IMG/VR virus record: IMGVR_UViG_3300033984_000473 | Span: 124,001-188,000 of that record | Reading direction: 5' to 3' (one strand) | Length of the DNA: 64,000 bases | Part shown: piece by piece, positions 1-64,000 of the stretch | Layout of the letters: every line of letters begins with the position of its first letter | How positions within the stretch are numbered: position 1 is the first letter of the stretch | Made by a program: the position numbers and the translations under genes | The notes under the pieces: model-generated | What the model was told of the DNA's origin: nothing | The model's input: only the letters and a program-made list of their open reading frames with translations | Database searches by the model: none

Positions 1-33
1 TAGTTTTTCATATTGTTTGTTTTTATTATAATA

Positions 34-41
34 CAAAGGTA
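34..41 (-). promoter_or_regulatory. Bacteroidota sigma-A type -7 promoter box TAnnTTTG (TACCTTTG); representative of about 25 copies
   Basis: Plus-strand caaaggta/caaagata/caaatata recurs just upstream of minus-strand genes (near 34, 4995, 8297, 9280, 20491, 23960, 28084, 30970, 34806, 36557, 41681, 43567, 47098, 49050, 51180, 51698, 53104, 54547, 55478, 55687, 58119, 58770, 60302, 63221), often with TTG(AC) about 20 nt further upstream. Matches the known Bacteroides/Flavobacterium consensus. Confidence 0.85.
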
Positions 42-56
42 CAACCTTTTTTTTTA

Positions 57-1103
57 TTATGCAAGTATTTTTTCTAAAATTTCTTCTTTTTTATAATCTT
101 TTTCTAAAGACTTGGCAAAGAATACTTTATCAGTAGTCATACCTTCTGTTAATTCAGCTAATTCTATGTTACCATCTAGTATTTCTAGACGTTTTGCGTA
201 GGATGGGCCAGTTATTTCCCTAACGAACTTCATTCTAGACGGTCTATTCTTGATTGAATCATCGATTTTTTCGATATCATTACATGACATAACGAACAAA
301 ACCTTGTTATACTCATTGTAAACTCCATCTAAGATACTTAATATAACGTCAAACGTAAATTTTACTTCATTATTCTTCATCAAACATGTTCTTTTATCGA
401 AATAGTTATCAAAATCTTCAAATAATACGATACAATTCTCTGGTACATCGTTAAACATCACCAATATATCCAAGTTATTATACTCTGGGTTAAGATAAAT
501 CGAATATATCGGTAAATTATACTTAAGAGAGAAGTATTTTACTAGTCTAGTCTTACCAGTTCCAGGAACACCATGTAATAAAGCACTTGTTTTACCACCG
601 TTTTTTAGCATATTGACAACATCATTCTCTATATCACTATATTGTTCGTTATCTATATACACTTTAGGTACTTCTCTAGTATATATCTGCCCTAACTTAT
701 CTGACCCCCATGGTGTCAACGCCATAACATTGACATGTTCCTCGTTGTTGACTATAGAGTGTATGAATTTCTCTACCTTATCTCTATGCCATCTTAAAAA
801 ATATAGCTCAGATATGATTTCTTTGGACTGCCAACCAGCTGTAAGCAAACGCTCACTTCTAGAAAACAAAACTGGAATACCATTTACGATAGCAAAAGCC
901 GAATAAGTAGATGGGTATTTTTTGTTAACAGTAATCTCGTTAACCAACTCAAACTTATATTTCGCACCTTTAACCAATGGTATTATCAACTTGCTCAAAT
1001 TGTTATCAAGTCTTGTATTTTGTGACACAAGATATTTCATTGCAGCCCAAATAGAAACCAATACACTTAATAAAACTCCAAATATTCCTAATAATCCTGT
1101 CAT
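57..1103 (-). CDS. AAA+ ATPase with N-terminal TM helix (BCS1-like)
   Basis: Walker A GVPGTGKT, Walker B LFEDFD, SRH-like RPSR; hydrophobic N-terminus. Confidence 0.8.
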   Translation of the reverse strand: MTGLLGIFGVLLSVLVSIWAAMKYLVSQNTRLDNNLSKLIIPLVKGAKYKFELVNEITVNKKYPSTYSAFAIVNGIPVLFSRSERLLTAGWQSKEIISELYFLRWHRDKVEKFIHSIVNNEEHVNVMALTPWGSDKLGQIYTREVPKVYIDNEQYSDIENDVVNMLKNGGKTSALLHGVPGTGKTRLVKYFSLKYNLPIYSIYLNPEYNNLDILVMFNDVPENCIVLFEDFDNYFDKRTCLMKNNEVKFTFDVILSILDGVYNEYNKVLFVMSCNDIEKIDDSIKNRPSRMKFVREITGPSYAKRLEILDGNIELAELTEGMTTDKVFFAKSLEKDYKKEEILEKILA

Positions 1104-1104
1104 A

Positions 1105-1335
1105 TTAGCATCTTAATGTTACTCCATCACTATCTTTACTCGGAAACGATGGTGCTGAATGTGTTTGGTTTAATTCTAATTGATGTTCTGGACCACCCAT
1201 GCTTGGGTCAATCTCATGCTTGAATACAAGATTCAAGTGTCTTTTAATCATTTCGGTTTCCACCTTCCCAATTTGAACTGGGTCTGAAACTTCGAAGTAT
1301 CCTTGAAGCCAGAATGCAAAATCTCTGCTTGTCAT
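1105..1335 (-). CDS. conserved phage hypothetical protein
   Basis: MTSRDFAFWLQGYFE N-terminus; tightly packed in operon. Confidence 0.7.
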   Translation of the reverse strand: MTSRDFAFWLQGYFEVSDPVQIGKVETEMIKRHLNLVFKHEIDPSMGGPEHQLELNQTHSAPSFPSKDSDGVTLRC

Positions 1336-1448
1336 AGTTATTGTTTTATATAGTTTTCATTTGAATCCAACACATACTCAATTAGAGTACCGCTATTTTT
1401 AATAATAAAGTTGGTTTTCTAGCGTATGGTCCTAAGTTATGTGCAAGG

Positions 1449-1631
1449 CTACTCCCCGACATAAGTCCACTTGAAATATAGGTTTACATAATCAAGTCCT
1501 GGTGCTACCGTAACATTATCTAAATACATATCCGATACGTCTCCAGCGTTCTTTTCAGTTTCTTGCGTAAACACTATATCATAATGCTCTGGAAACTCTT
1601 CTAAAATTGCTAATAATTCTTTCTTTGTCAT
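1449..1631 (-). CDS. hypothetical protein
   Basis: ORF with ATG on the operon strand. Confidence 0.6.
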   Translation of the reverse strand: MTKKELLAILEEFPEHYDIVFTQETEKNAGDVSDMYLDNVTVAPGLDYVNLYFKWTYVGE

Positions 1632-1761
1632 TTTGTTTTTAAATTTAATTCAGTGCTGATAATCCGCCCAGCACATAACAGCGGTTTTGCGTCAGTCTTT
1701 CTATTATAGTCATTCCAGAATGTATCATCTGGATTATAACTTGGATATTTATTACTCATTG

Positions 1762-2067
1762 TTAACCAAATTTAGGTTCTTGATGAACCACGTTAATATT
1801 TGGTTTTGTTTTTTTGACTGGCTTCTCGTAGTTTGGTAAGTAATCACCAAATTCTCTAAGCATATTTACCTTAGCTATGTAATGATATTTTATTTCAACA
1901 TCAAAGTCTTTAGCTAGGATATTCCAAGCTGTACCTTTTGTCATACCTTTATTAACCTTGCTAACTTTGGTCCAATCAGTAATATTACATTTAGCGTTGT
2001 TAAACATTAAAAGTAATTCTTGATTTGATACCATCATCCCAAGTCTTATCGCTTCAGACTTATTCAT
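1762..2067 (-). CDS. hypothetical protein
   Basis: ORF in operon. Confidence 0.7.
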   Translation of the reverse strand: MNKSEAIRLGMMVSNQELLLMFNNAKCNITDWTKVSKVNKGMTKGTAWNILAKDFDVEIKYHYIAKVNMLREFGDYLPNYEKPVKKTKPNINVVHQEPKFG

Positions 2068-2070
2068 TAT

Positions 2071-2529
2071 TTAACTATTTAATATTTTAACAATATTTTT
2101 AGCTTTTGCGAAGTCATCAATACCCAATTCTTTAAGAACCAAATAAGCTTTGAAGTCTTCATCAGAGTAATTTTCAATACCTTGAGTTTCCATAAATTCA
2201 AGTTTTGTTTTCAACAAATTATTCTTGATGTTTAAATCAGAAATTTCTTCTTCGTTTTCAATGATTTGATTTTTCAAGTCTTCCGAAGTTGATAATTGTG
2301 CCTTTAATTCGTACTCATACACCCAACCATCACCATTATAATCTTTACCATCTCTATGAGTCATAGATACTCGGTAAGAAGTTGTGTGTGAGTTATCAAC
2401 ACCAGTAACCTTAACTATAAATTTACTCATAGAAGTTCTTTCCGTACCACTAAAGTTAGACGTTGCGTATCCTTCTGGTGTTTTTAGAATCTCATAAGAT
2501 TCACCAATTTTAATTTTGTTTTTTCCCAT
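2071..2529 (-). CDS. hypothetical protein (C-terminal coiled coil)
   Basis: ORF; start moved to MGKNK after an A-rich leader. Confidence 0.65.
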   Translation of the reverse strand: MGKNKIKIGESYEILKTPEGYATSNFSGTERTSMSKFIVKVTGVDNSHTTSYRVSMTHRDGKDYNGDGWVYEYELKAQLSTSEDLKNQIIENEEEISDLNIKNNLLKTKLEFMETQGIENYSDEDFKAYLVLKELGIDDFAKAKNIVKILNS

Positions 2530-2576
2530 TTTTTGTTTGATTATAAACGTTATTATTTTTATTAATTCCCTCATTG

Positions 2577-2903
2577 TTATTCTACTTTATTTTTGTTATC
2601 TAAGATAAAGATTGCTGTGTCTTCCCAACTTTCATCATCATGAGCCATTATATATGAAATACCATCTTTCTCACCCATAAAGAATTCTTTACCACTAGCA
2701 CCCAAAGAAGATATTTGAAACGAGAAATAGTTATCCTCTAAATCTTCATCTTCTATTTGAATGTGCAATTCATCACCAACAATTTCCCATTTTTTATCTA
2801 ATAAAAGCTCTAATGGTGATTCATCACAATAACCCATTATTGTTTTTAATTCTTCAATGATAGCATCTCTTTCAGCTACGTGTTTTAAAATTCTGTCTTT
2901 CAT
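2577..2903 (-). CDS. hypothetical acidic protein
   Basis: ORF in operon. Confidence 0.7.
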   Translation of the reverse strand: MKDRILKHVAERDAIIEELKTIMGYCDESPLELLLDKKWEIVGDELHIQIEDEDLEDNYFSFQISSLGASGKEFFMGEKDGISYIMAHDDESWEDTAIFILDNKNKVE

Positions 2904-2904
2904 A

Positions 2905-3561
2905 TTATTCTGTTTTAGTTAATTCGATTTCTAAAGGCAAATTGCTCATTACATAGTCTAAGTTCAATACACTAGCATTCATAAACACACCGCCATCTGG
3001 GAAATCAACTCTACCATAAGCTTCATGTATGTGTCCGTGAACAAACAAAGCAAGGTTTGTCATTTCTGTTATTTTTTCTAACAAATAAGGACAACCTGTT
3101 GATGTTCCTCTTTTGGTTAAGTCCAAATAACCTTTGGCTGGACCATGTGTAATAAGAATATTGGTATCCAATGGAATCATATCCCAGTGAGCACAAATTT
3201 CAGTACCCTTACGATTAAATGCCCATGAATAGAACCATGGCTGAACTGGACTTCCCCAAATCTTAAACCCTTCAATCTCAACACCACTATCATTCAAGTA
3301 GATGATGTTAGGGTATTTCGCTAACATAGCTTCTATCTCATACTCTGGTGCTTGCTCAAAGAAGAAATCGTGATTACCAGCAATAAGAATCTTGTACTTA
3401 TATGGTAACTCATTATACCATGCTAAGAAAACTTCTATCTCTTGTTTGGTACCTCTACCAGAAACATCACCCGCATGGATTATACAATCACCCCCAGTCA
3501 AATACTTACTAGGGATGTGTTCGTGTTTTGAATGCGTATCGCTGATACATGTAATATTCAT
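2905..3561 (-). CDS. calcineurin-like metallophosphoesterase
   Basis: DTH, HAGD, GNHD, THGP, GHIHE motifs. Confidence 0.9.
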   Translation of the reverse strand: MNITCISDTHSKHEHIPSKYLTGGDCIIHAGDVSGRGTKQEIEVFLAWYNELPYKYKILIAGNHDFFFEQAPEYEIEAMLAKYPNIIYLNDSGVEIEGFKIWGSPVQPWFYSWAFNRKGTEICAHWDMIPLDTNILITHGPAKGYLDLTKRGTSTGCPYLLEKITEMTNLALFVHGHIHEAYGRVDFPDGGVFMNASVLNLDYVMSNLPLEIELTKTE

Positions 3562-4973
3562 TATGAAAAGTTTTCACTATTAGTGTTATCTTCCCATGAA
3601 CCACCAGCACCGCCACCACTGAATCCACCACCACCAAATCCATCAGTAAATCTTGGGTCTTGACCCTCATTAAACCCTTGGTCATCGTTATTTAACATAT
3701 CACCCAAAGCAGCACCTAAAACATCACCACCTATAGCTGTTCCTATAAGGCTTGAATCTGTGATGTAACCAATCACCATTGATTCAATGAAAGAATCATC
3801 TTGAGTTGGGTATTGTCTTCTCAAATCTCTACGTGCTTTATCCTTAAGTTCGTTGTCAAGTTTTTCTCTACGTTTAAATTCAGCTTCTCTTAAAGCCATA
3901 CGTTGATTGGTATCTGGAACAATGTTGTGTTTATGTTGCACCTCTGGGTACAACTCAGTGTAACTCATATCAACTGCCTTATAGTTTTTCGTACTACCAG
4001 TATCTTCTCTATGGTTCATGTATTGTTTAACATACTCATCATTATCAGTCACATATAAACCATTGGCATCTTTCTCAGTGATTCCTTTAGCAATCGGTGT
4101 GAAGTCTTGAATACGTTTCAAGTATTGACGCTTAGTGACATCACCATGCCAAATGTGATATAAGTCACCTTTAACATAACCTAATCTTTGTCCAACAACT
4201 CGTCTGAATTGTTCTGACCATTCGTTAACAGCATCAATATCATCGGTAAATGATTTTGTAATACATGAGTGACCGATTTGTCCAGCAGCAGCATGTGCCA
4301 TGATATGGTCTGCACCACCGATAAGAGCTTTGTCATATAATGGCATAGCATCTACAACACTTCGTCTAGCACCCCATGCAAATCCTACGTGACCATGACG
4401 GTCATAGTTAGAATCACTAGAGTAATCGGTTGTTGCGTAGTTGGCACCAAAGCTTCTCCACAACTTAGGATTTCTAAGTGATGGTGTTGCAACATCTCGT
4501 CTTTCAAACTCAACGTCAAAGTCTGGTTCAGTTTGGTCTTGGTCCAAGTGAACACAATATTCAAACAATTGAACCATTCTATTGTTTTTTGGTTGCAATT
4601 GCTCAACAGCATCAACCATCCAATTAAAGTTTGTGAATTTTACATCGGCATCAATCCAAAATACATATTTGAATTCTCTAGGTAAGTTTTTCATTACACC
4701 ATTTAACAAAGCTTCTTTATGCCAAAGAGTTGTATTTGTAGATACTCTTGTAATAAACTCAGTCAAAGGTAATTGTGGTTCTGAATCACCAATAACACAT
4801 TCCACGATTCTGTGGTTAAGGTGTTTGATTGATTCATAGAAGGTATTGAAGGCTGATAACCTATAAGGATTGTTTGTTGGGTTGTAGTAACACGCAACGA
4901 TTACAGCTTCTGGATGCGATTTGTATCTGTTAGGATAGAAAAAAAGATTGTAGAGTTTCTCTAAAAATTTCAT
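3561..4973 (-). CDS. glycosyltransferase-like protein with Gly-rich C-terminal tail
   Basis: WHKEALLN, WIDAD (DxD), GGAD, HIWHG; tail GFGGGGFSGGGAGGSW; start set at MKFLE downstream of the promoter box at ~4995. Confidence 0.65.
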   Translation of the reverse strand: MKFLEKLYNLFFYPNRYKSHPEAVIVACYYNPTNNPYRLSAFNTFYESIKHLNHRIVECVIGDSEPQLPLTEFITRVSTNTTLWHKEALLNGVMKNLPREFKYVFWIDADVKFTNFNWMVDAVEQLQPKNNRMVQLFEYCVHLDQDQTEPDFDVEFERRDVATPSLRNPKLWRSFGANYATTDYSSDSNYDRHGHVGFAWGARRSVVDAMPLYDKALIGGADHIMAHAAAGQIGHSCITKSFTDDIDAVNEWSEQFRRVVGQRLGYVKGDLYHIWHGDVTKRQYLKRIQDFTPIAKGITEKDANGLYVTDNDEYVKQYMNHREDTGSTKNYKAVDMSYTELYPEVQHKHNIVPDTNQRMALREAEFKRREKLDNELKDKARRDLRRQYPTQDDSFIESMVIGYITDSSLIGTAIGGDVLGAALGDMLNNDDQGFNEGQDPRFTDGFGGGGFSGGGAGGSWEDNTNSENFS

Positions 4974-5026
4974 TTGTTTTATTTTAAGTTCATACAAAGG
5001 TACTACTAATATTTTAAATAAACAAA

Positions 5027-5803
5027 TTATCCCCAACCTTTTTTTACTAATCTTTCAGAAGCTTCAATTACAGCTTCCTCATACCATTTATCATAAGAAG
5101 ATAAGATATATTTTGTGTGAAAATCACTTTCACCAGCAAAATTAGAAAGCATTTTTGTTTGACTCAAAGGCCCATGACCAATCCATGTTACAACCCAATT
5201 CTTGCTACCTAGTGTGACAATAAGTTGTGAGAAGAAATCGTTTAATTTATCACCAATTACAGTATTTGAATACCATTCATTCAACCAATTGGTTGCAAAT
5301 TTTTGTTGGTAATCGGTTTCGTAATCAATCCTTGATTGTAATGACTCAATCAAGGATTTACTACTATCGCCTTCTTTGTATAAACTAATCAATTCATTCA
5401 AGGTTGGTATAATGTATTTTTCTTTATAGAAATCATTAAAGAAGTTGGTTATAAATTCTTCATGGTACAATTGTTTTCTGGCACTGGTAAAATGATTAAG
5501 AGTTTCATTTAACATAATCATACTTCCATCAGAACCAGACGCTTTTTCCAAATAATCTGTAAGAACGTGTGTTAAGATTCTTTTCTTAGCGTTAAACCAA
5601 CGTTGGAAGTATTCGATTGAATTAACAGTTCCATCAATATCTGGACTCACAAACTCACCAAATATTTTTCTGTATACCAATACAAAATCTCTTGGACTTA
5701 TCTCTTTATAGCTATCTACTTCTGTAATAACAAAACTACTCTTTGAAGTTTTCACAGTATAGTTTTTTTCTAAAAACTCGGTAATTAATTTTTCATCTGT
5801 CAT
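5027..5803 (-). CDS. hypothetical protein
   Basis: 258-aa ORF; N-terminus EKLIxxFLxKNY shared with 9288..9767. Confidence 0.7.
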   Translation of the reverse strand: MTDEKLITEFLEKNYTVKTSKSSFVITEVDSYKEISPRDFVLVYRKIFGEFVSPDIDGTVNSIEYFQRWFNAKKRILTHVLTDYLEKASGSDGSMIMLNETLNHFTSARKQLYHEEFITNFFNDFYKEKYIIPTLNELISLYKEGDSSKSLIESLQSRIDYETDYQQKFATNWLNEWYSNTVIGDKLNDFFSQLIVTLGSKNWVVTWIGHGPLSQTKMLSNFAGESDFHTKYILSSYDKWYEEAVIEASERLVKKGWG

Positions 5804-5851
5804 TGGTTAAATCTTTTCACCAATATAACTCATACTAAAATAAAATAAAGA

Positions 5852-7771
5852 TTATAGATTGATTAATGATAAATTAATGTTCTTTTTCTCAATATCTACA
5901 CTAGATACAACCACATGAACCATATCACCAAGTCTTAATTTAGAACCAGTATTGTATCCTTTTACACAGTAATTAGCCATGTCAGCCGAATAAACATCAC
6001 CACCAATATCAGACAATTTGATAAGTCCTTCACACTTGTTTTCCAGGATTTCAACAAACACACCATACTCAGTAACCGAACTAATGATACCTTCAAACAC
6101 TTTACCAATGTTATCACTCATGTAAATACATTGCATGTACTTGATTGAATCTCTTTCAGCTTTTTGTGCTTTCTTTTCTCTCTCAGATAAGTGAAGACAT
6201 CTAGTTTCAAGCTTCTCTAACTTAGGCATAGTTGTTTTGTTCTCATCCAAATACAAACCTAACAACCTATGAACGATTACATCTGGGTAACGTCTGATTG
6301 GACTTGTAAAGTGTGAGTAGTCTTTAAACCCAAGACCATAGTGACCAATGTTTTTGGTTGTATAGTTTGCTTTCTGCATAGTTCTAACTACCAGATTATC
6401 AATCATATCCGACTCAGCAGTACCTCTTGAATCAACTAGCAACTGGTTAAGTGTTTTTGTTGTTTCTTCTGGGCTAGTTGTTCTAATCTCATAACCGAAT
6501 TGTTTAATGAACTCTTTAAGACTATCTAACTTAGTTTCGTTAGGTTTGTCGTGAGCTCTGTTAACATTTGGCAGTGCTCTTTTGTTAATGTATTGAGCAA
6601 CGTGTCTGTTAGCCAATAACATATATTCCTCGATAAGCTTGTTAGCATCTTTGGCAACCTTGAAGATGATACCTGTTGGTTTGTTGTTCTCGTCTAACTT
6701 GAACTTAACTTCTTGTTTATCAAAAGATATAGAACCCTTAGACAAACGAACCTTACGCATTTTTTGTGCTACTCTATTCAAATGTAAAACAGCGTACTCC
6801 AATTTACTAACTACTTTATCAGTACCACCTTTTGTTTCAATTATTGTTTGAGCTTCTTCATAAGTAAGTCTACAATCAGAGTTGATTACAGTTCTACCAA
6901 ACCATTCTTCTAACACATGTCCATTATGGTCCATTTTAAAGACAGCTGAGAAGCAAAGCTTATCTTCGTTAGGTCTTAACGAACATAGTCCGTTAGATAA
7001 GTTCTCTGGAAGCATAGGGACACATCTATCTACTAGGTAGACACTTGTTCCTCTAGCATACGCTTCTTTGTCTAATTCGGTATCTGGTCGTAAGTAATGT
7101 GATACATCGGCAATGTGAACACCCAAAAACAATTCACCGTTTACCCATTCAACACTCAAAGCATCATCAAAATCTTTTGCATCAGCTGGGTCGATGGTAA
7201 ATGTAAGTACATCACGCATATCTCTACGCTTATCAATTTCAGCTTGTGTAATCTCCGTTGATATTGCTCTGGCTTCTGCCAACACATCTTCTTCAAAGTC
7301 GTATGGTAAACCATATTCTTCAAGGATGCTATGGATTTCAGTTTCATGTTCACCAGAATTACCTAGAATTCTAATTACTTCACCATTAGGGTTCTTTGCG
7401 TTGTCTTTCCATTCAGTTAACTTAACAATAACCTTTTGACCTTCAGTCGCATTCATTGTTTTATTTAAAGGAACAAAGAAATCAATTGGAAGCTTGCTGC
7501 TATCTGGTACAAAGAAAGCAAACTTTTCACTCAATTGGAGTACACCAACGAATTCGGTTCTGAATCTCTCTACGATTTCAACAACTTCACCTTCTAAAGC
7601 TCTACCATTTCCAGTAATAACTTTTATTTTTACAGTATCTAAGTGTAACGCTTTGTTGGTGTTACTTTTGCTTAGATAAATGTCTTTTGGTAAATCTTGA
7701 CTTACCAAGTAAGCGGAGCCGCTAGCATTCATGCTAACTTTTCCTTCTAATATATCATCTATTTTAATCAT
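5852..7771 (-). CDS. rnr: ribonuclease R (RNB family)
   Basis: CSD domains, TIDPADAKDFDDALS catalytic motif, HFTSPIRRYPD, C-terminal S1. Confidence 0.95.
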   Translation of the reverse strand: MIKIDDILEGKVSMNASGSAYLVSQDLPKDIYLSKSNTNKALHLDTVKIKVITGNGRALEGEVVEIVERFRTEFVGVLQLSEKFAFFVPDSSKLPIDFFVPLNKTMNATEGQKVIVKLTEWKDNAKNPNGEVIRILGNSGEHETEIHSILEEYGLPYDFEEDVLAEARAISTEITQAEIDKRRDMRDVLTFTIDPADAKDFDDALSVEWVNGELFLGVHIADVSHYLRPDTELDKEAYARGTSVYLVDRCVPMLPENLSNGLCSLRPNEDKLCFSAVFKMDHNGHVLEEWFGRTVINSDCRLTYEEAQTIIETKGGTDKVVSKLEYAVLHLNRVAQKMRKVRLSKGSISFDKQEVKFKLDENNKPTGIIFKVAKDANKLIEEYMLLANRHVAQYINKRALPNVNRAHDKPNETKLDSLKEFIKQFGYEIRTTSPEETTKTLNQLLVDSRGTAESDMIDNLVVRTMQKANYTTKNIGHYGLGFKDYSHFTSPIRRYPDVIVHRLLGLYLDENKTTMPKLEKLETRCLHLSEREKKAQKAERDSIKYMQCIYMSDNIGKVFEGIISSVTEYGVFVEILENKCEGLIKLSDIGGDVYSADMANYCVKGYNTGSKLRLGDMVHVVVSSVDIEKKNINLSLINL

Positions 7772-7778
7772 TCAATTT

Positions 7779-8294
7779 TTAGTATTTTATGAACTGTTCA
7801 ATCAGTTCATTATATTTTTTTTCATCATTTTGTATCTTACCATAATACAACTTTGTCATCGGTTCGTATTCTTTTTGTTTCACTTTCAGATTTAATTGTT
7901 GTGTTTGCCACCATGGATAAATATCTCGATTAAAGTGATAAAACATCATACACGCATATCTATCTGCAATTATTTCTTCCTCGAAAATGTGTTCAGTAAA
8001 CTCTGTAAAGTCTTCAAAAGACAATTTTCGTAATATCTCACTTCTACCAAACTTAGTAATCCTTTTAAAATGAGCAACTTCGTGAACTATTATAAAGAAA
8101 ACCAGCTTATCACTATATTTGTCAATCAATTCAATATTCAAATATATACAATCCAGAGTGGCAATACCCAAAGGACCATTTAAACATCTGTCTTTAAAAG
8201 TTATACCACTATTTTCAATAAAGGTTACTAAATCGTTAAAATTTAATTTCCCATGCCTTGCTTTCAACGCTGTTATTATTGTTTCATCTATCAT
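7779..8294 (-). CDS. HExxH metallopeptidase-like protein
   Basis: HEVAH plus downstream EIIAD. Confidence 0.6.
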   Translation of the reverse strand: MIDETIITALKARHGKLNFNDLVTFIENSGITFKDRCLNGPLGIATLDCIYLNIELIDKYSDKLVFFIIVHEVAHFKRITKFGRSEILRKLSFEDFTEFTEHIFEEEIIADRYACMMFYHFNRDIYPWWQTQQLNLKVKQKEYEPMTKLYYGKIQNDEKKYNELIEQFIKY

Positions 8295-8329
8295 ACACAA
8301 AGATACTACAATTATTTGTTTATTGCAAT

Positions 8330-8354
8330 AAAAAAACCCACTAAATTTAGCGGG
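8330..8354 (-). terminator. intrinsic terminator
   Basis: CCCGCTAA-AT-TTAGTGGG hairpin followed by T-run on minus strand. Confidence 0.6.
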
Positions 8355-8362
8355 CCTCTATC

Positions 8363-8878
8363 TTAATGCCTATCAGCTGGCACTACATTTATCTTGAAAG
8401 TTTTAATTCTTCCGCTTGAAATTAGCTTATCACCAAATGCTTTGAATATTGGAATATGTTCCAATCTATCATCCCATAGTTCAATCTCAGTAACCTGTGG
8501 GTACTTATGTAGTAAAGATTCAATTGTTTTCATCTTAGCCACTTCTGTTGCACCACCTCTGTTGAAATGGTATTCATCAAACTCTAGGTTTTTGCTATCT
8601 AAGATTTCTTTAACTAGGTCAGTAAGTAGAACCATACGACCAGTAAGCATAACCATAACAGTTGATTGGTCTTGTTTTTCTACATTGTAAGCATCAATGA
8701 CCATTGGTACACTTGGCATGTCAAATATTTTCATATCTAAGCTTAGTGGTCTACCCCACCATCCTGGAAAAGGCCAATCTCTACCTGTCTGTTCTTTGTA
8801 ATGTTTCTTACCAAATTCTGGTAATGGTGTATCAACCAGTGTTCCGTCAAAATCGAATATCGATAATTTTGTTTTCAT
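8363..8878 (-). CDS. HAD phosphatase, Swiss-Army-Knife RNA-repair-like
   Basis: FDFDGTL, WW, LTGR, WDDR motifs. Confidence 0.8.
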   Translation of the reverse strand: MKTKLSIFDFDGTLVDTPLPEFGKKHYKEQTGRDWPFPGWWGRPLSLDMKIFDMPSVPMVIDAYNVEKQDQSTVMVMLTGRMVLLTDLVKEILDSKNLEFDEYHFNRGGATEVAKMKTIESLLHKYPQVTEIELWDDRLEHIPIFKAFGDKLISSGRIKTFKINVVPADRH

Positions 8879-8883
8879 AGTTT

Positions 8884-9264
8884 TTAATTTATGACCAACA
8901 ATCCGATTGTGATTACTATAAAAATCATTCCTAGTATGAATGACCCTTTATTTATTTTCACATAATCCTGTTGGTCTGTGGTTCCATTGGCCAATAGTGA
9001 CCCGTGTATTCTTTTTGTTGCTGAACCAATCAGTACTGCTGTTATCGGTCCATGTGCGTTAATAGTTTGTTTTAAAGCACCGTTTATTCTTTTCGTTTCA
9101 TATATCTTTTCCTTTCTCAATTTCTCGATTGAATCCAAGTTATTTTTCTCATAGTCATCTACTAACGTAAGAATGGTTTCTAGATTTGGTTTGGTTTTAT
9201 CTAATTCAATTTGAATCTTGCTACCTAATTTTCCTCGTCTAGTTTTTAATATGTTAAATTTCAT
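8884..9264 (-). CDS. hypothetical protein with C-terminal TM helix
   Basis: ORF; hydrophobic C-terminus. Confidence 0.7.
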   Translation of the reverse strand: MKFNILKTRRGKLGSKIQIELDKTKPNLETILTLVDDYEKNNLDSIEKLRKEKIYETKRINGALKQTINAHGPITAVLIGSATKRIHGSLLANGTTDQQDYVKINKGSFILGMIFIVITIGLLVIN

Positions 9265-9287
9265 TTTTCATTTCGTTTACAAAGGTA

Positions 9288-9767
9288 TTAATTATTTTTG
9301 AATAATCCTAATATTCTATAATAAATATTCTCTATAACTTCAATAATTTTATTTTTTATCTTTTCATACATAGTTTCTTGTTTGTATTGAAAATCCATAT
9401 AAAACAATTGACCAACTGGTGCTGACATAGGCTGAACTGGTACCAAATCCATGGCTATGGTTTGTGCGAACACTCTTCGAACCATTGGAAACGCTACGTT
9501 TTCAAATAAATTTTCAAGGGTTTGCCAGAAGAATTCTAAATCAATATCTGGTTTTATTTTGGTAGACCAAAGATGTATATAAAGCTTAGCTTCTTCTTCT
9601 TCAATGTTAAATACAGTGATTAACTCATTGGTTAGCTTGGTGCCGCAATGTGGTGTTTTAAATTTCCTATCATCGGAAAATGAGTATATTCCATCGTTAC
9701 CAACTTCGCTAGTATCAACGTAATAATTTTTTGACAAATAATCGTATATGAGTTTTTCCATATACAA
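9288..9767 (-). CDS. hypothetical protein carrying a T4 gp23-like major-capsid (Gol-region) segment
   Basis: AFPMVRRVFAQTIAMDLVPVQPMSAPVGQLFYMDF resembles the conserved gp23 VRR..D...VQPM..P.G motif. Confidence 0.7.
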   Translation of the reverse strand: MYMEKLIYDYLSKNYYVDTSEVGNDGIYSFSDDRKFKTPHCGTKLTNELITVFNIEEEEAKLYIHLWSTKIKPDIDLEFFWQTLENLFENVAFPMVRRVFAQTIAMDLVPVQPMSAPVGQLFYMDFQYKQETMYEKIKNKIIEVIENIYYRILGLFKNN

Positions 9768-9797
9768 TTATAGTCATAATAAAAATAAGTGTCAAGG

Positions 9798-10292
9798 TTA
9801 TTTAACAACTTTCGGCTTGATTACCGCAAACATTTTTTTACCTTCTAACTTAGGCATAGCTTCTGCTGACCCAAATTCTTCAACAGCAACAATCATTTTA
9901 AGTATTTGTTGTTGACCAATATCAATATGTTGCATTTGACGACCTCTAAACTGAAGGCTAATCTTAACCCTGTGACCTTTTTTAAGGAACTCAACCATGT
10001 GTTTGATTCGGTATTCCAAATCATTATCGGTTGTGTTTGGTCCAAGCTTGATTTCTTTTACATCTAATCCTTTGTTCTTAGGCTTTTTGCTTAATTCGTA
10101 TATGAACTTTTCATAGTTCATTATCTTACAAATTACTGGAACTGTCTTATCGTTGATAAGAACCAAATCCATGTTTCTAGACTCAGCGATTTGTAAGGCT
10201 GCTGATAACGCCATAACACCACCTTCTTCAGCGACACGCACTTCTTTTGCGATGATTTCTGAATTAAGCTTATGCTGTTTCTTTTTGTTCAT
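9798..10292 (-). CDS. infC: translation initiation factor IF-3
   Basis: N..I.A.EVR, DLV, PVICKIMNYEK, KEIKLGP, G.RVKISLQFRGRQ, PKLEGK. Confidence 0.93.
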   Translation of the reverse strand: MNKKKQHKLNSEIIAKEVRVAEEGGVMALSAALQIAESRNMDLVLINDKTVPVICKIMNYEKFIYELSKKPKNKGLDVKEIKLGPNTTDNDLEYRIKHMVEFLKKGHRVKISLQFRGRQMQHIDIGQQQILKMIVAVEEFGSAEAMPKLEGKKMFAVIKPKVVK

Positions 10293-10821
10293 TTACTATT
10301 TTTTTAATCAATTCTAATTCTAATTGTTTTATGAAATTTTCATCGGTAATTCTACTTAAGTTGTTTGACCAACCTATTTTATGTTTAAGGTTTTCATTAT
10401 AGGTAACTGGTTGAAACCATACAACATGCTTGCCTTGAAATTCGCCTGGGTTATCTCGTTCTGATTCATTTGGATTGTATAATTTGTATTTATAATATCT
10501 TATAGAATCTAACATTACATGGTCAAGTGCATCAATGATATAGATGGGCCCTACTGAAACATCAACATAAGCATATCTAGCCATCAAAAAAGATTGTGTA
10601 CCATCCAGACTTAAACTTAACTTACCATTAAACACATTCTCAATGCTATAAAAAACTACATCGATTTCAGAATCTGGGTTATTGGCTTTGATTTTTCTTA
10701 CATGAGTTTCAATATTAGTATCCAAGTCAGCAAAGTTTTTAAGACCTCTTGAATTAACGTACTTAAGTTCATCATTTTGAAAAAAAATTGGAAACGTACT
10801 ATTGTGAATCTTTGTTAACAT
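10270..10821 (-). CDS. hypothetical protein
   Basis: ORF overlapping neighbours. Confidence 0.7.
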   Translation of the reverse strand: MLTKIHNSTFPIFFQNDELKYVNSRGLKNFADLDTNIETHVRKIKANNPDSEIDVVFYSIENVFNGKLSLSLDGTQSFLMARYAYVDVSVGPIYIIDALDHVMLDSIRYYKYKLYNPNESERDNPGEFQGKHVVWFQPVTYNENLKHKIGWSNNLSRITDENFIKQLELELIKKIVNEQKETA

Positions 10822-11282
10822 AAATCTTCTAAGATAAATTGAATCAATTCTTCTATAGATTCAACCATTGGTATGTCATATGTATTACAAACAATATCAA
10901 CATTACCTTTTCGCCAGAAACCTTCTGGACACATAACAACTAACTTACCACTTTTTGAATGCAATCCTAATTCCAATAAAGAAATTGGTGACATAGTGTT
11001 AGGGTCAAATACCATGACGATGATGTCGGCACGTTCCATAGAATCTAATTCCCATTCTACTTGTGTTCTAAACTGCTCATCGTTAATGTTTTGTATCAAT
11101 GATGAATCCCAATCATCTCTACGAGGATTTAAGAATAAGATTGGTTTATCGGCCAATGCTTCGATAAGTGTTTTTTGCCAATTTATGGCTTTACCCATTT
11201 CAATTGAACCACCTAAGAAGACTTTTAAATCGTGGGTTAGGGGTATTGAGTTAGGTGCTTGTATTTCTATTGCTTTTCCCAT
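10815..11282 (-). CDS. nucleoside 2-deoxyribosyltransferase-like protein
   Basis: VFLGGSI, NPRR, QVEWE, SPISLLELG. Confidence 0.85.
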   Translation of the reverse strand: MGKAIEIQAPNSIPLTHDLKVFLGGSIEMGKAINWQKTLIEALADKPILFLNPRRDDWDSSLIQNINDEQFRTQVEWELDSMERADIIVMVFDPNTMSPISLLELGLHSKSGKLVVMCPEGFWRKGNVDIVCNTYDIPMVESIEELIQFILEDLC

Positions 11283-11545
11283 TTTGCTTGCTCTTTTAAT
11301 AATTCTTCTAATTCTTTTTCAGCATCAATGTGATGATAACAGTGAAGCTCATCCATCTCTACTTTATATGTAACTGGTGTATCTAGGTAAGCTCTAAATG
11401 AGATACCTCTTTTGTAAAAAACCCAAACTAGTATTGTTTTAATTTTACCAATAAAACCCACATAGAACATATTTCTAACGGTCATCTTAATGATTTTACC
11501 ACCAGTAATTGTTCTACACTCTAATTTTAAATCTAATTCTTCCAT
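11267..11545 (-). CDS. hypothetical protein
   Basis: ORF in operon. Confidence 0.6.
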   Translation of the reverse strand: MEELDLKLECRTITGGKIIKMTVRNMFYVGFIGKIKTILVWVFYKRGISFRAYLDTPVTYKVEMDELHCYHHIDAEKELEELLKEQAKWEKQ

Positions 11546-11552
11546 AAAACTT

Positions 11553-11753
11553 TTAATTTAAACCAATGTCCAAATTAGCAAGACCTTCATTGTCTTCATC
11601 TATATTCTTGTTAGGTTCAGCGTTGGTTATTGAAATATATTCAATAATTCCTTCTAGCTCATCCAACACGCTAACATCAATTGCTCCTGTAGCGTCTTCA
11701 TATTCAATCTCAACAATGTATTCTCCTAAATCGATTCTTCTTGTAATTAACAT
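11553..11753 (-). CDS. hypothetical acidic protein
   Basis: ORF in operon. Confidence 0.6.
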   Translation of the reverse strand: MLITRRIDLGEYIVEIEYEDATGAIDVSVLDELEGIIEYISITNAEPNKNIDEDNEGLANLDIGLN

Positions 11754-11758
11754 TTTTT

Positions 11759-11998
11759 TTAATAGTTCATAGTATTCGGGGTTATGTTACCAGCAATGAT
11801 GTCTGGAAGTACCTTTTCTTGGTAATCGTTCAGTAAAACTTCTCGATTAACAGTCCAATCCAAAGGTGGAAGCGTATAATCTTCAAAGTATGTATAACGA
11901 ATTATCCCACGAAGTGTTGGTCCAACTTCCTTTACGGAACCATCAGCCATCAAAGCTTCAAACTTACCTTCACCCACATGTTTTATTTCGCTATACAT
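11759..11998 (-). CDS. hypothetical protein
   Basis: ORF in operon. Confidence 0.6.
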   Translation of the reverse strand: MYSEIKHVGEGKFEALMADGSVKEVGPTLRGIIRYTYFEDYTLPPLDWTVNREVLLNDYQEKVLPDIIAGNITPNTMNY

Positions 11999-12019
11999 AC
12001 TCTATTAGATTATTATTTA

Positions 12020-13276
12020 TTATCCACCACTTACTTCATCATTAATATCATCCCATGGAAATGGTTCTGATTCCATTACACTCCCTACTGATATTGGTCT
12101 TGAAACTGATTTTTCTTTCGTTTCAAAGATATTTTCACTACCATCTTCATCATCTTCATCAACAGCTTTCATGATGTTTTTAGCAAACTTAGAAATGCTT
12201 TTGCTAGGTTTATCAATCATTGAACTACCGTACCCATCATAAGCGTATGAATAGTTAACAACATCAGCATCAGAAACCTTTAAGATAATTGGTTTATCGA
12301 AACCTAATTTCTTACCCTTCTCACCATCAAATGGTGAAACTTCAACTGTAGTCCAGTCGATTACTCTAGTAATCATACCAATTGATTGACCATCAATTTC
12401 AAATCTATAGTTCACATTGTTATCACCATAGGTTGGTCTAGGATAAACCTTAACGCTGTTAGCCAATTGAGCCATTGTTCCATCTTCTTCTTTGATAGAA
12501 ATATTGTACGACCCTTTCAATTTTTTAACATTGAAAATGCTTTCAAATGCTGATGGTCCTTCTTCGTGGATGTTTACTTCATTGATAACTGCTTTCACAA
12601 TATCAACAGTAATTGTTTCCAAGTTAGAGATGAATTGAACGCATTCTTGTTTGAATTGTTTGTGCACCAATACATCGTCAACGATTTCCTCAACAATTTC
12701 TGGTTTAAGGTCTTCAAATTTCTTAAGATAACGAATTCTTCCAGGTCTTTGGATAAGATTTCTATCAACATACAACTCATTTGTAGTTAATAAAAATACT
12801 CGTCTGTGGTCTGAATTCATCGCACCATCCATGATTGTTAGCATTGACGCTGACTCACCGAATACCTTCTCATACTCATCAATAAATATCGTAATATTTT
12901 GAGAAATACCATTTAAAAACACATGAATTCCCTTGATTGCGACATCCACTAGGATAATTGGTTGGTTTAATCTACTGGCGATAATTTTCGAACTAACAGT
13001 TTTACCAGTTCCTTTCAACCCATTCAATAGAATACCTAAGTTTCCATTGGTTGTGGCGTTGTAAGTTTTTACAACTCTGTTAACCAATTCAGTTTCTAAA
13101 CCATAAATCTTATAGTCAAAAACAAACCCATCACTACTCTTTGTTAAGAAGAAACGACCATACTCATCTATACCTACGTTATAGATTGCATTCTCTAAAT
13201 TGTCAAACTCCCTAGATGGATATGCTGGGTATAATCTGTTGCTATCCTCATTCCACACTTTTTTCACTTCTGCCAT
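12020..13276 (-). CDS. AAA+ ATPase
   Basis: GLKGTGKT, IFIDEYEK, LTTN, RPGRIRY. Confidence 0.88.
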   Translation of the reverse strand: MAEVKKVWNEDSNRLYPAYPSREFDNLENAIYNVGIDEYGRFFLTKSSDGFVFDYKIYGLETELVNRVVKTYNATTNGNLGILLNGLKGTGKTVSSKIIASRLNQPIILVDVAIKGIHVFLNGISQNITIFIDEYEKVFGESASMLTIMDGAMNSDHRRVFLLTTNELYVDRNLIQRPGRIRYLKKFEDLKPEIVEEIVDDVLVHKQFKQECVQFISNLETITVDIVKAVINEVNIHEEGPSAFESIFNVKKLKGSYNISIKEEDGTMAQLANSVKVYPRPTYGDNNVNYRFEIDGQSIGMITRVIDWTTVEVSPFDGEKGKKLGFDKPIILKVSDADVVNYSYAYDGYGSSMIDKPSKSISKFAKNIMKAVDEDDEDGSENIFETKEKSVSRPISVGSVMESEPFPWDDINDEVSGG

Positions 13277-13527
13277 TATTTGTTGTTTAATTTGTTTATA
13301 AATTCTAATTTTTCTTTCCTAGAAAGTTGTTTGATTCTGTATTCTTCTTTGCATGCGTTGCTTCTATCTACAGCTTCAAATGAGGCTCTTAGAGCAACTG
13401 GTAATCTAGTCTTGGTATATTTTGCACCTTTACCTTTATTGTGTGTTAAAATGCGTTTCTGTATGTCTGTTGTTATCCCAGTGTACAATGTACCATCGGC
13501 ACACTCTAAGATATAAACATACCACAT
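13276..13527 (-). CDS. GIY-YIG nuclease (UPF0213/YhbQ-like)
   Basis: WYVYILEC, LYTGITTD, HNKGKGAKYT. Confidence 0.9.
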   Translation of the reverse strand: MWYVYILECADGTLYTGITTDIQKRILTHNKGKGAKYTKTRLPVALRASFEAVDRSNACKEEYRIKQLSRKEKLEFINKLNNK

Positions 13528-13748
13528 TATAAATCAAAGGTAACGCTACCTGTGTTGTTGTTTGTCAATAAATTGTTAGGTGTTAACCCATGTTCAGCTA
13601 AGCAACTAGTAACTATTTGTTTCATAATCTGAGAATTCCCAGTAATTATCTTTCCTTGAGGGGTATTGTTTTGAATGCACTCCCATATAAACATGTCAAT
13701 CTTTCGTATTACATCTTCATGTTTAGTCCCATGTAAATCTATTTGCAT
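13527..13748 (-). CDS. Smr-domain-like protein
   Basis: IDLHG ... IITG motif. Confidence 0.7.
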   Translation of the reverse strand: MQIDLHGTKHEDVIRKIDMFIWECIQNNTPQGKIITGNSQIMKQIVTSCLAEHGLTPNNLLTNNNTGSVTFDL

Positions 13749-13750
13749 GA

Positions 13751-14203
13751 TTACCCAATTATTTCTAAAATTTTATCGATACATGCTGCTTGTGTGTTGT
13801 GCAAAAGAGGTCTAGCTTCTTCTAGTGTTACCCATTTGTAACCATCCATTTCTGGAAAATTACCACGGGCATCTTCCACATCAGAATTACACTTCAACTC
13901 AACAGCATCCCATTCAATCTTTGAATCAAAGTTTTCTAAACACACAAACGGATATAGTATCTTTCTTTTATGTGTATAGTTTACCGATTGCAAAGGGTAA
14001 ACAGTAAACTTATTACTATCTTTTAAATTTAGATTGGTTTCTTCATAGGTTTCCCTAAAAGCACCTTCTAAAAAAGTCTCATTTTCTTCTACCTTACCCT
14101 TTGGAATGCTGTAAAAATCTTCGGCATGATTTGTTGGATGACAAATCAACAGTTTTTTATCTTTTCTTATGATAAATAAACCAGCTGCTATTACCTTTGC
14201 CAT
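13751..14203 (-). CDS. Nudix hydrolase
   Basis: Nudix box PKG..E..E....GAFRETYEETNL; FPEMD. Confidence 0.9.
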   Translation of the reverse strand: MAKVIAAGLFIIRKDKKLLICHPTNHAEDFYSIPKGKVEENETFLEGAFRETYEETNLNLKDSNKFTVYPLQSVNYTHKRKILYPFVCLENFDSKIEWDAVELKCNSDVEDARGNFPEMDGYKWVTLEEARPLLHNTQAACIDKILEIIG

Positions 14204-14541
14204 TATAATAATGTTGCACCAACACTGTAATTGGTTAATTGCGTAGAACCGTTAGCATCAGCAACCATAATCATTGCTTCGCTAGTTATACCCATCATTT
14301 TAGATGGTTTAAGATTCATAACAAAAGGAAAGTTAAGTCCAACAAACGCATCTGGTTCAAAAATTGACCCTAAATTGGTTACGACTGTGTATTCATCTTG
14401 TTCATTGATTCCAAATATAACGTTTAACTTCAAAAGCTTATCACTTTTTTCTACACGCTCAGCAGCAACTACATGACCGATACGTATTTCTAGTTTTGAT
14501 TCTATCTCTAAAAATTCAGAGAATTCAATTTGTGGTTTCAT
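14203..14541 (-). CDS. tRNA-binding OB-fold protein (Trbp111/CsaA/MetRS C-terminal like)
   Basis: LEIRIGHV..AE, SDKLLKL, NLKPSKMMGITSEAMI. Confidence 0.85.
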   Translation of the reverse strand: MKPQIEFSEFLEIESKLEIRIGHVVAAERVEKSDKLLKLNVIFGINEQDEYTVVTNLGSIFEPDAFVGLNFPFVMNLKPSKMMGITSEAMIMVADANGSTQLTNYSVGATLL

Positions 14542-14707
14542 TGATATAATATTGTTCTGTTAATATTCTAATTTGTTCCTCGTTTTTTTTGATTGCACTA
14601 TATATCCATGGTGAATCATTTGTTTCTCTCAATTCAGTTAGTACTTCATTTGAGTTTACCAAAGCTGCTTTTAACGCTTTAAGTGTAGTAATCGATAATT
14701 TGTACAT
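14525..14707 (-). CDS. hypothetical protein
   Basis: short ORF in operon. Confidence 0.55.
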   Translation of the reverse strand: MYKLSITTLKALKAALVNSNEVLTELRETNDSPWIYSAIKKNEEQIRILTEQYYINETTN

Positions 14708-14718
14708 TCTTTTTATTT

Positions 14719-15144
14719 TTAAATTAAACCTCTACTTTCTAACCATTCCTCTACCTTACCCCAGTCAACAAAAGGTCTCCTTGAGATACTTAAATCATAT
14801 TTCAAAGGACAACCCAAAGCACTATCATCAATCATCAACGGAGCGTAGCTTTTAGGGCTTTCAGTCCATGTGTGTTGAGTCGGATTCGTTTGAATACCAT
14901 AAACTGGTATGTCATTGTCTGCGAACCATTTAACCACATCATTCAAACCATTATGGTCAACCGTACCATCATACTTTGTAAATGGTCGGTTGCTTCTCAT
15001 GGTGAAGATAATCAGTCTATGACCTTTATCTGTCAGTCTTTTCAATACTGGCACAGAACCTATATCTGACCCCACATCTGGGAAGCTATGTGAAACACAT
15101 GTCCCATCAAAATCAATATTAATCTCAATCGTATTATCTTCCAT
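14719..15144 (-). CDS. HAD-superfamily phosphatase (BT0820-like)
   Basis: IDFDGT, FTMR, SPK, IDD. Confidence 0.8.
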   Translation of the reverse strand: MEDNTIEINIDFDGTCVSHSFPDVGSDIGSVPVLKRLTDKGHRLIIFTMRSNRPFTKYDGTVDHNGLNDVVKWFADNDIPVYGIQTNPTQHTWTESPKSYAPLMIDDSALGCPLKYDLSISRRPFVDWGKVEEWLESRGLI

Positions 15145-15145
15145 C

Positions 15146-16741
15146 TTAAAATGTTGTAAACTCTCCGTTAATGAAGTTTATGTGTTGTGACCTTCCATCG
15201 TTATGGATAATCACATGTGATTGTAACCATGTGCTGGCCCCTTTATTATACCCAACTCTTAATTTGGTTGATGTTCCAACTGCCAGTGCTCCGTCTTTTC
15301 TTCCTGGACTATGGTAGTGACCTACGATAATCTTTGTGTTTAATTTACGGAACTGTAACAATGAACCACGACTTCCATTCGAACCAATATCGCCATGTTG
15401 TCCTAACTCCCAATCTTTAACCCTATATGTGGCACTTCTACCAAGAGTAATGAACTTAGGGAATTTCTCGTTGATGATACATGGGATAACACCTTTTACA
15501 TTGTAAGGGTCATTACCATATTGTTCTAACAACATATCAGACATTTTCATGTAAAGTCTTGAGTTCTTGTATGTTGGTTGTTTTTTCCAATCTTCATTCT
15601 TTAACCAACGGTCTAAGAAATCATCATGATTACTTCTAACAATCACAACGTTATCGAACTTAGCAAATGCATCCAATCCATCTAACATCAAATCAATCTC
15701 TTTACCTAAGTCATTGGTTCCAGCAACCTCTTTACCATATTGGATAAAAGGGTCTTTCATTTCATGGTGGCTAATAGAATTTCCATCAAAAACGTCATGA
15801 AGAATCACGTGTTTTGGTTTTAACGAATCTAACAATCCCATTGTTGAATCCAAAACTTCTTGGTCATGGTGTCCGTAGTGAATATCACCTAGAACAGCAG
15901 CAGCGATAGTGTTTAAACCACTAATACTTCCACCTTCAACTCTATAATATAAATCACTAAAGTTACCAGTTTTATCATCGGCAGTTACCTGTCTAACAAA
16001 GAATGTTTCATCATCTTTTATTTCAACAATAACAAAACCAAACGTGTGGTGAAACTCACCAGTCTTACCAGACTTAGAATCAGTATAGTTTTTCTTGGTT
16101 ACTGAACCTGTGGTAAGCATAATCTTAGGTTTGTTACCCTCTAGTACTGGTATCATTTCCATTTGTACCTTTGGACTACCAAAAATAGATGAATTAACAC
16201 CACTTAATGCTTGTAATCCAGTCATAGGGTTAACCGCAGTAGCTTGTATCTTGATATCTGATAGTATAGAAACGTACTTATGTATGTCATGTCTATTGGC
16301 ATCTAGGTATTTTACCACTTCATCAGCCCAAAACTCTTCATTTTCTTGTTCATTTGACCATATACTAGTCGGATTCTTATACCTACCAGCAATTACATGG
16401 ACATCTGCATTGATATATTCAGCATAGGCTTCAATATTCTTAAGGAAACCCTTATGTACTGGTGTGTTATTCTGTGCCCAAGTGATGATAAATCGTTTTT
16501 TAGTACCATCATGTACCTTAGCTTTAGCTTTTACGTACTGTTCTGGTTCGATTTCAGTCTTTTCTTTGAAATTTAATTTTTTAAACCATTTTCTTACAGT
16601 TCTTTCTGAAAGATTAAACTCATTACCTAATTTTATTGCTAATCGTTCAACAGTTAAATTATTTTCTAACCTATTATCATATTCTAATTTAAAACGTGAA
16701 ATTATTTCATCGGTTAAATCTTTAAATTTAAATTTACTCAT
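15146..16741 (-). CDS. HTH plus metallophosphoesterase/nuclease (T5 A1-like)
   Basis: N-terminal SERTVRKW helix; GDIH, HDVFD, SNHD, HGD, GHYH metallophosphoesterase motifs. Confidence 0.7.
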   Translation of the reverse strand: MSKFKFKDLTDEIISRFKLEYDNRLENNLTVERLAIKLGNEFNLSERTVRKWFKKLNFKEKTEIEPEQYVKAKAKVHDGTKKRFIITWAQNNTPVHKGFLKNIEAYAEYINADVHVIAGRYKNPTSIWSNEQENEEFWADEVVKYLDANRHDIHKYVSILSDIKIQATAVNPMTGLQALSGVNSSIFGSPKVQMEMIPVLEGNKPKIMLTTGSVTKKNYTDSKSGKTGEFHHTFGFVIVEIKDDETFFVRQVTADDKTGNFSDLYYRVEGGSISGLNTIAAAVLGDIHYGHHDQEVLDSTMGLLDSLKPKHVILHDVFDGNSISHHEMKDPFIQYGKEVAGTNDLGKEIDLMLDGLDAFAKFDNVVIVRSNHDDFLDRWLKNEDWKKQPTYKNSRLYMKMSDMLLEQYGNDPYNVKGVIPCIINEKFPKFITLGRSATYRVKDWELGQHGDIGSNGSRGSLLQFRKLNTKIIVGHYHSPGRKDGALAVGTSTKLRVGYNKGASTWLQSHVIIHNDGRSQHINFINGEFTTF

Positions 16742-17633
16742 TCATTTTGATTTTTAGTATTTTCGTTATTTTATCTATTTTTTCATTATATTTAATAATA
16801 ATTAATTTTATTTTATTATTTTTACAATATTCTTTTTTAATTATATCTGTTTTATTTTGTTCTTTAAAACGTTTTTCACCGCCAAAGTATTCAATAGCTT
16901 TATAATGTTGAATACCGTTAAATTCAATACATGTATTATAATCTGGTAAATAAAAATCAAATGGTAAAACATTTTTATTTTTACAGTCATCAAATTTATG
17001 TTGAGCTATGAATTTAATAGAATATTTGTTTAATAAATCTCTAATTTTATTTTCACCTTTAGATTCTTTACAAAAAGGACAATTTTGGCCCTTTAAATGA
17101 TTTTGTGGTGTTTGTTTAAATTCACTATGAATTGGACAAATAACCACTACCTTTTTATCAAAACCTAAATAATCAACTAATGAATAATCAAATTTATCCC
17201 CATGAACTAATTTAGCTTTTTGAATAAATTCTAATGTTTTTGTTTTTCTTTTTACAAAACTACATAATTCACAATCAGAACCTTTTAAATGATTCGATGG
17301 TGTTTGTTCAAACCCACCATGAGTTGGACAAATTATTTTAACTTTAGTATCATAATTAACATAATCAACCAAAGAATAATCAAATTTATCTCCATGAATT
17401 AATTTACTTTTTTTAATAAATTCATTAATAGATAACTTTTGTTTATTTTGTGAACATTTAGAACATCCATTACCACTTAAATGCCCACTAGCCCTTTGTT
17501 CAAACTCACCATGAGCTGGACAAATTATTTTTACTTTAAACTTACTTTCAATATAATCAATCAATGAATAATCATATGTATCACCATGAACTAATTTAGC
17601 TTTTTCAATAAATTTTAAATTTTTATCTATCAT
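16734..17633 (-). mobile_element. free-standing homing endonuclease (DUF723-type Zn repeats plus PD-(D/E)xK/Vsr-like domain)
   Basis: Three repeats HGDKxDYSLVDY..KVxIICPxHG.FxQ...HLxG.xC..C; C-terminal FDFYLP..CIEFNG.QHY; very low GC. Confidence 0.8.
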
Positions 17634-17655
17634 AATATTATTTTATAATAAATAT

Positions 17656-17823
17656 CTAGATAAAACTAAAAAGACAAACTTTAAACCATTTTCTTACTGT
17701 TCTTTCTGATTTACCAAAGAATTTAACCAAAATATTCATTCTATCATCCCATGATAAAGTTTTATCTTGATAAACACCCCTAGCATAGTCAATTTGTTCT
17801 GTAGTTAATTCTTTAAAATCCAT
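17656..17823 (-). pseudogene. orphaned 5' fragment of the 15146..16741 gene (55 aa)
   Basis: Translated by hand: MDFKELTTEQIDYARGVYQDKTLSWDDRMNILVKFFGKSERTVRKWFKVCLFSFI; shares SERTVRKWFK and a ~30-nt near-identical repeat with 16580-16609. Confidence 0.7.
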
Positions 17824-17900
17824 TTTATTATTTTAAAACTTGTTATTTTATACAAAAATACGAATTTAATTGTATATTTGCAACATTCATACCTAATTAT

Positions 17901-18671
17901 TTACAATTTAGGTATAAGATTTATTAAAAAATCTCTATCACTAGTGAATATAGGTGTTTCTAAGGCTACCCAGTTACGTCTAACAGCAGCTGCTTCACCA
18001 CTATAGTCAATATCTGCTACTCTTTTGATAACTACCCCACGTTTATACTTGGTTTTATAGTCATTCCAATTGATACCCTTCTCATTAAACAACATTTCCT
18101 GTTTATCACTACCAGATTTACCCTCTAATAGTTTGTGTGAAAAGTTAGCAGATGCGGCCATACTAATACTATTTCTAGTACAGTCTTGCTGTCTGAATAT
18201 CATAGCGTTAACCATTTCATCAACCGTAGGTACTTGGAATACACGAGCATCAAAGAAAGCTAATTTGTTTAAGCTTTCAGCTAACCCTTCCATACCTTGC
18301 ATCGTTGACCTTAGATGCCTTAACTGGTTGAACTTAGCAGTTGCCAAAGAGGCAGCAATACTTGTCATCTTTTGTACGCTGTAATCAAACCACGCACTAG
18401 TTTCAAGTGTGTCATAATCGCACAACACCACGCTGATTTCGTCAGATTGTGTGTAAGCAAACTTTGCACCTTGAATGTTCTCACATAAGAAGATTGCGGT
18501 TGCATCCATGTCATCGCTAAACCCATCATCGAATGGTTTGTTTAAGTTTTTAGTGAATTTAGAAAATCCTTTACCATCAAGTCTAATGATTGTAATTGTT
18601 CTTCTATTCAAAAAAGTTTTGGTTCTGTTTTCGTAGAATTCTTTCATTCTATCACCTAAAGATAAAGTCAT
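17901..18671 (-). CDS. tRNA(His) guanylyltransferase Thg1-like protein
   Basis: RLDGKGFSKFT, YTQSDEIS, FDAR, RQQDCTRNSI. Confidence 0.92.
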   Translation of the reverse strand: MTLSLGDRMKEFYENRTKTFLNRRTITIIRLDGKGFSKFTKNLNKPFDDGFSDDMDATAIFLCENIQGAKFAYTQSDEISVVLCDYDTLETSAWFDYSVQKMTSIAASLATAKFNQLRHLRSTMQGMEGLAESLNKLAFFDARVFQVPTVDEMVNAMIFRQQDCTRNSISMAASANFSHKLLEGKSGSDKQEMLFNEKGINWNDYKTKYKRGVVIKRVADIDYSGEAAAVRRNWVALETPIFTSDRDFLINLIPKL

Positions 18672-18672
18672 T

Positions 18673-19296
18673 TTATTTTTTGTTTAGTTTAAGAATGCAA
18701 GTAATTGCTATTCTTGGTTTTGTTGTTGAATTTTCGTTTGAATAATGAACCGAGAACTGATTATGTACAACGCAATCACCATACTTCAACTCTACTGGTG
18801 TAAAGTCTTCCATTGGAATTTCTGATGTGTATTGTGACATACCAGTCTTACCAGTTCTTGTTCTTAGATTTGACCCACAATTTTCGTGATTGATTATTTC
18901 TCGTTTACCATCCCAATCAGCATAAAACATCGTTGAAGTCGAAACATCAACGTCATGCAATGGAATCCAGAAGGTTAGAATGTCATCATCATTGTTATCA
19001 AAGTAAGCACCATCTTGATGTGGTGCTGTAATCTTGTAATCTGGATGTTTGATAAAATACTGCATGTTAATAACTTCACCATCATAACCCAATACATTTT
19101 TTATGTATTTGGCTAACTCCATAAACAGGTGATAACCATGGCAGTTCTGGATTTGTTTTACGTCACCATTCTTGGTTCTGAAAACATTTTCGTCTTTACA
19201 TTGCAAAGCAATTGTTTCAAAATCTCGACTGAAAAGGTCTAACAATTCTGTATTAAAAGCTTTTTTTAGTATTTCATATCCTTTTTCCATTACCAT
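18673..19296 (-). CDS. 2OG-Fe(II) dioxygenase (PhyH family)
   Basis: HQD, WIPL, H..S..N...R motifs. Confidence 0.85.
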   Translation of the reverse strand: MVMEKGYEILKKAFNTELLDLFSRDFETIALQCKDENVFRTKNGDVKQIQNCHGYHLFMELAKYIKNVLGYDGEVINMQYFIKHPDYKITAPHQDGAYFDNNDDDILTFWIPLHDVDVSTSTMFYADWDGKREIINHENCGSNLRTRTGKTGMSQYTSEIPMEDFTPVELKYGDCVVHNQFSVHYSNENSTTKPRIAITCILKLNKK

Positions 19297-19481
19297 GAGT
19301 CATAATCGGTTATATCCTTTTCAATTCCATAGTCTTCAAATCTTACCTTTACGTTAAGACCGATACCAGTATAAGAAATTAGATAAGAAACCTTACCAAG
19401 CTTTCCATGTAAAAAATTTACACTTTCTTCTAGCTTTGCAAGTGTTTCCACTTCTTTTTCGTTTAAGTTAAAGTCAGCCAT
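19290..19481 (-). CDS. hypothetical protein
   Basis: short ORF ending DITDYDSW. Confidence 0.6.
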   Translation of the reverse strand: MADFNLNEKEVETLAKLEESVNFLHGKLGKVSYLISYTGIGLNVKVRFEDYGIEKDITDYDSW

Positions 19482-20473
19482 TAAAATCTTTCTTTTTTAA
19501 GCCCTTCGTAGCTTGTTTTACTATTGATTGCACTAACAGCTAAACCGATTTGTTTTGCCATGCTAATAACATTTAGTTTATCATTACCAAAGATACCATT
19601 GTAATCTGTTGGTTTTCTTAATGAATCACTAATAACCAATTCAGTTAGTACTGAATTTTCAATACGAGCCAAAGCTGGTCCAGAACAGATACCATGACTG
19701 ATGATTGCTCTTACACTCTTGGCACCAGCTTCCATAATAACTTCAGCGGCTTTGCAAAGTGTTCCAGCAGTATCAACCATATCATCTAAGATGATTACGT
19801 TCTTACCACTAACATCACCAATGATAACCATATCATCAATAACGTTGGCTTGTTTACGAGTTTTATCCAACATAACATAATTGATTGAAATGTCATGGTA
19901 GTTAGCCAATTGGTCTTTCATACGTTTAACACGTTTACCAGAACCAGCATCTGGGCCACACAAGATTGTATCTTCATCATATATCGAAGCGATGTACGAA
20001 TCAAAAACATTTTTACCTTCTAAGTGTGTAACTGGGATATTGAAAAACCCTTGAATTTGGTCAGCATGTAAATCAAATGTGATAACACCTGTTGCTCCAC
20101 GATGCTCAATCATTTCAACCATAACCTTGGCACCGATAGGTCCACGTGATTGGTCTTTCTTGTCTTGACGAGCGTATGGGAAGTAAGGTAAGATTGGAAT
20201 AATCTCTCTAGCGGCTGCACGTTTGGCGGCATCTATCGCTAGATTTAACTTTATGATTTCATCTGAATTATTAGGGCTAGACAAGATATAAACTCGCTTG
20301 CCTCTAATTGATGATTCAAAATCCACACATAACTCACCATCAGAAAATTTCTGACTGTTGATTATGTCTAGCTTTACTTTCTCTTTTATCTTTGAATTGT
20401 TATTGATAAAATCAATAACACTATTGGCTAAATCTTCTCTACCATCTAACGCCACTAATACTGAATCATTCAT
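19481..20473 (-). CDS. prs: ribose-phosphate pyrophosphokinase (PRPP synthetase family)
   Basis: FSDGE, PYFPYARQDK, DLHADQIQGFF, PDAG, DDMVDTAGT; start set at MNDSV downstream of the promoter box. Confidence 0.92.
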   Translation of the reverse strand: MNDSVLVALDGREDLANSVIDFINNNSKIKEKVKLDIINSQKFSDGELCVDFESSIRGKRVYILSSPNNSDEIIKLNLAIDAAKRAAAREIIPILPYFPYARQDKKDQSRGPIGAKVMVEMIEHRGATGVITFDLHADQIQGFFNIPVTHLEGKNVFDSYIASIYDEDTILCGPDAGSGKRVKRMKDQLANYHDISINYVMLDKTRKQANVIDDMVIIGDVSGKNVIILDDMVDTAGTLCKAAEVIMEAGAKSVRAIISHGICSGPALARIENSVLTELVISDSLRKPTDYNGIFGNDKLNVISMAKQIGLAVSAINSKTSYEGLKKERF

Positions 20474-20528
20474 AGTTATATATTTTTTAACAAAGGTACA
20501 TAAAAATTTTTGAATAAACAAATGTTTA

Positions 20529-20702
20529 TTATTCTTTATTACTTTTTCTATTAAATAAATAAATAACACCAGCAATCAAAGATGCCGTTGCCAAGTATTT
20601 CAATACACTAACGAATAAAAATATTCCAAAGAAAATACCTTGTAAGACGAACAATACTAGTAATACTGCTATAAAAATTCCGATTAATTTTACTGTTTTC
20701 AT
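20529..20702 (-). CDS. small membrane protein
   Basis: two hydrophobic segments. Confidence 0.6.
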   Translation of the reverse strand: MKTVKLIGIFIAVLLVLFVLQGIFFGIFLFVSVLKYLATASLIAGVIYLFNRKSNKE

Positions 20703-20706
20703 AATT

Positions 20707-21069
20707 TTATTTTGTTTTTTTCCATTCTCTATCATGGAATTTTGTTTTATAAGTACCTAATTCAAAACTTCCACGATACAATATTATATCCAAAGCCATT
20801 GGCAATTCCAAGTATAATTTATCCCATTCAGCTTTTTGTTCATCCGAATACTCTGGCATTTCTTCGGTGTTAAAAGGGTCGAAACCTTCTGGAACACCAT
20901 TAAGAATAAGGTCAATCGCCTCATATATGTTATTCTCACCAAATGGTGGAATATTTTCCACACCATCATGACCGACAGCAACAATTTGGTTTTCGGTGTT
21001 TAGCGACCAACGTAAATGCTTGATTAGTTTTACGTGTTCTTCTTTTATTTCTAATTTTAATATACTCAT
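20707..21069 (-). CDS. hypothetical protein
   Basis: ORF in operon. Confidence 0.7.
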   Translation of the reverse strand: MSILKLEIKEEHVKLIKHLRWSLNTENQIVAVGHDGVENIPPFGENNIYEAIDLILNGVPEGFDPFNTEEMPEYSDEQKAEWDKLYLELPMALDIILYRGSFELGTYKTKFHDREWKKTK

Positions 21070-21347
21070 TACTCTATGATATTTTTTCTTTCGAAATTAA
21101 TAATATCACCTAACTTAAATTTGTTGATTGAATCTGTAAATCTAAATGATAAGTTACTACCATCTCTACTTGAAAAGTAATTACCGTCAATTACTTCGAC
21201 AGTATAGATTGACATTTGAGGTAGACTATCATCACCTTGCATTCCAGTGATAACAAATCGTGTTGGAGAATCAACATAATCATTATTTTGAGTTTTATTA
21301 CATGATATAAACAAACCTAAAATTAGTATTGCTATTATTTTTTTCAT
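21069..21347 (-). CDS. lipoprotein
   Basis: MKK-hydrophobic-FISC lipobox. Confidence 0.7.
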   Translation of the reverse strand: MKKIIAILILGLFISCNKTQNNDYVDSPTRFVITGMQGDDSLPQMSIYTVEVIDGNYFSSRDGSNLSFRFTDSINKFKLGDIINFERKNIIE

Positions 21348-21700
21348 TATTTTTTTACTTTAACAGAGTCAAGCAATTGCTGAACTCTTTTGTTATCTTT
21401 TTTCGCTTTAGCAAATTCTTTTGCCGCTCTTTCGTCAATAACTTCACAAATCGCTATTGCTCTTAGATTTACATAGTGCTTACCTTGATATTCACTTCCT
21501 TTCACTACAAACGCAACTGTAACAACTTCGTTTACCATAAAGGTATCCAAGGCATCTACATTGTCGTTAATGAAATCTAATTTTAATTTTTCTGGGTAAG
21601 CTTCATCAGTTTCAATGATAAATTCTATTTTTTTAAATTTATCACCAAATGTTTGTACTTCACCAATGTGTCTAATTGTTCCTTCTACAAAATAATGCAT
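21347..21700 (-). CDS. DUF3127 family OB-fold (ssDNA-binding-like) protein
   Basis: G.I..IGE.QTFG..FKK.EFIIET.E.YP, V.F...G.EY.GK.Y. Confidence 0.75.
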   Translation of the reverse strand: MHYFVEGTIRHIGEVQTFGDKFKKIEFIIETDEAYPEKLKLDFINDNVDALDTFMVNEVVTVAFVVKGSEYQGKHYVNLRAIAICEVIDERAAKEFAKAKKDNKRVQQLLDSVKVKK

Positions 21701-21701
21701 C

Positions 21702-22454
21702 TTATTTGTCGTTTTTATCGTCTCCGATTGCATGCGTTAATAATCTATTTACTACTTCTGTTACACCTTCAACTGCTGATTTCTTTACGTACTCAACCTT
21801 AAGCCCATAATTATCTAAATAATGCATCGGCTCTGGGTCGATGTAAATTATTTGACAATCGGTTCTCACATTTTGTAACATATCCAAAGTATAACCAATT
21901 TGTAAGCTTGTACCAATTATTAATAATATATTGGCATTACGAACTGCTTGATATGCTCTGTCAACATGTTTTGGATATTCACCAAACCATACAATATCTG
22001 GTCTAAGTTGTGAATCAAATTTATCATCTTTATCACCAATGTTGATGTCGTTGTATCCTATGTCTATTGATTCGCAAACATCAGAAAAAGGACCTCGACT
22101 ACCACCATAACAACCTTTGGCTTTGGTTAATTCACCATGCAAGTGTAATATATTGGTTGAGCCACCTCTTTCATGTAAATCATCAACGTTTTGAGTTGTG
22201 ATAGTTACATCATATTCTTCTTCCAAGGAAGCCAACGCTGTGTGAGCAGCATTCGGGTGAACATCTGGTAATTGTCGTCTTCTCTCGTTGTAGAAGTCCA
22301 ATACCATAGCTCTATCTTTTTTCCAACCTTCGATAGTTGCTACGTCCTCAACCTTATGGTTATTCCATAGGCCATCTTTGACATCTCTAAAGGTGAGGAT
22401 TCCAGATTCTTTGCTGATACCAGCACCACTAAAAATTACAATTTTCTTTTTCAT
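21702..22454 (-). CDS. cobB: Sir2/CobB family NAD-dependent deacylase
   Basis: GAGISKESGI.TFR, TQNVDDLHERGG, HLHG, RPDIVWFGE, GTSL. Confidence 0.92.
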   Translation of the reverse strand: MKKKIVIFSGAGISKESGILTFRDVKDGLWNNHKVEDVATIEGWKKDRAMVLDFYNERRRQLPDVHPNAAHTALASLEEEYDVTITTQNVDDLHERGGSTNILHLHGELTKAKGCYGGSRGPFSDVCESIDIGYNDINIGDKDDKFDSQLRPDIVWFGEYPKHVDRAYQAVRNANILLIIGTSLQIGYTLDMLQNVRTDCQIIYIDPEPMHYLDNYGLKVEYVKKSAVEGVTEVVNRLLTHAIGDDKNDK

Positions 22455-22753
22455 TATCTATTGTTTAATGTTCTTAAACCAGCAAAAAAGATTTTGATAC
22501 CCTTGATTATAATACCTAACCCACCAACATAACCGAAGTTATACCAGAAACCGTTATTGTTTATAGCGTAGATAGCAATGTTATCTGAGAAAAGACTACA
22601 AATGAATGCTGGGAACATAATCATACCATGCCAAACTCCACCCCAAAATCCATAAACTTCTTGATTTGGGTCAAGGAATTGTATATGTGCAACATCGGCA
22701 CATCCAGTTAATAACAACAGCACAAATGCTGCTAAGAATATTTTTGTTTTCAT
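22454..22753 (-). CDS. membrane lipoprotein
   Basis: LLTGC lipobox; GFW.G.WHG, NNG.WYNFG. Confidence 0.7.
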   Translation of the reverse strand: MKTKIFLAAFVLLLLTGCADVAHIQFLDPNQEVYGFWGGVWHGMIMFPAFICSLFSDNIAIYAINNNGFWYNFGYVGGLGIIIKGIKIFFAGLRTLNNR

Positions 22754-22959
22754 ATTTTTTTGTTTTTTATTATATCAAATGTTAAGTTATTATGTATCTT
22801 GATTTGGTCTGACCTATAATGTTTAATATCGCCACCGTCACATAAAACAATGCACCATATATCATTTTCAAATGTTCCACCATTTGTAACATAAATAGCA
22901 TAACCTTCTTTATCTTCTTCAACAATCACAGGTATTGGAGTTTTAAATTCTAACATCAT
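22750..22959 (-). CDS. hypothetical protein
   Basis: ORF in operon. Confidence 0.65.
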   Translation of the reverse strand: MMLEFKTPIPVIVEEDKEGYAIYVTNGGTFENDIWCIVLCDGGDIKHYRSDQIKIHNNLTFDIIKNKKI

Positions 22960-23318
22960 AGTGAATCTTTTATTTTTTTCAAACGAGCTTCAACCCGTCT
23001 GTTTACTTCTTCTTCAATAACTCTACTAGTACTTAAAGAAACAATCTTTTCCGTGATACCGTTGATTTTATCATCAACATGTCTAATCATGCTACTTTCA
23101 ATTTGTTTTAGTCTGAAGTTAACCCTTTCAGTCAACGCTGATTTTGTTTCTTTTGTTATACCTTCTGCGAAGAAATCTAATTCATCGTTTAGATACTTGG
23201 TTAATATCTCTTTGACTTCACTATTAGATAATAAAACTGTTTCATCTGAAGTAGTTTTAATCTTCATGTTATCAAATTTATTTGAGTTGTACGTTAATAA
23301 ATCACTAATCCTTGCCAT
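22956..23318 (-). CDS. hypothetical protein
   Basis: ORF in operon. Confidence 0.65.
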   Translation of the reverse strand: MARISDLLTYNSNKFDNMKIKTTSDETVLLSNSEVKEILTKYLNDELDFFAEGITKETKSALTERVNFRLKQIESSMIRHVDDKINGITEKIVSLSTSRVIEEEVNRRVEARLKKIKDSL

Positions 23319-23748
23319 TATAGTTAGCAGTTAATAAATTTAAAACCAAACCCCAATCATTCTCTGGGTCAAATCCAGCTTTGTCCTCAAACAAAACGTT
23401 CATGTAAGGTTTTTTATCATAACATCCATATCCGTTGGTTTGTGTCGGAACCTCTGGGTTCTCATTCACATACTTGAAATGAATATCATTCTTTTTGAAT
23501 AATTCCAAATACTCATCAACCTCGTTAGGGTGTGAACACGTATAAAGGAACATTACAATATCTGGTCGTTTGCTGATAAATTGTAACGTTTCTATAGCCA
23601 AAGGATAAAATTCATCGGGTGTACTACCAACAGTGTAATTAGGTTTAAGAATTGTACCATGAATATCAAAGGCCCAAAATGTTCGGTCCCAGTTTCTAGT
23701 AATTTTGTACTCGAAGTGATTCGTTAGAATCGATTTAGTTATACTCAT
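23305..23748 (-). CDS. HAD-like protein
   Basis: AFDIHGT, YTCS, NENPE, FEDKAGF. Confidence 0.7.
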   Translation of the reverse strand: MSITKSILTNHFEYKITRNWDRTFWAFDIHGTILKPNYTVGSTPDEFYPLAIETLQFISKRPDIVMFLYTCSHPNEVDEYLELFKKNDIHFKYVNENPEVPTQTNGYGCYDKKPYMNVLFEDKAGFDPENDWGLVLNLLTANYNGKD

Positions 23749-23750
23749 AG

Positions 23751-23930
23751 TTATGTTTCAAAAATGTTTCTAAAATCTAAAATGTTCATTGAGAAATATG
23801 TGTCTTCTACTTTGAAGAACACAGCACTTCCAATATATGTTAGGTTAGTTGGTTGCCATTCTTTGACTACGTTGAGTGGGAACGTTTGTTCACCTTCGTT
23901 GGCAACGCCTACTTTAACAAGGTCATTCAT
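23751..23930 (-). CDS. hypothetical protein (59 aa, not in ORF track)
   Basis: MNDLVKVGVANEGEQTF...FRNIFET; directly downstream of the promoter box at ~23960. Confidence 0.6.
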   Translation of the reverse strand: MNDLVKVGVANEGEQTFPLNVVKEWQPTNLTYIGSAVFFKVEDTYFSMNILDFRNIFET

Positions 23931-24019
23931 TAATGCTAAATTTAAAAATTGTTATTTAACAAAGGTACTAATACTTTTGTTAAAAAGCAAGAGAAACCTA
24001 AAAATTATAGTAAACTGTA

Positions 24020-24469
24020 TTACGGTACATAGTTTACAATCGTAACATACTCACCACGAAGTTCTTCGTCAATGATTGCTTCAATTGTAGCCCAATCACC
24101 ACCAGCTAACCCAGCACCAATCTTTGGTAAACCAAATGTTTTACCAGAAAATTTAGCTTTCATCAACTTCAACGCAGAACGCAAAGCATCATAGTCTAAA
24201 TCCATCTGACCACTTCGTCTTCCAGTATAGTCATATTGACCATACAAGTTAACAACTATTGGTTTTGTAGCTTCACTATATGAAATAGTACCTAGCTTGT
24301 TAATATCCCCTTGAACTGTCTTGCAGTCAGCAGCGTAAGCATCTGGGAATTTATGTTTGATTTGCGGGGCAATACCAGCACCCATAGTGTTGAAACAATT
24401 ACAACAGTGCCCAATTACTTCGTAGTTTTCGGCATCCTTAACAAGGTCACCATCGATATATCTAATCAT
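24020..24469 (-). CDS. macro domain ADP-ribose-processing protein
   Basis: GDL, HCCNCF.TMGAGIA, NLYGQ, PKIGAGLAGGDW. Confidence 0.9.
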   Translation of the reverse strand: MIRYIDGDLVKDAENYEVIGHCCNCFNTMGAGIAPQIKHKFPDAYAADCKTVQGDINKLGTISYSEATKPIVVNLYGQYDYTGRRSGQMDLDYDALRSALKLMKAKFSGKTFGLPKIGAGLAGGDWATIEAIIDEELRGEYVTIVNYVP

Positions 24470-24983
24470 TTTGTTTAAATTTTTTGTTTGCCATTTCAAT
24501 ACTAGCAGCGATTGTGTCAACTAAAGTATTATAAATGATTGGGTTATATAATTCGTTTTCTTTGGCAACAGCTTCCCACATGATGTCTAAATAACCCATA
24601 CGATAAGCATCGTCTGGTCTACCATAAATCATTTTTTGTGGTTCTCTACCTTGCCAGTAACCAAACTCCATATTGGTTGTTAGAGCAATAAGTTCTCTAG
24701 TTCTTGGTATCCAAAATAAGACACAATCAGCTTTTTTAAGACCATTATATTCCCACATAGGAATCCAAGCCTTGTCTTTATCTGATTCAGTCTTAGAAGT
24801 AAATTCTGGGATGATTAAATCACCTTCAAATCCTTGACGTTTAAATTCTTCAATAGCCTCAAAACGCCATGATGTTAAATGAGGTTGATTTCCTCTTACA
24901 GTTGGTCCAGCTAAGAAAACTGAAGGTCTGTTTATCGACCTTACAGTATCTTCTGATTCTTCATATCTATGTACTTGTACCAT
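24462..24983 (-). CDS. nucleoside 2-deoxyribosyltransferase-like protein
   Basis: VFLAGPT, SWR, WE, FWIPR, TTNMEFG. Confidence 0.8.
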   Translation of the reverse strand: MVQVHRYEESEDTVRSINRPSVFLAGPTVRGNQPHLTSWRFEAIEEFKRQGFEGDLIIPEFTSKTESDKDKAWIPMWEYNGLKKADCVLFWIPRTRELIALTTNMEFGYWQGREPQKMIYGRPDDAYRMGYLDIMWEAVAKENELYNPIIYNTLVDTIAASIEMANKKFKQND

Positions 24984-25480
24984 TATGAATTTTTGTTAAA
25001 TGTTTCTCTTACTCGCATAATGGCTTCACCTAACCAGTTTTTGCCTTGCCATTTGCTTTTGTCTTCGATGTTTCTGTGGTCAACACCCATTCCAATACCC
25101 CAAATCTTGTCGTATGGACTAGCCTCAACAATTTCTTTGTCATCAGTTTTCATTAACTCAACCTTTAGACTAGGATTTTGTGTGAATTTAGCCAAGTTAC
25201 CTTGATAAACAAATTCTCTACACACTTCATTCCATCTGTCTGTGTTAAAGTTTTTAACTGTACGACCCAAAGATTTTTGGTCAACTGGTCTAGAGGCAGC
25301 CATGATAGCATCGTGACTCTCTTGGTCGTTGAATGTCAATGCTTTCATCGCCATCATGTATTGCTCACAGCAATTATATTCGATTCCAGCAATGCTGAAT
25401 TTAGACGAATACCACTGACTGTAGATTCCATTCCAAAAGAATACGAATTCATCAGTTGTTTTTTCGTTTGTATTTTTCAT
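24983..25480 (-). CDS. NADAR (YbiA-like) family protein
   Basis: SQWY, EQYMMA.KA..F.D, KFTQN, EASPYD.IWGIG, G.NWLG. Confidence 0.92.
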   Translation of the reverse strand: MKNTNEKTTDEFVFFWNGIYSQWYSSKFSIAGIEYNCCEQYMMAMKALTFNDQESHDAIMAASRPVDQKSLGRTVKNFNTDRWNEVCREFVYQGNLAKFTQNPSLKVELMKTDDKEIVEASPYDKIWGIGMGVDHRNIEDKSKWQGKNWLGEAIMRVRETFNKNS

Positions 25481-25481
25481 T

Positions 25482-25871
25482 TTAAATAGTTTTTTTAGTC
25501 GTGCTTCTATGAAATTCAATCAATTCCACACTTTTTATTTCTAACCCTTTGGTATATGTGAAAGTTTCAAGTCTTTCTTTTATCATATCCAAGTGTTCCT
25601 GTGTTGGTTCTTCATCAAAGAAAATCACAACACCTTTATTGGTACCACCATCTATATCGTTACCCAACGCTACTGGTCTATACGTACCATTATCATCAGC
25701 TTCATTTCCGATAACATCATCGAAAAATTCTGCAACAGTTTCATCGATTAATTCGTCACCAACTTCACAATCACCAACGTGACCAGTTAGGTGTGCACAC
25801 ATTTCTCTTTCAAAGTTTCCAGCGTACTGATTAGTTTCAATCAATACAGCAAATTTAGCTCTCATTCCCAT
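25482..25871 (-). CDS. hypothetical protein
   Basis: YAGNFEREMCA..TG motif; ORF in operon. Confidence 0.7.
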   Translation of the reverse strand: MGMRAKFAVLIETNQYAGNFEREMCAHLTGHVGDCEVGDELIDETVAEFFDDVIGNEADDNGTYRPVALGNDIDGGTNKGVVIFFDEEPTQEHLDMIKERLETFTYTKGLEIKSVELIEFHRSTTKKTI

Positions 25872-26476
25872 TATTCTAAGTTTTTAAGTGCGTTAGCTTT
25901 ATGGTTTGCACTAATTTTGTCATACAAACCAGATACAAGACTATAAGTGTATTCAAATAATCTTCGGAATGGGTTATTTAACAACGTACCCAACAATGAT
26001 AAAGGCCAGTATGAAATCCAAGCTACAATCGAAGCTTTATTATCCAATCCTTTCGGCATGATTTTATTTGCGATATCTGATGTAGTTTTAACATCACTAC
26101 TATAAACACTAATACCAACAAGTCTTAATTTTTCACACAAATTAACGATATAGTTTGGTGCTTTTAATTCATCAACTTTATTAGCCACAGTTTTAAATTT
26201 TCGATATACTGATTTTACAAACTCATTCCATTTTAAGAATGACCATATAACCCCACATATCAAATACCCTACGATAAATAAAACGGTTACGAGTATGTTG
26301 GCGGTCATAAAGGTCCATGCAATACCACCGTAGTTCCAAATTAATAATGCGATAGCTAAACTAAAAGCTGTTGTCGCAGTTCCTTCTGATTGTAATTCTA
26401 GTGATATAATAATCACCAACGCTGCGATAATACTAAACCATAGTATGAATGTCGCACTTGCTAATAATGTTAACAT
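25871..26476 (-). CDS. membrane protein
   Basis: three N-terminal TM segments; WISYWP. Confidence 0.7.
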   Translation of the reverse strand: MLTLLASATFILWFSIIAALVIIISLELQSEGTATTAFSLAIALLIWNYGGIAWTFMTANILVTVLFIVGYLICGVIWSFLKWNEFVKSVYRKFKTVANKVDELKAPNYIVNLCEKLRLVGISVYSSDVKTTSDIANKIMPKGLDNKASIVAWISYWPLSLLGTLLNNPFRRLFEYTYSLVSGLYDKISANHKANALKNLE

Positions 26477-26488
26477 GTTTTTCTTTTT

Positions 26489-28054
26489 TTAAATTGTTAT
26501 TTTTGCTCTTTCTCTAATTTCTTCGAATGTGTAATCAACAAGGATTTCACCATTTCTAAATACTTCAACCAATTCATCTGTTACTGAATCAAAGTCAGCA
26601 TCCATTGATGTAACGGTTCTGTATGTACCATCATCATTCTTAACTAATTTAAGCTTTCCTTGCTTAGATTTTTTGAATGATTTTGTAATGTTACCATCAG
26701 CATCCATTTCAGTTGGTGACTTAACAATATTTCTTTCTTCACCATTAACAATTGCATAACATGCTTTGGTTGCGAAGTTTTGCGTATCTCTGTTGATATC
26801 TGCTTGTAGCAATTTACCACCCATACCCAACGCTAAGTTCTCTGGAGAGATTTTCAATTCATCTAACATTGCGTAGATTTCTCTGATTGAATCCAAATTT
26901 ACACCATCACCTTGAATAACACGTACTTGTGGTGGCAATACCTTGTAACCTTTTTCATTGGTTGTGTAACCAAATTTATCGAATAAGATGTTGAAGATTT
27001 CTTTTAAAGTCATCAATACATCACCAGAATCTGGGCGTATAACCAATTGATTCCCTGGAGTTGCTGGTCTTGATAAAACCAATTCTTTCAACTCAGTTCC
27101 CCAATACTCAGAACATGCTCTGAAAATGTTAAATGAATCTGATACACACGCAACCAATCCAGTAGGATAAGTTTTCAATACACGCATCATAAGTGCTAAC
27201 TCACCTTCTTCACCGTTTAGGGTCATGATTGAGTGCTCTGTTGCTGGGATTGATAAACCATACACAGTTTCTGTGTTATAAAGGTCACGGATTAATTTTG
27301 ATGCTACTACGGTGTCTGAACCTCTAAAGTTCACCAAGTGAGCAGAACCACCAATCTTAGCTGATTGTACACTTGATACACCACGGAAACCGAAGTCATT
27401 CAATACGAAATCAACAAGGAAGTCGATAAGGCCAGCATCATACGCTGTTCCTTTTACGAATGCGGCAGTAACGATTTTTCTTACTTCTCTAGAAAGTGAA
27501 GCAACGGTAATCGGATACCAAACTTGAAGCAATATTGACTCTAAGAAGTTGGTCAACCATGCACATTCTGGGTCAAGACTTTCAATTACGAATAACACAT
27601 TTTTAGTGTTAACGATAGTTCCTTCTGGAACCGCCTTGATGCTGATAGGTAATTTCCCATCATATTTGTCAACGATGTAATCAAACTTGCTTCTATCGAA
27701 TACACCATCACGACCAAAGATACCTAATTCATTACCTAACATATCGTTAGCTTCATCAACTTCTTCTTTTGTAATAGCAATACCCTCTAAGTATTGTTTA
27801 AGTACAATCTGTAAACCATAGAATACGGTTTCTGAAAATTTACCACCTCTTGATTCCATGTATGAAACCATCTTGGTCATTTCAGAACCATAGAATTTGT
27901 GGTGTGAATATTTGTAACCATCGGAACATAAGACCAAGTTATCTGGCTTAGTGATGATTTTAGTAAGGTATTTTTGCATACCTTCAATACTAGACCAGTC
28001 TTTATTTTGAATGGCTGTCGCTAAATTCGTAGCTAATTGTGTTTGTAAACTCAT
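26489..28054 (-). CDS. nadV: nicotinamide phosphoribosyltransferase
   Basis: SDGYK.SH, DFGFRG, PATEHS, VSDS, IRPDSG, IQGDG, GMGG.LLQ, KSKQG. Confidence 0.93.
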   Translation of the reverse strand: MSLQTQLATNLATAIQNKDWSSIEGMQKYLTKIITKPDNLVLCSDGYKYSHHKFYGSEMTKMVSYMESRGGKFSETVFYGLQIVLKQYLEGIAITKEEVDEANDMLGNELGIFGRDGVFDRSKFDYIVDKYDGKLPISIKAVPEGTIVNTKNVLFVIESLDPECAWLTNFLESILLQVWYPITVASLSREVRKIVTAAFVKGTAYDAGLIDFLVDFVLNDFGFRGVSSVQSAKIGGSAHLVNFRGSDTVVASKLIRDLYNTETVYGLSIPATEHSIMTLNGEEGELALMMRVLKTYPTGLVACVSDSFNIFRACSEYWGTELKELVLSRPATPGNQLVIRPDSGDVLMTLKEIFNILFDKFGYTTNEKGYKVLPPQVRVIQGDGVNLDSIREIYAMLDELKISPENLALGMGGKLLQADINRDTQNFATKACYAIVNGEERNIVKSPTEMDADGNITKSFKKSKQGKLKLVKNDDGTYRTVTSMDADFDSVTDELVEVFRNGEILVDYTFEEIRERAKITI

Positions 28055-28130
28055 ATTGTTAAATTTTTTGTTCTTATTTGATACAAAGGTACTAAAAGTT
28101 TTTTGGATAACCAAATATTATATCGATTAT

Positions 28131-28472
28131 TTATTCATTCGTATTCACGATTAAAACTTTTTTACCTAATTTGTTTGCTTTATTGATACTATCTTTAGTA
28201 CCCTTAGATTCCATATCCCAAAAAGCTACTACTAATTCAGAAGCTTCCACTATCTGGGTATTCCTTAAAAAACCAGCAATTTTGCCATAGGCTTTCCAAT
28301 CTGGTTTAAATATAAGAGTTTCAATACCATTTTCTTTGGCATAATCCTCACCCAACGTATCAGCACCAGCGGCACCACCACTTATTATCAATGTTATACC
28401 TAATGGTTGTAGTGTTTTCTTTACTAATTCATAATCAGTAAAGCCTCGACTACCTATAATAGCTACTTTCAT
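28131..28472 (-). CDS. SLOG superfamily (DUF2493/YspA-like) protein
   Basis: IIGSR.F, ISGGA.GAD, AG..RN, AFWD..SKGT. Confidence 0.85.
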   Translation of the reverse strand: MKVAIIGSRGFTDYELVKKTLQPLGITLIISGGAAGADTLGEDYAKENGIETLIFKPDWKAYGKIAGFLRNTQIVEASELVVAFWDMESKGTKDSINKANKLGKKVLIVNTNE

Positions 28473-29968
28473 TAGTAATTACTTAATGTACCCTTGTTAT
28501 TTCTAACAATAACACTAGTAGGTTTTAATTCTTTTGGGCTAGTTAACCCCATAGCACCCAAAACTTCACGAATTTCATGAATTACAGCTGTATGATAGTT
28601 AAAAACACGTACTTTTTTCTCTTCTGGGTTCAACGCACTGATTAAATGCTTGTTTTGAGTAGCAATTCCTACTGGACATGTGTTCATATTACACTCTCTA
28701 GCTTGAATACATCCTAAACTAAGCATAAATGCACGTGCTGCGTTAACAATATCAGCACCCAACGCCAATAATTTGATAATATCGAATGAGTTGCTAGCTT
28801 TTCCAGATGCAATAAGAGTAATTTTGTCTCTCAAGTCGTATTGTTTAAGTGTTTTATTAACAAAAATCAACGCATCTACTAGTGGCATACCAACATTATT
28901 GGTAAAAACTATCGGTGCAGCACCTGTTCCACCCTCTCCACCATCAATTGTGATGAAATCTGGGTATATTTTTAGTTCTTTCATAGTATACACCAACGAT
29001 ATGAACTCACTTTCATCACCTAGACATAGTTTTATACCTATAGGTAACCCATCAGATAGGTCTCTAAGCTCACTTATGAACTCTAATAACTCTTTATGGT
29101 TAGTAAATGCACTATGGTATGGGGGACTCATTACATCTACATGTGGTTCTACCCCACGTATGTCAGCAATTTCTTGAGTATTCTTAGATGCTGGGAGAAT
29201 ACCACCATGACCAGGCTTGGCCCCTTGTGATAATTTTATCTCTACCATCTTGATACTCTTATTATTTAATATAGTATCAAAAAATCTAGGTGTTGAAAAT
29301 ACACGTCTACCATCAACTGTTCTGCCAGCACCAAAGTAACCAGTTCCAATTTGGAAACATAAATCCCCACCATTCTCTACATGATAAGGACTAACACCAC
29401 CTTCACCTGTATTGTGATAGAAGTTACCTAGCTTGGCACCACCATTCAATGCTCGAACAGCAGCATCTGACAAAGCTCCGTAACTCATTGCACTAATGTT
29501 AAAGATACTAGCCGAATAAGGATGGCGACAGTTTTCACCACCAATCGTTACACGAGGCTCAGCAATCAATGAAATGTCTTTAGGGAACATAGAATGACCT
29601 AAGAACTCGTAACCTTCCTTATACACGTCTAATTGCGTTCCGAAGGGTGTTGTGTTGATTTCACCTTTGGCTTTTTGATAGACATCAGAACGTTTCTCAC
29701 GATTGTATGGTGTTCCGTTGGTATCGTGCTCAATAAAGTATTGTTGTATCTTTGAACGTTCCGACTCAAAAACCCATCTAAGTCTTGCAACTAATGGGTA
29801 GTTTTTAAGTAGAGCATGTTTTGTTTGGAATATGTCGTGAATCACAACAATTAACGCAACTAAAAACAAGGTTGCTAATATCCATAAACCTAAGCTTTGA
29901 ACTATGTAAGAAATTACACCCAAGGCTATTGTCCAATAAACAAAAAAGATTACGATTTTATCTCTCAT
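28472..29968 (-). CDS. FMN-binding glutamate synthase family protein
   Basis: SAMSYGALS, NTGEGG, EIKLSQGAKPGHGG, DGGEGGTGAAP, CIQA..C....CP.G. Confidence 0.9.
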   Translation of the reverse strand: MRDKIVIFFVYWTIALGVISYIVQSLGLWILATLFLVALIVVIHDIFQTKHALLKNYPLVARLRWVFESERSKIQQYFIEHDTNGTPYNREKRSDVYQKAKGEINTTPFGTQLDVYKEGYEFLGHSMFPKDISLIAEPRVTIGGENCRHPYSASIFNISAMSYGALSDAAVRALNGGAKLGNFYHNTGEGGVSPYHVENGGDLCFQIGTGYFGAGRTVDGRRVFSTPRFFDTILNNKSIKMVEIKLSQGAKPGHGGILPASKNTQEIADIRGVEPHVDVMSPPYHSAFTNHKELLEFISELRDLSDGLPIGIKLCLGDESEFISLVYTMKELKIYPDFITIDGGEGGTGAAPIVFTNNVGMPLVDALIFVNKTLKQYDLRDKITLIASGKASNSFDIIKLLALGADIVNAARAFMLSLGCIQARECNMNTCPVGIATQNKHLISALNPEEKKVRVFNYHTAVIHEIREVLGAMGLTSPKELKPTSVIVRNNKGTLSNY

Positions 29969-30951
29969 TAGTATTTGATTAATTTATCAGTCACCACTTT
30001 TTTCAAGAATGTTTTCATCAACTCAACGTGTTCTGGAACAATCTTATCTTCAACCTTAAAGCCATAGTCAACCTTTGGAATGTGCCCATCACCTTGACTT
30101 GGTTCTGTTATTACATTTAAGAAATCTTTTAAGTCGAACCAACGAACTTCAGCGATATCGTCAGAAGCTTCTGGACGACCCATTTGGTCCCATTCGTATG
30201 TCATAAACAATGTTGTCATGATACCAGATTCCTCTTTGGCGTATCTCCAATCTTCAACAGCTTGACTGCAAATATAAGTCATACCCAATGCTGATAACTT
30301 GGTTTCTTCCATCAACTCTCTACGAGCAGCCATTTCCCAGTTTACATCGTCACGGTCAACAAAACCACCAACAAATCTAAAAAGAGTTTCTGCTGGTTTT
30401 CTAGCCAAAAGGATTTGTCCTTCTCTAGCTACAACAACATCAACGGTTGCATAGGTTACTGGTCTTTGTTTTGAGATACCATAGATTATACCAGCTCTAA
30501 AATCTTCACTTTCTTCAACAGTTTGTGCTGCTAAACCTCTGATTTCAGTAGCGTTGTGAGATTCGATTGGTGTAAATTCTTCTACATGGTGTCTACCATG
30601 ATAGTGAGGGATAAAAGAATCACGACTACCGTAAATGATAGCTTGTTTCTCTGGAAATATAGTTCTGATAGTGTTATCAAGGTTTGTTGACCATTTTTCG
30701 TCACTTCTATTATCTTCTAAAGGTAGAACTATAACATTAGGATACGTATTTTGTATCATTTTCTTTCTGGTAGGAAAATCCAAAGGATTTCTTTTTGTAT
30801 TCTGGATTCTAGCGATACCTAGAAATACAATAACATTTGAGTGTTTGTTGGTTACATGGTTAAGTAACCCTTTATGACCATCATGTAGATAAGGCGTTTC
30901 AAATCTACCAATAATAATCCCAATTGCTTCCGCTTCGTTTAATTTTTTCAT
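29968..30951 (-). CDS. bifunctional NMN adenylyltransferase / ADP-ribose Nudix hydrolase (NadM-Nudix)
   Basis: GRF...LHDGH, NPL, ATEIR; Nudix box GGFVD......AARREL.EET; SDD. Confidence 0.9.
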   Translation of the reverse strand: MKKLNEAEAIGIIIGRFETPYLHDGHKGLLNHVTNKHSNVIVFLGIARIQNTKRNPLDFPTRKKMIQNTYPNVIVLPLEDNRSDEKWSTNLDNTIRTIFPEKQAIIYGSRDSFIPHYHGRHHVEEFTPIESHNATEIRGLAAQTVEESEDFRAGIIYGISKQRPVTYATVDVVVAREGQILLARKPAETLFRFVGGFVDRDDVNWEMAARRELMEETKLSALGMTYICSQAVEDWRYAKEESGIMTTLFMTYEWDQMGRPEASDDIAEVRWFDLKDFLNVITEPSQGDGHIPKVDYGFKVEDKIVPEHVELMKTFLKKVVTDKLIKY

Positions 30952-30978
30952 GTTTCTAATTTTATAATACAAAGGTAC

Positions 30979-31010
30979 AAAAAAAATCCCGATAAAACAA
31001 ATTATCGGGA
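30979..31010 (-). terminator. intrinsic terminator
   Basis: TCCCGATAA/TTATCGGGA stem plus T-run. Confidence 0.7.
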
Positions 31011-31020
31011 AATATTTTTA

Positions 31021-32373
31021 TTAAACTTTGAAACCCATTGATTGTTTCTCTTTTTCAACTTGACTTGAGTAGAATCCTTTGTAAGATTCATTTATAAGAC
31101 TCACAGTATCTTCAATACTCCAGTTTTCATCATCCTCAGACATTTCTTTGATGTTGTCAGCCAAGTTGGCAATGAACGCACCAGTAATGTTAACCTTCTT
31201 TCCATTTATCTTACCATTCAAGGCAGCATAAACTTCTTCTGTTTGCCATTTCTCTGGTAAGTGGATATTACATACCTTGATGATTTGGTTTTCATCTAAG
31301 AAACTGTAATCTAACGTGAAGTTAAATCTTCCAGGTCTTTCAGCCGCTTTATCAACAAGTCCTTTATCATTGGTAGAGGCCAAAAGGCTAATCTTACGTT
31401 TCTTAACACCATCAAAGAATGATAAGAACTGACCCAACAATCTAGTGTAACTTCCATTATCTCTTGAACCTAAGTACAAGTCAATATCATCCATAACGAT
31501 AACTGCGTTCTCAAAAATCTCACATGCTTCCATGATACTAGTTAAATCTTCCGAGTTACCGAAGTCTGGAATAACGAAAGTAACATTAGGTATTAACTTT
31601 CTAGCAATCTCACGTATGCTTTCAGTTTTACCTGTTCCTGGTTCTCCATTCAATAAGTACCTAGCGTTTCCACCTCTGGCTACACGAGAAATAAAGTGTT
31701 GAATATATTTCATTTGAACATCATTAAGGATAAGCTCATTGCTAGCTTCTTTGATGTTGATTATTTCGATTCCTTTGAAACGACCTTCTCTCAATTTAAC
31801 CTTGATACATTTACCTTTGTATTCAGAGTTATTAAATGAAAGGTTTTTGATTTTCTTAACCAACTCACCAAAAGCTTTATGGTCAATACCTTTTTTAGCT
31901 GTAAGGTGGAATTGGTTAACCAATTCATTACGACCATCTAAGAACATTTTGGTTTGGAAAATGTAATCATTTTCATCATTTTCAATTGTAGTACTAAACC
32001 AGTACGAACCAGTTACTTCAAAACCACCACCAAAATCAATTCTACCGATATTATCGCTAGTACCATAGGCTCTTACATTCAATTCTTTTTGTTTACCTTT
32101 GAAAGCATCATGCAAGTAAGAATTTATAATAGCAAATTCAATGAAGCTAATTTCTTCAGTATAAGAATTTACCATGTAATCTTCTTCTTCATCATCATCT
32201 TCTTCAGTCCCAGTGAAACCAACATTTACTTCGTCATCTTCACCTATGTAAATCTCTTCACCATCTAAATCACTAAAGTTGATTCTTTTAATCCCAAAGT
32301 TGCTATGGAATTCTTTAACAATTTTCTCAATCTCGTTAGGTGTTGCTCTAACTGCTTTTTTTCTACCACTCAT
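31021..32373 (-). CDS. AAA+ ATPase
   Basis: GEPGTGKT, VMDDID, ASTN, RPGRF. Confidence 0.88.
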   Translation of the reverse strand: MSGRKKAVRATPNEIEKIVKEFHSNFGIKRINFSDLDGEEIYIGEDDEVNVGFTGTEEDDDEEEDYMVNSYTEEISFIEFAIINSYLHDAFKGKQKELNVRAYGTSDNIGRIDFGGGFEVTGSYWFSTTIENDENDYIFQTKMFLDGRNELVNQFHLTAKKGIDHKAFGELVKKIKNLSFNNSEYKGKCIKVKLREGRFKGIEIINIKEASNELILNDVQMKYIQHFISRVARGGNARYLLNGEPGTGKTESIREIARKLIPNVTFVIPDFGNSEDLTSIMEACEIFENAVIVMDDIDLYLGSRDNGSYTRLLGQFLSFFDGVKKRKISLLASTNDKGLVDKAAERPGRFNFTLDYSFLDENQIIKVCNIHLPEKWQTEEVYAALNGKINGKKVNITGAFIANLADNIKEMSEDDENWSIEDTVSLINESYKGFYSSQVEKEKQSMGFKV

Positions 32374-32392
32374 ATTTGTTTGTTTTCGTTAA

Positions 32393-32986
32393 TTATACAT
32401 GATGGTCTACATTACCAATTCCTTTGGTCGCCATTATTGTTTTTATTTCATCGTAATGAACTGGAGCATAGTCCCAACCATTACAACCCATATCCAATAC
32501 TTTTCTTTCGTAGTATTCTGGGTTTTGAATCACCAAGCTTTGGTGACAATGACCATGCAAATGCCAGTCTCCGTGATGTGCTTTGTCCCATGATAAAATA
32601 GGATAGTGCATCATCATAATCCCTTGTTTTTTTCTAGGGGTGTCGCTATCATTGATACTAAGGTTAACATAATCGCTAATTGTTTCAAATCGATTCAATT
32701 TACGAATATCTCTCTCGTCATCATGATTTCCAAGAATAAAGTGTATCTTACCCTTCAATTCCTTTAAGATACGTTGTGTATCATTACCATTTCTATCAAA
32801 GGATAAATCCCCTAAATAGAATACGACATCATTGTCGCTAACTTTTGAATTCCAGTTGTTAATCAACGTTTCATTCATTTCTTCGACACTCTCAAAAGGT
32901 CGTTTGTCGTATTTAATCACATTTGTATGACAAAAGTGAAAATCCGATGCAAAAAAAACCTTTTGATGGTCTAATTTAATTCTCAT
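32393..32986 (-). CDS. calcineurin-like metallophosphoesterase
   Basis: SDFHF.H, LGD, GNHD, HYP, HGHCH. Confidence 0.9.
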   Translation of the reverse strand: MRIKLDHQKVFFASDFHFCHTNVIKYDKRPFESVEEMNETLINNWNSKVSDNDVVFYLGDLSFDRNGNDTQRILKELKGKIHFILGNHDDERDIRKLNRFETISDYVNLSINDSDTPRKKQGIMMMHYPILSWDKAHHGDWHLHGHCHQSLVIQNPEYYERKVLDMGCNGWDYAPVHYDEIKTIMATKGIGNVDHHV

Positions 32987-33579
32987 TTTTCTTCTTTTTC
33001 TAATTGTTCTTTCAATTTCAATAGAGCAGAGTTTGAATCACCTAATGTGAAAGTTGCTGTTCTATCTTTAACTGAATTAATTTTATTTATTTTTTGCTGC
33101 ACATCAACATCATCGATGCTTTCAGCTCGTTTGATAAACGATTCTCTCCTAATTGACCCTAGCAACCAGTTGATATGTTTATCACCTTTAAGGGCTTTTG
33201 TAATCAACCAATCATAAAAGATTTGGAATGATTGGTATGACATGAATGTATTGGTATCTTTACCAGTAACACCCATTTTTCTATCACCAATAAGCTTAGC
33301 AATCGGTGATTCTACTTTAGCATTCTCACTGAACATATTCTTTAGATTGCTCATGAATTGACTTTTGAATTCTTCAGTGTGAATACCCTCAAGGATATCT
33401 TCTGAAGAAAATAATGGTTCTCTGGTCAATACACATTTGAAATCACCTTTTGGTGTTTCCCAAACCTTCTCAACACTGGTTATTGGCATGTAAGACCTAA
33501 CTAGGTGATTAAGGAAATTTTTAGATTTCGGATTGTCAAGCATTTTATCTAAGCTTGCGTGAATTTGTTCTTCGTTCAT
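32983..33579 (-). CDS. hypothetical protein
   Basis: ORF in operon. Confidence 0.7.
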   Translation of the reverse strand: MNEEQIHASLDKMLDNPKSKNFLNHLVRSYMPITSVEKVWETPKGDFKCVLTREPLFSSEDILEGIHTEEFKSQFMSNLKNMFSENAKVESPIAKLIGDRKMGVTGKDTNTFMSYQSFQIFYDWLITKALKGDKHINWLLGSIRRESFIKRAESIDDVDVQQKINKINSVKDRTATFTLGDSNSALLKLKEQLEKEEK

Positions 33580-33585
33580 AGTGTT

Positions 33586-33960
33586 TTATGTATGTAAAAT
33601 AATGTAATTGTAAACTAAAAATAACTGCACATAGTGTAATACTTGGTCGAAACCAACAACATTAAAGAATTGGTAGTACTTCTCTAATTTGTAATACTTG
33701 CTCGTTTGTCGGCTTGTAAAATAATCTGTCATCCAATGTGACATAAAAATAACACTAAACGCAATCAAACCTGTTTGTAATGTAATCGGAACCACAACAG
33801 CAAACAATAAACTCCAAAATAACATAGTAGCACATGAATATACACCAACATGCATTGTTAAGTAATAGTTGCTGGTACTTTTTCTCGTAGCCATGTGTCT
33901 GGTTTGTAAAACAAAATCAGAAACCCAATGAGCTAATATGATATATAAAAATGCCCACAT
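33586..33960 (-). CDS. DUF3307-like membrane protein
   Basis: HWVSDFVLQ, H...Y, HW.TD, GFDQVLH. Confidence 0.8.
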   Translation of the reverse strand: MWAFLYIILAHWVSDFVLQTRHMATRKSTSNYYLTMHVGVYSCATMLFWSLLFAVVVPITLQTGLIAFSVIFMSHWMTDYFTSRQTSKYYKLEKYYQFFNVVGFDQVLHYVQLFLVYNYIILHT

Positions 33961-34349
33961 TATGCTTCAGAGATTATTGATGAAACCAATTTGTTATCAG
34001 CCAACCCTTTGTAATCTCTACTAAATAACCCCATCATTTGACCAGCGTTAGTTAAACCAGCATCTTTGTAAGATTTAACAATAGTTCTGATTTGTTCTTC
34101 AGTCATAAGACTTGGTAAATAAGGTTCCATGTATGATAACTCGACCAAAGATTCTGGGTTGTTAGTTAGTTTAAGGGATTTTTCCATCTTACGTAAGATA
34201 ATCAAAACTGTTCCATCAGTTGTTACAGTTCCCCTACCTTCTTCGTTTTGGATTTCACTTTTCAATAGACCTAGAAAGTTTTTTCTTTCCATTTCTTTTG
34301 CTTTGAATGCTGTCAAGAAGTCAGCATTGATTTTTTCTTTTAAAGACAT
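33960..34349 (-). CDS. GatB/YqeY domain protein
   Basis: MSLKEKI..D...A.KA, YLP..MTEE, GQMMG, G.AD.K.VS. Confidence 0.85.
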   Translation of the reverse strand: MSLKEKINADFLTAFKAKEMERKNFLGLLKSEIQNEEGRGTVTTDGTVLIILRKMEKSLKLTNNPESLVELSYMEPYLPSLMTEEQIRTIVKSYKDAGLTNAGQMMGLFSRDYKGLADNKLVSSIISEA

Positions 34350-34356
34350 TTTGCTT

Positions 34357-34788
34357 TTAATTTTTGATTAATATATAATAGTGGTAAAAATCATCACCAT
34401 CTATTGCGAAATAAGCGAACTTAATTTCATTTTTTTGTACTCTTTCTGATATAACCTTAAAGTTATCCTTGTATTCACTACATGCGAATCTAATGTATTT
34501 ATCATCACTTGGCTTTGCCCTAACCCTTTTTGATTCCATAACCAACTCTGGGTTGACTGGCTCATCTTCAGTTATCTTTTTAATAGTCGGAATTGCTGGA
34601 ACCTTAACAACTGGTTTTGGTTCTACCCTTTTTTTAGACTCAACCTTTGGAACAGGTTTTGGTGTTACCTTAGCTTTTACTGGTTCAACAACCTTAACCT
34701 CTGGTTTAACTTCGATTGGTCGTTCTCTCTTTTTAGGTTCTATAGCGACCACTGGCTTTCTTTCAGCTTTTTTACGTTCTATTGCCAT
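34357..34788 (-). CDS. hypothetical protein with K/P/V-rich low-complexity N-terminus
   Basis: ORF with own promoter box. Confidence 0.7.
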   Translation of the reverse strand: MAIERKKAERKPVVAIEPKKRERPIEVKPEVKVVEPVKAKVTPKPVPKVESKKRVEPKPVVKVPAIPTIKKITEDEPVNPELVMESKRVRAKPSDDKYIRFACSEYKDNFKVISERVQKNEIKFAYFAIDGDDFYHYYILIKN

Positions 34789-34839
34789 GACTTATTTTCA
34801 TATTACAAAAGTACTACAATTTTTCCTTGAATGCAACTT

Positions 34840-35334
34840 TTATTTGGTTAATTTTCTGTAAACTTCAAATCTAAACTTTAAACCATTCTCTTCCAGTATC
34901 TTATCACTGTCAATCAAATCCCATTCTTCAATCTTCAAACCTTCTAAAAAAGTATCACCCTCAATTGTGGAATAAATTTGAGTAAAGAATAACTTATCAG
35001 CATAAACAAAGGCTTCTTTGTATAAATCAGCTCCACCGATAACGAAAAGTTCTTTATCACTCTCTTTATATGACTCTAATAGTTTGGTGTAATCAGTGTG
35101 AACTTCAGCACCTTCTGCTTTATAGTCTTTATTTCTAGTAACTACCAAGTTATCTCTATTTGGAAGTGGTCGATATTTTTCTGGGATACTTTCCCAACAC
35201 TTTCTTCCCATAACAACTACGTGTCCTTTGGTGATATCTTTAAAGTGTTTCATATCTGTTGGCAAATGCCAAGGTAAATCATTATCTTTACCGATAACCA
35301 TATTGGTTGATGCTGCTACTATAATATTAATCAT
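34840..35334 (-). CDS. folA: dihydrofolate reductase
   Basis: IG..N.LPW.LP.D...F, MGRK.WESI, PLPNR, IGGA..Y, GDTF. Confidence 0.95.
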   Translation of the reverse strand: MINIIVAASTNMVIGKDNDLPWHLPTDMKHFKDITKGHVVVMGRKCWESIPEKYRPLPNRDNLVVTRNKDYKAEGAEVHTDYTKLLESYKESDKELFVIGGADLYKEAFVYADKLFFTQIYSTIEGDTFLEGLKIEEWDLIDSDKILEENGLKFRFEVYRKLTK

Positions 35335-35338
35335 GTTT

Positions 35339-35512
35339 TTATTTTTTTAAACTTTCTTCTGTTATGGACACTAGTGTTGCTTTGTCATAAGTCATTACGT
35401 CAAATACGACTGACCTTTTTTGGTCTAACCATCTTTTGAAGATTAGCTCACCTTTACCATTGAATAGATAAAGTTCTTTACCATGTATTTCTTTTCTAAA
35501 TGTTCCGTTCAT
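35339..35512 (-). CDS. hypothetical protein (57 aa, not in ORF track)
   Basis: MNGTFRKEIHGKELYLFNGKGELIFKRWL...; fills the operon gap. Confidence 0.6.
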   Translation of the reverse strand: MNGTFRKEIHGKELYLFNGKGELIFKRWLDQKRSVVFDVMTYDKATLVSITEESLKK

Positions 35513-35796
35513 TATTTCTCAAAAATTTTACTAATCTGTGTAAGTGTAAACTTGTGTAAGTTCTCTAAAATTATTTTTATCTTAATCTCGTCATTTATCG
35601 TTGAATACGATGTGACCAGTGTATAGATTTCATTTTCTTTTAATATATCATCTACTAGGTTTTCTTCACCGTCTTTGATTACGTTTCTTAATCGTTTTAT
35701 TTGTTTCATATCCAAATGATGAGCATATGATTCCAAATGTTCAATCATTTCATCTTCAGTGAAATCATCTAAGTCAAATTCTACTTCTCTAATCAT
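35512..35796 (-). CDS. hypothetical protein
   Basis: ORF in operon. Confidence 0.65.
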   Translation of the reverse strand: MIREVEFDLDDFTEDEMIEHLESYAHHLDMKQIKRLRNVIKDGEENLVDDILKENEIYTLVTSYSTINDEIKIKIILENLHKFTLTQISKIFEK

Positions 35797-36122
35797 TTTT
35801 CAATTTCTTTACGTTTTTCAGTTAATAAACCAACCATTTCGTTGTATCTATCATTATTATCATATTCATTAAGATAAGCATATAAGAATTTTACAGCACC
35901 TTCTAAGTGTTCTGGTGTAACACATGATTTGATGGTTGCTATTACTTTTTTAGAAGCCATCAAATCAGCACACTTATTACAATACAATTTTGGTTCAGAC
36001 CCATCAAATGTAATATAAGCAGTTCTGTCTTCGTTTAACTTAACGTAGTTTGTAATTGTTCTACATTTTTTGCATAAGTAGACTGGATTACCACCATTAA
36101 ATTTTATAACTGGATTACTCAT
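35793..36122 (-). CDS. hypothetical Zn-finger protein
   Basis: KFNGG...LC..C and C..C. Confidence 0.65.
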   Translation of the reverse strand: MSNPVIKFNGGNPVYLCKKCRTITNYVKLNEDRTAYITFDGSEPKLYCNKCADLMASKKVIATIKSCVTPEHLEGAVKFLYAYLNEYDNNDRYNEMVGLLTEKRKEIEK

Positions 36123-36540
36123 TATTTGATTCTAATAGTTCAAAACTTAAACCATGTGGAAATGATTTCTTATCTTTCATAGCAACAAATGTAAAGTTAG
36201 CTGCACATATATCCTCGATTACACCCATAGTGGTTTCTCTACTAACACTAATCTTTGTTTGTATTGAAGATTTACCTAGCGTTTTAATTTCAGCAATCAT
36301 TGTAATTAAATCACCTAAGAAAGCGGGTTTCTTAAAATCAATTCTATCAACACACGCTGTAACTGCACCATCAGCACCTGTACCATATAAAGCACGTCTT
36401 ACGACCTTAACACCAGCTATATCCATCTCGGCCATAACCTTACCACCGAATAATGTATCGGCATAGTTTAAATCTTGTGGGAACACTGTAAACGAATGTA
36501 CAGCAGTTAATCTGTTCTTTTGAGTTTTGTCAACAATCAT
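36115..36540 (-). CDS. acyl-CoA thioesterase (hotdog fold)
   Basis: VFP.DLN...TLFGG....MD, VTA, F..P...GD, G.SS, FTFVA. Confidence 0.88.
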   Translation of the reverse strand: MIVDKTQKNRLTAVHSFTVFPQDLNYADTLFGGKVMAEMDIAGVKVVRRALYGTGADGAVTACVDRIDFKKPAFLGDLITMIAEIKTLGKSSIQTKISVSRETTMGVIEDICAANFTFVAMKDKKSFPHGLSFELLESNNE

Positions 36541-36569
36541 AATATCTATTTTGATACAAAGGTACTAAA

Positions 36570-37079
36570 TTATTTTGTTTCTTCCAAGTCTTTTTTGACT
36601 TTATTTTCCAATTCACCAATATTCAAACAATAACAATCACCTTTGAATGTCCATGTACCATTTGGAATGTTATCGTCTAGTTCACCTTTCTTTCGAAACT
36701 TAGCTTCTTTGAAGAATTTCTCTTTATCTTTCCACCCGACTATCCATGCTCTGGTTAAATCATTATGAACAACAACAAAACAATAGTAATCACATTTCTG
36801 TTTGGTATTGAAAGCAAAGATGTTATAGGTGTGATGTGGTGCTGGTGGATAATTTTGTGCTTTGGTTTTAACATCAACCTTTATACCTTTGATTATCATA
36901 TCATAATCATAAGACCCTACGTATTTGGTTTTGTTTTTGTATTTATCCCAAACAATGATTTCACCCAAAGCACCTACTTCGTTTCCTTTTCCTTCAGTTA
37001 CAGACCCGTTTAATACATTAAACTCATAAAGCTCTTTGGCTCTTTTTCTTTGGTCATCAGTTATTAATATTTCTTCCAC
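36570..37079 (-). CDS. PD-(D/E)xK-like nuclease, putative
   Basis: GALGE, YD....G..VDVKT motif. Confidence 0.55.
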   Translation of the reverse strand: MEEILITDDQRKRAKELYEFNVLNGSVTEGKGNEVGALGEIIVWDKYKNKTKYVGSYDYDMIIKGIKVDVKTKAQNYPPAPHHTYNIFAFNTKQKCDYYCFVVVHNDLTRAWIVGWKDKEKFFKEAKFRKKGELDDNIPNGTWTFKGDCYCLNIGELENKVKKDLEETK

Positions 37080-37088
37080 ACATAACGA

Positions 37089-37376
37089 TTAAGCTTTTTC
37101 GTTATTGTCGGTAGATTCTTCAGTTGTAGTTGAAGGGATTAATAAAAGTCCTAACTGCTCAATGGCTTTATTTACCATATCTTCTTTGTGTGCGTACTCA
37201 TTTTGGTCTGCTACGTGAATCAAAGTTATCAACGCCTCACACATACAAGATATGTCAGTTAGTATCATTTCTTTCGCCTCTTCTCTAGTAGTTGGCGGTT
37301 CATTTTCTTGACCTTTTCCAATAAGTATTGGTTGGTCTCTTTCCGTATCGATATCGATTAAGATTGAATTTTTCAT
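37089..37376 (-). CDS. hypothetical protein
   Basis: ORF downstream of the promoter box at ~37394. Confidence 0.65.
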   Translation of the reverse strand: MKNSILIDIDTERDQPILIGKGQENEPPTTREEAKEMILTDISCMCEALITLIHVADQNEYAHKEDMVNKAIEQLGLLLIPSTTTEESTDNNEKA

Positions 37377-37448
37377 ATATGTTAATTTTTTTACAAATAT
37401 ACTAATTTTTTTATTAGAAAACAAGTATTTATTAGAAAAATATTTAAC

Positions 37449-37589
37449 ATGGCAAAAGCAACATCAACAACAACTTCTGGCAGACTTGAAAAGACTCACA
37501 AGAAGAGACCTGGAATTCATTCGAAATCGAAATCATCAAAAATGAAAAATTCTAAGAACTACTTAAAAAAATCGGTAGGTCAAGGTTAA
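37449..37589 (+). CDS. small basic protein (46 aa, not in ORF track)
   Basis: MAKATSTTTSGRLEKTHKKRPGIHSKSKSSKMKNSKNYLKKSVGQG; preceded by GTATTTAT, followed by a terminator. Confidence 0.7.
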   Translation: MAKATSTTTSGRLEKTHKKRPGIHSKSKSSKMKNSKNYLKKSVGQG

Positions 37590-37592
37590 AAC

Positions 37593-37619
37593 AAAAATGG
37601 GCCCATTGGGCCCTTTTTT
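37593..37619. terminator. bidirectional terminator
   Basis: A-run, GGGCCC-ATT-GGGCCC, T-run between convergent genes. Confidence 0.7.
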
Positions 37620-38181
37620 AATTTAATTCGTATGTCTTTTTTTCACCATTTGGTTTTGAATAAACCAAGTTATCAACTTTGATTGGCATGTCTTCCATAC
37701 CTTTCATTTTTTTTATGTATTTGTCAGCCGTTTTAGGTTTCAAATAAGCAATTGTTACGTGTGGGTGATAATCTGGAAAGTTATTTGTATTTGGAAATTT
37801 CTTAAACTTTGTATTCATTTTATGCATGTCATCACTATCAACGTCAAACTTTAAAACATCAAACTTTTCGTTGCTAAATGCTGATATCCCTTTGAACCCT
37901 ATCTTAGGTACTTTTACCTTATCAATTTCTTGTTCTATGTCTTCATCTGGTACGTCTGCATGCAAACCAAATAATATTGTCGCATGCGGCTCAGTTTCTC
38001 TACCATAGCTTGGGTCTTCTTTATCAATGTATAAATCTTCGTCATCAATTATGTCTTGTAACTTATCCCAATCTTCATTGGCTACATCCAAGAAAACCAT
38101 AAGACACCCATATTCGTTTTTATGGGTTTTGTGTTTACCTTCTTTTAATAAAGCCGCCCTTAATTCTTTTTTAATATTCAT
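37618..38181 (-). CDS. 2H phosphoesterase, Acb1/T4 57B-like
   Basis: two HxT motifs: EPHATILFG and YHPHVTIAY. Confidence 0.75.
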   Translation of the reverse strand: MNIKKELRAALLKEGKHKTHKNEYGCLMVFLDVANEDWDKLQDIIDDEDLYIDKEDPSYGRETEPHATILFGLHADVPDEDIEQEIDKVKVPKIGFKGISAFSNEKFDVLKFDVDSDDMHKMNTKFKKFPNTNNFPDYHPHVTIAYLKPKTADKYIKKMKGMEDMPIKVDNLVYSKPNGEKKTYELN

Positions 38182-38190
38182 ATAAAACTT

Positions 38191-39204
38191 TTATTTGTTT
38201 TTAAGTAAATCTTGTCGATTTCCTTTATTAGCTTTATGTAAGTCTTTTAACTTATCATAATTTCCAGCTTTTTTATTTGCCATATAAGCTTTTGAAGCGT
38301 CAGTACCAGCTGGCTGACCACCATGCAATAACAAGGCAAAATTAGTATCACTACAACACGCTAATGAATCATCATAATCGATTGGTAACCTTAATTTCTT
38401 AGCATCTTCAATACTATAAACTACAGTTGAATATCTTAGATTATTTTGTAAGATTGTTTCTTCGTTATTTTTATCCATTGATGCTATTAAATTCATATTT
38501 TTAGGTACAGAACCTCTATTTGATATCCAAAATTTTAATGATGTTGTATGTGTGTAAAATTTGATATTTGGGAAAGCATTTGCAACTTCAATCCAAGCCT
38601 TGAAATAAGCGTCAGAAAAGAAATCTCCACCCTCGTGTATTCTAAAGATATTGCTACGGTCTAAACCAGCATACGTAATTGACTCAATAATCAAATCTGC
38701 CATACCTTTAACTCCACCATCTTTTTGTGCTGTCATCAATAATGATAGGTTACTAAAAGCTTTCTTGTTTGTTTCTGGATATTGTGCTTGAGCTCTAGCG
38801 GCATAACACATGTGTTCTGTTTTATCACTAGCTTGTTTTAAAGATTTGTTGTCTTTAAACTTTTGTCCAGGTTTAGATGCAAAATTCTTACATACAGTGG
38901 CAAATGGACATGTATAACCAGCTGGTAAAGAAAAATAAGGCCAATCTAATTTAGCGTTTGCATTTGAAAATGTTAATAAACAAATATTTTTATCTACTTT
39001 TTCGGTAGGTGCTGCTTGACCATGTGCAAATGGGTCAAAATCATCTTCTTCTCTTAAATAAACATAAAGCTCATTCAAATTATGTATGTCTTCATCTAAA
39101 TCACCCGAAAATTGAAAATAGTCTTTAACGGTTTCAAATAATTTAACTGGTCCTTCATTTAAACTAGTTTTTATAATACCTTCTCTTAATAATTTTTTAA
39201 TCAT
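38191..39204 (-). CDS. phage Gp88-like protein
   Basis: N.KL...FSLPAGYTCP, CYA, FRIHEGGDF, FY.HT. Confidence 0.7.
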   Translation of the reverse strand: MIKKLLREGIIKTSLNEGPVKLFETVKDYFQFSGDLDEDIHNLNELYVYLREEDDFDPFAHGQAAPTEKVDKNICLLTFSNANAKLDWPYFSLPAGYTCPFATVCKNFASKPGQKFKDNKSLKQASDKTEHMCYAARAQAQYPETNKKAFSNLSLLMTAQKDGGVKGMADLIIESITYAGLDRSNIFRIHEGGDFFSDAYFKAWIEVANAFPNIKFYTHTTSLKFWISNRGSVPKNMNLIASMDKNNEETILQNNLRYSTVVYSIEDAKKLRLPIDYDDSLACCSDTNFALLLHGGQPAGTDASKAYMANKKAGNYDKLKDLHKANKGNRQDLLKNK

Positions 39205-39218
39205 TTGTTTCTTTTAAT

Positions 39219-39226
39219 ATAAATAT
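39219..39226 (-). promoter_or_regulatory. second promoter class ATATTTAT (putative late/phage-specific promoter)
   Basis: Sense-strand ATATTTAT shortly upstream of starts (mostly 10-40 nt) at 17648, 39219, 41093, 44788, 57317 (minus) and 60354, 37425 (plus, the latter GTATTTAT); also inside the three tRNA-operon cassettes. Confidence 0.65.
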
Positions 39227-39238
39227 ACCAAAAGAAAC

Positions 39239-39263
39239 AAAAAAATCCATACTAGGTATGGAT
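39239..39263 (-). terminator. intrinsic terminator
   Basis: ATCCATAC-CTA-GTATGGAT plus T-run. Confidence 0.7.
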
Positions 39264-39916
39264 TATTCTTCGTTTAATTGTTGTCTTACTTCTTTCTTAG
39301 CAACGTTTTTCTCTTTCTTTAACTCTTGTCTATGCCAGAACTTTTGACCGCTTCTCCAACCACCCCATGGAAACCCTTTGGCCGCCTTGTAAAGCATCTT
39401 CTCATTCTCAGCATCCATTTGATAAAGAACGTTATCATGTTCTCTACGGTGTGTGATATATGATTGAGTGATTTTAACAACCAACTCATAAGATAAGGTG
39501 CAACGATAGTGAACATCACTAAAACCACTTTTCCAATACTTTTTACGCCAGTCATCATAAACAACAAAAAACTTTTTAGCCGTTGGTGACAACGCTTCAT
39601 ACTTTTCCTTGTTAATCTCGTTTAATTTAGGATACTGGATATACCATTTTTTTGTTTTGTAATCTCTGAACTTGAAGTCTTTCTTTTTTGACCAGATTTT
39701 TTGTTTGCACGCATCCAAAGCTTCTTTAAACGCATCGGCATCGGCACGTCTAAGAATATCTTCTCTAAGAACCCATTCAGCATCAAACCCATGTGGAATG
39801 GGTTTCTCCAACTCAATATACCCTTGATTGCGAATGGCATCTGAAATCTCTTTGTCTTTAAGCTTAAGACGTATAATCTCTTTTTCCCTTAAATAATGTT
39901 TGTTTCGTTTTTTCAT
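39263..39916 (-). CDS. hypothetical basic protein
   Basis: 217-aa ORF. Confidence 0.7.
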   Translation of the reverse strand: MKKRNKHYLREKEIIRLKLKDKEISDAIRNQGYIELEKPIPHGFDAEWVLREDILRRADADAFKEALDACKQKIWSKKKDFKFRDYKTKKWYIQYPKLNEINKEKYEALSPTAKKFFVVYDDWRKKYWKSGFSDVHYRCTLSYELVVKITQSYITHRREHDNVLYQMDAENEKMLYKAAKGFPWGGWRSGQKFWHRQELKKEKNVAKKEVRQQLNEE

Positions 39917-40240
39917 TTACTCATAAATTTTTTTAATTTCATATGTTGAGCTAAAATTCATCTCAATGAAAAACCCTAACTCGTTTGTAAATAAATTTTC
40001 ATTAATAACGAACCCATCTGTATCATAATTAATATCTAAGTCATCTAAATAAATTAGTTGTTTTATATCATCTAAATGATATAAAGTTTTAACATAATGT
40101 ATTGATAACGAACCTCTATTAATTCTAATAAATAAATTAAATTCAGAAATTGGCGAAAATTCGTCACCTTCAATAATCGTTATTGGTAATAGTAAATAAA
40201 TTCGTTTTAATAAATCTTCTAAGGTCTCAAATTTTGTCAT
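39917..40240 (-). CDS. hypothetical protein
   Basis: ORF behind a promoter box. Confidence 0.55.
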   Translation of the reverse strand: MTKFETLEDLLKRIYLLLPITIIEGDEFSPISEFNLFIRINRGSLSIHYVKTLYHLDDIKQLIYLDDLDINYDTDGFVINENLFTNELGFFIEMNFSSTYEIKKIYE

Positions 40241-40294
40241 AATTTTATTTTTTCTACAAATATACGAATTAATTCGACTGATTGCAAGTTTTTG

Positions 40295-40389
40295 AGCAGA
40301 AAAGAGGAATCGAACCTCTGAATCTTCACGTAGTCATACGATTTTTTCTCCCTTGGAATTGGGTGTTTTACCAACTAAACTATTTCTGC
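40295..40389 (-). ncRNA. atypical tRNA-Gly(TCC)-like RNA with imperfect anticodon stem and ~25-nt extra arm
   Basis: acceptor GCAGAAA/TTTCTGC, D-loop AGTTGGTA, T-arm AGAGG-TTCGATT-CCTCT; insert contains a CGTA..TACG hairpin. Confidence 0.6.
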
Positions 40390-40392
40390 ATG

Positions 40393-41307
40393 TAACAAAG
40401 TGAGCGTAGCCACGTTCCTGTTTTATTTCATCATTTATCTTTTATAGAGTATTTTTGTTTTTGTTTTTAATAATATTGGTTCTAATTGCTGCTTCTCTCA
40501 TTTTTTCTCTAGCTTCTTCAGATAATACTCTTTTACCACCAACTAGTTTGCTTTTAACTAAATTTGATAGTTTAATTTTTTGTTCTTTACCATCTTCAGA
40601 ATCCCAATAATTTGTGATTTGTTTAGACATAAATTCTTTATATTCATCACCTCTTTCGAATAAACCACCATTAGGTATAAATCGACCATCTGAAATTGCT
40701 TTTTTTATCGAAGAACTTAAATTTTGCTTGTGTTCTTCAGTCCACAAATAATTAATAACACCTTCACCACCATCAGTTAAATTTAATAATGGTCCAGTTT
40801 TAATATCACGTCTTCCAATTTTCTTAATCATCAGTTTTTCAAATTCTAACGCTTCTAATTCATTTTCAGTTGTTAATATTTTTTCATAAAATATTTCAGA
40901 ATCTTTATTAATCATCTGTCTAATTTTAGATAAAACTGGTGATTTTAATTTGGTTCTTTTAGCTCGTCTGTAATGTTCATACATTCGTAATTTAGAACCC
41001 TTTCCAACATAAAATGGTGTTTCACCATCTTTTAAAACATAAACATAATACTCCATAATTTTCTACTTTATCTTAACTTATACCCGTTAGATATAAATAT
41101 CTTGATATTTTGAAAAAGCCACTACCCGTCTATCATCGCAATCCAAGTTCCCTTGCTAAGACTGTATGTGTTGCACCCCGTGTTGCGGTAGTAATAACGA
41201 TACTTCGTTGACAGTCCCACTTTTAGGCCTTCGTAGGTATCTCCTACCTCTTGGAGAGATGTCGTGAACTTCCTCTGTTGCCAGCGATGAATCCTCTTTC
41301 TTTGTTA
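40393..41307 (-). ncRNA. rnpB: RNase P RNA (divergent), interrupted by a GIY-YIG ORF; segments 41119-41307 and 40393-40441
   Basis: P1 TAACAAAG/CTTTGTTA, P2 TTCATCG/TGATGAA, P3 CTG-GCAA-CAG, P4 GAGGAAGTTCACG / ACAGGAACGTGGCT with bulged U, AGCAAG, GGGTAG and AGATAAATG conserved elements. Confidence 0.8.
40442..41056 (-). mobile_element. GIY-YIG homing endonuclease inside the RNase P RNA gene
   Basis: YYVY...FYVGKG...R, E..A..FE, GPLLNLTDGGEG, NUMOD-like tail; own ATATTTAT promoter. Confidence 0.85.
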
Positions 41308-41676
41308 TTCTATTTCTATTTTTTTAATCATTTCAAATGGTAAAAAACCATCCAACCTTGTTTCAGCTACATCAGCAAAATATGGCAAGTCTTCCAAATA
41401 GAACTCACCCATTGTAAAGTTGATACATAGGAACTTCCCTTTGGTAGCATCCCATTTAGCCACATGACCAGCTCTCCATCTATGACCGTTGTAATAAGCA
41501 CCATCAATAAGGTTTTCTTTAGGTATCATAACAGCAACCATTCTAATCAAACGATTAGCTTCCTTGATATCTTCATCTTTTCTTCTTAATTCAGCTTCAA
41601 TCATAGCATCGTTAATCTTATCAGCTTTTTCTTTACCGACAACTTCTACCAACTTATTATAATGTTCTGTTTTCAT
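41305..41676 (-). CDS. hypothetical protein
   Basis: IPK..L..GAYY.G..R...VA.W motif; own promoter box. Confidence 0.7.
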   Translation of the reverse strand: MKTEHYNKLVEVVGKEKADKINDAMIEAELRRKDEDIKEANRLIRMVAVMIPKENLIDGAYYNGHRWRAGHVAKWDATKGKFLCINFTMGEFYLEDLPYFADVAETRLDGFLPFEMIKKIEIE

Positions 41677-41721
41677 AATACAAAGGTATTAAATTAATTT
41701 GATATAAACAACTAATATCGT

Positions 41722-41780
41722 AATAAAGCTAAAAAATGTATAATAAACCAATAAGCTTTATTATACATTTTTTACTTTAT
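41722..41780. repeat. long AT-rich inverted repeat (hairpin) at the end of tRNA operon 1
   Basis: taaaaaatgtataataaa ... tttattatacatttttta arms flanked by ataaag/ctttat. Confidence 0.6.
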
Positions 41781-41802
41781 CGTTCTAGTAATCAAGTACT
41801 TG

Positions 41803-41877
41803 TGCATCCACTGGGGCTCGAACCCAGACAGCCCATATTAAAAGTATGGTGCCTTATTCCATTTTGGCTATAGATGC
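41803..41877 (-). tRNA. tRNA-Lys(TTT)
   Basis: CCATA-CTTTTAA-TATGG anticodon arm; cloverleaf. Confidence 0.85.
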
Positions 41878-41890
41878 TTTGTTAATCTAG

Positions 41891-41962
41891 TAGCCCCAAC
41901 GGGAATCGAACCCATTTCCCCCCGTTAAAAGCGGGGTGCATCGCCATCAATGCTTTGAAGCC
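41891..41962 (-). tRNA. tRNA-Lys(TTT)
   Basis: CCCCG-CTTTTAA-CGGGG. Confidence 0.85.
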
Positions 41963-41999
41963 ATAGTTGTAACTATCCCTTCAACGCATTGAAAGGCAG

Positions 42000-42035
42000 T
42001 TACTGTTTACTCTTTATGTTCTTTATTGTTTTCAT
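42000..42035 (-). CDS. putative Lys-rich leader peptide MKTIKNIKSKQ
   Basis: 11 codons, 4 Lys; stop overlaps a long hairpin (41969-42003) just upstream of the two tRNA-Lys genes. Confidence 0.45.
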   Translation of the reverse strand: MKTIKNIKSKQ

Positions 42036-42066
42036 ATCTTTATTTTAAATCAATTTTTTTTATTTG

Positions 42067-42142
42067 GCCTCCCAGAAGGATTCGAACCTTCCATCCATAA
42101 GCCCCCACTGGGCTCCGCTTTTCCTACTAAGCTATGGGACGC
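42067..42142 (-). tRNA. tRNA-His(GTG)-like, atypical (A33, G:G acceptor mismatch, encoded G-1 opposite C73)
   Basis: GAGCC-CAGTGGG-GGCTT; canonical T-arm. Confidence 0.55.
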
Positions 42143-42150
42143 ATATTTTG

Positions 42151-42222
42151 AGCGGGAGATGGGGTTCGAACCCACGACCCTCTGGTTGGTAACCAAATGC
42201 TCTACCACTGAGCTACTCCCGC
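42151..42222 (-). tRNA. tRNA-Gly(ACC)
   Basis: GCGGGAG acceptor, TTTGG-TTACCAA-CCAGA, U73. Confidence 0.85.
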
Positions 42223-42297
42223 AATTTTACCCAGAATCGTTTAACTGGGTGATAGTTAGCATGACTATCTTCGCTACATGCAACGATTTTTACTTTG

Positions 42298-42370
42298 AGC
42301 AGAAGACGGGGCTCGAACCCGCAACATCCAGCTTGGAAGGCTAGCACTCTACCAATTGAGCTACTTCTGC
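42298..42370 (-). tRNA. tRNA-Gly(TCC)
   Basis: CTAGC-CTTCCAA-GCTGG, U73. Confidence 0.92.
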
Positions 42371-42486
42371 ATTAATAACGTCAGTAGGACTTAAAGGGAA
42401 CCACTCATCTTTATCCCTTCATCAATGGGTCATTATCCCATATTTGGCGTAATCCATACATTGCTGCACGTCTATCCTACTTTTTG

Positions 42487-42559
42487 AGCCTCAAGTCGGA
42501 TTCGAACCAACGACATCTTGTTTACAAAACAAGTGCTCTACCAACTGAGCTATTGAGGC
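42487..42559 (-). tRNA. tRNA-Thr(TGT)
   Basis: CTTGT-TTTGTAA-ACAAG. Confidence 0.92.
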
Positions 42560-42571
42560 ATTTTAAATTAG

Positions 42572-42645
42572 AGCTCTGTGACGGTATCGAACCGACTCTA
42601 TTCTGGGTTACAAATCCAGTGCACCACCTCTTGTGCGTACAGAGC
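42572..42645 (-). tRNA. tRNA-Thr(TGT), divergent
   Basis: CTGGA-TTTGTAA-CCCAG; T-loop TTCGATA. Confidence 0.75.
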
Positions 42646-42713
42646 ATTGTAATTTTTATTGTCCACTTGAAAAGCCAAGTTCTGGTCAAAAATTTAAAAT
42701 CTACCCTAACGAG

Positions 42714-42795
42714 TGGGGCCGATAGGATTCGAACCTACTCAGCTTACGCAACGGTGTTACAGACCGCCCCAACTCTCCAACTTTGGCGAGACCCC
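42714..42795 (-). tRNA. tRNA-Tyr(GTA)
   Basis: GCGGT-CTGTAAC-ACCGT, long variable arm. Confidence 0.88.
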
Positions 42796-42852
42796 ATTTT
42801 TGATTTTTTGTCTAGCATTTTCCAGAAATCAATAAAACTACATACTCGCCAG

Positions 42853-42933
42853 TGGGCCTAGAGGGACTCGAACCCCCACGTCTTTCAAACTTGGGCTACA
42901 ACCAAGCGAGCCAGCCAATTGCTCAATAGACCC
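42853..42933 (-). tRNA. tRNA-Tyr(GTA), divergent
   Basis: CTTGG-TTGTAGC-CCAAG, long variable arm. Confidence 0.8.
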
Positions 42934-42941
42934 ATTAAGAA

Positions 42942-43001
42942 CAGAGTGATATTTTGGTTCAAATTAAAAGTTTGTTTTTGTTTACTTGCTGAAATCACTC
43001 T
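42942..43001 (-). ncRNA. anticodon-displaying stem RNA, member A (Lys UUU loop)
   Basis: AGAGTGAT/ATCACTCT stem, TTCAGCAA motif, CAAA-CTTTTAA-TTTG hairpin. Confidence 0.6.
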
Positions 43002-43010
43002 TTATCTCTG

Positions 43011-43082
43011 TTGTCCTACTAGGATTCGAACCTAGACGGACTGGCTCAAAACCAGTAATGCTAACCGTTACATTATAGGACA
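43011..43082 (-). tRNA. tRNA-Gln(TTG)
   Basis: U1-A72, ACTGG-TTTTGAG-CCAGT. Confidence 0.9.
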
Positions 43083-43088
43083 ATAATT

Positions 43089-43144
43089 CTAATTCTACGC
43101 AGACACTTACATCGTATGGGCCCCTATGAATCAGTAACAGTCTC
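43089..43144 (-). repeat. repeated structured spacer motif, copy 1 (copy 2 at 56601-56648)
   Basis: GAGACTGTTA-CTRATTC-ATAG...GCGTA-GAATTAG. Confidence 0.7.
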
Positions 43145-43150
43145 TTCTCG

Positions 43151-43238
43151 TCTAGATAACGGGACTCGAACCCGCATAATGCTTTTAAACAATTCTCGAT
43201 TCCAAATCGAGTCGGCTTCCAATTGCCTTCATATCTAG
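43151..43238 (-). tRNA. tRNA-Pro(TGG) with unusually long variable arm
   Basis: CTCGA-TTTGGAA-TCGAG; ~19-nt variable region. Confidence 0.75.
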
Positions 43239-43249
43239 TTAATTATCAG

Positions 43250-43322
43250 TCTAAATGGCAAGATTCGAACTTGCGGTCTCTACGGTCCAAGTGTAGCGGA
43301 TTTCCAACTTTCCCACATCTAG
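43250..43322 (-). tRNA. tRNA-Pro(TGG)
   Basis: CTACA-CTTGGAC-CGTAG, C1-G72, A73. Confidence 0.82.
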
Positions 43323-43337
43323 TTAATTTTTGAACAT

Positions 43338-43371
43338 AAAAAAACCCAGTCTAGATTTCTCTAACTGGGTT
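43338..43371 (-). terminator. attenuator terminator of tRNA operon 1
   Basis: AACCCAGTTAGA...TCTAGACTGGGTT followed by T-run, 16 nt before the first tRNA. Confidence 0.85.
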
Positions 43372-43397
43372 GTATAAATTAATACTTGCGTACTTTT

Positions 43398-43502
43398 CTA
43401 TCCTACAATCACATCCTTCAACATGACATACCCAGTCGTCCCGTTAGGCGTTCCGCCTTTAGGTTGATACTGTTTCGTTTGATATGTTGCTGTTGTTTTC
43501 AT
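43398..43502 (-). CDS. leader peptide 1: MKTTATYQTKQYQPKGGTPNGTTGYVMLKDVIVG
   Basis: 34 aa, translated by hand; 22 of residues 2-25 are K/T/Y/Q/P/G; contains antiterminator ACTGGGT (43430-43436). Confidence 0.75.
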   Translation of the reverse strand: MKTTATYQTKQYQPKGGTPNGTTGYVMLKDVIVG

Positions 43503-43530
43503 AATTTTTTGTTTGTTGAGTTTTACCTCG

Positions 43531-43600
43531 TTGTTTATAAATATACTCTTATTCTTAAAAGTTACACAAAGGTACTACATTTATTTTGATTTGTCAAGTT
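43531..43600 (-). promoter_or_regulatory. tRNA-operon dual promoter cassette, copy 1
   Basis: TTGAC..TACCTTTG-TGTA-ACTTTTAAGAATAAGAGT-ATATTTATAAACAA; near-identical at 58083-58152 and 60266-60334. Confidence 0.8.
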
Positions 43601-43602
43601 TT

Positions 43603-44037
43603 TTATGACTTTTTTTTAATTTTTTTTTGTTTTTTAATCTCATCCCTTATGTTTGCTGCTATTTCGTAGTCTTCATTCTCTACAGCTTCAGCTAATTTTT
43701 CATCTAATGTTTTTTCTAAGACAGGTTTTTCTGGTTTTATCGTTGTATATGGAATGTCAACCATCACCACTTTTACCAATTCACCACCAAAAGCATACCA
43801 TACTCTTTTCTCAAAATGGAAACCATCTTCTTCAAATGTCTCTATCTTGTCTGGCTCACCTAATTGCTCATCAATACTATCGATGTGTTCGATGTTATCA
43901 AGCATGTTGATAAGTCCTTTGATTTGTTCTTCTTTTTCAGCATCGAATTCTTTATTCTTAGCATCTTTTCTTAAAATCTTTTTTTTATTGTTCTTCCCTA
44001 AGAAGTCATTAAAAAGGTCGTCAAATTTATCTGTCAT
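43603..44037 (-). CDS. protein with C-terminal UvrB/UvrC (UVR) motif
   Basis: L..AVE.EDYE.AA.IRDEI. Confidence 0.75.
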   Translation of the reverse strand: MTDKFDDLFNDFLGKNNKKKILRKDAKNKEFDAEKEEQIKGLINMLDNIEHIDSIDEQLGEPDKIETFEEDGFHFEKRVWYAFGGELVKVVMVDIPYTTIKPEKPVLEKTLDEKLAEAVENEDYEIAANIRDEIKKQKKIKKKS

Positions 44038-44476
44038 TTTTTTTGATTTTATTTGTAATTTTTGTGTGCGTTTCTTTCGCATGATACTTAAACAATTCAA
44101 CTACGTTTATTCTATATAGATACATAAAAATACCAAAGAATGTTCCAGCCAAAGCATACATGATGCTCATTGTCATCCAGTAATCATTTGTTAATTGCAT
44201 GATACCATATACTACGATATCATAACCCAATGGGTTTAAAAATAACGCTAACGTTATCAATAAGTTTCCTATTGCTTGTTTTCCTATTTTAAAGAAGACA
44301 TAAGACAATAAAAATGATAGGAATGCCAACCCATAAAGAACGTGCATTGTACTCCAATAGTCGTTTGTTAACTGTGTCAGTTTGTAAACTAAAATGTCGA
44401 ACCCAAACGGGTTTAGAAAAGTCGCTATCATCAGACATGCTGTCCCTATCGCTTTTCTCGTTACTATTCTCTTCAC
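44027..44476 (-). CDS. membrane protein with internal tandem duplication
   Basis: two copies of AIG.....A.FLNP.G.DI.VY...QLTNDYW.TM...Y.LA. Confidence 0.75.
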   Translation of the reverse strand: MKRIVTRKAIGTACLMIATFLNPFGFDILVYKLTQLTNDYWSTMHVLYGLAFLSFLLSYVFFKIGKQAIGNLLITLALFLNPLGYDIVVYGIMQLTNDYWMTMSIMYALAGTFFGIFMYLYRINVVELFKYHAKETHTKITNKIKKNDR

Positions 44477-44582
44477 TATCCATTTTGTTTTATTTTAGGA
44501 CATATCCCACACTCTCAATTAAATGTACGACATCTTATTTTCTAGAACAAGGTAATGCGAATCAACTCATTACCAGTTTAAA

Positions 44583-44768
44583 TTACTTTACAGAATCTTT
44601 TGCTACCTTAGCGGTATCAACAGAAGTAGCTGTAGTGTCAACCTTAACTGAATCAGTAGCAACAGCTGTAGAATCAGTAGCAGTTGCATCAGTAGCTGTT
44701 GCATCGTTTTTACATGAAGTAAAAGATACTGCTACTAATAAAGCTAATGCGAAAATCATTTTTTTCAT
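44583..44768 (-). CDS. small Bacteroidota-type lipoprotein
   Basis: VSFTSC lipobox, TDSTAVATDS low-complexity tail. Confidence 0.8.
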   Translation of the reverse strand: MKKMIFALALLVAVSFTSCKNDATATDATATDSTAVATDSVKVDTTATSVDTAKVAKDSVK

Positions 44769-44826
44769 CTTGTCTTTGTTTTTGTTTATAAATATGTTAT
44801 TTTTTGGTTTTATTGGTACCCCACCA

Positions 44827-45147
44827 TTACTTTAAATACTTTCTAAATGCAAAGATACTCCTGGATTTAAGATAAGTCAAGTTATTTTCGTTGGCATAAG
44901 CCTCTTTTTCAAAAGAAATATTCACATATCCAACTCGATACAACGCTATCAAATACCACACATAAAATGGTAAGATTCCCAGCTCCAATTGCTGCATTAA
45001 ATGAATCTTTTCGTGATTTATTAGCTCTGGATATATATCACTTGCATCACCTATAAATATGAAGGGAAAGAAAGCTAACCCTCTTATCCCCTCACTATTC
45101 AATACCCATTCAAAGAATCGAATGGCTCTTCTACTTACTACTATCAT
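44827..45147 (-). CDS. HExxH zinc-peptidase-like membrane protein
   Basis: FPFIF, INHEKIH..QQ.E, ISFEKEAY. Confidence 0.75.
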   Translation of the reverse strand: MIVVSRRAIRFFEWVLNSEGIRGLAFFPFIFIGDASDIYPELINHEKIHLMQQLELGILPFYVWYLIALYRVGYVNISFEKEAYANENNLTYLKSRSIFAFRKYLK

Positions 45148-45968
45148 TATGATTTAAGTAGCAATTCTTTCATGTCTTTTACCAACTCTCTATGTCCACT
45201 ACCATATGGTTCCCACGCCAACCCCATTGCTTTAAGGTCGTAGTGTTTAACTATCGTTGAATACGATGTTTCACCTTCTGGAAACCCAACAATATAAATA
45301 CTATCAGCCAATTCAGCAGCAAGTCTTAAATCGTGTGTCGAAAAAATAATCGTATTGTATTCATTGCTTTTACCAATTCTAACAAATGATTCTTTCACTT
45401 TTTCGATGTTACCAACATCCAACCCAGAGAACGGTTCATCCAAAATCATAAAGTGTTTAGATGAAAGCATTTGCTCAATGATTGCAGTTCTTTGTCTTTG
45501 ACCACCAGATAATTCACAAGAATATTTGTCTTTGTGTTCCAACAATCCCCAATCAGTTAGATACTCTTTAATCTGAGCCTCTTTTTCAGCCTTTGTAAGC
45601 GTTGATTTTCTCAAAGCATACTCACAAATCTGTGTGATGGTTTTGTGTCTAAAAAGGGTGTATTTTTGGTCTACAAACCCTATGTCGCCCTCTGACAAGT
45701 TCTTTGCATCGTCAGCAACATCGGTAGTTAAGTCACTAATAAGCATTTGACCACTTAATGGCTTCAATAAACCAGTTAGTGTTTTGAATAAGGTAGATTT
45801 ACCTCTACCAGAACGACCAATAAAAGCAATTACTTGCCCAGTTGATTCATGTCCTTGTCTTATGATGTCTTTTTCTTCAAAAGAAACATCTTTAAGGATT
45901 GTTTTTCCATCGTAACCAGCACTTAGGTCTTTAACGTATAATAACGTTTGTTCAGCTTTATAACTCAT
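45147..45968 (-). CDS. ABC transporter ATP-binding subunit (NitT/TauT-like)
   Basis: GRSGRGKST, LSGGQRQR, ILDEPFSGLD, THD. Confidence 0.92.
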   Translation of the reverse strand: MSYKAEQTLLYVKDLSAGYDGKTILKDVSFEEKDIIRQGHESTGQVIAFIGRSGRGKSTLFKTLTGLLKPLSGQMLISDLTTDVADDAKNLSEGDIGFVDQKYTLFRHKTITQICEYALRKSTLTKAEKEAQIKEYLTDWGLLEHKDKYSCELSGGQRQRTAIIEQMLSSKHFMILDEPFSGLDVGNIEKVKESFVRIGKSNEYNTIIFSTHDLRLAAELADSIYIVGFPEGETSYSTIVKHYDLKAMGLAWEPYGSGHRELVKDMKELLLKS

Positions 45969-45971
45969 AGT

Positions 45972-46742
45972 TTAGTAATTTGAATATCTAAAGATTAATT
46001 TTCTTAATTTTGTGATAATGAAGTCTAAGGTTAAACCTACAACTACGATTATGATTTGCAATGCGATTACTTTACCAGCATCACCTAACTTATCATTGTT
46101 CTTGATAAGGAATCCAAGTCCACCAGCGGCCACAAGGATAGATTCAACGGTTACAAGCATCATCCATACGATTGCCAAGTTTTGTCTAACCAACTCAAAT
46201 ACGTAGTCAATACGACCTTTGATTACAACTTCCCATAAACATTCCCATCTGCTGCAACCTAATGTCCTAGCGTGGTCGAATTCTTCTTCTGGAATATCTT
46301 TAATCATTTGCATAAGACTTGTGGTTAAGAATGTTGTCATAAAAACAACAAGAACCCAGACTTGAAGTGTTCTAGCATCATTGATAAGAATTGCAATGTA
46401 AAATGCGATACCAGTCAAAGGTAGATATCTAAGCTTAGATATGAATGTACCAACTGGTTTAAAGAAAGGAATTGCAGATGAATAAGCAAACATAAGTGAA
46501 ATCACGATGGAAATCATTACAGCTTGACTACATAACCAAATTGAACTTGCAATGTGAACGACCAACCCATCGGCCCAAAGGTCTTTTAACCCATGCAATA
46601 CTTGTAGTGGTGTTGGGAAAAGGTGAGTATCACCAAAACTGTTAAGTCCCCAAAACGTTAATAGAATTACTAACCATGATGTCAGTATTGTCGTTTTACT
46701 AGAACCTTTAAGATTCTCAAACGGTTTAAATAATCTTTTCAT
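45972..46742 (-). CDS. ABC transporter permease (NitT/TauT-like)
   Basis: FPTP, multiple TMs, EAA-like FDHARTLGCSRW, GGLG. Confidence 0.88.
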   Translation of the reverse strand: MKRLFKPFENLKGSSKTTILTSWLVILLTFWGLNSFGDTHLFPTPLQVLHGLKDLWADGLVVHIASSIWLCSQAVMISIVISLMFAYSSAIPFFKPVGTFISKLRYLPLTGIAFYIAILINDARTLQVWVLVVFMTTFLTTSLMQMIKDIPEEEFDHARTLGCSRWECLWEVVIKGRIDYVFELVRQNLAIVWMMLVTVESILVAAGGLGFLIKNNDKLGDAGKVIALQIIIVVVGLTLDFIITKLRKLIFRYSNY

Positions 46743-47069
46743 TTAATCTTTTTTAAGTGTTAATTTATATGCTTCTCGGTCTTTAATCATTTTTTGTCTA
46801 AGTGCTTCCAAATCCACTTCTTTCTTTTTGGCTCTTGTAGAACCTTTAAAAGGTGTTCTTTCGATGATTGTGATTTGACGTTCAACTTTTACAATTGTTC
46901 TCATGCCATTCTTATCACCACATCTTTCTAAGATATCGGTAACACCATCAATAGTTTTGTAAGCTTTTGCTTTTAACTCATTATGAGTATAAGAAAATTC
47001 ATAGTTTGGTTGCTCATCAGCATAAAAACCTTTATTTTCTACATGTCCTAAAAATCTAGTTTCTTTCAT
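46743..47069 (-). CDS. hypothetical protein
   Basis: ORF behind a promoter box. Confidence 0.65.
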   Translation of the reverse strand: MKETRFLGHVENKGFYADEQPNYEFSYTHNELKAKAYKTIDGVTDILERCGDKNGMRTIVKVERQITIIERTPFKGSTRAKKKEVDLEALRQKMIKDREAYKLTLKKD

Positions 47070-47139
47070 TTTTAAGTGTTTTATAATTTCTACCTAACAA
47101 AGGTACAACTAATATTTTATATAACCAAATATTTTACAT

Positions 47140-47173
47140 AAAAAAAATCCCTAACTATGTGTTAAGGATTTTT
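47140..47173 (-). terminator. intrinsic terminator
   Basis: AATCCTTAAC...GTTAGGGATT plus T-run. Confidence 0.65.
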
Positions 47174-47190
47174 GTAAGTTTATGTTTCTG

Positions 47191-49005
47191 TTAGTTTAAC
47201 AAAGTGATTTCCACTCGTCTGTTTTTAGCTTTACCACTAGCAGTGTTGTTATTAGCTACTGGGTTAGTATCACCTTTACCATCAACCAATTGGAAACGGT
47301 CTTTAGAAATACCTCTACCAGTTAAGTAATTTACTACTGAATTAGCACGACCTTTAGATAATGATAAGTTAGAATCAGAGTTACCAACGTTATCTGTGTG
47401 ACCAACAATTCTCAATTTGGTTTGTTCAGCTTGTACTAGTAAGTTGTAGATTGCTTCTAAATCTTTTTCAGAACCAGCGATTTCTGAACTACCTGTTGCA
47501 AAGCTAATGTTCCATTGACCATCAGCCAATACTTTAGTTTTAGTGTCAGTATAAGTTATTTTATCAGCTTTACCAGAAGCAACATCAGTTACCGATTTCA
47601 AGAAGTATAAATTAACCGCATCTTCGTAAGGTACAACACCATCTTTACATGTTTCATTAAAACCACATGGGTTCAAGTCAGTCAAGTAAACCGATACTTG
47701 GTTATAAACCGCTTTGTATCTGTTGTTACCATCTGTGATTCCGTAGTATTGCATTGCATCAGCATAGTTAAACACTTTTGAACCACCGATATTGTAATCT
47801 AAACCATCTTTGGTACCTTTTTGACCTTTGAATAAATCATACCAGTATTTAGGTGTTTCAAAGTCATATGTTTTAGCAACACATTCAGATGCTTTAACAG
47901 CCCACTCATCATATTGTTTGATTTGATTAGAAGCAGTATATGTTTGTTTCAATATATTAACAACTTCTTTCTCATGTTGCAATGCCCATTCTTTAATAAC
48001 AACTAGTGTTGTTGCCATTTGGTTAACAAATTCTTTAGTTGAAACTACATCGGTGAAACCACTCAAAGCATCGAAAGCCATTTTATCACCAGGAGTCCAT
48101 GTAGTTGCCCCATCAATTTTGTGGTTAACTGTTTTACCAGTTAATTTACCATTCTCAACCACTTTTAAAGGAACAGTATAACCTGTTTTTTGTGACTTGA
48201 TAAGTTCTTTCACAGAGTTGATGTAGTCATCGTCTTGTGATGGTACGAAGTTAATCGCATTAGCATCATAAGTACTTGGGTCTGGATTCACTGGAATCTT
48301 ATTAGCAAAAGCATAGTTGATTGCAACAACCCAGTCACCATCACCGATTACAGAAGATATTACAGCACCTTTCATTGATTGTGGATTATCTTTCCAGATT
48401 TTTGGTCCGATTAATTTATCTTCACCATATGAAAGACCGTAAGCACCAATTACTTGTACGTGGTATTTACCTTTACCAAATTTTTCATCCAAAGCTTTTT
48501 GTGTAGTCGTAATATAGAACGGCACACCGTCACCCATAATACTTACACCAAACGCTGATTTATCTGATACTGGATATTGAGCACCCTTAGAGAATTCCTC
48601 AACGAATTTTAATTGCATATCACGTAACCCACCGACCATGTCTTGTCTTACGATTTCTAAGTTAACACCAGAAGCTTCCATAAGAGAACCTTGAGTTGTA
48701 CGTGGACCACCGTTAGCCACAATCATACCAGCGTTACCATTCCATGCATATTCTGCAATACGGATAAGACCTTTGTTTGCTACAGCTGTTGATGGCTGAT
48801 TAGACGGAGTTGGTAGCTTGGCACCACTCGTTACGTTGTTCAATTCATCAGTATTGATACTTAATGAAGTTAATTGCTTTGAAACAGCAACTCGTAATCC
48901 AGGTGATACGAAATAAACGATTCCTAATACGATTGCTAGACCTAATGCTAAGATTGTCCCCTCAGCTAAGGTAGTTAATTTTGGTTGTTTGAAGATTGCT
49001 CCCAT
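47191..49005 (-). CDS. membrane-anchored ABC substrate-binding-like protein with C-terminal OmpA domain
   Basis: N-terminal TM; ISFATGS, GHTD..G....N..LS..RA, N.T..G.AKNRRVEI. Confidence 0.85.
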   Translation of the reverse strand: MGAIFKQPKLTTLAEGTILALGLAIVLGIVYFVSPGLRVAVSKQLTSLSINTDELNNVTSGAKLPTPSNQPSTAVANKGLIRIAEYAWNGNAGMIVANGGPRTTQGSLMEASGVNLEIVRQDMVGGLRDMQLKFVEEFSKGAQYPVSDKSAFGVSIMGDGVPFYITTTQKALDEKFGKGKYHVQVIGAYGLSYGEDKLIGPKIWKDNPQSMKGAVISSVIGDGDWVVAINYAFANKIPVNPDPSTYDANAINFVPSQDDDYINSVKELIKSQKTGYTVPLKVVENGKLTGKTVNHKIDGATTWTPGDKMAFDALSGFTDVVSTKEFVNQMATTLVVIKEWALQHEKEVVNILKQTYTASNQIKQYDEWAVKASECVAKTYDFETPKYWYDLFKGQKGTKDGLDYNIGGSKVFNYADAMQYYGITDGNNRYKAVYNQVSVYLTDLNPCGFNETCKDGVVPYEDAVNLYFLKSVTDVASGKADKITYTDTKTKVLADGQWNISFATGSSEIAGSEKDLEAIYNLLVQAEQTKLRIVGHTDNVGNSDSNLSLSKGRANSVVNYLTGRGISKDRFQLVDGKGDTNPVANNNTASGKAKNRRVEITLLN

Positions 49006-49265
49006 TTTTAATTTTTGTTTTTAGTTTATACTATTTAATTTTAACTCTACAAAGGTAGTTATAATTTTCGACACTACCAAATTTATTATGAATTATTTTT
49101 ATTTTTTTTTTCGCTATCGGAGAAACTATCCTCATCGACCTAAAACTCTTTTAGCTACCATCTTACTTGTTTAGGCTCGGCCATCCCACTAATATAATTG
49201 TCCACTACTTCCAAATCAGATAATGAGTCATGATTCTTACTCGAACAGTTTTTTTTAAATTTTTC

Positions 49266-50399
49266 TTAGAACATATCTCCGAACCCACCAGATTTCAATT
49301 TGTCACTTGATGACAAGTTGTATTCTGGGTTAGAGTATTGTTTAGCATCTGGAATGATGTCAGCACCAACTTTAATCTTGTCAGCAACAGCGTTCAAGTT
49401 TGCGTACAATTCATCAGAATCCAAGGTATAGTTGCTTGTGATACTTTCGATATCTTTCAAGTTACCAGCGGTAATTGCGATATCAGCAGCAATCGTAGAT
49501 GTAACAACATCCAAAGCGTAATCAAATTCCCAACCTTTAGCGAAGCCCATTGCTGATTTAGCGGCAGACGTAGCAGCGTTTGATTTTTGACCAAAGTCAT
49601 AGTCTTTTTTAAGCATGATGATAGTCGCATCAAAGTCTTGGATTTTAATATCCATTGCAGTTTCAACTAGCGTAAGCTTTTGTCCCATTTTCTTCATAAT
49701 GTTAGCACGAGAACCATATTTTTGAACGAAATCTTTTGATTGGTTCAATTGGTTTGCTACACGTTGTGATTCAGCCAACAACTTTTGTAAGCTAGAAGCA
49801 TAATCAACATAAGCATCTTCACCTTTAGCCGCAACACCTTTTTCTTTAACCATTTCATCCATGGCTTGTTTAATAGTTCCAGCTTTACCTTGCAAGGATA
49901 GTATTTTGTTTTGACCTTGTTCAGCTTCTTTTTCTGACCTGTCAGCTTCAATTTCCATTTCTTGTTTCAATGACACAATGTTTTGTTTTGCTACTCTAAA
50001 TGTTTGTTGGTTTACAAGCATTTTTTGTCTTTCAATTTCTAACTGAGCAAATGGGTCATACTTGATAAGTGCTTTGTGAATTGCTCTTGTGAATACACGA
50101 ATACCCTTAACAATTACTGGTGCCATAATAACTCCAGCAACAATAAATACACCCGTAGCGAATACTGCTAATAATTGACCAATCGCTTGGAATACTGGTG
50201 GTAACACGTATGTCCATGTTAAATAACCAACACCGATAAGTGCCGCTAATTTAAAGAACCAGAACATGTTTTTCTCTCCTTTTCTAAAGGTATCAACCTT
50301 TGTTGAAATTTCATTCTCACTATAATTCTTCATCATAGGTAAGTTCATCAAATTTGCATTAAATGCAGTTTGTGTCGATGTTTGTGTTTGTGTTTGCAT
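49266..50399 (-). CDS. two-TM coiled-coil protein
   Basis: two TM helices then a long heptad region. Confidence 0.75.
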   Translation of the reverse strand: MQTQTQTSTQTAFNANLMNLPMMKNYSENEISTKVDTFRKGEKNMFWFFKLAALIGVGYLTWTYVLPPVFQAIGQLLAVFATGVFIVAGVIMAPVIVKGIRVFTRAIHKALIKYDPFAQLEIERQKMLVNQQTFRVAKQNIVSLKQEMEIEADRSEKEAEQGQNKILSLQGKAGTIKQAMDEMVKEKGVAAKGEDAYVDYASSLQKLLAESQRVANQLNQSKDFVQKYGSRANIMKKMGQKLTLVETAMDIKIQDFDATIIMLKKDYDFGQKSNAATSAAKSAMGFAKGWEFDYALDVVTSTIAADIAITAGNLKDIESITSNYTLDSDELYANLNAVADKIKVGADIIPDAKQYSNPEYNLSSSDKLKSGGFGDMF

Positions 50400-50408
50400 A
50401 ATCTTTTT

Positions 50409-51146
50409 TTATTTTAAATTGTTATTAATTCCTTGTTTTACTAATTCGATAGAATTAACTATCTTATCTTTAGCCATGTTGTTGGCTGTTAATTTGTTAT
50501 CAACTTCACTAATCATTGGACCATATTTGCTATCGATTACGGATAGTTTGTTTTGACGGTCAGCGATTTGAATTTGTAATTGCTCCAATTGTTGTTTCAT
50601 CAAATCCAATTCACCCATAAGTGATTGATTTTCATGGTTTTTTTGGTCAACAATCTCTTGTCTTTTAGAATTCCCTTTTACTACGAAATCATTGTAAACC
50701 TTATTGATTTCATTTAGATAAAAATCTGATTGTGAAATCAATTTGCTTTTGTTTATGGTTTTATCCATACCAGAACCCATCGCAAATGCCATAGTGTATA
50801 TCTGAGGATTGTCAACCCCAGCACCGATAACTGCTTGATAGAATTCATAGAAATCATATCCAGGTTGATTCAAAGAATCAAACCCATTGGTATATGTCGC
50901 TAAAGCTTTTGCTAATTGTTCTTCGCTAACACCTTGAGTTGATGGTGTTGAAGTAAATGTTGGTGTAACAACTGCTGGTTCTGATTTTGGAAAACCAAAG
51001 CTGCTGAATACACTAGTTTCCTCTGGTTGAGGCGTTGAACTTGGAAACTTAGTTACAGACGTTGCTGCTGGACTAGGAGTAGTTTGTTCTACTGGTTTAT
51101 CGTTAGGTGTTTCTTCACTAACAATAAATAAATCTTTTAATCCCAT
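50409..51146 (-). CDS. coiled-coil hypothetical protein
   Basis: MGLKDLF, P/S/T linker, N.PG.D.YEF, coiled coil. Confidence 0.75.
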   Translation of the reverse strand: MGLKDLFIVSEETPNDKPVEQTTPSPAATSVTKFPSSTPQPEETSVFSSFGFPKSEPAVVTPTFTSTPSTQGVSEEQLAKALATYTNGFDSLNQPGYDFYEFYQAVIGAGVDNPQIYTMAFAMGSGMDKTINKSKLISQSDFYLNEINKVYNDFVVKGNSKRQEIVDQKNHENQSLMGELDLMKQQLEQLQIQIADRQNKLSVIDSKYGPMISEVDNKLTANNMAKDKIVNSIELVKQGINNNLK

Positions 51147-51202
51147 GTTTTATTTTTTAGTTTTTTAACTTGTTGAGTACAAAGGTATGAATAATATTTG
51201 AC

Positions 51203-51673
51203 TTATGCAAATTTTTCTGGTATTTTTTCTATGTGTCTTGTCAAAATAATTCTAGAACACCATGCAAAGCTTTCTGTTTGCTGGAAATACCCTTCTAAAA
51301 TTTTATAGTGTGACCTATCACAATCCCATAACGCATCTTCGATTCCTTGAGTGAATTGTTTCATGTTGGTAGGTACAACTCTAGGTACTAGAACTTCTAT
51401 AGTTTCTTTAAGATATTTTTCTTCTAGCTTATGATACCATTTACGGTTTTCATAGAAACGTTTAGTTCTGGCTTCTTCTTTAGCTTCTCTGTCTGGGTCT
51501 TTGCTACTAATGTATATTTGTTGTGGTTTTTCTAATATTTCCCATTCAGCGGTTTCTTCTGGAGAAACTTCAATGATAACTCTAGTTTTTATCATATCAG
51601 TACTTAACGTTGGTAAGTGCAACGCTATGATATATTCACCTACATATTGACCTAATTGGTAATTTAAACCCAT
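51203..51673 (-). CDS. hypothetical protein
   Basis: ORF behind a promoter box. Confidence 0.7.
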   Translation of the reverse strand: MGLNYQLGQYVGEYIIALHLPTLSTDMIKTRVIIEVSPEETAEWEILEKPQQIYISSKDPDREAKEEARTKRFYENRKWYHKLEEKYLKETIEVLVPRVVPTNMKQFTQGIEDALWDCDRSHYKILEGYFQQTESFAWCSRIILTRHIEKIPEKFA

Positions 51674-51706
51674 AACTTATTTTTTTTTTACATTACAAAG
51701 GTACAT

Positions 51707-51746
51707 AAAAAAAATGACACTACCAAAGATAATGTCATTTTTTTTT
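51707..51746. terminator. terminator hairpin
   Basis: A-run, TGACA..TGTCA, T-run. Confidence 0.6.
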
Positions 51747-51993
51747 AAGAACAGTGACTTACGGGAATCTCACCTTGATTCTAGAAATCGTTCCTTTAAC
51801 TTCGCCCCCTGTATCATTGGAGATTTAACCCAATTAGATGCCCATGGTCAGCCACAGCTCTTTTTCTCATATCCCAAATGTGGGAAAGGGAGCCACCTTT
51901 AAAGTACGTAAGTATGTTCTTATTAATTGATTTGATTCTGCTTTACATAGACCATCGAAGGACGATATACATACATTGGACCAAACCTATTTG

Positions 51994-52110
51994 TACAAAG
52001 AGTAGGATTCGAACCTACGTAACTCCCTACGTCATGCTTCCAAACTGAAAAGGAATCGAACCTTACACACGAATTCAAGGGGGAGTGCTTTACCACTAAG
52101 CTATCTCCGT
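51994..52110 (-). ncRNA. tRNA-like RNA with ~50-nt insert in the anticodon loop containing a second T-arm
   Basis: acceptor ACGGAGA/TCTTTGT, D-arm, CTCCC/GGGAG stem, inner AAGG-TTCGATT-CCTT, outer GTAGG-TTCGAAT-CCTAC. Confidence 0.65.
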
Positions 52111-52199
52111 ATTTGAGGCTGAGGCCTCTGCGTTGTGTAGACTATTCATCATCTATTACAATTCTAGCTTTCCTTTCTCAAGGGAACAACACAATAAGT

Positions 52200-52346
52200 T
52201 AGACAACAAGATTAACTTTTTTCTTTTTCGTGCTCTAACCATTAAGCTAACCGCCCAGTGTCTTAGGACAGTATGGGACTCGAACCCATATCACGAGCTT
52301 AACAGGCTATAGATTTTTTGTTGCTGAAATAATCTTTCAATGTCTA
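52200..52346 (-). ncRNA. circularly permuted tRNA-like RNA (YrlA/Y-RNA-like), member B (Asn GUU loop)
   Basis: terminal stem, TTCAGCAA, AGC-CTGTTAA-GCT, T-arm, loop-closed acceptor ACTGTCC/GGGCGGT, D-arm, AAAAAAGTTAATCTTG. Confidence 0.75.
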
Positions 52347-52390
52347 GTTACAAACTAAGCAATTTCTCACTTAGCTTATATTTTTGGGTA

Positions 52391-53026
52391 TTATTTTCCT
52401 TGTCCAGAAACGTTAATTGACCCTACTGAACCAGCTTTAGCTCTTTCGATACCAGCAGCTCTTTCAGCATCTAATTGTAAATACAATTTAGTTACTTGTT
52501 CACTTAAGAACTCGTTTTGGTTAGCCAACGTACCAATCTTAGCAGCGTTTTCAGCAGCAATAGCTTTATTCTCTGAGTGAATCAATTTGATTTCATTCTC
52601 GTATTGAGATTTAAGGCTAGAAACTACCGTAGCAACTTCTTTTTTGATTAATCCATCAGTGTTAGACTTAACCTCGTCTAACTCTTTACGCAATGAACTC
52701 AATTCACTAGCTGGAATTACTGTTTTCCCAACGCTTGTTAAGTATTCATTAACAACACGGTCTGTGTTAGCTCTGAAACTTAAATCTAAATCAACTTTCA
52801 ATTGACGCTCTTTTTCAGCAAAAGCTACATCTAATGATATAATCGCTTCTTCTTTGTTAGCAACTTGTAAAGTTAATTCTTCAGCTTGCTCAACCATTTT
52901 ATTGATTGTGTTAGTGGCAGAAGCTAATTCGCTTACTGCTTTCGTAATTTGTTGTGCAGCTTGTCCTAAGACAATCTCTGTGCTAGCACTTGCTTTCTTT
53001 GCGGGTGTTGTTTTTGTTACAGCCAT
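52391..53026 (-). CDS. coiled-coil hypothetical protein
   Basis: 211 aa, heptad-rich, own promoter. Confidence 0.75.
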   Translation of the reverse strand: MAVTKTTPAKKASASTEIVLGQAAQQITKAVSELASATNTINKMVEQAEELTLQVANKEEAIISLDVAFAEKERQLKVDLDLSFRANTDRVVNEYLTSVGKTVIPASELSSLRKELDEVKSNTDGLIKKEVATVVSSLKSQYENEIKLIHSENKAIAAENAAKIGTLANQNEFLSEQVTKLYLQLDAERAAGIERAKAGSVGSINVSGQGK

Positions 53027-53193
53027 TTTTTTTTTCTTTGTTTTTTTGTTTATTATGTTATTATGTTATTATGTTATTGTATTATTCTCTACTTATTATA
53101 CTACAAAGATACTACATTTTTCATTAAAAGTCAAGTAAAAATGAATATTTTTTTAATCTTTTTTACACTTTTAATAAGCTGTAAATCAAGCTG

Positions 53194-53556
53194 TTACCCA
53201 GCCAAATACATACTATTTGACATCAACGCATGTCTTGCAAAATCGGTCTCATCTTGGACGTATTCATTGAACTCAGATTGCTCTAATTCAACTATGTCTT
53301 CGACTTCCCAATTGAACATATCAATGATTTTGTCATAGTTATTGCTGTTGTCAACTGGTGTTGTTAAATCTAATCTAACTTTCATATCTCCAGCTTCAAC
53401 TTTTTTGGTAATGTCTGCTAATTGTTTAAGTGCTTCTTTCTTGTAAGCAACAACGGCTTTGGTATAAGCTTCAATGTGTTGTGCTTTATTTTCTTGAATC
53501 TTAGCAATTAAATCTGCTTTGTTAACCTTGATGGTTCTGTTTCCGTTTCTTCTCAT
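53194..53556 (-). CDS. hypothetical protein
   Basis: ORF in operon. Confidence 0.75.
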   Translation of the reverse strand: MRRNGNRTIKVNKADLIAKIQENKAQHIEAYTKAVVAYKKEALKQLADITKKVEAGDMKVRLDLTTPVDNSNNYDKIIDMFNWEVEDIVELEQSEFNEYVQDETDFARHALMSNSMYLAG

Positions 53557-53577
53557 TGGAATTTATTTTTACGTATG

Positions 53578-53955
53578 TTATTGTATGATATCTCCGACTT
53601 CAACATTTAAGAACAAATCCTCATCAATGTCTTTTTTAATCGTTAACGTTTCGTTAGGCCTTTTGATTGTAATGTAGTTGTCTTTTAAATCTGCTTTTTC
53701 GTTTTCTGAACGACAATTAGCACAATCTTTATTTACAACAATACCGACTGGTAATTTAGTTTCAGAACTTGACCAATAACGCTTATCAGCTACCTTAACG
53801 TCACTTTCTGTAGGTTCGTCTTGATTGCGATAATCAGAAGAATCTGAAAGGATTACAGCATCATAAGTTTCAACGTTTTCTGTTGGTTGTTCAGTTTTAG
53901 GTTTACATGAAACAGTTAAACCTAAAACCAAAGCTACTAAAAACATTTTTTTCAT
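53578..53955 (-). CDS. lipoprotein
   Basis: LTVSC lipobox. Confidence 0.75.
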   Translation of the reverse strand: MKKMFLVALVLGLTVSCKPKTEQPTENVETYDAVILSDSSDYRNQDEPTESDVKVADKRYWSSSETKLPVGIVVNKDCANCRSENEKADLKDNYITIKRPNETLTIKKDIDEDLFLNVEVGDIIQ

Positions 53956-54128
53956 TATGTTCTACTTTTTAGAACTTCAATTTCTTTGTTGATTCTTTTG
54001 ATATCAGAATCATTCAAAGGAACTTTAACGTCAGTTGTTTTCTTTTGTGTTTTCACACCACTTTTTAATTGCTTCTCAAGCATTTCGATTACTCTAGACT
54101 GTCTAGAACGTTTTGCAGCTGTTGCCAT
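53955..54128 (-). CDS. hypothetical basic protein (57 aa, not in ORF track)
   Basis: MATAAKRSRQSRVIEMLEKQLKSG...EIEVLKSRT. Confidence 0.65.
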   Translation of the reverse strand: MATAAKRSRQSRVIEMLEKQLKSGVKTQKKTTDVKVPLNDSDIKRINKEIEVLKSRT

Positions 54129-54147
54129 AGTTAAATTTATTTATTTG

Positions 54148-54252
54148 TAGATGGTACAGGATTCGAACCTGTGAATCTCTTTGTATAGGTATCATACATA
54201 CCACATCAAGACTTTATGTATGCTCAACCTTAAGCCACTCGGTCAACCGTCT
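54148..54252 (-). ncRNA. tRNA-like RNA with extended anticodon arm and no canonical anticodon loop
   Basis: acceptor AGACGGT/ACCATCT, D-loop GAGTGGCTTAA, CATACATA/TATGTATG stem, T-arm ACAGG-TTCGAAT-CCTGT. Confidence 0.55.
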
Positions 54253-54376
54253 ATTTAATGAGAATTTGGGCCATCGGTATCTCATAATTGTTAGTCCTTC
54301 CTTAGCTAACACCCTTACCCAAGCCGTTCCTATGGGCTGGTAAATTTCACTATACTATAGGAGTCAAGTGAATACT

Positions 54377-54452
54377 TGGTGGTACCGAGTGGATTCGAAC
54401 CACTGACACCCGCATCTTCAGTGCGGTGCTCTACCAACTGAGCTACGGTACC
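54377..54452 (-). tRNA. tRNA-Phe(GAA) with encoded CCA
   Basis: CCGCA-CTGAAGA-TGCGG. Confidence 0.93.
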
Positions 54453-54596
54453 TTTTTATCTCGTAGTTTTTAAGGCTCAAGTGATTACATTGCTGCTCAC
54501 TCTAAGTAACCGTGATATAGTACAAACCTATGATATTTCTATACTACAAAGATACTAATCTTTTTTTAAAGTTGCAACCTTTGTATCGTTTTTTTT

Positions 54597-55082
54597 TTAA
54601 CTTTTTCTAGCTAAAATATACTCATATTGTGAGTCAGTATTTGTATTGCCATATACATAGTTTGGAATTCTAGTTAAACACATGTCTTCTAGAACTTTAT
54701 CCAATGGACAACCTTCACCATATTCAAAATAGATAGCACCATATTCAACATAGCTCTCATCAGAATCAAAAGCTTCAACTTCGTTGATATCTCTAACATT
54801 TATGTTTTCATCACTGATAACACAAATTGATTCATAACCTTTTCTATATTTAAAAGCACCTATTTGCTCAAATAACCCTTTACCAATTATGTATTCATCT
54901 TCTTTTGATAAATCTGGAACTACAACCATGTATTCACATTCCAATAAGTCTTTGTGACTATATAGACCACCTTTGAATTCAACTGTTTGTATATTAAATT
55001 GGTTAAGGATTTGGCGAACTCTAGTAACCACATCTGGGTTAGCTCTATTAGACTTCGCCAAATAAACCTTTGGTATGTTCAT
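54597..55082 (-). CDS. hypothetical protein
   Basis: ORF in operon. Confidence 0.7.
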   Translation of the reverse strand: MNIPKVYLAKSNRANPDVVTRVRQILNQFNIQTVEFKGGLYSHKDLLECEYMVVVPDLSKEDEYIIGKGLFEQIGAFKYRKGYESICVISDENINVRDINEVEAFDSDESYVEYGAIYFEYGEGCPLDKVLEDMCLTRIPNYVYGNTNTDSQYEYILARKS

Positions 55083-55429
55083 TATTTCTTACCTTTGGTA
55101 GCTGGAGCCTCGTCAGCAAACCATTCATCATAGATTGATTGTGCTTCCACAAGTTGAACTTCTTTCAAAGCTAAATCCATTTTTGTTCTGTGTAATTCAG
55201 CCACCCATTTAGCAGCGTTGAAATCAGCACCACCTGGACGTAGAGAGTAAGTGTTCTCTGGAGCCAAGTCAGTCAAGTCATTTAACTTGCTATTCAATTG
55301 CAATTTCTCTTTTCTTAGGTTTGCGATGAAAGACTCAACTTCCAATACGGCAGCATCTGCTAAATTTTTCGCTCTGTTTCCTAATGTTGCTGAACTATCC
55401 GCTGATAGCATTTGTGCAAATTTACTCAT
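55082..55429 (-). CDS. hypothetical protein
   Basis: ORF behind a promoter box. Confidence 0.75.
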   Translation of the reverse strand: MSKFAQMLSADSSATLGNRAKNLADAAVLEVESFIANLRKEKLQLNSKLNDLTDLAPENTYSLRPGGADFNAAKWVAELHRTKMDLALKEVQLVEAQSIYDEWFADEAPATKGKK

Positions 55430-55526
55430 AATTTTCTAGTTTTAAATTAAATTGTTTTTGTTTATTTTTTAGATTACAAAGGTATGAAATGTTTTTGACC
55501 TGTGCAAGTTTTTTTTAAAGTTTTTT

Positions 55527-55682
55527 TTAGTCGAGGTAAATATCAAACCATTCAACAGCGTAGAAGTCTAACCACATTCCCATTTCTAAATAGAATTGGA
55601 AAATTCTCTCGTCTCCACCGATTTCCATACGTAGTTTCTCTATGATGTAATCGGCCATGTATTGTAATATCTTTCTTTTCAT
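55527..55682 (-). CDS. hypothetical protein (51 aa, not in ORF track)
   Basis: MKRKILQYMADYIIEKL...FDIYLD; ATG lies 4 nt after the TAnnTTTG box, so possibly near-leaderless. Confidence 0.55.
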   Translation of the reverse strand: MKRKILQYMADYIIEKLRMEIGGDERIFQFYLEMGMWLDFYAVEWFDIYLD

Positions 55683-55709
55683 AATACAAAGGTACTAATT
55701 AGTTTTTTA

Positions 55710-56087
55710 TTATCCAAACAATGTGTTGTGTTTTTTTGAAAATTTTTTAGCAATTCTTTTATAAAACTCTGTTAGTAGCGAACTAGGAATCTTAATCCCT
55801 TCATCTTCAAATATATCCAAGATTTCTTTAGGTGTAAACGTTCCTTCAACAATACCATCTGACCATTGGTCACTCCAAAGTCCCCAAGACTTTTTACCTA
55901 CAATAACAGCTTTTACTATATTAGGGTGTCTTGATACTATTGGGACTCCATTTCTAAAATCTCCATTGTCAAATTTTCTGAATGTGAATTTTCCTTCTGT
56001 TTCGTTGACATCAAATTCAACCTTTACGATAGCACCACAAAAAGATAGGATGCCTTTCCTATTTGATTTAAGGAAGAAGTTGAACAT
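55710..56087 (-). CDS. hypothetical protein
   Basis: ORF; the frame stays open 36 codons further upstream. Confidence 0.6.
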   Translation of the reverse strand: MFNFFLKSNRKGILSFCGAIVKVEFDVNETEGKFTFRKFDNGDFRNGVPIVSRHPNIVKAVIVGKKSWGLWSDQWSDGIVEGTFTPKEILDIFEDEGIKIPSSLLTEFYKRIAKKFSKKHNTLFG

Positions 56088-56238
56088 TTCATTGAAATTA
56101 TCGGAATACTTGGTTAGCTTTTTTTGATGTCTGCTACCAGTTTCCTTTTTACGTAACTCTATACGTTCTTGTCTTGTTAACGGGCTCCCAAGCGGTCACC
56201 CCCATTTTGTGTGTTTTTCATAACATTTATATTTGTTG

Positions 56239-56311
56239 TTGAGGAAGAGGGACTTGAACCCTACTCTACCACCCGTCTAGGTGGTCTTCTAACCAGTTAA
56301 AGTATTCCCCA
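56239..56311 (-). tRNA. atypical tRNA with 6-nt anticodon loop (TAGACG; Val-like or undetermined)
   Basis: acceptor TGGGGAA/TTCCTCA, D- and T-arms present, CCACC/GGTGG stem. Confidence 0.5.
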
Positions 56312-56400
56312 AAATTACCAGAGGTTGCCAGATAGAATTTATAATACCTGTGTTTTCAACCTTTCTCCGTAAATAAAATTACCAGAAGTTACCAGATTTG

Positions 56401-56519
56401 CAGCGGCACCAGGAATCGAACCTAGAACAATGGCGTGACAGGCTATATTGAATGCTGAACGTAATCTTCTTAATCAGATTAACTTTTTTAACATTGTTAT
56501 ACCATTTAACTATACCGCT
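56401..56519 (-). ncRNA. tRNA-Asp-like RNA with the Y-like module inserted in the anticodon arm, member C
   Basis: AGCGGTA/TGCCGCT acceptor, G73, D and T arms; insert AAAAAAGTTAATCT-loop-AGATTACGTTCAGCA-...-GC-CTGTCAC-GC. Confidence 0.7.
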
Positions 56520-56521
56520 AG

Positions 56522-56594
56522 TGGAGCCACGGAGATTCGAACTCCGTTCTGCTGGGTGCAAGCCAACTATTTTCGCCCAGTAAACTATGACCCC
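56522..56594 (-). tRNA. tRNA-Ala(TGC)
   Basis: GTTGG-CTTGCAC-CCAGC; G3:U70 identity pair. Confidence 0.88.
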
Positions 56595-56600
56595 AATTTT

Positions 56601-56648
56601 CTAATTCTACGCTTACAATATGTAGTTCTATGAATTAGTAACAGTCTC
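56601..56648 (-). repeat. repeated structured spacer motif, copy 2
   Basis: GAGACTGTTA-CTAATTC-ATAG...GCGTA-GAATTAG. Confidence 0.7.
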
Positions 56649-56659
56649 ATCTGTAACTA

Positions 56660-57298
56660 TTATTCTCTACCTTGAAACCATCCTTGTAATAGGTAATTTT
56701 CAAGTTCTTCTTTTTTAATCTTTTTGTTAATACTATCTTTGGTTATCCAACATGTACCATATTGGCTATTTGTCTTACCAGTTCCAGTACCCTTTTTCTT
56801 TTCAGACATCAATTTTTTAGTTTCTTCTGAATGATTTCTATCATTCCAATCGAACCTTTTTATTTTACCAGTTAACAACATATTTGTCATATGTGTTGAA
56901 GCTTTATCTCTATGTATTTTAGCAAATTCTTCATCATTTTTTAATTTGTCAGCAAAAGCTTTTCCAGCACAAACTGAACGATGTTTTTGTTGTTCATCGC
57001 TGATAAAACCACCACTTCCACCACCCATTAAATTCATACAGTTTTTATCTGTTATCATTTCTGGTGTGATAGTTTTTATCTCAGCTTCAACCAACAATTC
57101 TCTTGTTTCAAAGAACTCTAAAATTTCTTTATTGAAATTCTCAATCCCATACTTACGCATTGAAGCTCTTAATCTTCTACCGCTACCTAAGTAACCATCA
57201 TTTATGTCATTCGTACTATGCATCCCTACATAATATCTTCCTGTTACATTACATGTTGTTTTATACAAATAATGTATTGTTTTTTCTTTTCTTGTCAT
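56660..57298 (-). mobile_element. GIY-YIG homing endonuclease (Seg-like, NUMOD3) inside tRNA operon 2
   Basis: YLYKTT...G.YYVGMH, YLGSG, YG..NF.KEIL, HSEETK..MS; own ATATTTAT promoter. Confidence 0.87.
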
Positions 57299-57350
57299 TG
57301 TCGTATATCTTTTATTATAAATATACGACAAAGTACAAAAAAGTCAAGGG

Positions 57351-57422
57351 CGGTCTATGAGAGAATCGAACTCTCATCTCTACCGTGACAGGGTAGCATC
57401 CTAGCCGTTGAACGAATAGACC
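57351..57422 (-). tRNA. tRNA-Asp(GTC)
   Basis: CTACC-CTGTCAC-GGTAG, G73. Confidence 0.9.
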
Positions 57423-57431
57423 TTATATTTG

Positions 57432-57503
57432 TAGCCCGTAGGGGAGTTGAACCCCTCTTTCTAGGTTGAAAACCGAGCGTCCTTACCGATAGACGAACGG
57501 GCC
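57432..57503 (-). tRNA. tRNA-Glu(TTC)
   Basis: CTCGG-TTTTCAA-CCTAG. Confidence 0.87.
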
Positions 57504-57511
57504 ATTTTTTG

Positions 57512-57584
57512 CGGAACACACGGGAGTCGAACCCGCAATCTCTTAAGTGACAGTCAAGGATGTTACCATCAACACCTCTGTTCC
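57512..57584 (-). tRNA. tRNA-Asp(GTC), divergent
   Basis: CTTGA-CTGTCAC-TTAAG, G73. Confidence 0.85.
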
Positions 57585-57678
57585 AATTTAGAGTTTCTTT
57601 CCACTCTCAAGTCAACGATGTCTATTATTTCCCCTAGTTACTGTGCCGACCATCGCATTTGCACACGTTCTTTAATTG

Positions 57679-57751
57679 TACTACCAACGGGATTCGAACC
57701 CGTGTTTTACCCGTGAAAGGGGCACGTCCTTACCGACTAGACGATGGTAGC
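57679..57751 (-). tRNA. tRNA-Glu(TTC)
   Basis: TGCCC-CTTTCAC-GGGTA. Confidence 0.9.
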
Positions 57752-57815
57752 ATAGGTGTCCCGTCACTCGTGCACGAGCCATGGCATTACGGGACCGATG
57801 TTTTTCCATATTCTG

Positions 57816-57888
57816 TGGTTCCAGTGGGGCTCGAACCCACGACACCTAGAGCTTCAATCTAGTGCTCTACCAACTGAGCTACAGAACC
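57816..57888 (-). tRNA. tRNA-Phe(GAA)
   Basis: CTAGA-TTGAAGC-TCTAG. Confidence 0.92.
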
Positions 57889-57904
57889 AATTATTTTATT
57901 GCAT

Positions 57905-57934
57905 AAAAAAAGTCTGACTTATTAGGTCAGACTT
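57905..57934 (-). terminator. attenuator terminator of tRNA operon 2
   Basis: AAGTCTGAC-CTAATAA-GTCAGACTT plus T-run, 16 nt before tRNA-Phe. Confidence 0.85.
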
Positions 57935-57959
57935 ATCATTTTGTTAGATTAACTACTCG

Positions 57960-58049
57960 TTAACTTATGACAGTGTTTGACCTTCCGAAAGAGTAATCCT
58001 CTTCGGCTGCGAAAAATGCGATATCAAATATGTTAGTTAATGTTCTCAT
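57960..58049 (-). CDS. leader peptide 2: MRTLTNIFDIAFFAAEEDYSFGRSNTVIS
   Basis: 29 aa; 11 of residues 8-21 are F/D/E/A; antiterminator AGGTCAAAC (57975-57983). Confidence 0.75.
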   Translation of the reverse strand: MRTLTNIFDIAFFAAEEDYSFGRSNTVIS

Positions 58050-58082
58050 AGTTTTTTATTTTTGTGGGTTTCCCCTTTTTGT

Positions 58083-58152
58083 TTGTTTATAAATATACTC
58101 TTATTCTTAAAAGTTATACAAAGGTACTACTTTTTTTAATACAAGTCAAGTT
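58083..58152 (-). promoter_or_regulatory. tRNA-operon dual promoter cassette, copy 2
   Basis: near-identical to 43531-43600. Confidence 0.8.
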
Positions 58153-58156
58153 TTTT

Positions 58157-58474
58157 TTAATCTTTTTTTAATATTTTTTGTAACTTCCTAAGTGTCAGCA
58201 GTTCTAATAATACGTCACCATGACATTTTTCTGGCTTACAGAAGCAACCTAGTGTCTTACCTTCTAATTCATCTAGGGATTCCATCAACTCTGGGCTAGC
58301 CAATACATATTCTTTGTACTTAGATAATGCTTCTTCTTTTGAATCCACTATTTCTTTTGCCAGTGTTGGTCTATCTTTGATTATCGTATAAGGACAACCC
58401 CATTTGGAACCTCTACCTATATAAACATCGAAAGCTTCATCTTTCATGTTAACAATCTTGGTTATATTACTCAT
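58157..58474 (-). CDS. DUF4326 family protein
   Basis: DVYIGRGSKWG.P, L.GK.LGCFC.P..CHGDVL. Confidence 0.88.
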   Translation of the reverse strand: MSNITKIVNMKDEAFDVYIGRGSKWGCPYTIIKDRPTLAKEIVDSKEEALSKYKEYVLASPELMESLDELEGKTLGCFCKPEKCHGDVLLELLTLRKLQKILKKD

Positions 58475-58754
58475 CTTTAAAAATTTTATCTTTAAATCTC
58501 CAGTACCAACCTTTTAAGCCACTAGATACTCTATCATCTTCTTCAGCACAGAAACTTTCAAAAGGTCTTACTTTTAAGTCTAACCATAATTTGCTAGTTG
58601 CTACATTCAAACTAGGATATTTTTTAAATGAATCATCGTAACGCTCTTCATATTCTTTATAATTAGTAAAAATATGAAAATCATTTCGTAACGCTACTTG
58701 TGTTACCATATAATGAATCCAAATCTTATATTTATCATCTTCGCTAAACTCCAT
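58467..58754 (-). CDS. hypothetical protein
   Basis: ORF behind a promoter box. Confidence 0.65.
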   Translation of the reverse strand: MEFSEDDKYKIWIHYMVTQVALRNDFHIFTNYKEYEERYDDSFKKYPSLNVATSKLWLDLKVRPFESFCAEEDDRVSSGLKGWYWRFKDKIFKDE

Positions 58755-58809
58755 TGTTTATTTTTTTTACAAAGGTACAATTAAAAAATGACAATAGCAA
58801 ATATATTTG

Positions 58810-58893
58810 TGACCAAGGTGAGACTCGAACTCACACTCCCTAATGGGAACCAGCTTCTTAGACTGGCGGGTCTACCAATTCCCCCACTCGGCC
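58810..58893 (-). tRNA. tRNA-Leu(AAG)
   Basis: CCAGT-CTAAGAA-GCTGG, long variable arm, A73. Confidence 0.87.
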
Positions 58894-58898
58894 AAATA

Positions 58899-58979
58899 CA
58901 AGATAGTTTTGTGGGATTGAACCACTTAGTTTTGTGTATGAGACAAAATTTTAACCGTTTTGTTTGCAGTAACTATCTT
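58899..58979 (-). ncRNA. anticodon-displaying stem RNA, member D (CAU loop plus T-arm)
   Basis: AAGATAGT/ACTATCTT stem, TACTGCAA, TTTTGT-CTCATAC-ACAAAA, GTGG-TTCAATC-CCAC. Confidence 0.65.
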
Positions 58980-58983
58980 TTAG

Positions 58984-59058
58984 TACATCTTGTAGGATTC
59001 GAACCTACGACTTCCACCTTGTAAGGATGGCACTCTGAACCAACTGAGTTAAAGATGC
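58984..59058 (-). tRNA. tRNA-Val(TAC)
   Basis: CCATC-CTTACAA-GGTGG. Confidence 0.9.
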
Positions 59059-59064
59059 ATATTG

Positions 59065-59145
59065 TACCCATGGCGAGAGTCGAACTCGCACCCCTTTCGA
59101 GCCTAGTTTCTAAGACTAGTGTGTCTACCATTCCACCACACGGGC
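59065..59145 (-). tRNA. tRNA-Leu(TAG)
   Basis: CTAGT-CTTAGAA-ACTAG, long variable arm. Confidence 0.9.
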
Positions 59146-59204
59146 AAATTTCGGTCTATAAGGTCAGACCGACAACCAGAGCCTTCTCCCTAGGGAGATG
59201 CCAG

Positions 59205-59289
59205 TAGCCGAAGTGGGACTCGAACCCACACGCCCATTACTGAGCACTGGATTTTAAGTCCAGCGTGTCTACCATTCCACCATTCGGCC
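59205..59289 (-). tRNA. tRNA-Leu(TAA)
   Basis: CTGGA-CTTAAAA-TCCAG, long variable arm. Confidence 0.92.
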
Positions 59290-59299
59290 AAATTATCTT

Positions 59300-59524
59300 C
59301 TATTCAGAAGATATCATTTGTTTAGCTTTCCCTTCATATAAGTCAGCAAGGTTTATTTTTCCTTCAGTGTTGGTCAATCCTTCCAAAAGACCACTAGCTT
59401 CCCATTTTTCAATGATTTTAGCTTTTTGATATTCACCAACACATCTATGATGCATAAACTTTCTATCATGAATAGCCGCAACTCCTTGGCTATGTTCTCC
59501 GCAATGTGCACATGTAAATGTCAT
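59300..59524 (-). CDS. small Zn-ribbon protein fused to a major-capsid N-terminus-like segment
   Basis: CAHC...HHRC then IIEKWEASGLLEGL...NLADLYEGKAKQMI. Confidence 0.6.
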   Translation of the reverse strand: MTFTCAHCGEHSQGVAAIHDRKFMHHRCVGEYQKAKIIEKWEASGLLEGLTNTEGKINLADLYEGKAKQMISSE

Positions 59525-59553
59525 AATTTTTAGTTTTAATTTTTGTTATTTTG

Positions 59554-59625
59554 TAGGAATAGGGAATTTTGAAATCCCGACCTATTGTATGTAACACAAT
59601 CGCTCTCCCTCTGAGCTACACTCCT
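59554..59625 (-). tRNA. tRNA-Val(TAC), divergent
   Basis: ATTGT-GTTACAT-ACAAT; T-loop TTCAAAA. Confidence 0.75.
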
Positions 59626-59635
59626 AATTGATAGC

Positions 59636-60019
59636 TTATACTACCTTTATAAATTCTCCTTTGTCAATGGCTTTTGAAATCCATCTATTTAAGTCTGAAC
59701 CTTTCATTTCAGCTTCAAAGGTTGTTGTACCTAAATCTTCTGATAATTGAATTCCAGGAACAGAATCAAATATTGGTTCTCTATCTTCAACCGTTGCAAT
59801 TGGAAACTGATATGTTCCAACACTCAATTCTACTTTGTAATATAAATTACCACTTACATAATGACTAAATTTAGCCATATTTTTTGACTTATACAAGTCT
59901 TTCTTTACTTCGTTTTTATCAAACGCTTTTGCTTCCATATACATTGTTGTTTTTATTTGTCCAGATGAAGCATAAGTAACAAAAGAACCTATTTCAACTA
60001 TTTCTTCATTATTTTCCAT
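59636..60019 (-). CDS. hypothetical protein
   Basis: ORF inside tRNA operon 3. Confidence 0.7.
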   Translation of the reverse strand: MENNEEIVEIGSFVTYASSGQIKTTMYMEAKAFDKNEVKKDLYKSKNMAKFSHYVSGNLYYKVELSVGTYQFPIATVEDREPIFDSVPGIQLSEDLGTTTFEAEMKGSDLNRWISKAIDKGEFIKVV

Positions 60020-60036
60020 CTTTTCTTTTTTTTTAG

Positions 60037-60108
60037 AGGCACCGACTGGATTCGAACCAGTGTACGAGGTTTTGCAAACCCCTACCTAAACCACTCGGCC
60101 ACGGTGCC
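60037..60108 (-). tRNA. tRNA-Cys(GCA)
   Basis: GGGGT-TTGCAAA-ACCTC, U73. Confidence 0.92.
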
Positions 60109-60115
60109 ATTAAAT

Positions 60116-60145
60116 AAAAAACCCACCTAATTTCTTAGATGGGTT
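60116..60145 (-). terminator. attenuator terminator of tRNA operon 3
   Basis: AACCCATCTAA-GAAA-TTAGGTGGGTT plus T-run, just before tRNA-Cys. Confidence 0.85.
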
Positions 60146-60172
60146 CCATTGTTATAGTATTTAATTACTTAC

Positions 60173-60250
60173 TTAACAAGCATAACCCATCCTGTCTGCT
60201 ACTAGCAAACATAAGACTAAAAGGACTACTACGTTGTTAAAATTTTTCAT
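60173..60250 (-). CDS. leader peptide 3: MKNFNNVVVLLVLCLLVADRMGYAC
   Basis: 25 aa; residues 7-17 are all V/L/C; antiterminator GGATGGGTT (60184-60192). Confidence 0.75.
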   Translation of the reverse strand: MKNFNNVVVLLVLCLLVADRMGYAC

Positions 60251-60265
60251 TGTTATATTTTTTGT

Positions 60266-60334
60266 TTGTTTATAAATATACTCTTATCTCTAAAAGTTAT
60301 ACAAAGGTACGAAACATTTTTGTAATAGTCAAGC
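60266..60334 (-). promoter_or_regulatory. tRNA-operon dual promoter cassette, copy 3
   Basis: near-identical to the other copies; hairpin loop AGAA changes to GAGA. Confidence 0.8.
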
Positions 60335-60374
60335 TTTTTTATGTTTTTTTTTGATATTTATAGTAAAAAAGATT

Positions 60375-61118
60375 ATGAAACTTTATAAACTATACGAAAC
60401 ACTAATGTCCGAGGTTGAAAACCCTTCTTGTGTTTCTAAATTTGGTCAAGAATTATTTGGTGATGAATTAGGTGGTAAAGAACGCAATACACCGATTGAA
60501 AACAATTACTTAGAATTGATTAAAGATTTCACTGATAATATGTATGGTGAAGAAACTACAAATCAATTCATCAACGCTCTTACCAATCTTAAAAATTGTA
60601 TGAGCCAATATCCAGATGTTCTAGTTCCAGAATCATCAACAGTTTATAGAGGAACGATGATACCATTGACTTACTTCATCAATAACAAACAACCCATAGA
60701 TATTCAAGGCCCTAACAATTATACTTACAAAGCCAATAGTCCAGTTCAAAGTTGGTCAATAAGCTACGAAACAGCTTCTAATTTTGGTTCACATGAAACT
60801 CTTAATGAAATTGCTAATCATATTGGTCACGTAGAAACTTCTAGTAGAGAAGACTTGGCTAGATTATTACAAACACTGGTAAACGAGGATATGCGACTTT
60901 CTTTTGTATTTGCTTACAAAACATCACCAGATGAATTTATCTTTAAATCAGAAGCTTTTAGCAAACTATCTAAAATGGAACATGAAGTTGAACTTATTAG
61001 ATTTACCAACAAACCAATCCACGTAACCGCATATTTCAACGATAATGAGGACAATCATTTATCCGAAGATTCAATCAATTTAATAAAAGCAATTAATGAA
61101 GCTATTTCGTTAAGATAA
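60375..61118 (+). CDS. ADP-ribosyltransferase-fold protein (R-S-E type), putative
   Basis: TVYRG, QSWS..Y..A..F, EHEVE; preceded by ATATTTAT. Confidence 0.55.
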   Translation: MKLYKLYETLMSEVENPSCVSKFGQELFGDELGGKERNTPIENNYLELIKDFTDNMYGEETTNQFINALTNLKNCMSQYPDVLVPESSTVYRGTMIPLTYFINNKQPIDIQGPNNYTYKANSPVQSWSISYETASNFGSHETLNEIANHIGHVETSSREDLARLLQTLVNEDMRLSFVFAYKTSPDEFIFKSEAFSKLSKMEHEVELIRFTNKPIHVTAYFNDNEDNHLSEDSINLIKAINEAISLR

Positions 61119-61155
61119 CTTGACTATTTAAAAAAAATTGTCTATAATTGTATCT

Positions 61156-61485
61156 ATGATTGGATATGTTTACCTTTTATTACAAATTGATACCGATGGC
61201 CACGAGAGCCACAAGATTGGTATTACCAAAAATGACCCACAACTTAGGGTTAAGCAGCTGCAAACGGGTAACCCAAACAAAATAAGTCTTTTAAGAAAGT
61301 ATCAATCCAAGAACTACTTGAAGGTGGAACGTTGGTTACACCGTAAACACTCTGGCTCCAAAACTGAAGCCAAGAATGAATGGCGTGTGCTTGCCGATGA
61401 ATTCGTTTTCTCATTCATAAGCGATTGCCAAGAAGCTGATGAAACTATCAATTTCCTATTGGAAAATAACTCGCTGTACGATTAA
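61156..61485 (+). CDS. T5orf172/MUG113 GIY-YIG-like protein
   Basis: GYVYLL, KIGIT, R.KQLQTGNP, E..LH, NEW. Confidence 0.85.
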   Translation: MIGYVYLLLQIDTDGHESHKIGITKNDPQLRVKQLQTGNPNKISLLRKYQSKNYLKVERWLHRKHSGSKTEAKNEWRVLADEFVFSFISDCQEADETINFLLENNSLYD

Positions 61486-61486
61486 A

Positions 61487-61990
61487 TTAAGTATTAAAGA
61501 TTTCTTTAAACGCATCTAAGAAAGCTTGTTTAGCTTCAGCATGTGTCATACAAACAAATTCTTCATTGTCAACCAAAACCATGTTTTCCCACTCAATGTG
61601 TAACATGTCAGCATCAGCTTTTTTAACTTCTACATTCAATGGATAATCAAAACCATATTTAGCTCCAATCAATAACATCAAGTTATTCTCATACAACTTA
61701 TAGTCTGGAAGTCTAGATTTGATTGGTGTTGGCATGTCAAGCATATAAGCTTCACTAGCATCGTGCATAAGAGCCGCTTTTTTGTTTTCTTGCGATACTC
61801 TAGCAGCACAATTAACGCTGTGTTGAGCAACAGAATAATGACGGTTCAAATGACCACCAAACCTTGGCATTGAAGCCAAGGCATGTGCGATATCTTCAAT
61901 ACAAATCATATCCATCTCTGGTTCAAAAATGTTAACGAAAAGCCCAGAGTTTGTTCTTATCGTATCTTTTGGGGCATCAAATATATTCAT
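61487..61990 (-). CDS. HD-domain phosphohydrolase (YfdR-like 5'-deoxynucleotidase)
   Basis: EDIAHALA..PRFGGH, YSVAQHS, LMHDASEAY..D.P.P.K. Confidence 0.88.
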   Translation of the reverse strand: MNIFDAPKDTIRTNSGLFVNIFEPEMDMICIEDIAHALASMPRFGGHLNRHYSVAQHSVNCAARVSQENKKAALMHDASEAYMLDMPTPIKSRLPDYKLYENNLMLLIGAKYGFDYPLNVEVKKADADMLHIEWENMVLVDNEEFVCMTHAEAKQAFLDAFKEIFNT

Positions 61991-61993
61991 AGT

Positions 61994-63205
61994 TTAAATG
62001 TTAGTTGCCGAGATTGGCAAGTTATAGAAATCTCTTCTTATTGTTACTAAAAGTGCATCTACTAATCCTGGGTTTACCTTGTTTGGTAAATCAGATTTAT
62101 CAAATACCTCGTCCATATTTGCTATGGCTTCATCGGCCATGACAATCAACCCATCTAAATCAACTTCACCACGTCTAATCTTAAGAAGTTCTTCAGCATC
62201 TGGTCGTCTAACGATGATACCTTTACCTTCTCCGATTTCTGTAGCCATATTGATAAGTCGCATACAATGCATCATGTTCTTACCATCAATCTTTTGACCA
62301 TGACCTTGAACTTCAACGTATCTGGTTACATTTCTTTTATCTAACCATTCTTGGTATTCTTTAAAGTCTTTACAGTGCTCTGAATAACCATCTTTGTTAT
62401 AAACGATTGTACTGATTGTTTTTTCACCTTTAGGAATACTAGAAAGACGTAGTTGATTTGAGATACCATAGTTAATGACCCCATCTTCATCTTCATGACC
62501 AGTGTTTACAAGTCCTTTATATCCAAGACCCATTGGCTTACCAGCATCTTTTAGAACAGCCTTTCTTTGGTTGCGTTCTACTTCTGAAAATTTATCAGAG
62601 TGACACATTTCACCAACACTGTCATAAAATAAAGCATACGTATCCCTAGCGTTAGGTATGTTTACAGCACCTATGAATTTTTCATCGTACTTCCCAGAGT
62701 TCCATATTTTCCATGGAATTGATTTCTCACCTTCAAGTACATAACAGAAATCCAATAGGTCTTTACGAACTACTTTGTCCTGTTCCCAGTTTTGTTTCTT
62801 GTTAAGTCCTTTGGCTTTTTTGATTTGCTGTCTAGCGTAACCACCGAAAGAATCTTTACACGCTTTGGTGATGAAATCTTCCTTGTGAGCAATGATAATG
62901 TCAAACAAAGGGTTCTTTGTGACGATACAATCTTCTGGACTGTTAAGGAGCTCAAGAACAGTTGGGTTGTTTGTACTCATAAGTTCTAAGAACCTTTTAA
63001 GTTCCCAACCCGTCCAATCTTTATTGATATTCAACTGTTCAACATATCCAGTACCCAAGATATTATCAATAGGCAAGATGTAAACGAATTTTTTATCCAC
63101 ATCAGACGTTGGTGTCTGCGTACCATAGGCTTGACTACCAATAATGCATTCAAAAAGAATCAATCCATTCTCTTTAAGGTAATCGTATGTAATTTTCTGT
63201 GTCAT
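61994..63205 (-). CDS. nucleotidyltransferase (YcgL/DNA pol beta-like family)
   Basis: GSQAYGT.TP.SDVD, NP..LE.L, K.MMH..RL. Confidence 0.85.
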   Translation of the reverse strand: MTQKITYDYLKENGLILFECIIGSQAYGTQTPTSDVDKKFVYILPIDNILGTGYVEQLNINKDWTGWELKRFLELMSTNNPTVLELLNSPEDCIVTKNPLFDIIIAHKEDFITKACKDSFGGYARQQIKKAKGLNKKQNWEQDKVVRKDLLDFCYVLEGEKSIPWKIWNSGKYDEKFIGAVNIPNARDTYALFYDSVGEMCHSDKFSEVERNQRKAVLKDAGKPMGLGYKGLVNTGHEDEDGVINYGISNQLRLSSIPKGEKTISTIVYNKDGYSEHCKDFKEYQEWLDKRNVTRYVEVQGHGQKIDGKNMMHCMRLINMATEIGEGKGIIVRRPDAEELLKIRRGEVDLDGLIVMADEAIANMDEVFDKSDLPNKVNPGLVDALLVTIRRDFYNLPISATNI

Positions 63206-63288
63206 ATTCTTAATTTTTAACAAAGGTATGTATAATTTATTAAACTACCAAACATTTTTACATTTTAATTCCAGTAAGATAGATAAAT

Positions 63289-63996
63289 TTACTTAAATTT
63301 ACGTTCTACTTCCATCCTCTTTAAACATTCGAAAGGTGTTTCGTTGGGGTTAAGTGTATAATTACATCCAATAACACCACCCTTCCAACTACCAGTTCTT
63401 TCACCAACTTCTTCATTAAAGTTTATCTCAATAACATGTCTAGTTTTAATTTGTAAACCAAACCATCTCTTCCAATATCTTTTAACTTGATGAATCGTTG
63501 CTTTTATATTTTGAATGTCGCCAGAATTTAATTGATAAGCATAATCATGCACTTCATATAATATTTTATCGGACCATTTATCTGAATCCCAAAAATCATC
63601 ACCTTTTTCTTCTTTTTTCCAACCATCTTTAAGTAAGTATTCAGTTTTTAAATGGTTATACGCCCATGGAAAATCAAATGATAGTTTATGGAAACCTCTA
63701 ACCCAAAATTGGTTTGGAAATCCACTGTCAATATGGTAAAACATAAGACCATATGTTTTTGATTCAGAAGTATTACCTCTACCAGTATCATACGGTAAAT
63801 GAATATATAAATTACCCCAAGAATAAAAACATAATATCAACGATATCGGTATTAACCATAAACTAATGAATGGTAACACTAATAAAAGTAACGTTGTTAA
63901 ATTAGTGTTAATTTGTGGTCTAGGGTCGAAATAACCATTATTTTCATATGTTAAATAGAAACCATTACCTTTACTACTTTTAGGATAAAAAGACAC
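63289..63996 (-). CDS. hypothetical membrane protein (5' end probably beyond the window edge)
   Basis: TM segment; C-terminal F..EVGERTGSWKGG..GC. Confidence 0.65.
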   Translation of the reverse strand: MSFYPKSSKGNGFYLTYENNGYFDPRPQINTNLTTLLLLVLPFISLWLIPISLILCFYSWGNLYIHLPYDTGRGNTSESKTYGLMFYHIDSGFPNQFWVRGFHKLSFDFPWAYNHLKTEYLLKDGWKKEEKGDDFWDSDKWSDKILYEVHDYAYQLNSGDIQNIKATIHQVKRYWKRWFGLQIKTRHVIEINFNEEVGERTGSWKGGVIGCNYTLNPNETPFECLKRMEVERKFK

Positions 63997-64000
63997 CCAT

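Follow-up and report, generated by a model that had tools for sequence, protein, structure and literature searches.

A small jumbo-phage protein bearing a Gol-like piece of the major capsid protein on an unrelated carrier domain, a putative molecular mimic

The major capsid proteins (MCPs) of the Gp23 family (PF07068), about 450–620 aa in length, adopt a complete HK97-type fold with a spine helix, a P-domain and an A-domain, and are encoded in the head module beside the scaffold and the prohead protease. In phage T4, residues 94–122 of gp23 form the Gol region, the trigger of the Lit abortive-infection protease, in which the Gol peptide binds domains II–III of EF-Tu and makes EF-Tu a substrate of Lit; binding of the T4 MCP to EF-Tu is reported (cited in 10.64898/2026.01.04.697583). 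This stretch lies next to the maturation cleavage site and faces the scaffolding core, with which the homologous region (gp23 66–105) makes contact and to which the head-length mutations A94V and G97S map (PMC9546572). Three further kinds of protein are relevant for comparison, namely the microProteins of plants and animals, which are small proteins derived from, and interfering with, larger proteins (PMC7534434), the phage anti-defence mimics and decoys, for example DNA-mimic proteins and sponge proteins, and the T4 internal proteins, which are variable, encoded outside the head cluster and targeted into heads by a short signal (PMC9958956). The T4 signal is a roughly 10-aa N-terminal sequence cleaved at LxE.

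The locus described here lies in a window of 64,000 nucleotides, corresponding to bases 124001–188000 of the 232,931-bp uncultured virus record IMGVR_UViG_3300033984_000473, which has 33% G+C and a CheckV completeness of 64%, and the DNA runs that hold it are lake and freshwater metagenomes. An initial annotation made from the sequence alone had pointed to a Gol-like major-capsid segment at 9384..9497, embedded in a small non-capsid protein next to IF3, and this observation is confirmed. ORF 9288..9761(−), here called p159, encodes 157 aa (stop codon included in the interval) from a probable ATG start at 9761, although an open reading frame listing extends it to a TTG at 9767. The interval 9384..9497 covers aa 89–126 of this ORF, and the peptide VAFPMVRRVFAQTIAMDLVPVQPMSAPVG is encoded at 9411..9497 on the minus strand.

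The capsid-like segment as a whole spans aa 86–133 (9363..9506, minus strand), and its match to capsid proteins is far beyond chance. It matches Pfam Gp23 with an E value of 4.2e-12 and 46.6 bits against a cut-off of 24.4, although only over profile positions 4–53 of 376, or about 13% of the profile, and it matches PHROG 138, the major head protein, with an E value of 1.4e-10. A phmmer search against solved structures aligns residues 91–129 with T4 gp23 residues 96–134 (MGMVRRAIPNLIAFDICGVQPMNSPTGQVFALRAVYGKD) at an E value of 0.012, with 17 of 39 residues identical, including the D-x-x-x-V-Q-P-M-x-x-P-x-G-Q core, so that the T4 sequence given in the initial annotation was correct. The phage's own MCP is a 613-aa ORF at genome 25080..26921, next to a scaffold-like acidic protein and a prohead protease, and blastp shows 56% identity between p159 residues 88–123 and MCP residues 70–105 (E 3e-10). 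In contrast to the MCP family, nothing in p159 matches beyond the N-arm segment, with no spine helix, A-domain or P-domain sheet, and the gene, at 133 kb of the genome between IF3 and a membrane-anchored ORF, is far from the true MCP, scaffold and protease at 25–29 kb. The protein is not the capsid gene, as the initial annotation had stated, and it cannot form a capsid shell.

The AlphaFold2 model of p159, built on 34 homologues, predicts three parts. The N-domain (aa 1–82, 9516..9761, minus strand) is confidently folded over residues 1–80, with pLDDT 85–96 and the order helix–strand–strand–helix–helix; the capsid-like segment, residues 84–126, has a pLDDT below 50 and is thus predicted to be disordered in isolation; and a C-terminal amphipathic helix (aa 131–155, 9297..9371, minus strand) is predicted with a pLDDT of about 79. 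Fold searches in the PDB, BFVD, a wide VIA-align search and the ESM Atlas returned no significant match for the model. The best VIA-align Z, 4.8, was to winged-helix domains, below the stated noise level of 7–8 for that method, while Foldseek found nothing at an E value of 0.001 or better, and no inhibitor-like or enzyme fold was recognisable in the N-domain.

A protein search returned 34 homologues of 117–227 aa reaching down to 39% identity, of which 33 share the N-domain and one weak hit (P0034) lacks it; 24 of the 34 carry a precomputed Gp23 hit. In 12 related freshwater jumbo-phage contigs the gene order is kept as IF3, p159, a tail-anchored 126-aa ORF, HAD, a 173-aa ORF, RNase R and p258. 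In the window, the phage-encoded IF3 (Pfam IF3_N and IF3_C) lies immediately upstream at 9798..10292(−), and the 126-aa ORF at 8884..9264(−), which has a C-terminal hydrophobic anchor and no family match, always follows p159 in the 12 relatives. A conserved block of translation, RNA and nucleotide genes lies at 5852..11282(−), comprising an RNB-domain (RNase R/II-type) nuclease, an RNA-repair-type HAD (HAD_SAK_1), IF3 and a nucleoside 2-deoxyribosyltransferase-like protein, with an AAA ATPase at 12020..13276.

Across the 34 homologues the Gol core is at least as conserved as the N-domain, with a mean column identity of 0.59 against 0.53. The anchor residues P92, T101, D105, L106, V107, V109, P111, P115, L119, Y121, D123 and Y126 are near-invariant, whereas the positions between them vary freely. 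Among the three closest homologues, which are 85–92% identical, the tail changes 2–8 times faster than the N-domain, with dN/dS of 0.37–0.70 in the Gol part against 0.10–0.23 in the N-domain, the latter range omitting one pair (designated G000–P0001) that gave 0.47 on only three changes. Between p159 and its near-identical counterpart at the related locus L049, dS jumps from 0.02 in the N-domain to 0.18 in the Gol part, which points to exchange of the tail by recombination. Since dN/dS stays below 1, positive selection is not shown. Both conditions that the initial annotation had named as refuting, namely the absence of a significant Gp23 profile match and neutral decay of the segment in homologues, were thus examined and did not hold, and the segment is kept by selection.

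The possibility that the p159 segment tracks the resident MCP was rejected, since the MCP motif is identical in three related genomes while the p159 segment differs between them. [quoted passage not shown] The notion that it is clearly closer to a foreign MCP received only weak support, with 68% identity to one metagenomic MCP lineage against 56% to its own MCP and 58% to Flavobacterium phage MCPs.

The N-domain is shared by three further proteins of this genome. One is p258, at 5027..5803(−) of the window, whose relation to the N-terminus of p159 had been proposed in the initial annotation and is borne out by a joint alignment of the three families (p159, p258 and p189) and by hhalign (E 1e-4 over 70 columns); it has a different conserved C-terminal domain with no capsid piece and is conserved downstream of the RNase R gene in relatives. 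Another, p189, is a 187-aa protein outside the window at genome 190125..190694(−) (locus L004:1312-1881; hhalign E 5e-5) with 19 conserved homologues, in which residues 80–127 resemble the MCP spine-helix region 384–431 (46% identity) and residues 143–175 resemble the MCP C-terminal strands 562–594 (42% identity). A provisional reading of the neighbours of p189 as Pth2-like and 2H-phosphoesterase-like was dropped, as a Pfam search found nothing. The fourth paralogue, of 112 aa, follows a phage-encoded sigma-70-family factor (regions 1.2, 2 and 4) and a 98-aa ORF at genome 117772..119271(−) (locus L069). A further small ORF, the 74-aa p74 at 59300..59524(−) of the window, has a Cys/His-rich N-terminus, carries the N-terminal delta-region motif of the MCP (blastp to MCP 28–59, E 0.024, and a motif scan) and ends in ...MISSE; its orthologues in four related records also hit the MCP delta region. 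The four most conserved stretches of the capsid protein are therefore each present in a small accessory protein of this phage. Elsewhere in the genome, the first 72 aa of a 409-aa ORF at window 61994..63223(−) are repeated at 87.5% identity in a 74-aa ORF at genome 189137..189361(−), about 2 kb downstream of the window's end.

A profile of the N-domain found 175 clusters (at 50% identity) among 1.8 billion proteins, with the domain always at residue 1 in proteins of 44–304 aa. Of 150 family representatives, 67 hit Pfam Gp23 and 58 hit the major-head PHROG, and 18 carry the NRNGRVY or GELDHP motif of the prohead protease, in native order where both occur. The protease motifs NRNGRVY, GELDHP and G(V/I)SSR occur in the tails in native order with the spacers shortened, and the tails also contain MCP C-terminal strands and, in some members, the MCP delta motif placed at the very C-terminus, ending in ...LLE close to the putative I/LxE maturation site. 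Consistent with this mosaic, orthologues of p159 at the same locus gain or lose prohead-protease pieces, which replace the C-terminal helix and match the phage's own protease (blastp E 5e-5). No obviously conserved I/LxE was seen at the domain–tail junction in the alignment, although a positional count found one at residue 87 in 8 of 34 members, and enrichment of I/LxE sites in the tails, considered as a sign of pseudo-substrates, was not significant (z 1.5).

Other small ORFs lack the N-domain. Some fuse the pre-spine strand and the spine helix directly to the Gol motif and reach 64% identity to this phage's MCP over 47 aa. One-chain "mini-capsid" ORFs of about 80–217 aa, at the related loci L029:5797-6132, L030:4788-5162, L060 and L062, begin or end with an FKxF(K/R)xxRG-like motif and contain the pre-spine strand, the spine helix and, in three of the four loci (L060 lacks it), the Gol piece; the ESM Atlas holds a 64-member cluster of this type. 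Others, such as the metagenomic proteins P0054, P0057, P0058, P0064 and P0066, string together a portal piece, the MCP delta motif, protease motifs, an amphipathic helix (WYxKIKxFF) and the Gol motif. A complete 335-kb relative has a full MCP plus separate spine-piece and Gol-piece ORFs. Among 50,697 cultured phage records none has the N-domain, and virtually none has a second capsid-piece locus, as the mini-capsid query gave 2,166 places in 2,164 records. Literature searches found no description of such proteins, and p159 belongs to an undescribed class of mini-proteins built from pieces of head-assembly proteins.

The gene appears to be controlled separately from its neighbours. A sigma-70-type promoter at 9762..9795(−) consists of a perfect TTGACA (9795..9790), a 17-nt spacer and TATAAT (9772..9767), followed by TGTAT directly before the ATG, which lies 5 nt away, and predicts a leaderless or near-leaderless mRNA. 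The layout, TTGAC(A/T), a 16–17-nt spacer, TATAAT, TGTAT and ATG, is shared with p189 and kept in 10 orthologues. The same layout, as TTGACT-16/17-TATA(A/T)T-TGTAT, precedes two homing-endonuclease-type ORFs, a T5orf172/MUG113-type ORF at window 61156..61485(+) and an HNH_3 endonuclease ORF at genome 116770..117219(+) (L069:271-720), and the phage sigma factor mentioned above might read the canonical −35/−10 promoters. As a genome-wide class that could have indicated timing, however, this promoter type is not enriched (39 observed, 26.6 expected), and it was not found in front of head genes. A 12–14-bp hairpin at 9732..9776(−) pairs the −10 element and start codon with codons 4–8 (predicted RNA fold −17.6 kcal/mol, z −7.2), and 8 of 10 orthologues fold alike (z −2.6 to −7.2), with arm sequences that differ between orthologues while pairing is kept, as judged by eye rather than by a formal count. 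Transcripts reading through from IF3 would contain the hairpin, which should silence or terminate them, whereas transcripts from the predicted promoter would not, a design that T4 uses for late genes embedded in early transcription units. This is taken as evidence that p159 is expressed separately from IF3, as inferred from sequence alone, and the adjacency, although conserved, is therefore weak evidence for a functional link to translation and probably does not reflect functional coupling. Contigs from RNA libraries of relatives cover the gene, but DNA carry-over cannot be excluded, they gave no transcript starts and they do not prove transcription.

In the model favored here, p159 is a molecular mimic in which a stable 80-aa carrier presents a flexible copy of the capsid N-arm (Gol) segment, which would act by competition, occupying a partner that would otherwise meet the same segment in the real capsid protein. 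Such competitive mimicry of head proteins, whatever the partner, is considered somewhat more likely than not, as it is suggested by a segment that is unstructured in isolation on a confidently predicted fold, by anchor residues that are kept while the rest varies, and by source proteins that are repeatedly reduced to their most conserved motifs. The architecture, the homology, the pattern of conservation, the family-wide mosaic of head-protein pieces and the separate promoter are established by the sequence analysis, whereas it is only inferred that the segment binds anything at all (EF-Tu included), which partner it would bind, and that the outcome would be protection.

More tentatively, the version preferred is that of a late-acting immune decoy, in which the bait would engage host sensors that read short conserved head-protein motifs or prohead-protease activity (Lit-, CapRel- or CBASS-tripwire-like) while the carrier keeps the encounter unproductive, and in which relatives would swap or add other baits, namely protease and other capsid pieces, on the same carrier. 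MCP, portal and prohead protease are documented immune triggers, as Lit and CapRel read short MCP motifs, Avs proteins read MCP and portal (10.64898/2026.01.04.697583), and CBASS CD-NTases are tripwires that are cleaved and activated by the prohead protease (PMC12991175; 10.1101/2023.05.21.541620). This version is ranked first because the tails turn over, recombine and gain or lose protease pieces while the resident MCP stays fixed, because the gene lies outside the head module, and because catalytic-site motifs make sense as things a sensor reads but not as assembly interfaces; the promoter and hairpin, which are predicted to uncouple the gene from its early-type neighbours, and the more consensus-like score of the p159 segment agree with it. 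It should be noted, however, that a bait carrying the true trigger motif could activate a sensor rather than block it, that Avs-type sensors read folded proteins and not linear pieces, that dN/dS stays below 1, that the N-domain has no recognisable inhibitor-like or enzyme fold, and that the same three source proteins are also assembly partners, so that the mosaic fits an assembly role equally well. The only complex prediction, that of p189 with p159 as a possible complementation into a mini P-domain, scored 0.13 against a mark of 0.32 and counts neither for nor against any of these models. The interpretation offered in the initial annotation, a decoy for capsid-sensing defences or an EF-Tu-binding module, is thus partly supported: the decoy remains a reasonable, unproven reading that gains indirect support from the protease and portal pieces, whereas the EF-Tu module is not supported as the general explanation.

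The closest rival, less likely than the decoy, is a self-directed regulator or chaperone of head assembly, comparable to a microProtein, in which the MCP-like segment would cap the N-arm docking site on capsid subunits or compete for the scaffolding core, and relatives with protease pieces would restrain free prohead protease, so that assembly of a very large capsid is timed or premature polymerisation prevented. This is consistent with the contacts and head-length mutations of the homologous T4 region, with anchor residues that are those conserved in MCPs, with the separate small proteins of this genome for the delta motif, the N-arm, and the spine helix plus C-terminal strands, which together cover the MCP's most conserved parts and are fused in one chain in other lineages, and with the finding that all carriers checked are large phages with Gp23-type MCPs. 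It is less easily reconciled with a segment that differs much between relatives whose MCP motif is invariant, with protease pieces that come and go, with a gene outside the head module, and with a promoter type not found in front of head genes. A weapon against co-infecting T4-like phages, in which consensus-like fragments would be dominant-negative poisons of a competitor's head assembly or maturation while the resident's diverged proteins are spared, is the next closest rival but unlikely. The consensus-like score of the p159 segment, the rapid turnover and recombination of the tails and the use of protein fragments as inhibitors in the microProtein concept (PMC7534434) speak for it, but the resident MCP still shares 56% identity and all anchor residues with the segment, so that self-poisoning is not obviously avoided, other family members are not consensus-like, and there is no precedent in phages.

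A packaged internal or minor capsid protein, with the MCP-like piece as a targeting or anchoring element into the prohead and the N-domain as cargo or cement, is rather doubtful. The pieces do come from proteins that co-assemble with the scaffolding core, the T4 internal proteins are likewise small, variable and encoded outside the head cluster (PMC9958956), and hairpin plus internal promoter is also the layout of the T4 late genes soc and e. In p159, however, the N-terminus is a folded 80-aa domain rather than a short signal ending in an I/LxE site, the head-protein likeness is in the tail, and catalytic-site motifs of the protease are odd targeting elements. An EF-Tu-binding module that modulates translation or shields EF-Tu from Lit-type cleavage is improbable; the alignment to the T4 Gol region and the conserved neighbours IF3, an RNase R-type RNB nuclease and an RNA-repair-type HAD would favor it, but it does not explain relatives whose tails are spine-helix, C-terminal, delta or protease pieces, EF-Tu is too abundant to be titrated, and the gene is predicted to be transcriptionally insulated from IF3. 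Least likely of all is a functionless remnant, a capsid-gene fragment captured by a small, mobile, promoter-carrying gene and drifting. The promoter–start layout in front of the homing-endonuclease-type ORFs and the mosaic, recombining tails could be read in this way, but it is disfavored by the reading frame and the 12 near-invariant anchors kept in 34 homologues, by the conservation of the Gol core, by dN/dS below 1 and by the stable synteny of the locus.

Compared with the described systems, p159 differs from the T4 Gol region in that the segment, which in T4 is part of the full capsid protein, is here free-standing on an unrelated carrier in a non-structural locus. Like a microProtein, it is a small protein that keeps one interaction-type segment of a larger protein and lacks the rest, and it belongs to a paralogous set in one genome, but microProteins are known from eukaryotic transcription factors, whereas here the sources are viral head proteins, several of which can be strung on one carrier, and interference is not shown. 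With phage mimics and decoys it shares a small accessory protein with a promoter of its own, a fast-evolving part and a plausible competitive mode of action, although no decoy is known that is built from pieces of the phage's own structural proteins. The most far-reaching reading, possible but held with still less assurance than the simple decoy, is that large T4-like phages carry a modular "poly-decoy" system, in which a conserved carrier domain, or other small modules, bears the most conserved segments of capsid protein, prohead protease and portal, grafted, minimised and shuffled by recombination, so as to blind or jam host sensors that read exactly these proteins, such as the motif readers Lit and CapRel and protease-tripwire CBASS, with p159 as the N-arm/Gol cassette of this phage.

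The finding is more general than the initial annotation had seen, and shows that proteins annotated "Gp23" in metagenomes include many that are not capsid proteins. The family is absent from the cultured phages searched and has so escaped experiment so far, and it offers short natural peptides that presumably bind head-assembly or immune components. Bacterial immunity is now known to read capsid protein, portal and prohead protease, and how phages answer such sensing, other than by point mutation, is an open question, to which a conserved and widespread family that displays exactly the most conserved pieces of these proteins on a carrier would be a new counter-strategy. If the family is instead directed at the phage's own proteins, it would be a new way of controlling the assembly of very large capsids.

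What the first reader, a model, noticed from the sequence alone, without database searches (positions are those of the whole stretch)
19481..30951. Closed-loop NAD+ reconstitution set: Prs, NAMPT and NMNAT-Nudix
Established: phages counter NAD-depleting defences (Thoeris, DSR, SIR2/TIR effectors) with NARP1 (Prs-like Adps plus NAMPT-like Namat) or NARP2 (Nampt plus Nmnat). This window has all three enzyme types, plus a Nudix domain fused to NMNAT. Both NADase products could then be recycled: ADPR to R5P to PRPP, then with nicotinamide to NMN and NAD+. Whether the Prs/NAMPT pair uses ADPR directly cannot be told by eye.
Basis: partly seen in the sequence, partly recalled or inferred. Interest (0 to 1): 0.6.

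Follow-up and report, generated by a model that had tools for sequence, protein, structure and literature searches.

The report
Jumbo-phage NAD+ salvage island with Prs
A freshwater jumbo phage carries the known two-enzyme NAD+ salvage pair (Nampt plus NMNAT-Nudix) together with an ordinary PRPP synthetase and several ADP-ribose-processing genes, so on paper it could rebuild NAD+ from both breakdown products without draining the host's PRPP; none of this has been shown at the bench.

Summary
On the minus strand of 19,481-30,951 lie a PRPP synthetase (Prs, 19481-20473), a nicotinamide phosphoribosyltransferase (Nampt, 26489-28054) and an NMNAT-Nudix fusion (29968-30951).

The Prs is a canonical class I enzyme. 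It nests among Bacteroidota Prs, keeps the C-terminal module that Adps lack, and is split from four Adps with 100/100 support. The Nampt has the Nampt-type motif, not the Namat adenine clamp, and groups with KVP40 NadV.

So this is NARP2 plus a phage-borne PRPP supply. It sits in a larger NAD+/ADP-ribose island (SIR2, Macro, NADAR, deoxyribosyltransferase-like, SLOG) that is syntenic in 362-376 kb relatives. Each of the three genes follows its own copy of one Bacteroidetes-type promoter.

The loop ADPR to R5P to PRPP to NMN to NAD+ is chemically plausible and was already drawn for bacteria in 2008. It is inferred here, not shown. Prs may instead simply feed nucleotide synthesis. I rate this a new variant of a known kind, of moderate interest.

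The parts
19481..20473 (-). Canonical class I ribose-phosphate pyrophosphokinase (Prs, 330 aa)
   Evidence: Pfam PF13793, PF00156 and PF14572. NF002320 300.8 bits against cut-off 297, where Adps score 75-101. About 210 bits to human and B. subtilis PRPS. The tree places it inside Bacteroidota Prs and apart from Adps at 100/100. Motifs FSDGE, YARQDKK, DLHADQIQGFF, DKTRK and DDMVDTAGT, and the C-terminal module, are present.
20491..20499 (-). Promoter-like box GTACCTTTG (Bacteroidetes -7 type TAnnTTTG), 17 nt before the Prs ATG, with a TTTG about 20 nt further upstream
   Evidence: 15 copies in the window against 0.5 expected; 14 are on the coding strand. TAnnTTTG variants precede Prs in relatives L016 and L112.
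21702..22454 (-). Sirtuin-type SIR2 (CobB-like NAD+-dependent deacylase homologue)
   Evidence: PF02146 at 2.7e-40. 153 bits to E. coli CobB structures. Conserved at this place in L016, L112 and L113.
23960..23968 (-). Promoter-like box GTACCTTTG inside the island, heading the unit that runs towards SIR2
24020..24469 (-). Macro-domain protein of the phage 'Poa1p-like phosphatase' family
   Evidence: PF01661. PHROG 335 'phosphatase' at 1.8e-52. PDB relatives are BT1257, OARD1/TARG1 and Poa1p. 3017 phage records hold a relative. Start taken at ATG 24469.
24462..24983 (-). Nucleoside 2-deoxyribosyltransferase-like protein
   Evidence: PF15891 at 5e-9. Fused to NADAR in relative L016.
24983..25480 (-). 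NADAR-domain protein
   Evidence: PF08719 at 3.3e-51. PDB 8bau NADAR at 2e-14.
25871..26476 (-). Conserved 201-aa protein with four hydrophobic helices, function unknown, always just downstream of Nampt
   Evidence: 113 relatives, all from this phage clade, with no Pfam family. AlphaFold2 pLDDT 80, all-helical. No PDB fold match.
26489..28054 (-). Nicotinamide phosphoribosyltransferase (Nampt/NadV type, 521 aa)
   Evidence: PF18127 and PF04095. 390-404 bits to human NAMPT and 330 to Xanthomonas Nampt, against 194-216 to the Namat structures. Has the motif GMGGKLLQADINRDT and lacks the Namat insertion. Splits from Namat at 100/100.
28084..28092 (-). Promoter-like box GTACCTTTG, 29 nt before the Nampt ATG at 28054
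28131..28472 (-). YspA-type SLOG-domain protein (variable: absent in some relatives)
   Evidence: PF10686 at 1.2e-14. Absent in L016 and skipped in a relative's contig (joint 28118->28472).
28472..29968 (-). Glutamate-synthase FMN-domain family protein with a hydrophobic N-terminus; role in the island unknown
   Evidence: PF01645 at 1e-88. Also next to Nampt in L016. TAATG stop/start overlaps on both sides.
29968..30951 (-). NadM-type NMN adenylyltransferase fused to a Nudix hydrolase (327 aa)
   Evidence: Weak collinear hits to NadM-Nudix equivalogs and to PDB 2QJO/2QJT. Best fold matches are 2QJT, 2R5W and 2QJO over 324-337 columns. H23-x-G25-H26, T135/R138 and R211-E212-x2-E215-E216 are invariant or nearly so in 31 relatives.
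30970..30978 (-). Promoter-like box GTACCTTTG, 18 nt before the NMNAT-Nudix ATG
30987..31010 (-). Terminator-like hairpin plus T-run that closes the upstream AAA-ATPase unit
   Evidence: 9-bp stem, 4 GC pairs, tail TTTTTTTT

Best explanation
The region is the core of a conserved NAD+/ADP-ribose island in a jumbo phage. The record is 233 kb and estimated 64% complete, so the genome is roughly 360 kb. The phage comes from lake water and most likely infects Bacteroidota.

The island encodes a NARP2-type salvage pair: a Nampt that makes NMN from nicotinamide and PRPP, and a NadM-type NMNAT that adenylates NMN to NAD+. It adds a canonical PRPP synthetase of bacterial (Bacteroidota-like) descent, so the phage brings its own supply of the costly substrate PRPP.

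The Nudix domain fused to NMNAT is inferred to cleave free ADP-ribose to AMP and ribose-5-phosphate. Prs can turn that ribose-5-phosphate into PRPP, which closes the loop. The Macro, NADAR and SIR2 genes in the island are enzymes that release or produce ADP-ribose species and could feed it.

Shown here:
- gene identities, the types of the enzymes and their catalytic motifs
- the shared promoter type
- synteny in relatives

Inferred:
- all enzyme activities
- the substrate of the Nudix domain
- the flow of ribose-5-phosphate from ADPR into PRPP
- a counter-defence role
For: Prs is canonical:
- It sits in a phage clade (99/98) inside a Bacteroidota Prs clade (100/97), and four Adps lie across a 100/100 branch.
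- All catalytic and regulatory motifs and the C-terminal module are present.
- It scores about 210 bits to solved PRPS, against about 49 for an Adps control.
- It passes NF002320, which Adps fail.

Nampt is of the Nampt type:
- The SCH-equivalent GMGGKLLQADINRDT resembles KVP40 GMGGGLLQQLDRDT.
- Namats carry G[VI]GS[YF]T.QY.T[RC]D and a 50-70 residue insertion, both absent here.
- The split from Namat has 100/100 support, and PDB scores agree.

NMNAT-Nudix: the fold and both motif sets are present.

Linkage:
- GTACCTTTG promoter boxes lie directly upstream of each of the three genes. There are 15 in the window against 0.5 expected.
- TAATG stop/start overlaps occur within units.
- The same gene order is found in 362-, 368- and 376-kb relatives.
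- The only type-I phosphoribosyltransferase domain in the 233 kb held is Prs itself. Nampt is therefore the only recognisable PRPP user, and there is no PnuC.

Literature:
- The KVP40 pair cancels Thoeris and DSR2, but uses PRPP and is costly (10.1101/2024.02.11.579819).
- KVP40 itself has no Prs.
- The bacterial loop via Nudix and Prs is drawn in PMC2330246.

Near-identical Nampt and GltS-like pieces occur in three freshwater RNA libraries.
Against: - No activity was measured.
- The Nudix domain is only about 21% identical to characterised ADPR pyrophosphatases. Its family has also been proposed to trim NAD+ itself (PMC9503650).
- Prs and Nampt are 6 kb and about 17 genes apart, in separate transcription units.
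- The promoter is a general class of this phage (34 + 6 copies in 233 kb). Sharing it shows no more than the same timing class.
- Related phages are syntenic throughout, so conserved order is weak evidence of a functional link.
- In three huge phages Prs lies 50-450 kb from the salvage pair.
- MaAM05 has Prs without any salvage gene.
- Two relatives with the pair lack Prs (LR756500, Tunturi_5).
- The genome is incomplete, so other PRPP users may exist in the missing third.
- RNA-library contigs do not prove transcription.
Confidence: 0.55

Rival explanations
1. Prs is a general precursor-supply gene of a very large phage. It boosts PRPP for purine, pyrimidine and other nucleotide synthesis during replication, and lies among NAD+ genes only because this part of the genome collects metabolic genes. 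The salvage pair then works as plain NARP2 on whatever PRPP the cell has.
For: - Canonical Prs occurs in Microcystis phage MaAM05 without a Nampt or NadM-Nudix.
- In huge phages it lies far from the pair.
- Prs here has its own promoter and is followed by unrelated genes (PhyH, Thg1).
- The pair works without a phage Prs in KVP40 (10.1101/2024.02.11.579819).
Against: - No other type-I phosphoribosyltransferase is found in the 233 kb held.
- Prs keeps its place within about 6-10 kb of Nampt in all three long relatives examined.
- Five of six huge phages with a canonical Prs also carry a NAPRTase-family enzyme.
Confidence: 0.3
2. The Prs-like and NAMPT-like proteins act as in NARP1: the first pyrophosphorylates ADP-ribose to ADPR-PP and the second joins it to nicotinamide, giving NAD+ directly.
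For: - Both Pfam family pairs are the same as in NARP1.
- NCBIfam NF006629 and TIGR01251 do not separate the two kinds.
- KVP40 Nampt shows a minor side activity on ADPR-PP (10.1101/2024.02.11.579819).
Against: - The Prs is outside the Adps clade (100/100).
- It keeps the C-terminal alpha11-alpha12 module, whose loss is called the family signature of Adps (PMC13586617).
- It keeps DLHAxQIQGFF and DTAGT where Adps have DPHS and DGGRT.
- The Nampt lacks the Namat clamp motif GSX.X.X.TRD (PMC12774641).
- The two genes are not adjacent, whereas 97% of adps genes have namat next to them (10.1101/2024.02.11.579819).
Confidence: 0.04
3. The island is housekeeping for the phage's own NAD+ economy rather than counter-defence. 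It keeps NAD+ up for phage NAD+-consuming enzymes (the sirtuin here, ligases and ADP-ribosyl enzymes elsewhere) and clears their ADP-ribose by-products. This can hold together with the best explanation.
For: - A sirtuin, a Macro domain of the O-acetyl-ADPR deacetylase/phosphatase kind and a NADAR lie between Prs and Nampt.
- 'NAD-jumbo phages' with many NAD+ consumers have been described (PMC11662467).
- NARP2 raises NAD+ even without any defence system (10.1101/2024.02.11.579819).
Against: - The KVP40 pair is shown to cancel Thoeris, DSR2 and aRES (10.1101/2024.02.11.579819; 10.64898/2026.01.28.702374).
- Macro and NADAR are also known tools against host ADP-ribosylation.
- Nothing here separates the two roles.
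Confidence: 0.3

Closest known systems
NARP2 of Vibrio phage KVP40 (NadV Nampt + NatV NMNAT-Nudix)
   Same: - The same two enzyme types are present.
- The Nampt is 38% identical to KVP40 NadV, has the same Nampt-type motif and falls on the same side of the Nampt/Namat split.
- The NMNAT is fused to a Nudix domain, as in the solved NadM-Nudix proteins.
   Different: - KVP40 has no Prs; here a canonical Prs travels with the pair.
- The NMNAT-Nudix is too divergent to find KVP40 NatV by tblastn at 1e-5.
- The two genes are separated by a GltS-like and a SLOG gene and have separate promoters. In the huge phage LR756504 they are adjacent.
NARP1 (Adps + Namat) and NARP1-AP (with the Macro phosphatase Adpp)
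   Same: - The Pfam families are the same (Prs-like, NAMPT-like).
- A Poa1p-like Macro gene lies in the Nampt transcription unit, recalling Adpp.
   Different: - The Prs is not an Adps and the Nampt is not a Namat.
- The genes are not adjacent.
- The route from ADPR would run through hydrolysis to ribose-5-phosphate, costing one more ATP, instead of through ADPR-PP.
Bacterial NAD+ recycling sub-network under NrtR (nadM-nadV and prs-nadV operons; Nudix ADPR pyrophosphatase)
   Same: The same four reactions, ADPR -> Rib-P -> PRPP -> NMN -> NAD+, were laid out for bacteria, including a second prs copy dedicated to nadV (PMC2330246).
   Different: - Here the set is carried by a virus.
- No NrtR-type regulator was seen.
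- It comes together with Macro, NADAR, SLOG and SIR2 genes.
Phage NadV/NadM neighbourhoods with NADAR, and 'NAD-jumbo phages'
   Same: - NADAR next to NadM and NadV in phages, and NadM always accompanied by NadV, are described in PMC9503650.
- Jumbo phages with complete salvage routes and many NAD+ consumers are described in PMC11662467.
   Different: Neither paper mentions PRPP or Prs: the search terms occur 0 times in both. The Prs component and its canonical nature are what this window adds.

Membership tests
NARP2 (Nampt + Nmnat) | Nampt of the PRPP-using kind, in the clade of KVP40 NadV rather than Namat | tested here: met
   Split from four Namats at 100/100. Nampt-type motif present, Namat insertion absent. 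PDB scores favour Nampt.
NARP2 (Nampt + Nmnat) | An Nmnat encoded in the same phage genome | tested here: met
   NadM-type NMNAT-Nudix at 29968-30951.
NARP2 (Nampt + Nmnat) | NAD+ made from PRPP, nicotinamide and ATP; rescue from NAD+-depleting defence | not testable with these tools
   Needs enzyme assays and infection assays.
NARP1 (Adps + Namat) | Prs-like protein belongs to the Adps clade | tested here: not met
   It lies inside cellular Prs, across a 100/100 branch from Adps of Bas63, ICP1, Izhevsk and Mydo.
NARP1 (Adps + Namat) | Loss of the C-terminal alpha11-alpha12 module and a remodelled donor site (PMC13586617) | tested here: not met
   The module is present and aligns with E. coli Prs. 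FSDGE, DLHAxQIQGFF and DTAGT are retained.
NARP1 (Adps + Namat) | Namat selectivity-clamp motif GSX.X.X.TRD with aromatic X (PMC12774641) | tested here: not met
   The window has GMGGKLLQADINRDT, with no aromatic residues.
NARP1 (Adps + Namat) | adps and namat adjacent in one operon | tested here: not met
   They are 6 kb and about 17 genes apart, in separate promoter units.
Class I ribose-phosphate pyrophosphokinase | Family model above its curated cut-off, with catalytic and regulatory motifs | tested here: met
   NF002320 scores 300.8 against 297, only just above; E. coli scores 532.6 and Adps 75-101. Motifs are present.
Class I ribose-phosphate pyrophosphokinase | PRPP formed from ribose-5-phosphate and ATP | not testable with these tools
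   Needs an enzyme assay.
NadM-Nudix bifunctional NMNAT/ADPR pyrophosphatase | Two-domain architecture: N-terminal nucleotidyltransferase, C-terminal Nudix | tested here: met
   The six best PDB fold matches are 2QJT, 2R5W and 2QJO over the full length, at E 2e-16 to 2e-15. The next best matches are Nudix-only, at 2e-8.
NadM-Nudix bifunctional NMNAT/ADPR pyrophosphatase | HxGH and SxTxxR nucleotidyltransferase motifs; Nudix box REx2EE | tested here: met
   H23, G25, H26, R138, R211, E212, E215 and E216 are invariant, and A134 and T135 nearly invariant, in 31 relatives. The first motif carries one extra residue compared with 2QJO.
NadM-Nudix bifunctional NMNAT/ADPR pyrophosphatase | Score above the NCBIfam equivalog cut-offs | tested here: not met
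   The best score is 60.7 bits, against cut-offs of 354-449. It is a divergent branch, so the substrate range is not assured.
Adpp (ADPR-1''-phosphate phosphatase of NARP1-AP) | Poa1p-like Macro domain associated with the reconstitution genes | tested here: inconclusive
   PHROG 335 'phosphatase' at 1.8e-52, with a weak, partial hit to Poa1p structures. The family is widespread in phages. No direct comparison with the Vibrio phage Gary protein was possible.

The most novel reading that the evidence does not exclude
A virus carries a self-contained NAD+ cycle.
- Its own or host enzymes split NAD+: sirtuin, NADase defences, ADP-ribosyl transferases.
- Macro and NADAR free the ADP-ribose.
- The Nudix domain cuts it to ribose-5-phosphate.
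- A captured bacterial Prs turns that into PRPP.
- Nampt and NMNAT rebuild NAD+.

This would be a third, hydrolytic way of recycling ADP-ribose, which could be called 'NARP2 with PRPP supply'. It would remove the PRPP cost and toxicity reported for plain NARP2, and it would work against defences that NARP1 cannot handle.
Probability: 0.3. Interest if true: 0.6.

Novelty: new variant of a known kind. Interest (0 to 1): 0.4.

Why it matters
NARP2 is reported to be effective against more kinds of NAD+ depletion than NARP1, but to be costly and even toxic because it consumes PRPP. A phage that brings its own PRPP synthetase, and can regain ribose-5-phosphate from ADP-ribose, would show how that cost is met in nature.

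This phage group is abundant in lakes and probably infects Bacteroidota, where defence and counter-defence are little studied.

There is also a practical point for annotation. A genome with a Prs-family gene and a NAMPT-family gene is not thereby NARP1. The C-terminal module of Prs and the clamp motif of Namat separate the two cases, whereas the NCBIfam models TIGR01251 and NF006629 do not.

Tried and rejected
- **Near-identical DNA search.** Megablast of the region against 50,697 phage records found nothing. Relatives were reached only through proteins.
- **NCBIfam as a discriminator.** TIGR01251 passes Bas63 Adps (138.5 against 113) and NF006629 passes both Namats tested (468 and 565 against 405). 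Neither model can be used to tell NARP1 from canonical enzymes. My first reading as decisive was dropped.
- **Adps structures.** They are not in the PDB copy, so there was no direct score against them.
- **Sigma-70 promoter scan.** It found no more sites than in shuffles (61 against 66). The real signal was the Bacteroidetes-type box, found by eye and then counted.
- **The 201-aa protein after Nampt.** There is no Pfam hit even at E 5, no useful PHROG, only unnamed viral clusters in the Atlas, and no PDB fold match. The idea that it is a PnuC-like importer has no support beyond its hydrophobic helices.
- **Other small ORFs of the island.** Nothing informative was found, apart from DUF3127 and a weak PHROG hit 'phosphoheptose isomerase' for 23305-23748.
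- **KVP40 paper.** The paper of Lee et al. 2017 could not be read. What is said of it comes from papers that cite it.
- **Reads.** Only assembled contigs of RNA libraries were available. They show presence, not transcription, starts or levels.
- **Not used.** No complex prediction and no large profile search were run: family scans and word searches had settled the identities. No genetic code other than table 11 was used.

Full report
**Setting.** The window is bases 124,001-188,000 of a 232,931-bp linear viral record. The record is estimated to be 64% complete, which implies a genome of roughly 360 kb. G+C is 32-36% and almost all genes lie on the minus strand. The same DNA, or near relatives of it, is found in lake and freshwater metagenomes from at least nine studies.

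**Observation.** The three genes exist at the stated place.
- Prs is 19481-20473. It carries PF13793, PF00156 and PF14572.
- Nampt is 26489-28054. It carries PF18127 and PF04095.
- The fusion protein is 29968-30951. It has a Nudix domain and a weak cytidylyltransferase-like hit.

The longest ORFs of Prs and Nampt begin at upstream TTG codons. A promoter box lies inside each extension, so the ATGs at 20473 and 28054 are the likely starts.

The fusion protein is divergent. Its best score on the NadM-Nudix equivalogs is 60.7 bits against cut-offs above 350. Both halves nevertheless match the solved Synechocystis and Francisella enzymes in order. An AlphaFold2 model built on 31 relatives (pLDDT 84) finds those two enzymes as its six best full-length matches, at E about 1e-16. 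Single-domain Nudix proteins score only about 1e-8. The nucleotidyltransferase motifs and the REx2EE of the Nudix box are invariant in the family.

**More than three genes.** Between and around the three lie these genes:
- a CobB-like sirtuin
- a Macro protein of the common phage 'Poa1p-like phosphatase' family
- a nucleoside-deoxyribosyltransferase-like protein
- a NADAR protein
- a YspA-type SLOG protein
- a glutamate-synthase-FMN-domain protein
- a clade-restricted 201-aa protein with four hydrophobic helices

This kind of NAD+/ADP-ribose neighbourhood has already been described for phages, where NADAR lies beside NadM and NadV (PMC9503650). 'NAD-jumbo phages' have also been described (PMC11662467). 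Neither paper mentions PRPP or Prs.

**NARP1 or not.** Four bona fide NARP1 pairs served as controls: Bas63, ICP1, Izhevsk and Mydo.

For Prs:
- In a maximum-likelihood tree of 45 proteins, the window's Prs joins nine relatives from the same phage clade and three huge-phage Prs (99/98).
- That group sits inside a clade of Bacteroidota Prs (100/97).
- The four Adps sit across a long branch with 100/100 support.
- One caveat applies. The cellular rows were the 80 best matches to the query, so the Bacteroidota affinity rests on both the search and the tree.
- The alignment shows FSDGE, YARQDKK, DLHADQIQGFF, the PDAGSGKR loop, DKTRK, DDMVDTAGT and the C-terminal helices. Adps lack these helices, and PMC13586617 calls their loss the signature of that family.
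- Against solved structures the window's Prs scores about 210 bits and an Adps control about 49.

For Nampt:
- The published Namat clamp motif is GSX.X.X.TRD with aromatic X. It is present in all four controls and replaced here by GMGGKLLQADINRDT, close to KVP40's GMGGGLLQQLDRDT.
- The Namat insertion after RPDSGD is absent, and the first clamp loop is short.
- The Nampt/Namat split has 100/100 support.
- The window's protein scores 390-404 bits to human NAMPT but 194-216 to the entries 9w5w, 9w5x and 9ke8. A Namat control hits those entries at 525-709 bits.

NCBIfam models do not separate the two kinds. The pair is therefore canonical: NARP2 plus Prs, not NARP1.

**Linkage of the three.** The 9-mer GTACCTTTG fits the Bacteroidetes -7 element TAnnTTTG and has a TTTG or CTTG about 20 nt upstream. 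It occurs 15 times in the window against 0.5 expected, and 14 copies are on the coding strand. Copies lie 17, 29 and 18 nt before the ATGs of Prs, Nampt and NMNAT-Nudix. A fourth copy heads the unit that contains the sirtuin. A hairpin with a T-run closes the preceding unit just before the NMNAT-Nudix promoter. Within units, genes overlap by TAATG. Variants of the box precede Prs and the Nampt-slot gene in two relatives.

The gene order NMNAT-Nudix ... Nampt - 200-aa protein ... deoxyribosyltransferase-like - Macro ... SIR2 ... Prs ... Thg1 is kept in contigs of 362, 368 and 376 kb whose Prs is 71-79% identical. The GltS-like, SLOG and NADAR genes come and go. At least 15 contigs, matched by identical length, carry both Prs and NMNAT-Nudix relatives. 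In the 233 kb held, Prs is the only type-I phosphoribosyltransferase domain and there is no PnuC.

These facts fit a functional set, but they do not prove one:
- The promoter is a general class of this phage.
- Related phages are syntenic throughout.
- One third of the genome is missing.

**Wider distribution.**
- KVP40, the type NARP2 phage, has NadV and an NMNAT but no Prs.
- Among public phage records, full-length canonical Prs is essentially confined to huge and jumbo phages. The short unannotated Listeria, Enterococcus and Staphylococcus 'phage' contigs in that list may be host DNA.
- Three 635-642 kb phages have all three genes, with Prs 50-450 kb from the pair.
- Two further huge phages have Prs and a NAPRTase-family enzyme but no NadM-Nudix. 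Microcystis phage MaAM05 has Prs alone.
- Two phages with the pair lack Prs.

Prs is thus an optional companion of the pair, and it can also exist without it. This keeps the 'general PRPP supply' rival alive.

**Mechanism proposed.**
- Nicotinamide + PRPP -> NMN (Nampt).
- NMN + ATP -> NAD+ (NMNAT domain).
- ADPR -> AMP + ribose-5-phosphate (Nudix domain; inferred from the solved relatives' names and from PMC2330246).
- Ribose-5-phosphate + ATP -> PRPP (Prs).
- Net: ADPR + nicotinamide + 2 ATP -> NAD+ + 2 AMP + 2 PPi. That is one ATP more than NARP1.

The Macro protein may convert ADPR-1''-phosphate or O-acetyl-ADPR to ADPR, as shown for the Macro phosphatase Adpp of NARP1-AP (10.64898/2026.01.28.702374). 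NADAR may free ADPR from modified targets. Both suggestions are leads only. The authors of NARP2 stress its PRPP cost and toxicity, and a phage Prs is an obvious remedy.

**Expression.** Contigs from three freshwater RNA libraries match Nampt and the GltS-like gene with 0-2 differences over 150-280 nt. This shows presence in RNA libraries, not transcription.

**Verdict.** The NARP1-like reading is rejected at sequence level. I rate this a new variant of a known kind, with interest 0.4.

Noticed in passing
window 40294-43322, 54377-57888, 58809-60108 (minus strand): At least 26 tRNA genes lie in three clusters. Some are unusually long (51994-52110, 56401-56519; possible introns), and one is called with a four-base anticodon (56238-56311). 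A Thg1-like tRNA-His guanylyltransferase gene (17901-18671) lies two genes downstream of Prs.
   Followed up: partly
window 43575, 58127, 60310 (minus-strand promoter boxes): Three GTACCTTTG sites are followed by a conserved leader of about 40 nt (TATAACTTTTAAGAATAAGAGTATATTTATAAACAA) and stand just upstream of the tRNA clusters. It looks like a repeated tRNA-operon leader.
   Followed up: no
L016:14661-19634 (362-kb relative, JGI 3300042502): A close relative carries Cas3-HD helicase, Cas7fv-like and Cas6 genes a few genes downstream of Prs and Thg1. No such genes were seen at that place in the window.
   Followed up: no
L016:537-3069: In this relative the Nampt gene is in two pieces (NAMPT_N 145 aa, NAPRTase 368 aa) around a 219-aa ORF, and a LAGLIDADG ORF lies nearby. 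This suggests a mobile insertion or intron.
   Followed up: no
L112:1828-3471 and LR745206.1 (L015): In the 376-kb relative the Nampt slot holds a very divergent NAPRTase-family protein. It is 26% identical to the window's Nampt and groups with the odd enzyme of a 635-kb phage on a very long branch. Its substrate is unknown.
   Followed up: partly
window 28118-28472: The SLOG gene is an indel among relatives. A contig in one RNA library joins 28118 to 28472 with 14 other letters between, and relative L016 lacks the gene.
   Followed up: partly
window 25871-26476: A 201-aa protein with four hydrophobic helices always lies just after Nampt. Its 113 relatives all come from this phage clade, and it has no family or fold match.
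   Followed up: yes
window 28472-29968: A glutamate-synthase FMN-domain protein with a hydrophobic N-terminus sits between NMNAT-Nudix and Nampt, joined to its neighbours by TAATG overlaps. It is also next to Nampt in L016. Its link to NAD+ metabolism, if any, is unexplained.
   Followed up: no
window-wide; L019 (Cellvibrionaceae MAG contig): Both the promoter type (-33 TTTG, -7 TAnnTTTG) and the Prs phylogeny point to a Bacteroidota host. The nearest 'cellular' Prs (53% identity, in a Cellvibrionaceae MAG) branches with the phage clade and may be a mis-binned phage contig.
   Followed up: partly

What the first reader, a model, noticed from the sequence alone, without database searches (positions are those of the whole stretch)
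40393..41307. Phage RNase P RNA split by a GIY-YIG homing endonuclease gene
RNase P core elements bracket the 204-aa GIY-YIG ORF. The 5' part (41119-41307) has the P1, P2 and P3 strands, GAGGAAGTTCACG, AGCAAG and GGGTAG. The 3' part (40393-40441) has AGATAAATGATGAA and ACAGGAACGTGGCT. P1 is a perfect 8 bp, P2 pairs TTCATCG/TGATGAA, and P4 keeps the bulged U with compensatory changes relative to the bacterial consensus. The ~680-nt insert, with its own promoter, sits where P18 lies in type A RNAs, a peripheral helix absent in some RNase P RNAs. The ORF stop abuts the conserved AGAUAAAUG. Inference: the ribozyme tolerates a protein-coding loop or assembles from two pieces, making it a new homing niche with no intron.
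Basis: partly seen in the sequence, partly recalled or inferred. Interest (0 to 1): 0.88.

Follow-up and report, generated by a model that had tools for sequence, protein, structure and literature searches.

The report
Phage RNase P RNA carrying endonuclease gene
A large phage encodes its own miniature RNase P ribozyme (the RNA that trims tRNA precursors), and in this genome a selfish homing-endonuclease gene sits inside that RNA gene with no intron, at a spot where related ribozymes have an optional helix, so the ribozyme probably tolerates a large insert or works as two pieces.

Summary
No activity or expression was measured.

- **The RNA.** Window 41307..40393 (minus strand) is a reduced bacterial type-A RNase P RNA gene inside a tRNA array.
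- **The insert.** A 675-bp cassette (40441..41115) splits the gene. It holds a 59-nt hairpin leader and a 204-aa GIY-YIG endonuclease ORF.
- **Empty allele.** A 98%-identical phage contig (L002) lacks the cassette. That allele hits Rfam RNase P (E 1.4e-5) and an independent family model (128.6 bits, E 8e-38).
- **Family.** At least 73 IMG/VR loci carry related RNAs, mostly 185-260 nt. P2, P3, P4, P5, P7, P15 and P16 covary strongly. Only one of 17 loci tested passes Rfam's gathering score.
- **Insertion site.** The cassette sits exactly where helix P18 lies. That site is empty in 27 and occupied in 14 of 41 aligned relatives.
- **Recurrence.** The same endonuclease clade (61-90% identity) occupies the same site in five other diverged lineages, and the cross-insert helices stay compensated.
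- **Related arrangements.** One relative has the gene circularly permuted with its ends at this site. An unrelated GIY-YIG gene interrupts another lineage at P16/17.
- **Not an intron.** No intron features were found.

The parts
40393..41307 (-). Whole interrupted RNase P RNA gene, from the P1 5' strand to the P1 3' strand, including the insert
   Evidence: Sequence read. Joined allele L002 6371-6608 scores 128.6 bits with family model R1 and 25.4 bits with Rfam RNaseP_arch, E 1.4e-5.
41116..41307 (-). 5' part of the RNA: P1 5' (41307-41300), P2 5' (41291-41285), P3 (41284-41275), CR-I/P4 5' (41275-41263, bulged U41267), P5 (41261-41258 with 41177-41174), P7 (41247-41244 with 41191-41188), reduced S-domain, P15 (41170-41168 with 41122-41120), P16/17 hairpin (41162-41128), GGGUAG (41127-41122)
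   Evidence: R1 hit 41090..41295, 53.8 bits, E 4.4e-15. Helices defined by covariation in 41 relatives.
40441..41115 (-). 675-bp mobile cassette inserted at the P18 position
   Evidence: Absent from L002, whose junction reads GGGTAGTGGCTT|AGATAAATG. The flanks are identical apart from 1 nt in the RNA, at 41137.
41057..41115 (-). Cassette leader: a long hairpin that ends 2-3 nt before the AUG
   Evidence: MFE -8.6 kcal/mol, z -2.84. Equivalent hairpins occur in all six interrupted lineages (z -2.8 to -5.2) and as a perfect 17-bp hairpin in L083. The motif is unique in the window.
40442..41056 (-). GIY-YIG homing endonuclease ORF, 204 aa
   Evidence: Pfam PF22945, E 2.5e-8. 180 homologues found. 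GIY-YIG catalytic-type positions Y16 G18 R24 H28 N92 are invariant and E73 nearly invariant across 28 homologues.
40393..40440 (-). 3' part of the RNA: AGAUAAAUG joiner (40440-40432), P2 3' (40433-40427), ACAGGAA (40421-40415), P4 3' (40414-40408), P1 3' (40400-40393)
   Evidence: R1 hit 40399..40454, 13.5 bits, E 0.008. Pairs with the 5' part across the insert.
40294..40389 (-). tRNA-like gene starting 3 nt after the RNA's 3' end. RNase P cleavage at its 5' end would release the ribozyme's own 3' end.
   Evidence: Rfam tRNA 47.3 bits. ARAGORN.

Best explanation
The window encodes a phage version of the bacterial type-A RNase P RNA. It is cut down to about 238 nt: it has P1-P5, P7, P15, P16/17 and a small specificity domain, and no P18. 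It is embedded in the phage's tRNA array, where it presumably processes the phage's own pre-tRNAs together with an RNase P protein of unknown origin.

In this genome a free-standing GIY-YIG homing-endonuclease cassette has inserted exactly at the P18 position. It has no intron. It is presumably copied into empty alleles after the endonuclease cleaves them.

The gene most likely stays functional, for two reasons. P18 is a peripheral, naturally optional expansion site. The two halves are held together by P1, P2, P4 and P15.

In read-through transcripts the leader hairpin probably hides the endonuclease start codon. The 615-nt ORF would then ride along as an inert arm, or the RNA would be cut there and act as two non-covalently assembled pieces.

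Shown: RNase P homology, the exact insertion site, presence/absence polymorphism, recurrence of the arrangement, and conserved cross-insert pairing.

Inferred: catalytic activity, the form of the mature RNA, endonuclease specificity, and the role of the hairpin.
For: - **Homology.** Rfam hits on the empty allele and on relatives: E 1.4e-5, 3.8e-8, 2.7e-22, and 168 bits above gathering score for L026. Independent model R1 gives E 8e-38 for L002 and finds both halves in the window.
- **Covariation.** Seen in P2, P3, P4, P5, P7, P15 and P16 across 41 RNAs.
- **P18 site.** The P18 block is 0 nt in the bact_a alignment. The site is empty in 27 and holds hairpins in 14 of 41 relatives, at least 10 with GNRA loops.
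- **Mobility.** Two empty/filled pairs: window/L002 differing by 1 nt, and L080/L008.
- **Persistence.** The same endonuclease clade occupies the same site in L076, L080, L081 (also L172/L174), L077/78 and L082 (also L085/86/L173). All ORFs are intact at 202-207 aa. P1, P2 and P4 stay fully paired through compensatory changes, with 3 P2 variants and 5 P4 variants.
- **Co-divergence.** Endonuclease identity tracks RNA identity (Spearman 0.73 over 15 pairs).
- **Break tolerated.** L083 has the gene circularly permuted, with P1 capped by a loop and both ends at the P18 site.
- **Independent second case.** An unrelated GIY-YIG ORF interrupts the L009 lineage at P16/17, seen in three samples.
- **Leader hairpin.** Conserved in all lineages. 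It parallels the start-site-sequestering hairpins of T4 I-TevI and segB (PMC2988022).
- **Precedents.** P18 is naturally lost in Aquificales and Chlorobium, and a permuted B. subtilis P RNA folds (PMC8457005). M1 RNA has been reconstituted from fragments (Guerrier-Takada and Altman 1992, listed in PMC11143913).
Against: - There are no expression or activity data.
- In the window itself the insertion is recent (1 nt difference from L002). Its intact halves therefore say nothing on their own; the argument rests on the older lineages.
- Repeated homing into intact alleles could mimic conservation.
- The 15 identity pairs are not independent.
- The insert abuts the conserved AGAUAAAUG joiner near the active site. 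In L076 and L081 the ORF even runs 10 nt into it.
- No conserved helix closes the two ends of the insert.
- Deleting P18 from E. coli RNA lowers the rate more than 3000-fold (PMC11143913).
- No RNase P protein gene was looked for.
- Rfam finds nothing in the window as it stands.
Confidence: 0.7

Rival explanations
1. The insertion killed the gene. The interrupted RNase P RNA is a fresh pseudogene, and the phage relies on the host's RNase P. Intact halves reflect recent or repeated homing only.
For: The window and L002 alleles differ by a single nucleotide, so the event is recent. Empty alleles circulate (L002, L008). A phage RNase P RNA is probably not essential. Rfam sees no RNase P in the window.
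Against: Five further lineages have endonucleases diverged to 61-72% identity and RNAs diverged to 64-91%. They keep every P2 and P4 pair across the insert through compensatory changes. Endonuclease and RNA divergence are correlated. The permuted L083 gene keeps all core elements. Both independent insertions lie in peripheral elements, not in the core.
Confidence: 0.2
2. The cassette is removed from the RNA by splicing, through an unrecognised self-splicing or enzyme-dependent intron, which restores a continuous ribozyme.
For: GIY-YIG endonucleases are classic residents of phage group I introns (PMC2988022). Structural RNA genes are usual intron hosts.
Against: Only 59 nt upstream and 1 nt downstream of the ORF are non-coding. 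No intron family is hit even at E<=10. The boundaries (…GGCUU|UUUC … UAAA|AGAU) lack the group I U/omega-G or group II GUGYG/AY signatures. In L076 and L081 the ORF reads into the downstream RNA. L079 has the same endonuclease free-standing, 3' of an intact RNA.
Confidence: 0.04
3. The RNA family is RNase P-derived but no longer a tRNA-processing enzyme. It might be, for example, a decoy for the host RNase P protein or a regulator of tRNA array expression. Integrity of the catalytic core would then matter less.
For: The specificity domain is strongly reduced. Most members fall below Rfam gathering scores. No cognate protein gene is known.
Against: The catalytic-core hallmarks are invariant in 41 relatives: GAGGAAG.UC, the bulged U in P4, AGAURAAUG, ACAG, and the GGU of the P15 loop that binds tRNA CCA ends in bacteria. 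The genes sit inside tRNA arrays and are often directly flanked by tRNAs.
Confidence: 0.08
4. The similarity to RNase P is a chance resemblance of short motifs around an ordinary intergenic endonuclease gene.
For: No Rfam hit in the window itself. The sequence is AT-rich.
Against: E 8e-38 for the joined natural allele with an independent model, and E 4e-15 for the window's 5' part. The family links to a bact_a hit of 168 bits. Covariation is extensive.
Confidence: 0.01

Closest known systems
Bacterial RNase P RNA, class A (Rfam RF00010)
   Same: Shares the P1-P4 pseudoknot core with bulged U in P4, the GAGGAA, AGAUGAAUG-type and ACAGAA..GGCU conserved regions, P5, P7, P15 with a GGU motif, and P16/17. 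The largest family member (L026) passes the gathering score at 168 bits.
   Different: The RNA is 185-260 nt instead of 350-400. The specificity domain is reduced and P18 is absent or optional. A fixed P4 signature, AGU[U]C…GGCU, replaces AAG[U]CC…GCUU. It is phage-encoded inside tRNA arrays, and most members score below the gathering threshold.
Naturally reduced RNase P RNAs: Pyrobaculum/Thermoproteaceae type T, Mycoplasma fermentans, candidate-phyla-radiation bacteria (PMC3579882, PMC8172020)
   Same: Peripheral helices (P12-P14, P16-P18) are lost while the catalytic core is kept. Both are missed by standard covariance-model thresholds.
   Different: Those are cellular genes and the only RNase P RNA of their organism. 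These RNAs are viral, sit beside a host enzyme, and host mobile endonuclease genes.
Free-standing GIY-YIG homing endonucleases of T4-like phages (Seg proteins; segB lies in the T4 tRNA cluster) (PMC2988022)
   Same: A GIY-YIG nuclease of about 200 aa with no intron. It shows presence/absence polymorphism between close relatives, lies in the tRNA gene region, and has a leader hairpin reaching the start codon like those that regulate segB and I-TevI.
   Different: Seg genes lie between genes. Here the cassette lies inside a structural, catalytic RNA gene. Identity to any GenBank phage protein is at most 39%.
Intron-encoded endonucleases in group I introns of phage and organelle RNA and protein genes (for example I-TevI)
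   Same: A selfish nuclease gene placed in a highly conserved functional gene at a site that leaves the host gene usable.
   Different: There is no intron core and no splicing signature. Tolerance must come from the host RNA's architecture, not from splicing.
Permuted and split RNA genes: two-piece permuted tmRNA, permuted tRNA genes (PMC3978253), engineered circularly permuted or fragment-reconstituted RNase P RNA (PMC8457005; Guerrier-Takada and Altman 1992)
   Same: L083 has the 3' half upstream of the 5' half, with P1 closed by a loop. The interrupted genes could yield two-piece RNAs.
   Different: I know of no natural permuted or split RNase P RNA gene, and the literature searches returned none. 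Here the break point coincides with an endonuclease insertion site.

Membership tests
Bacterial RNase P RNA class A (RF00010 / clan CL00002) | Covariance-model score at or above the Rfam gathering score | tested here: not met
   Window: no hit at gathering, nor at E<=10. Empty allele L002: 25.4 bits to RNaseP_arch against 84 needed. Relatives: L004 72.3 of 100; L026 168.3 of 100, met.
Bacterial RNase P RNA class A (RF00010 / clan CL00002) | P4 helix with bulged U, formed by the conserved GAGGAA… and ACAG…GGCU regions | tested here: met
   Window 41270-41263 pairs with 40414-40408, with U41267 bulged. 41 of 41 relatives are paired at the seven core pairs and 40 of 41 at the eighth. Four positions covary.
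Bacterial RNase P RNA class A (RF00010 / clan CL00002) | P1, P2 and P3 enclosing the core, with P2 and P4 forming the pseudoknot | tested here: met
   P1 is 8 bp, P2 is 7 bp and P3 is a hairpin in the window. P2 and P3 covary in 41 relatives.
Bacterial RNase P RNA class A (RF00010 / clan CL00002) | P15 internal loop with the GGU motif that pairs with the tRNA 3' CCA | tested here: met
   GGGUAG at 41127-41122. P15 is CAC/GUG, and it covaries as CUG/CAG, CUC/GAG and CCC/GGG in relatives. CCA binding itself is not testable here.
Bacterial RNase P RNA class A (RF00010 / clan CL00002) | Full specificity domain (P8-P14) that reads the tRNA T-loop | tested here: inconclusive
   P7 is present and covaries. 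About 55 nt lie between the P7 strands, against about 150 in E. coli. In the bact_a alignment of L004 an 89-nt block is reduced to 19 nt.
Bacterial RNase P RNA class A (RF00010 / clan CL00002) | Cleaves pre-tRNA 5' leaders | not testable with these tools
   Needs an in vitro assay or rnpB complementation.
GIY-YIG homing endonuclease | GIY-YIG catalytic domain with conserved Tyr, Tyr-x-Gly, Arg, His, Glu and Asn | tested here: met
   Pfam PF22945 at 34.5 bits, above the cutoff of 27. Y16, G18, R24, H28 and N92 are invariant and Y4, Y6 and E73 at least 90% conserved across 28 homologues.
GIY-YIG homing endonuclease | Presence/absence polymorphism at one precise site between otherwise near-identical genomes | tested here: met
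   Window against L002. L080 against L008.
GIY-YIG homing endonuclease | Cleaves the empty allele and is copied into it | not testable with these tools
   Needs a nuclease assay on the L002-type sequence.
Group I or group II intron | Conserved intron RNA core flanking or containing the ORF | tested here: not met
   No intron family is hit at E<=10 on 40250-41450. Only 59 nt of non-coding insert lie 5' of the ORF and 1 nt lies 3' of it.

The most novel reading that the evidence does not exclude
Large phages carry a widespread, so far unannotated family of miniature RNase P ribozymes. One endonuclease lineage has specialised on that ribozyme gene without any intron. It thereby produces natural RNase P RNAs that function either with a 675-nt protein-coding arm or as two non-covalently joined pieces. 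In at least one phage (L083) it has produced a circularly permuted RNase P RNA gene. The endonuclease or its leader hairpin might even assist assembly.
Probability: 0.5. Interest if true: 0.9.

Novelty: new variant of a known kind. Interest (0 to 1): 0.86.

Why it matters
RNase P RNA is one of the two universal ribozymes. A viral, miniaturised version is a natural minimal-ribozyme data set, with at least 51 non-redundant sequences here and lengths down to about 185 nt.

An intron-less endonuclease gene inside a ribozyme gene shows a third way for selfish nucleases to live in essential RNAs, besides introns and intergenic parking. That way is to use an architecturally dispensable expansion site.

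The empty, filled and permuted alleles form a ready-made experimental series. It tests how much backbone discontinuity and cargo a ribozyme tolerates in vivo.

It also matters for annotation. Standard Rfam thresholds miss nearly all of these genes. Phage autonomy in tRNA maturation, alongside phage tRNAs and tmRNAs, is therefore underestimated.

Tried and rejected
- **Rfam on the window.** Tried as it stands and on the isolated 5' piece; no RNase P hit. The split gene is invisible to library models.
- **GenBank phages by blastn.** The locus and the full-size relative L026 gave no match, so no cultured phage could be named.
- **MFE folding of the joined RNA.** Uninformative, z -0.34.
- **First model build.** A trimmed alignment worked.
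- **Sigma-70 scan and leader-motif recurrence.** These gave no support for a cassette promoter.
- **Endonuclease-profile scan of IMG/VR.** Swamped by distant GIY-YIG genes; only the three closest loci were associated with RNase P.
- **Metagenome scan with the leader motif.** Only 3 contigs.
- **Nine literature searches.** They covered phage or viral RNase P RNA and endonucleases in RNase P genes, and found nothing on either. This shows absence from the held library only.
- **Relatedness of the two endonucleases.** The window and L009 endonucleases are not related.
- **The G/T difference at 41137.** Considered as an endonuclease immunity change and rejected. That position also varies freely (G/T/A) among other alleles.

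Full report
**1. Observation.**
- P1 is UAACAAAG (41307-41300) paired with CUUUGUUA (40400-40393).
- P2 is UUCAUCG (41291-41285) paired with UGAUGAA (40433-40427).
- P3 is a CUG-GCAA-CAG hairpin (41284-41275).
- GAGGAA (41275-41270) leads into the P4 5' strand AGU[U]CACG (41270-41263). That strand pairs with CGUGGCU (40414-40408) and leaves U41267 bulged.
- GGGUAG lies at 41127-41122, AGAUAAAUG at 40440-40432 and ACAGGAA at 40421-40415.

Between the two parts lies the 204-aa ORF 40442..41056(-). It is a GIY-YIG nuclease (Pfam PF22945, 34.5 bits, cutoff 27). Its stop codon ends one base before AGAUAAAUG.

**2.
The upstream 123-aa protein led to two IMG/VR contigs. L001 is the window's own contig, IMGVR_UViG_3300033984_000473, 232,931 bp. 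L002 is a 98%-identical relative.

In L002 the RNA is continuous, with the junction GGGTAGTGGCTT|AGATAAATG. A script comparison gave three results:
- the window insert is exactly 675 nt (40441..41115);
- the two RNA alleles differ at one base (41137);
- L002 also lacks the 107-aa ORF 39917-40240.

Rfam finds no RNase P in the window at gathering score, at E<=10, or on the isolated 5' piece. On L002 6375-6604 it gives a full-length match to RNaseP_arch (25.4 bits, E 1.4e-5), with two further RNase P clan matches suppressed.

**3. A large phage family.**
Motif scans of IMG/VR returned 73 loci carrying AGAURAAUG-N10-ACAGRA-N4-GGCUA.
- In all but one resolvable locus (L055, a weak divergent member; L011 is truncated), a strand complementary to the variable positions follows GGAAG(U/C)UC, 116-325 nt upstream.
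- The loci lie in tRNA arrays, often with a tmRNA gene, on contigs up to 476 kb.
- Rfam scores span a continuum: L026 168.3 bits to RNaseP_bact_a (above gathering), L004 72.3 bits (E 2.7e-22), L003 39.6 bits.
- Only 1 of 17 loci tested passes the gathering score.
- The same motif occurs only 7 times in 185,579 species-representative genomes. Three of those are cellular Mycoplasmataceae RNAs. Three (L167, L169, L171) are contigs from metagenome-assembled genomes that carry tRNA arrays, and one (L165) lies on a 546-kb contig with no tRNA nearby.

An alignment of 41 non-redundant uninterrupted members shows covariation in several helices, by RNAalifold and by my own pair counts.
- P2, P3, P4, P5, P7, P15 and P16 all covary.
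- One P4 pair is GC in 21 sequences and AU in 17.
- One P5 pair has five standard pair types.
- One P15 pair is CG 16, AU 11, UA 9.

A covariance model (R1) was built from 20 members, excluding the window, L002 and L008. Its scores are:

| Target | Bits | E-value |
|---|---|---|
| L002 (joined natural allele) | 128.6 | 8e-38 |
| L008 | 133.6 | 2.5e-39 |
| L026 | 46.6 | 7e-13 |
| Window 5' part, 41090-41295 | 53.8 | 4e-15 |
| Window 3' part, 40399-40454 | 13.5 | 0.008 |

The window itself is phage-like. PHROG families for a nuclease (E 1e-162) and a DNA transfer protein (E 1e-151) match its ORFs.

**4. Where the insert sits.**
In the bact_a alignment of L004, the model's 24-nt P18 block is replaced by 0 nt. 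This lies between the P15 3' strand plus GC and the AGAUGAAUG joiner. That is exactly the window's insertion point.

In alignment A3 this site holds 1-3 nt in 27 members. In 14 members it holds 23-47 nt of hairpins. At least 10 of those have a GNRA tetraloop hairpin directly before AGAUAAAUG, as bacterial P18 does. The cassette therefore occupies a natural, optional expansion site.

**5. The cassette.**
It consists of a 59-nt leader (41115-41057), the ORF and one further base.
- There is no room for an intron core, no intron family is hit, and the boundaries lack group I or group II signatures.
- The leader folds into a long hairpin ending 2-3 nt before the AUG. This holds in the window and in all five other interrupted lineages (z -2.8 to -5.2).
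- This resembles the hairpins that sequester the start region of T4 I-TevI, segB and mobE in read-through transcripts (PMC2988022).
- The leader motif does not recur in the window, and no sigma-70-like site lies inside the insert on the coding strand. An 'own promoter' is therefore unproven.
- A TTGAAA-18-TAGAAT match sits just upstream of the RNA (41336-41307). Its position relative to P1 leaves its role open.

**6. The arrangement is old and recurrent.**
The endonuclease has about 50 homologues of 40-90% identity. Looking up their contigs and reading the flanks gave the following.
- The same clade sits at the same P18 site in L076 (90%, NCBI GCA_034680565.1), L080 (71%), L081 (72%), L077/L078 (62%) and L082 (61%).
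- L085, L086, L172, L173 and L174 are further copies of two of these lineages from other samples.
- L008 is the empty partner of L080.
- All six ORFs are intact at 202-207 aa.
- Across the insert, P2 and P4 are fully paired in every lineage, although there are three P2 variants (UUCAUC/GAUGAA, CUCAUC/GAUGAG, CCAUAC/GUAUGG) and five P4 variants. P1 also changes in a compensated way.
- Endonuclease identity and RNA identity are correlated (Spearman 0.73 over 15 non-independent pairs). This fits long co-residence better than recent spread of one cassette.
- In L079, on a 518,809-bp contig, a 57% relative is free-standing just 3' of an intact RNA that has a small P18 hairpin.
- More distant GIY-YIG relatives are not linked to RNase P RNA (L084).

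**7. A permuted gene and an independent second invasion.**
In L083 the endonuclease is 57% identical and the arrangement is seen on two contigs. The order of elements is:
- the 3' half (AGACAAAUG…GGCUAAGCUCAUCUU);
- a 3-nt loop;
- the 5' half (AAGAAAGAG…GGGUAGAGGCAC);
- a perfect 17-bp hairpin;
- the endonuclease ORF.

No 3' half follows. R1 finds both halves in that permuted order. P1 is thus closed by a loop, and the RNA's ends fall at the P18 site. This amounts to a natural circular permutation.

Separately, L006, L009 and L010 come from three samples. They carry an unrelated GIY-YIG+NUMOD3 ORF (no BLASTP similarity) inside the P16/17 hairpin of another lineage. L007 is its uninterrupted relative. 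An HNH endonuclease ORF follows that gene.

**8. Mechanism.**
Shown:
- homology to type-A RNase P RNA;
- the exact site and mobility of the cassette;
- its recurrence;
- conserved pairing across it.

Inferred, at about 0.7 confidence: the interrupted gene still yields an active ribozyme.
- P1, P2, P4 and P15 hold the halves together.
- The cassette projects from a peripheral site, either as a silent arm with its start codon hidden by the leader hairpin, or after cleavage or termination as a gap between two assembled pieces.
- The tRNA-like gene starts 3 nt after P1 (40389). RNase P cleavage there would therefore trim the ribozyme's own 3' end.

Published background supports feasibility:
- P18 is absent in Aquificales and Chlorobium, and a permuted B. 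subtilis P RNA folds well (PMC8457005).
- M1 RNA activity was reconstituted from fragments (Guerrier-Takada and Altman 1992, listed in PMC11143913).

Points against:
- deleting P18 from E. coli RNA costs more than 3000-fold in rate (PMC11143913);
- the insert abuts a conserved joiner;
- no expression data exist;
- in the window the insertion is too recent to have been tested by selection.

Rivals and rough weights: fresh pseudogene 0.2, cryptic splicing 0.04, non-catalytic RNase P derivative 0.08, chance about 0.01.

**9. Comparison and novelty.**
The RNA works like, and descends from, bacterial class A RNase P RNA, but it fails that family's Rfam threshold. It is closest in spirit to the reduced RNAs of Thermoproteaceae and candidate-phyla-radiation bacteria (PMC3579882, PMC8172020).

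The cassette is closest to T4 Seg endonucleases. SegB also lives in a tRNA cluster (PMC2988022), but it lies between genes, not inside an RNA gene.

Nine full-text searches found no description of a phage-encoded RNase P RNA, of an endonuclease gene inside an RNase P RNA gene, or of a natural permuted RNase P RNA gene. The library is incomplete, so prior description cannot be excluded.

I rate the finding a new variant of known kinds, with high interest.

Noticed in passing
L083:1253-1500 (Logan ERR8576891_1109, 54,163 bp): Circularly permuted RNase P RNA gene. The order is 3' half, 3-nt loop closing P1, 5' half, a perfect 17-bp hairpin, then a 233-aa GIY-YIG ORF. No 3' half lies downstream.
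   Followed up: partly
L009:1962-2806 (also L006 and L010); uninterrupted relative L007:2170-2375: A second, unrelated GIY-YIG+NUMOD3 endonuclease ORF (211 aa) interrupts a different lineage of the phage RNase P RNA within the P16/17 hairpin. Its stop codon lies inside the downstream RNA. An HNH endonuclease ORF (L009 2797-3372) follows directly.
   Followed up: partly
IMG/VR loci L003-L075: 73 viral loci carry mini RNase P RNAs in tRNA/tmRNA arrays. The shortest are about 185 nt with almost no specificity domain. Only 1 of 17 tested passes the Rfam gathering score.
   Followed up: partly
window 40294-40389 (-): A 96-nt tRNA-like gene lies 3 nt after the RNase P RNA. It has a long variable arm and an odd anticodon loop. 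Five differences from L002 cluster in its centre, while the rest is identical. A homologue follows the RNA in L079.
   Followed up: no
window 56238-56311 (-): ARAGORN calls a tRNA with a four-base anticodon (agac), meaning an 8-nt anticodon loop.
   Followed up: no
window 51994-52110 (-) and 56401-56519 (-): Rfam tRNA matches of 117 and 119 nt that ARAGORN does not call. These may be tRNA genes with inserts of about 45 nt.
   Followed up: no
window 39917-40240 (-): A 107-aa ORF with no Pfam match is present in the window but absent from the 98%-identical L002. This is a second indel next to the tRNA.
   Followed up: no
L082:2239-3228: Two more GIY-YIG/NUMOD ORFs lie immediately 3' of the interrupted RNase P gene. 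The first is 33% identical to the window endonuclease. The region looks like an endonuclease hot spot.
   Followed up: partly
window 41057-41115 (-) and the equivalent leaders in L076, L077, L080, L081, L082: The cassette leader forms a conserved long hairpin up to the start codon. A TATAAGT motif sits in its 3' strand in 5 of 6 lineages. It may regulate endonuclease translation or mark a processing site.
   Followed up: partly
window 26489-28114 (-): Nicotinamide phosphoribosyltransferase gene (PHROG 448, E 6e-139), an auxiliary NAD-salvage gene typical of large phages.
   Followed up: no
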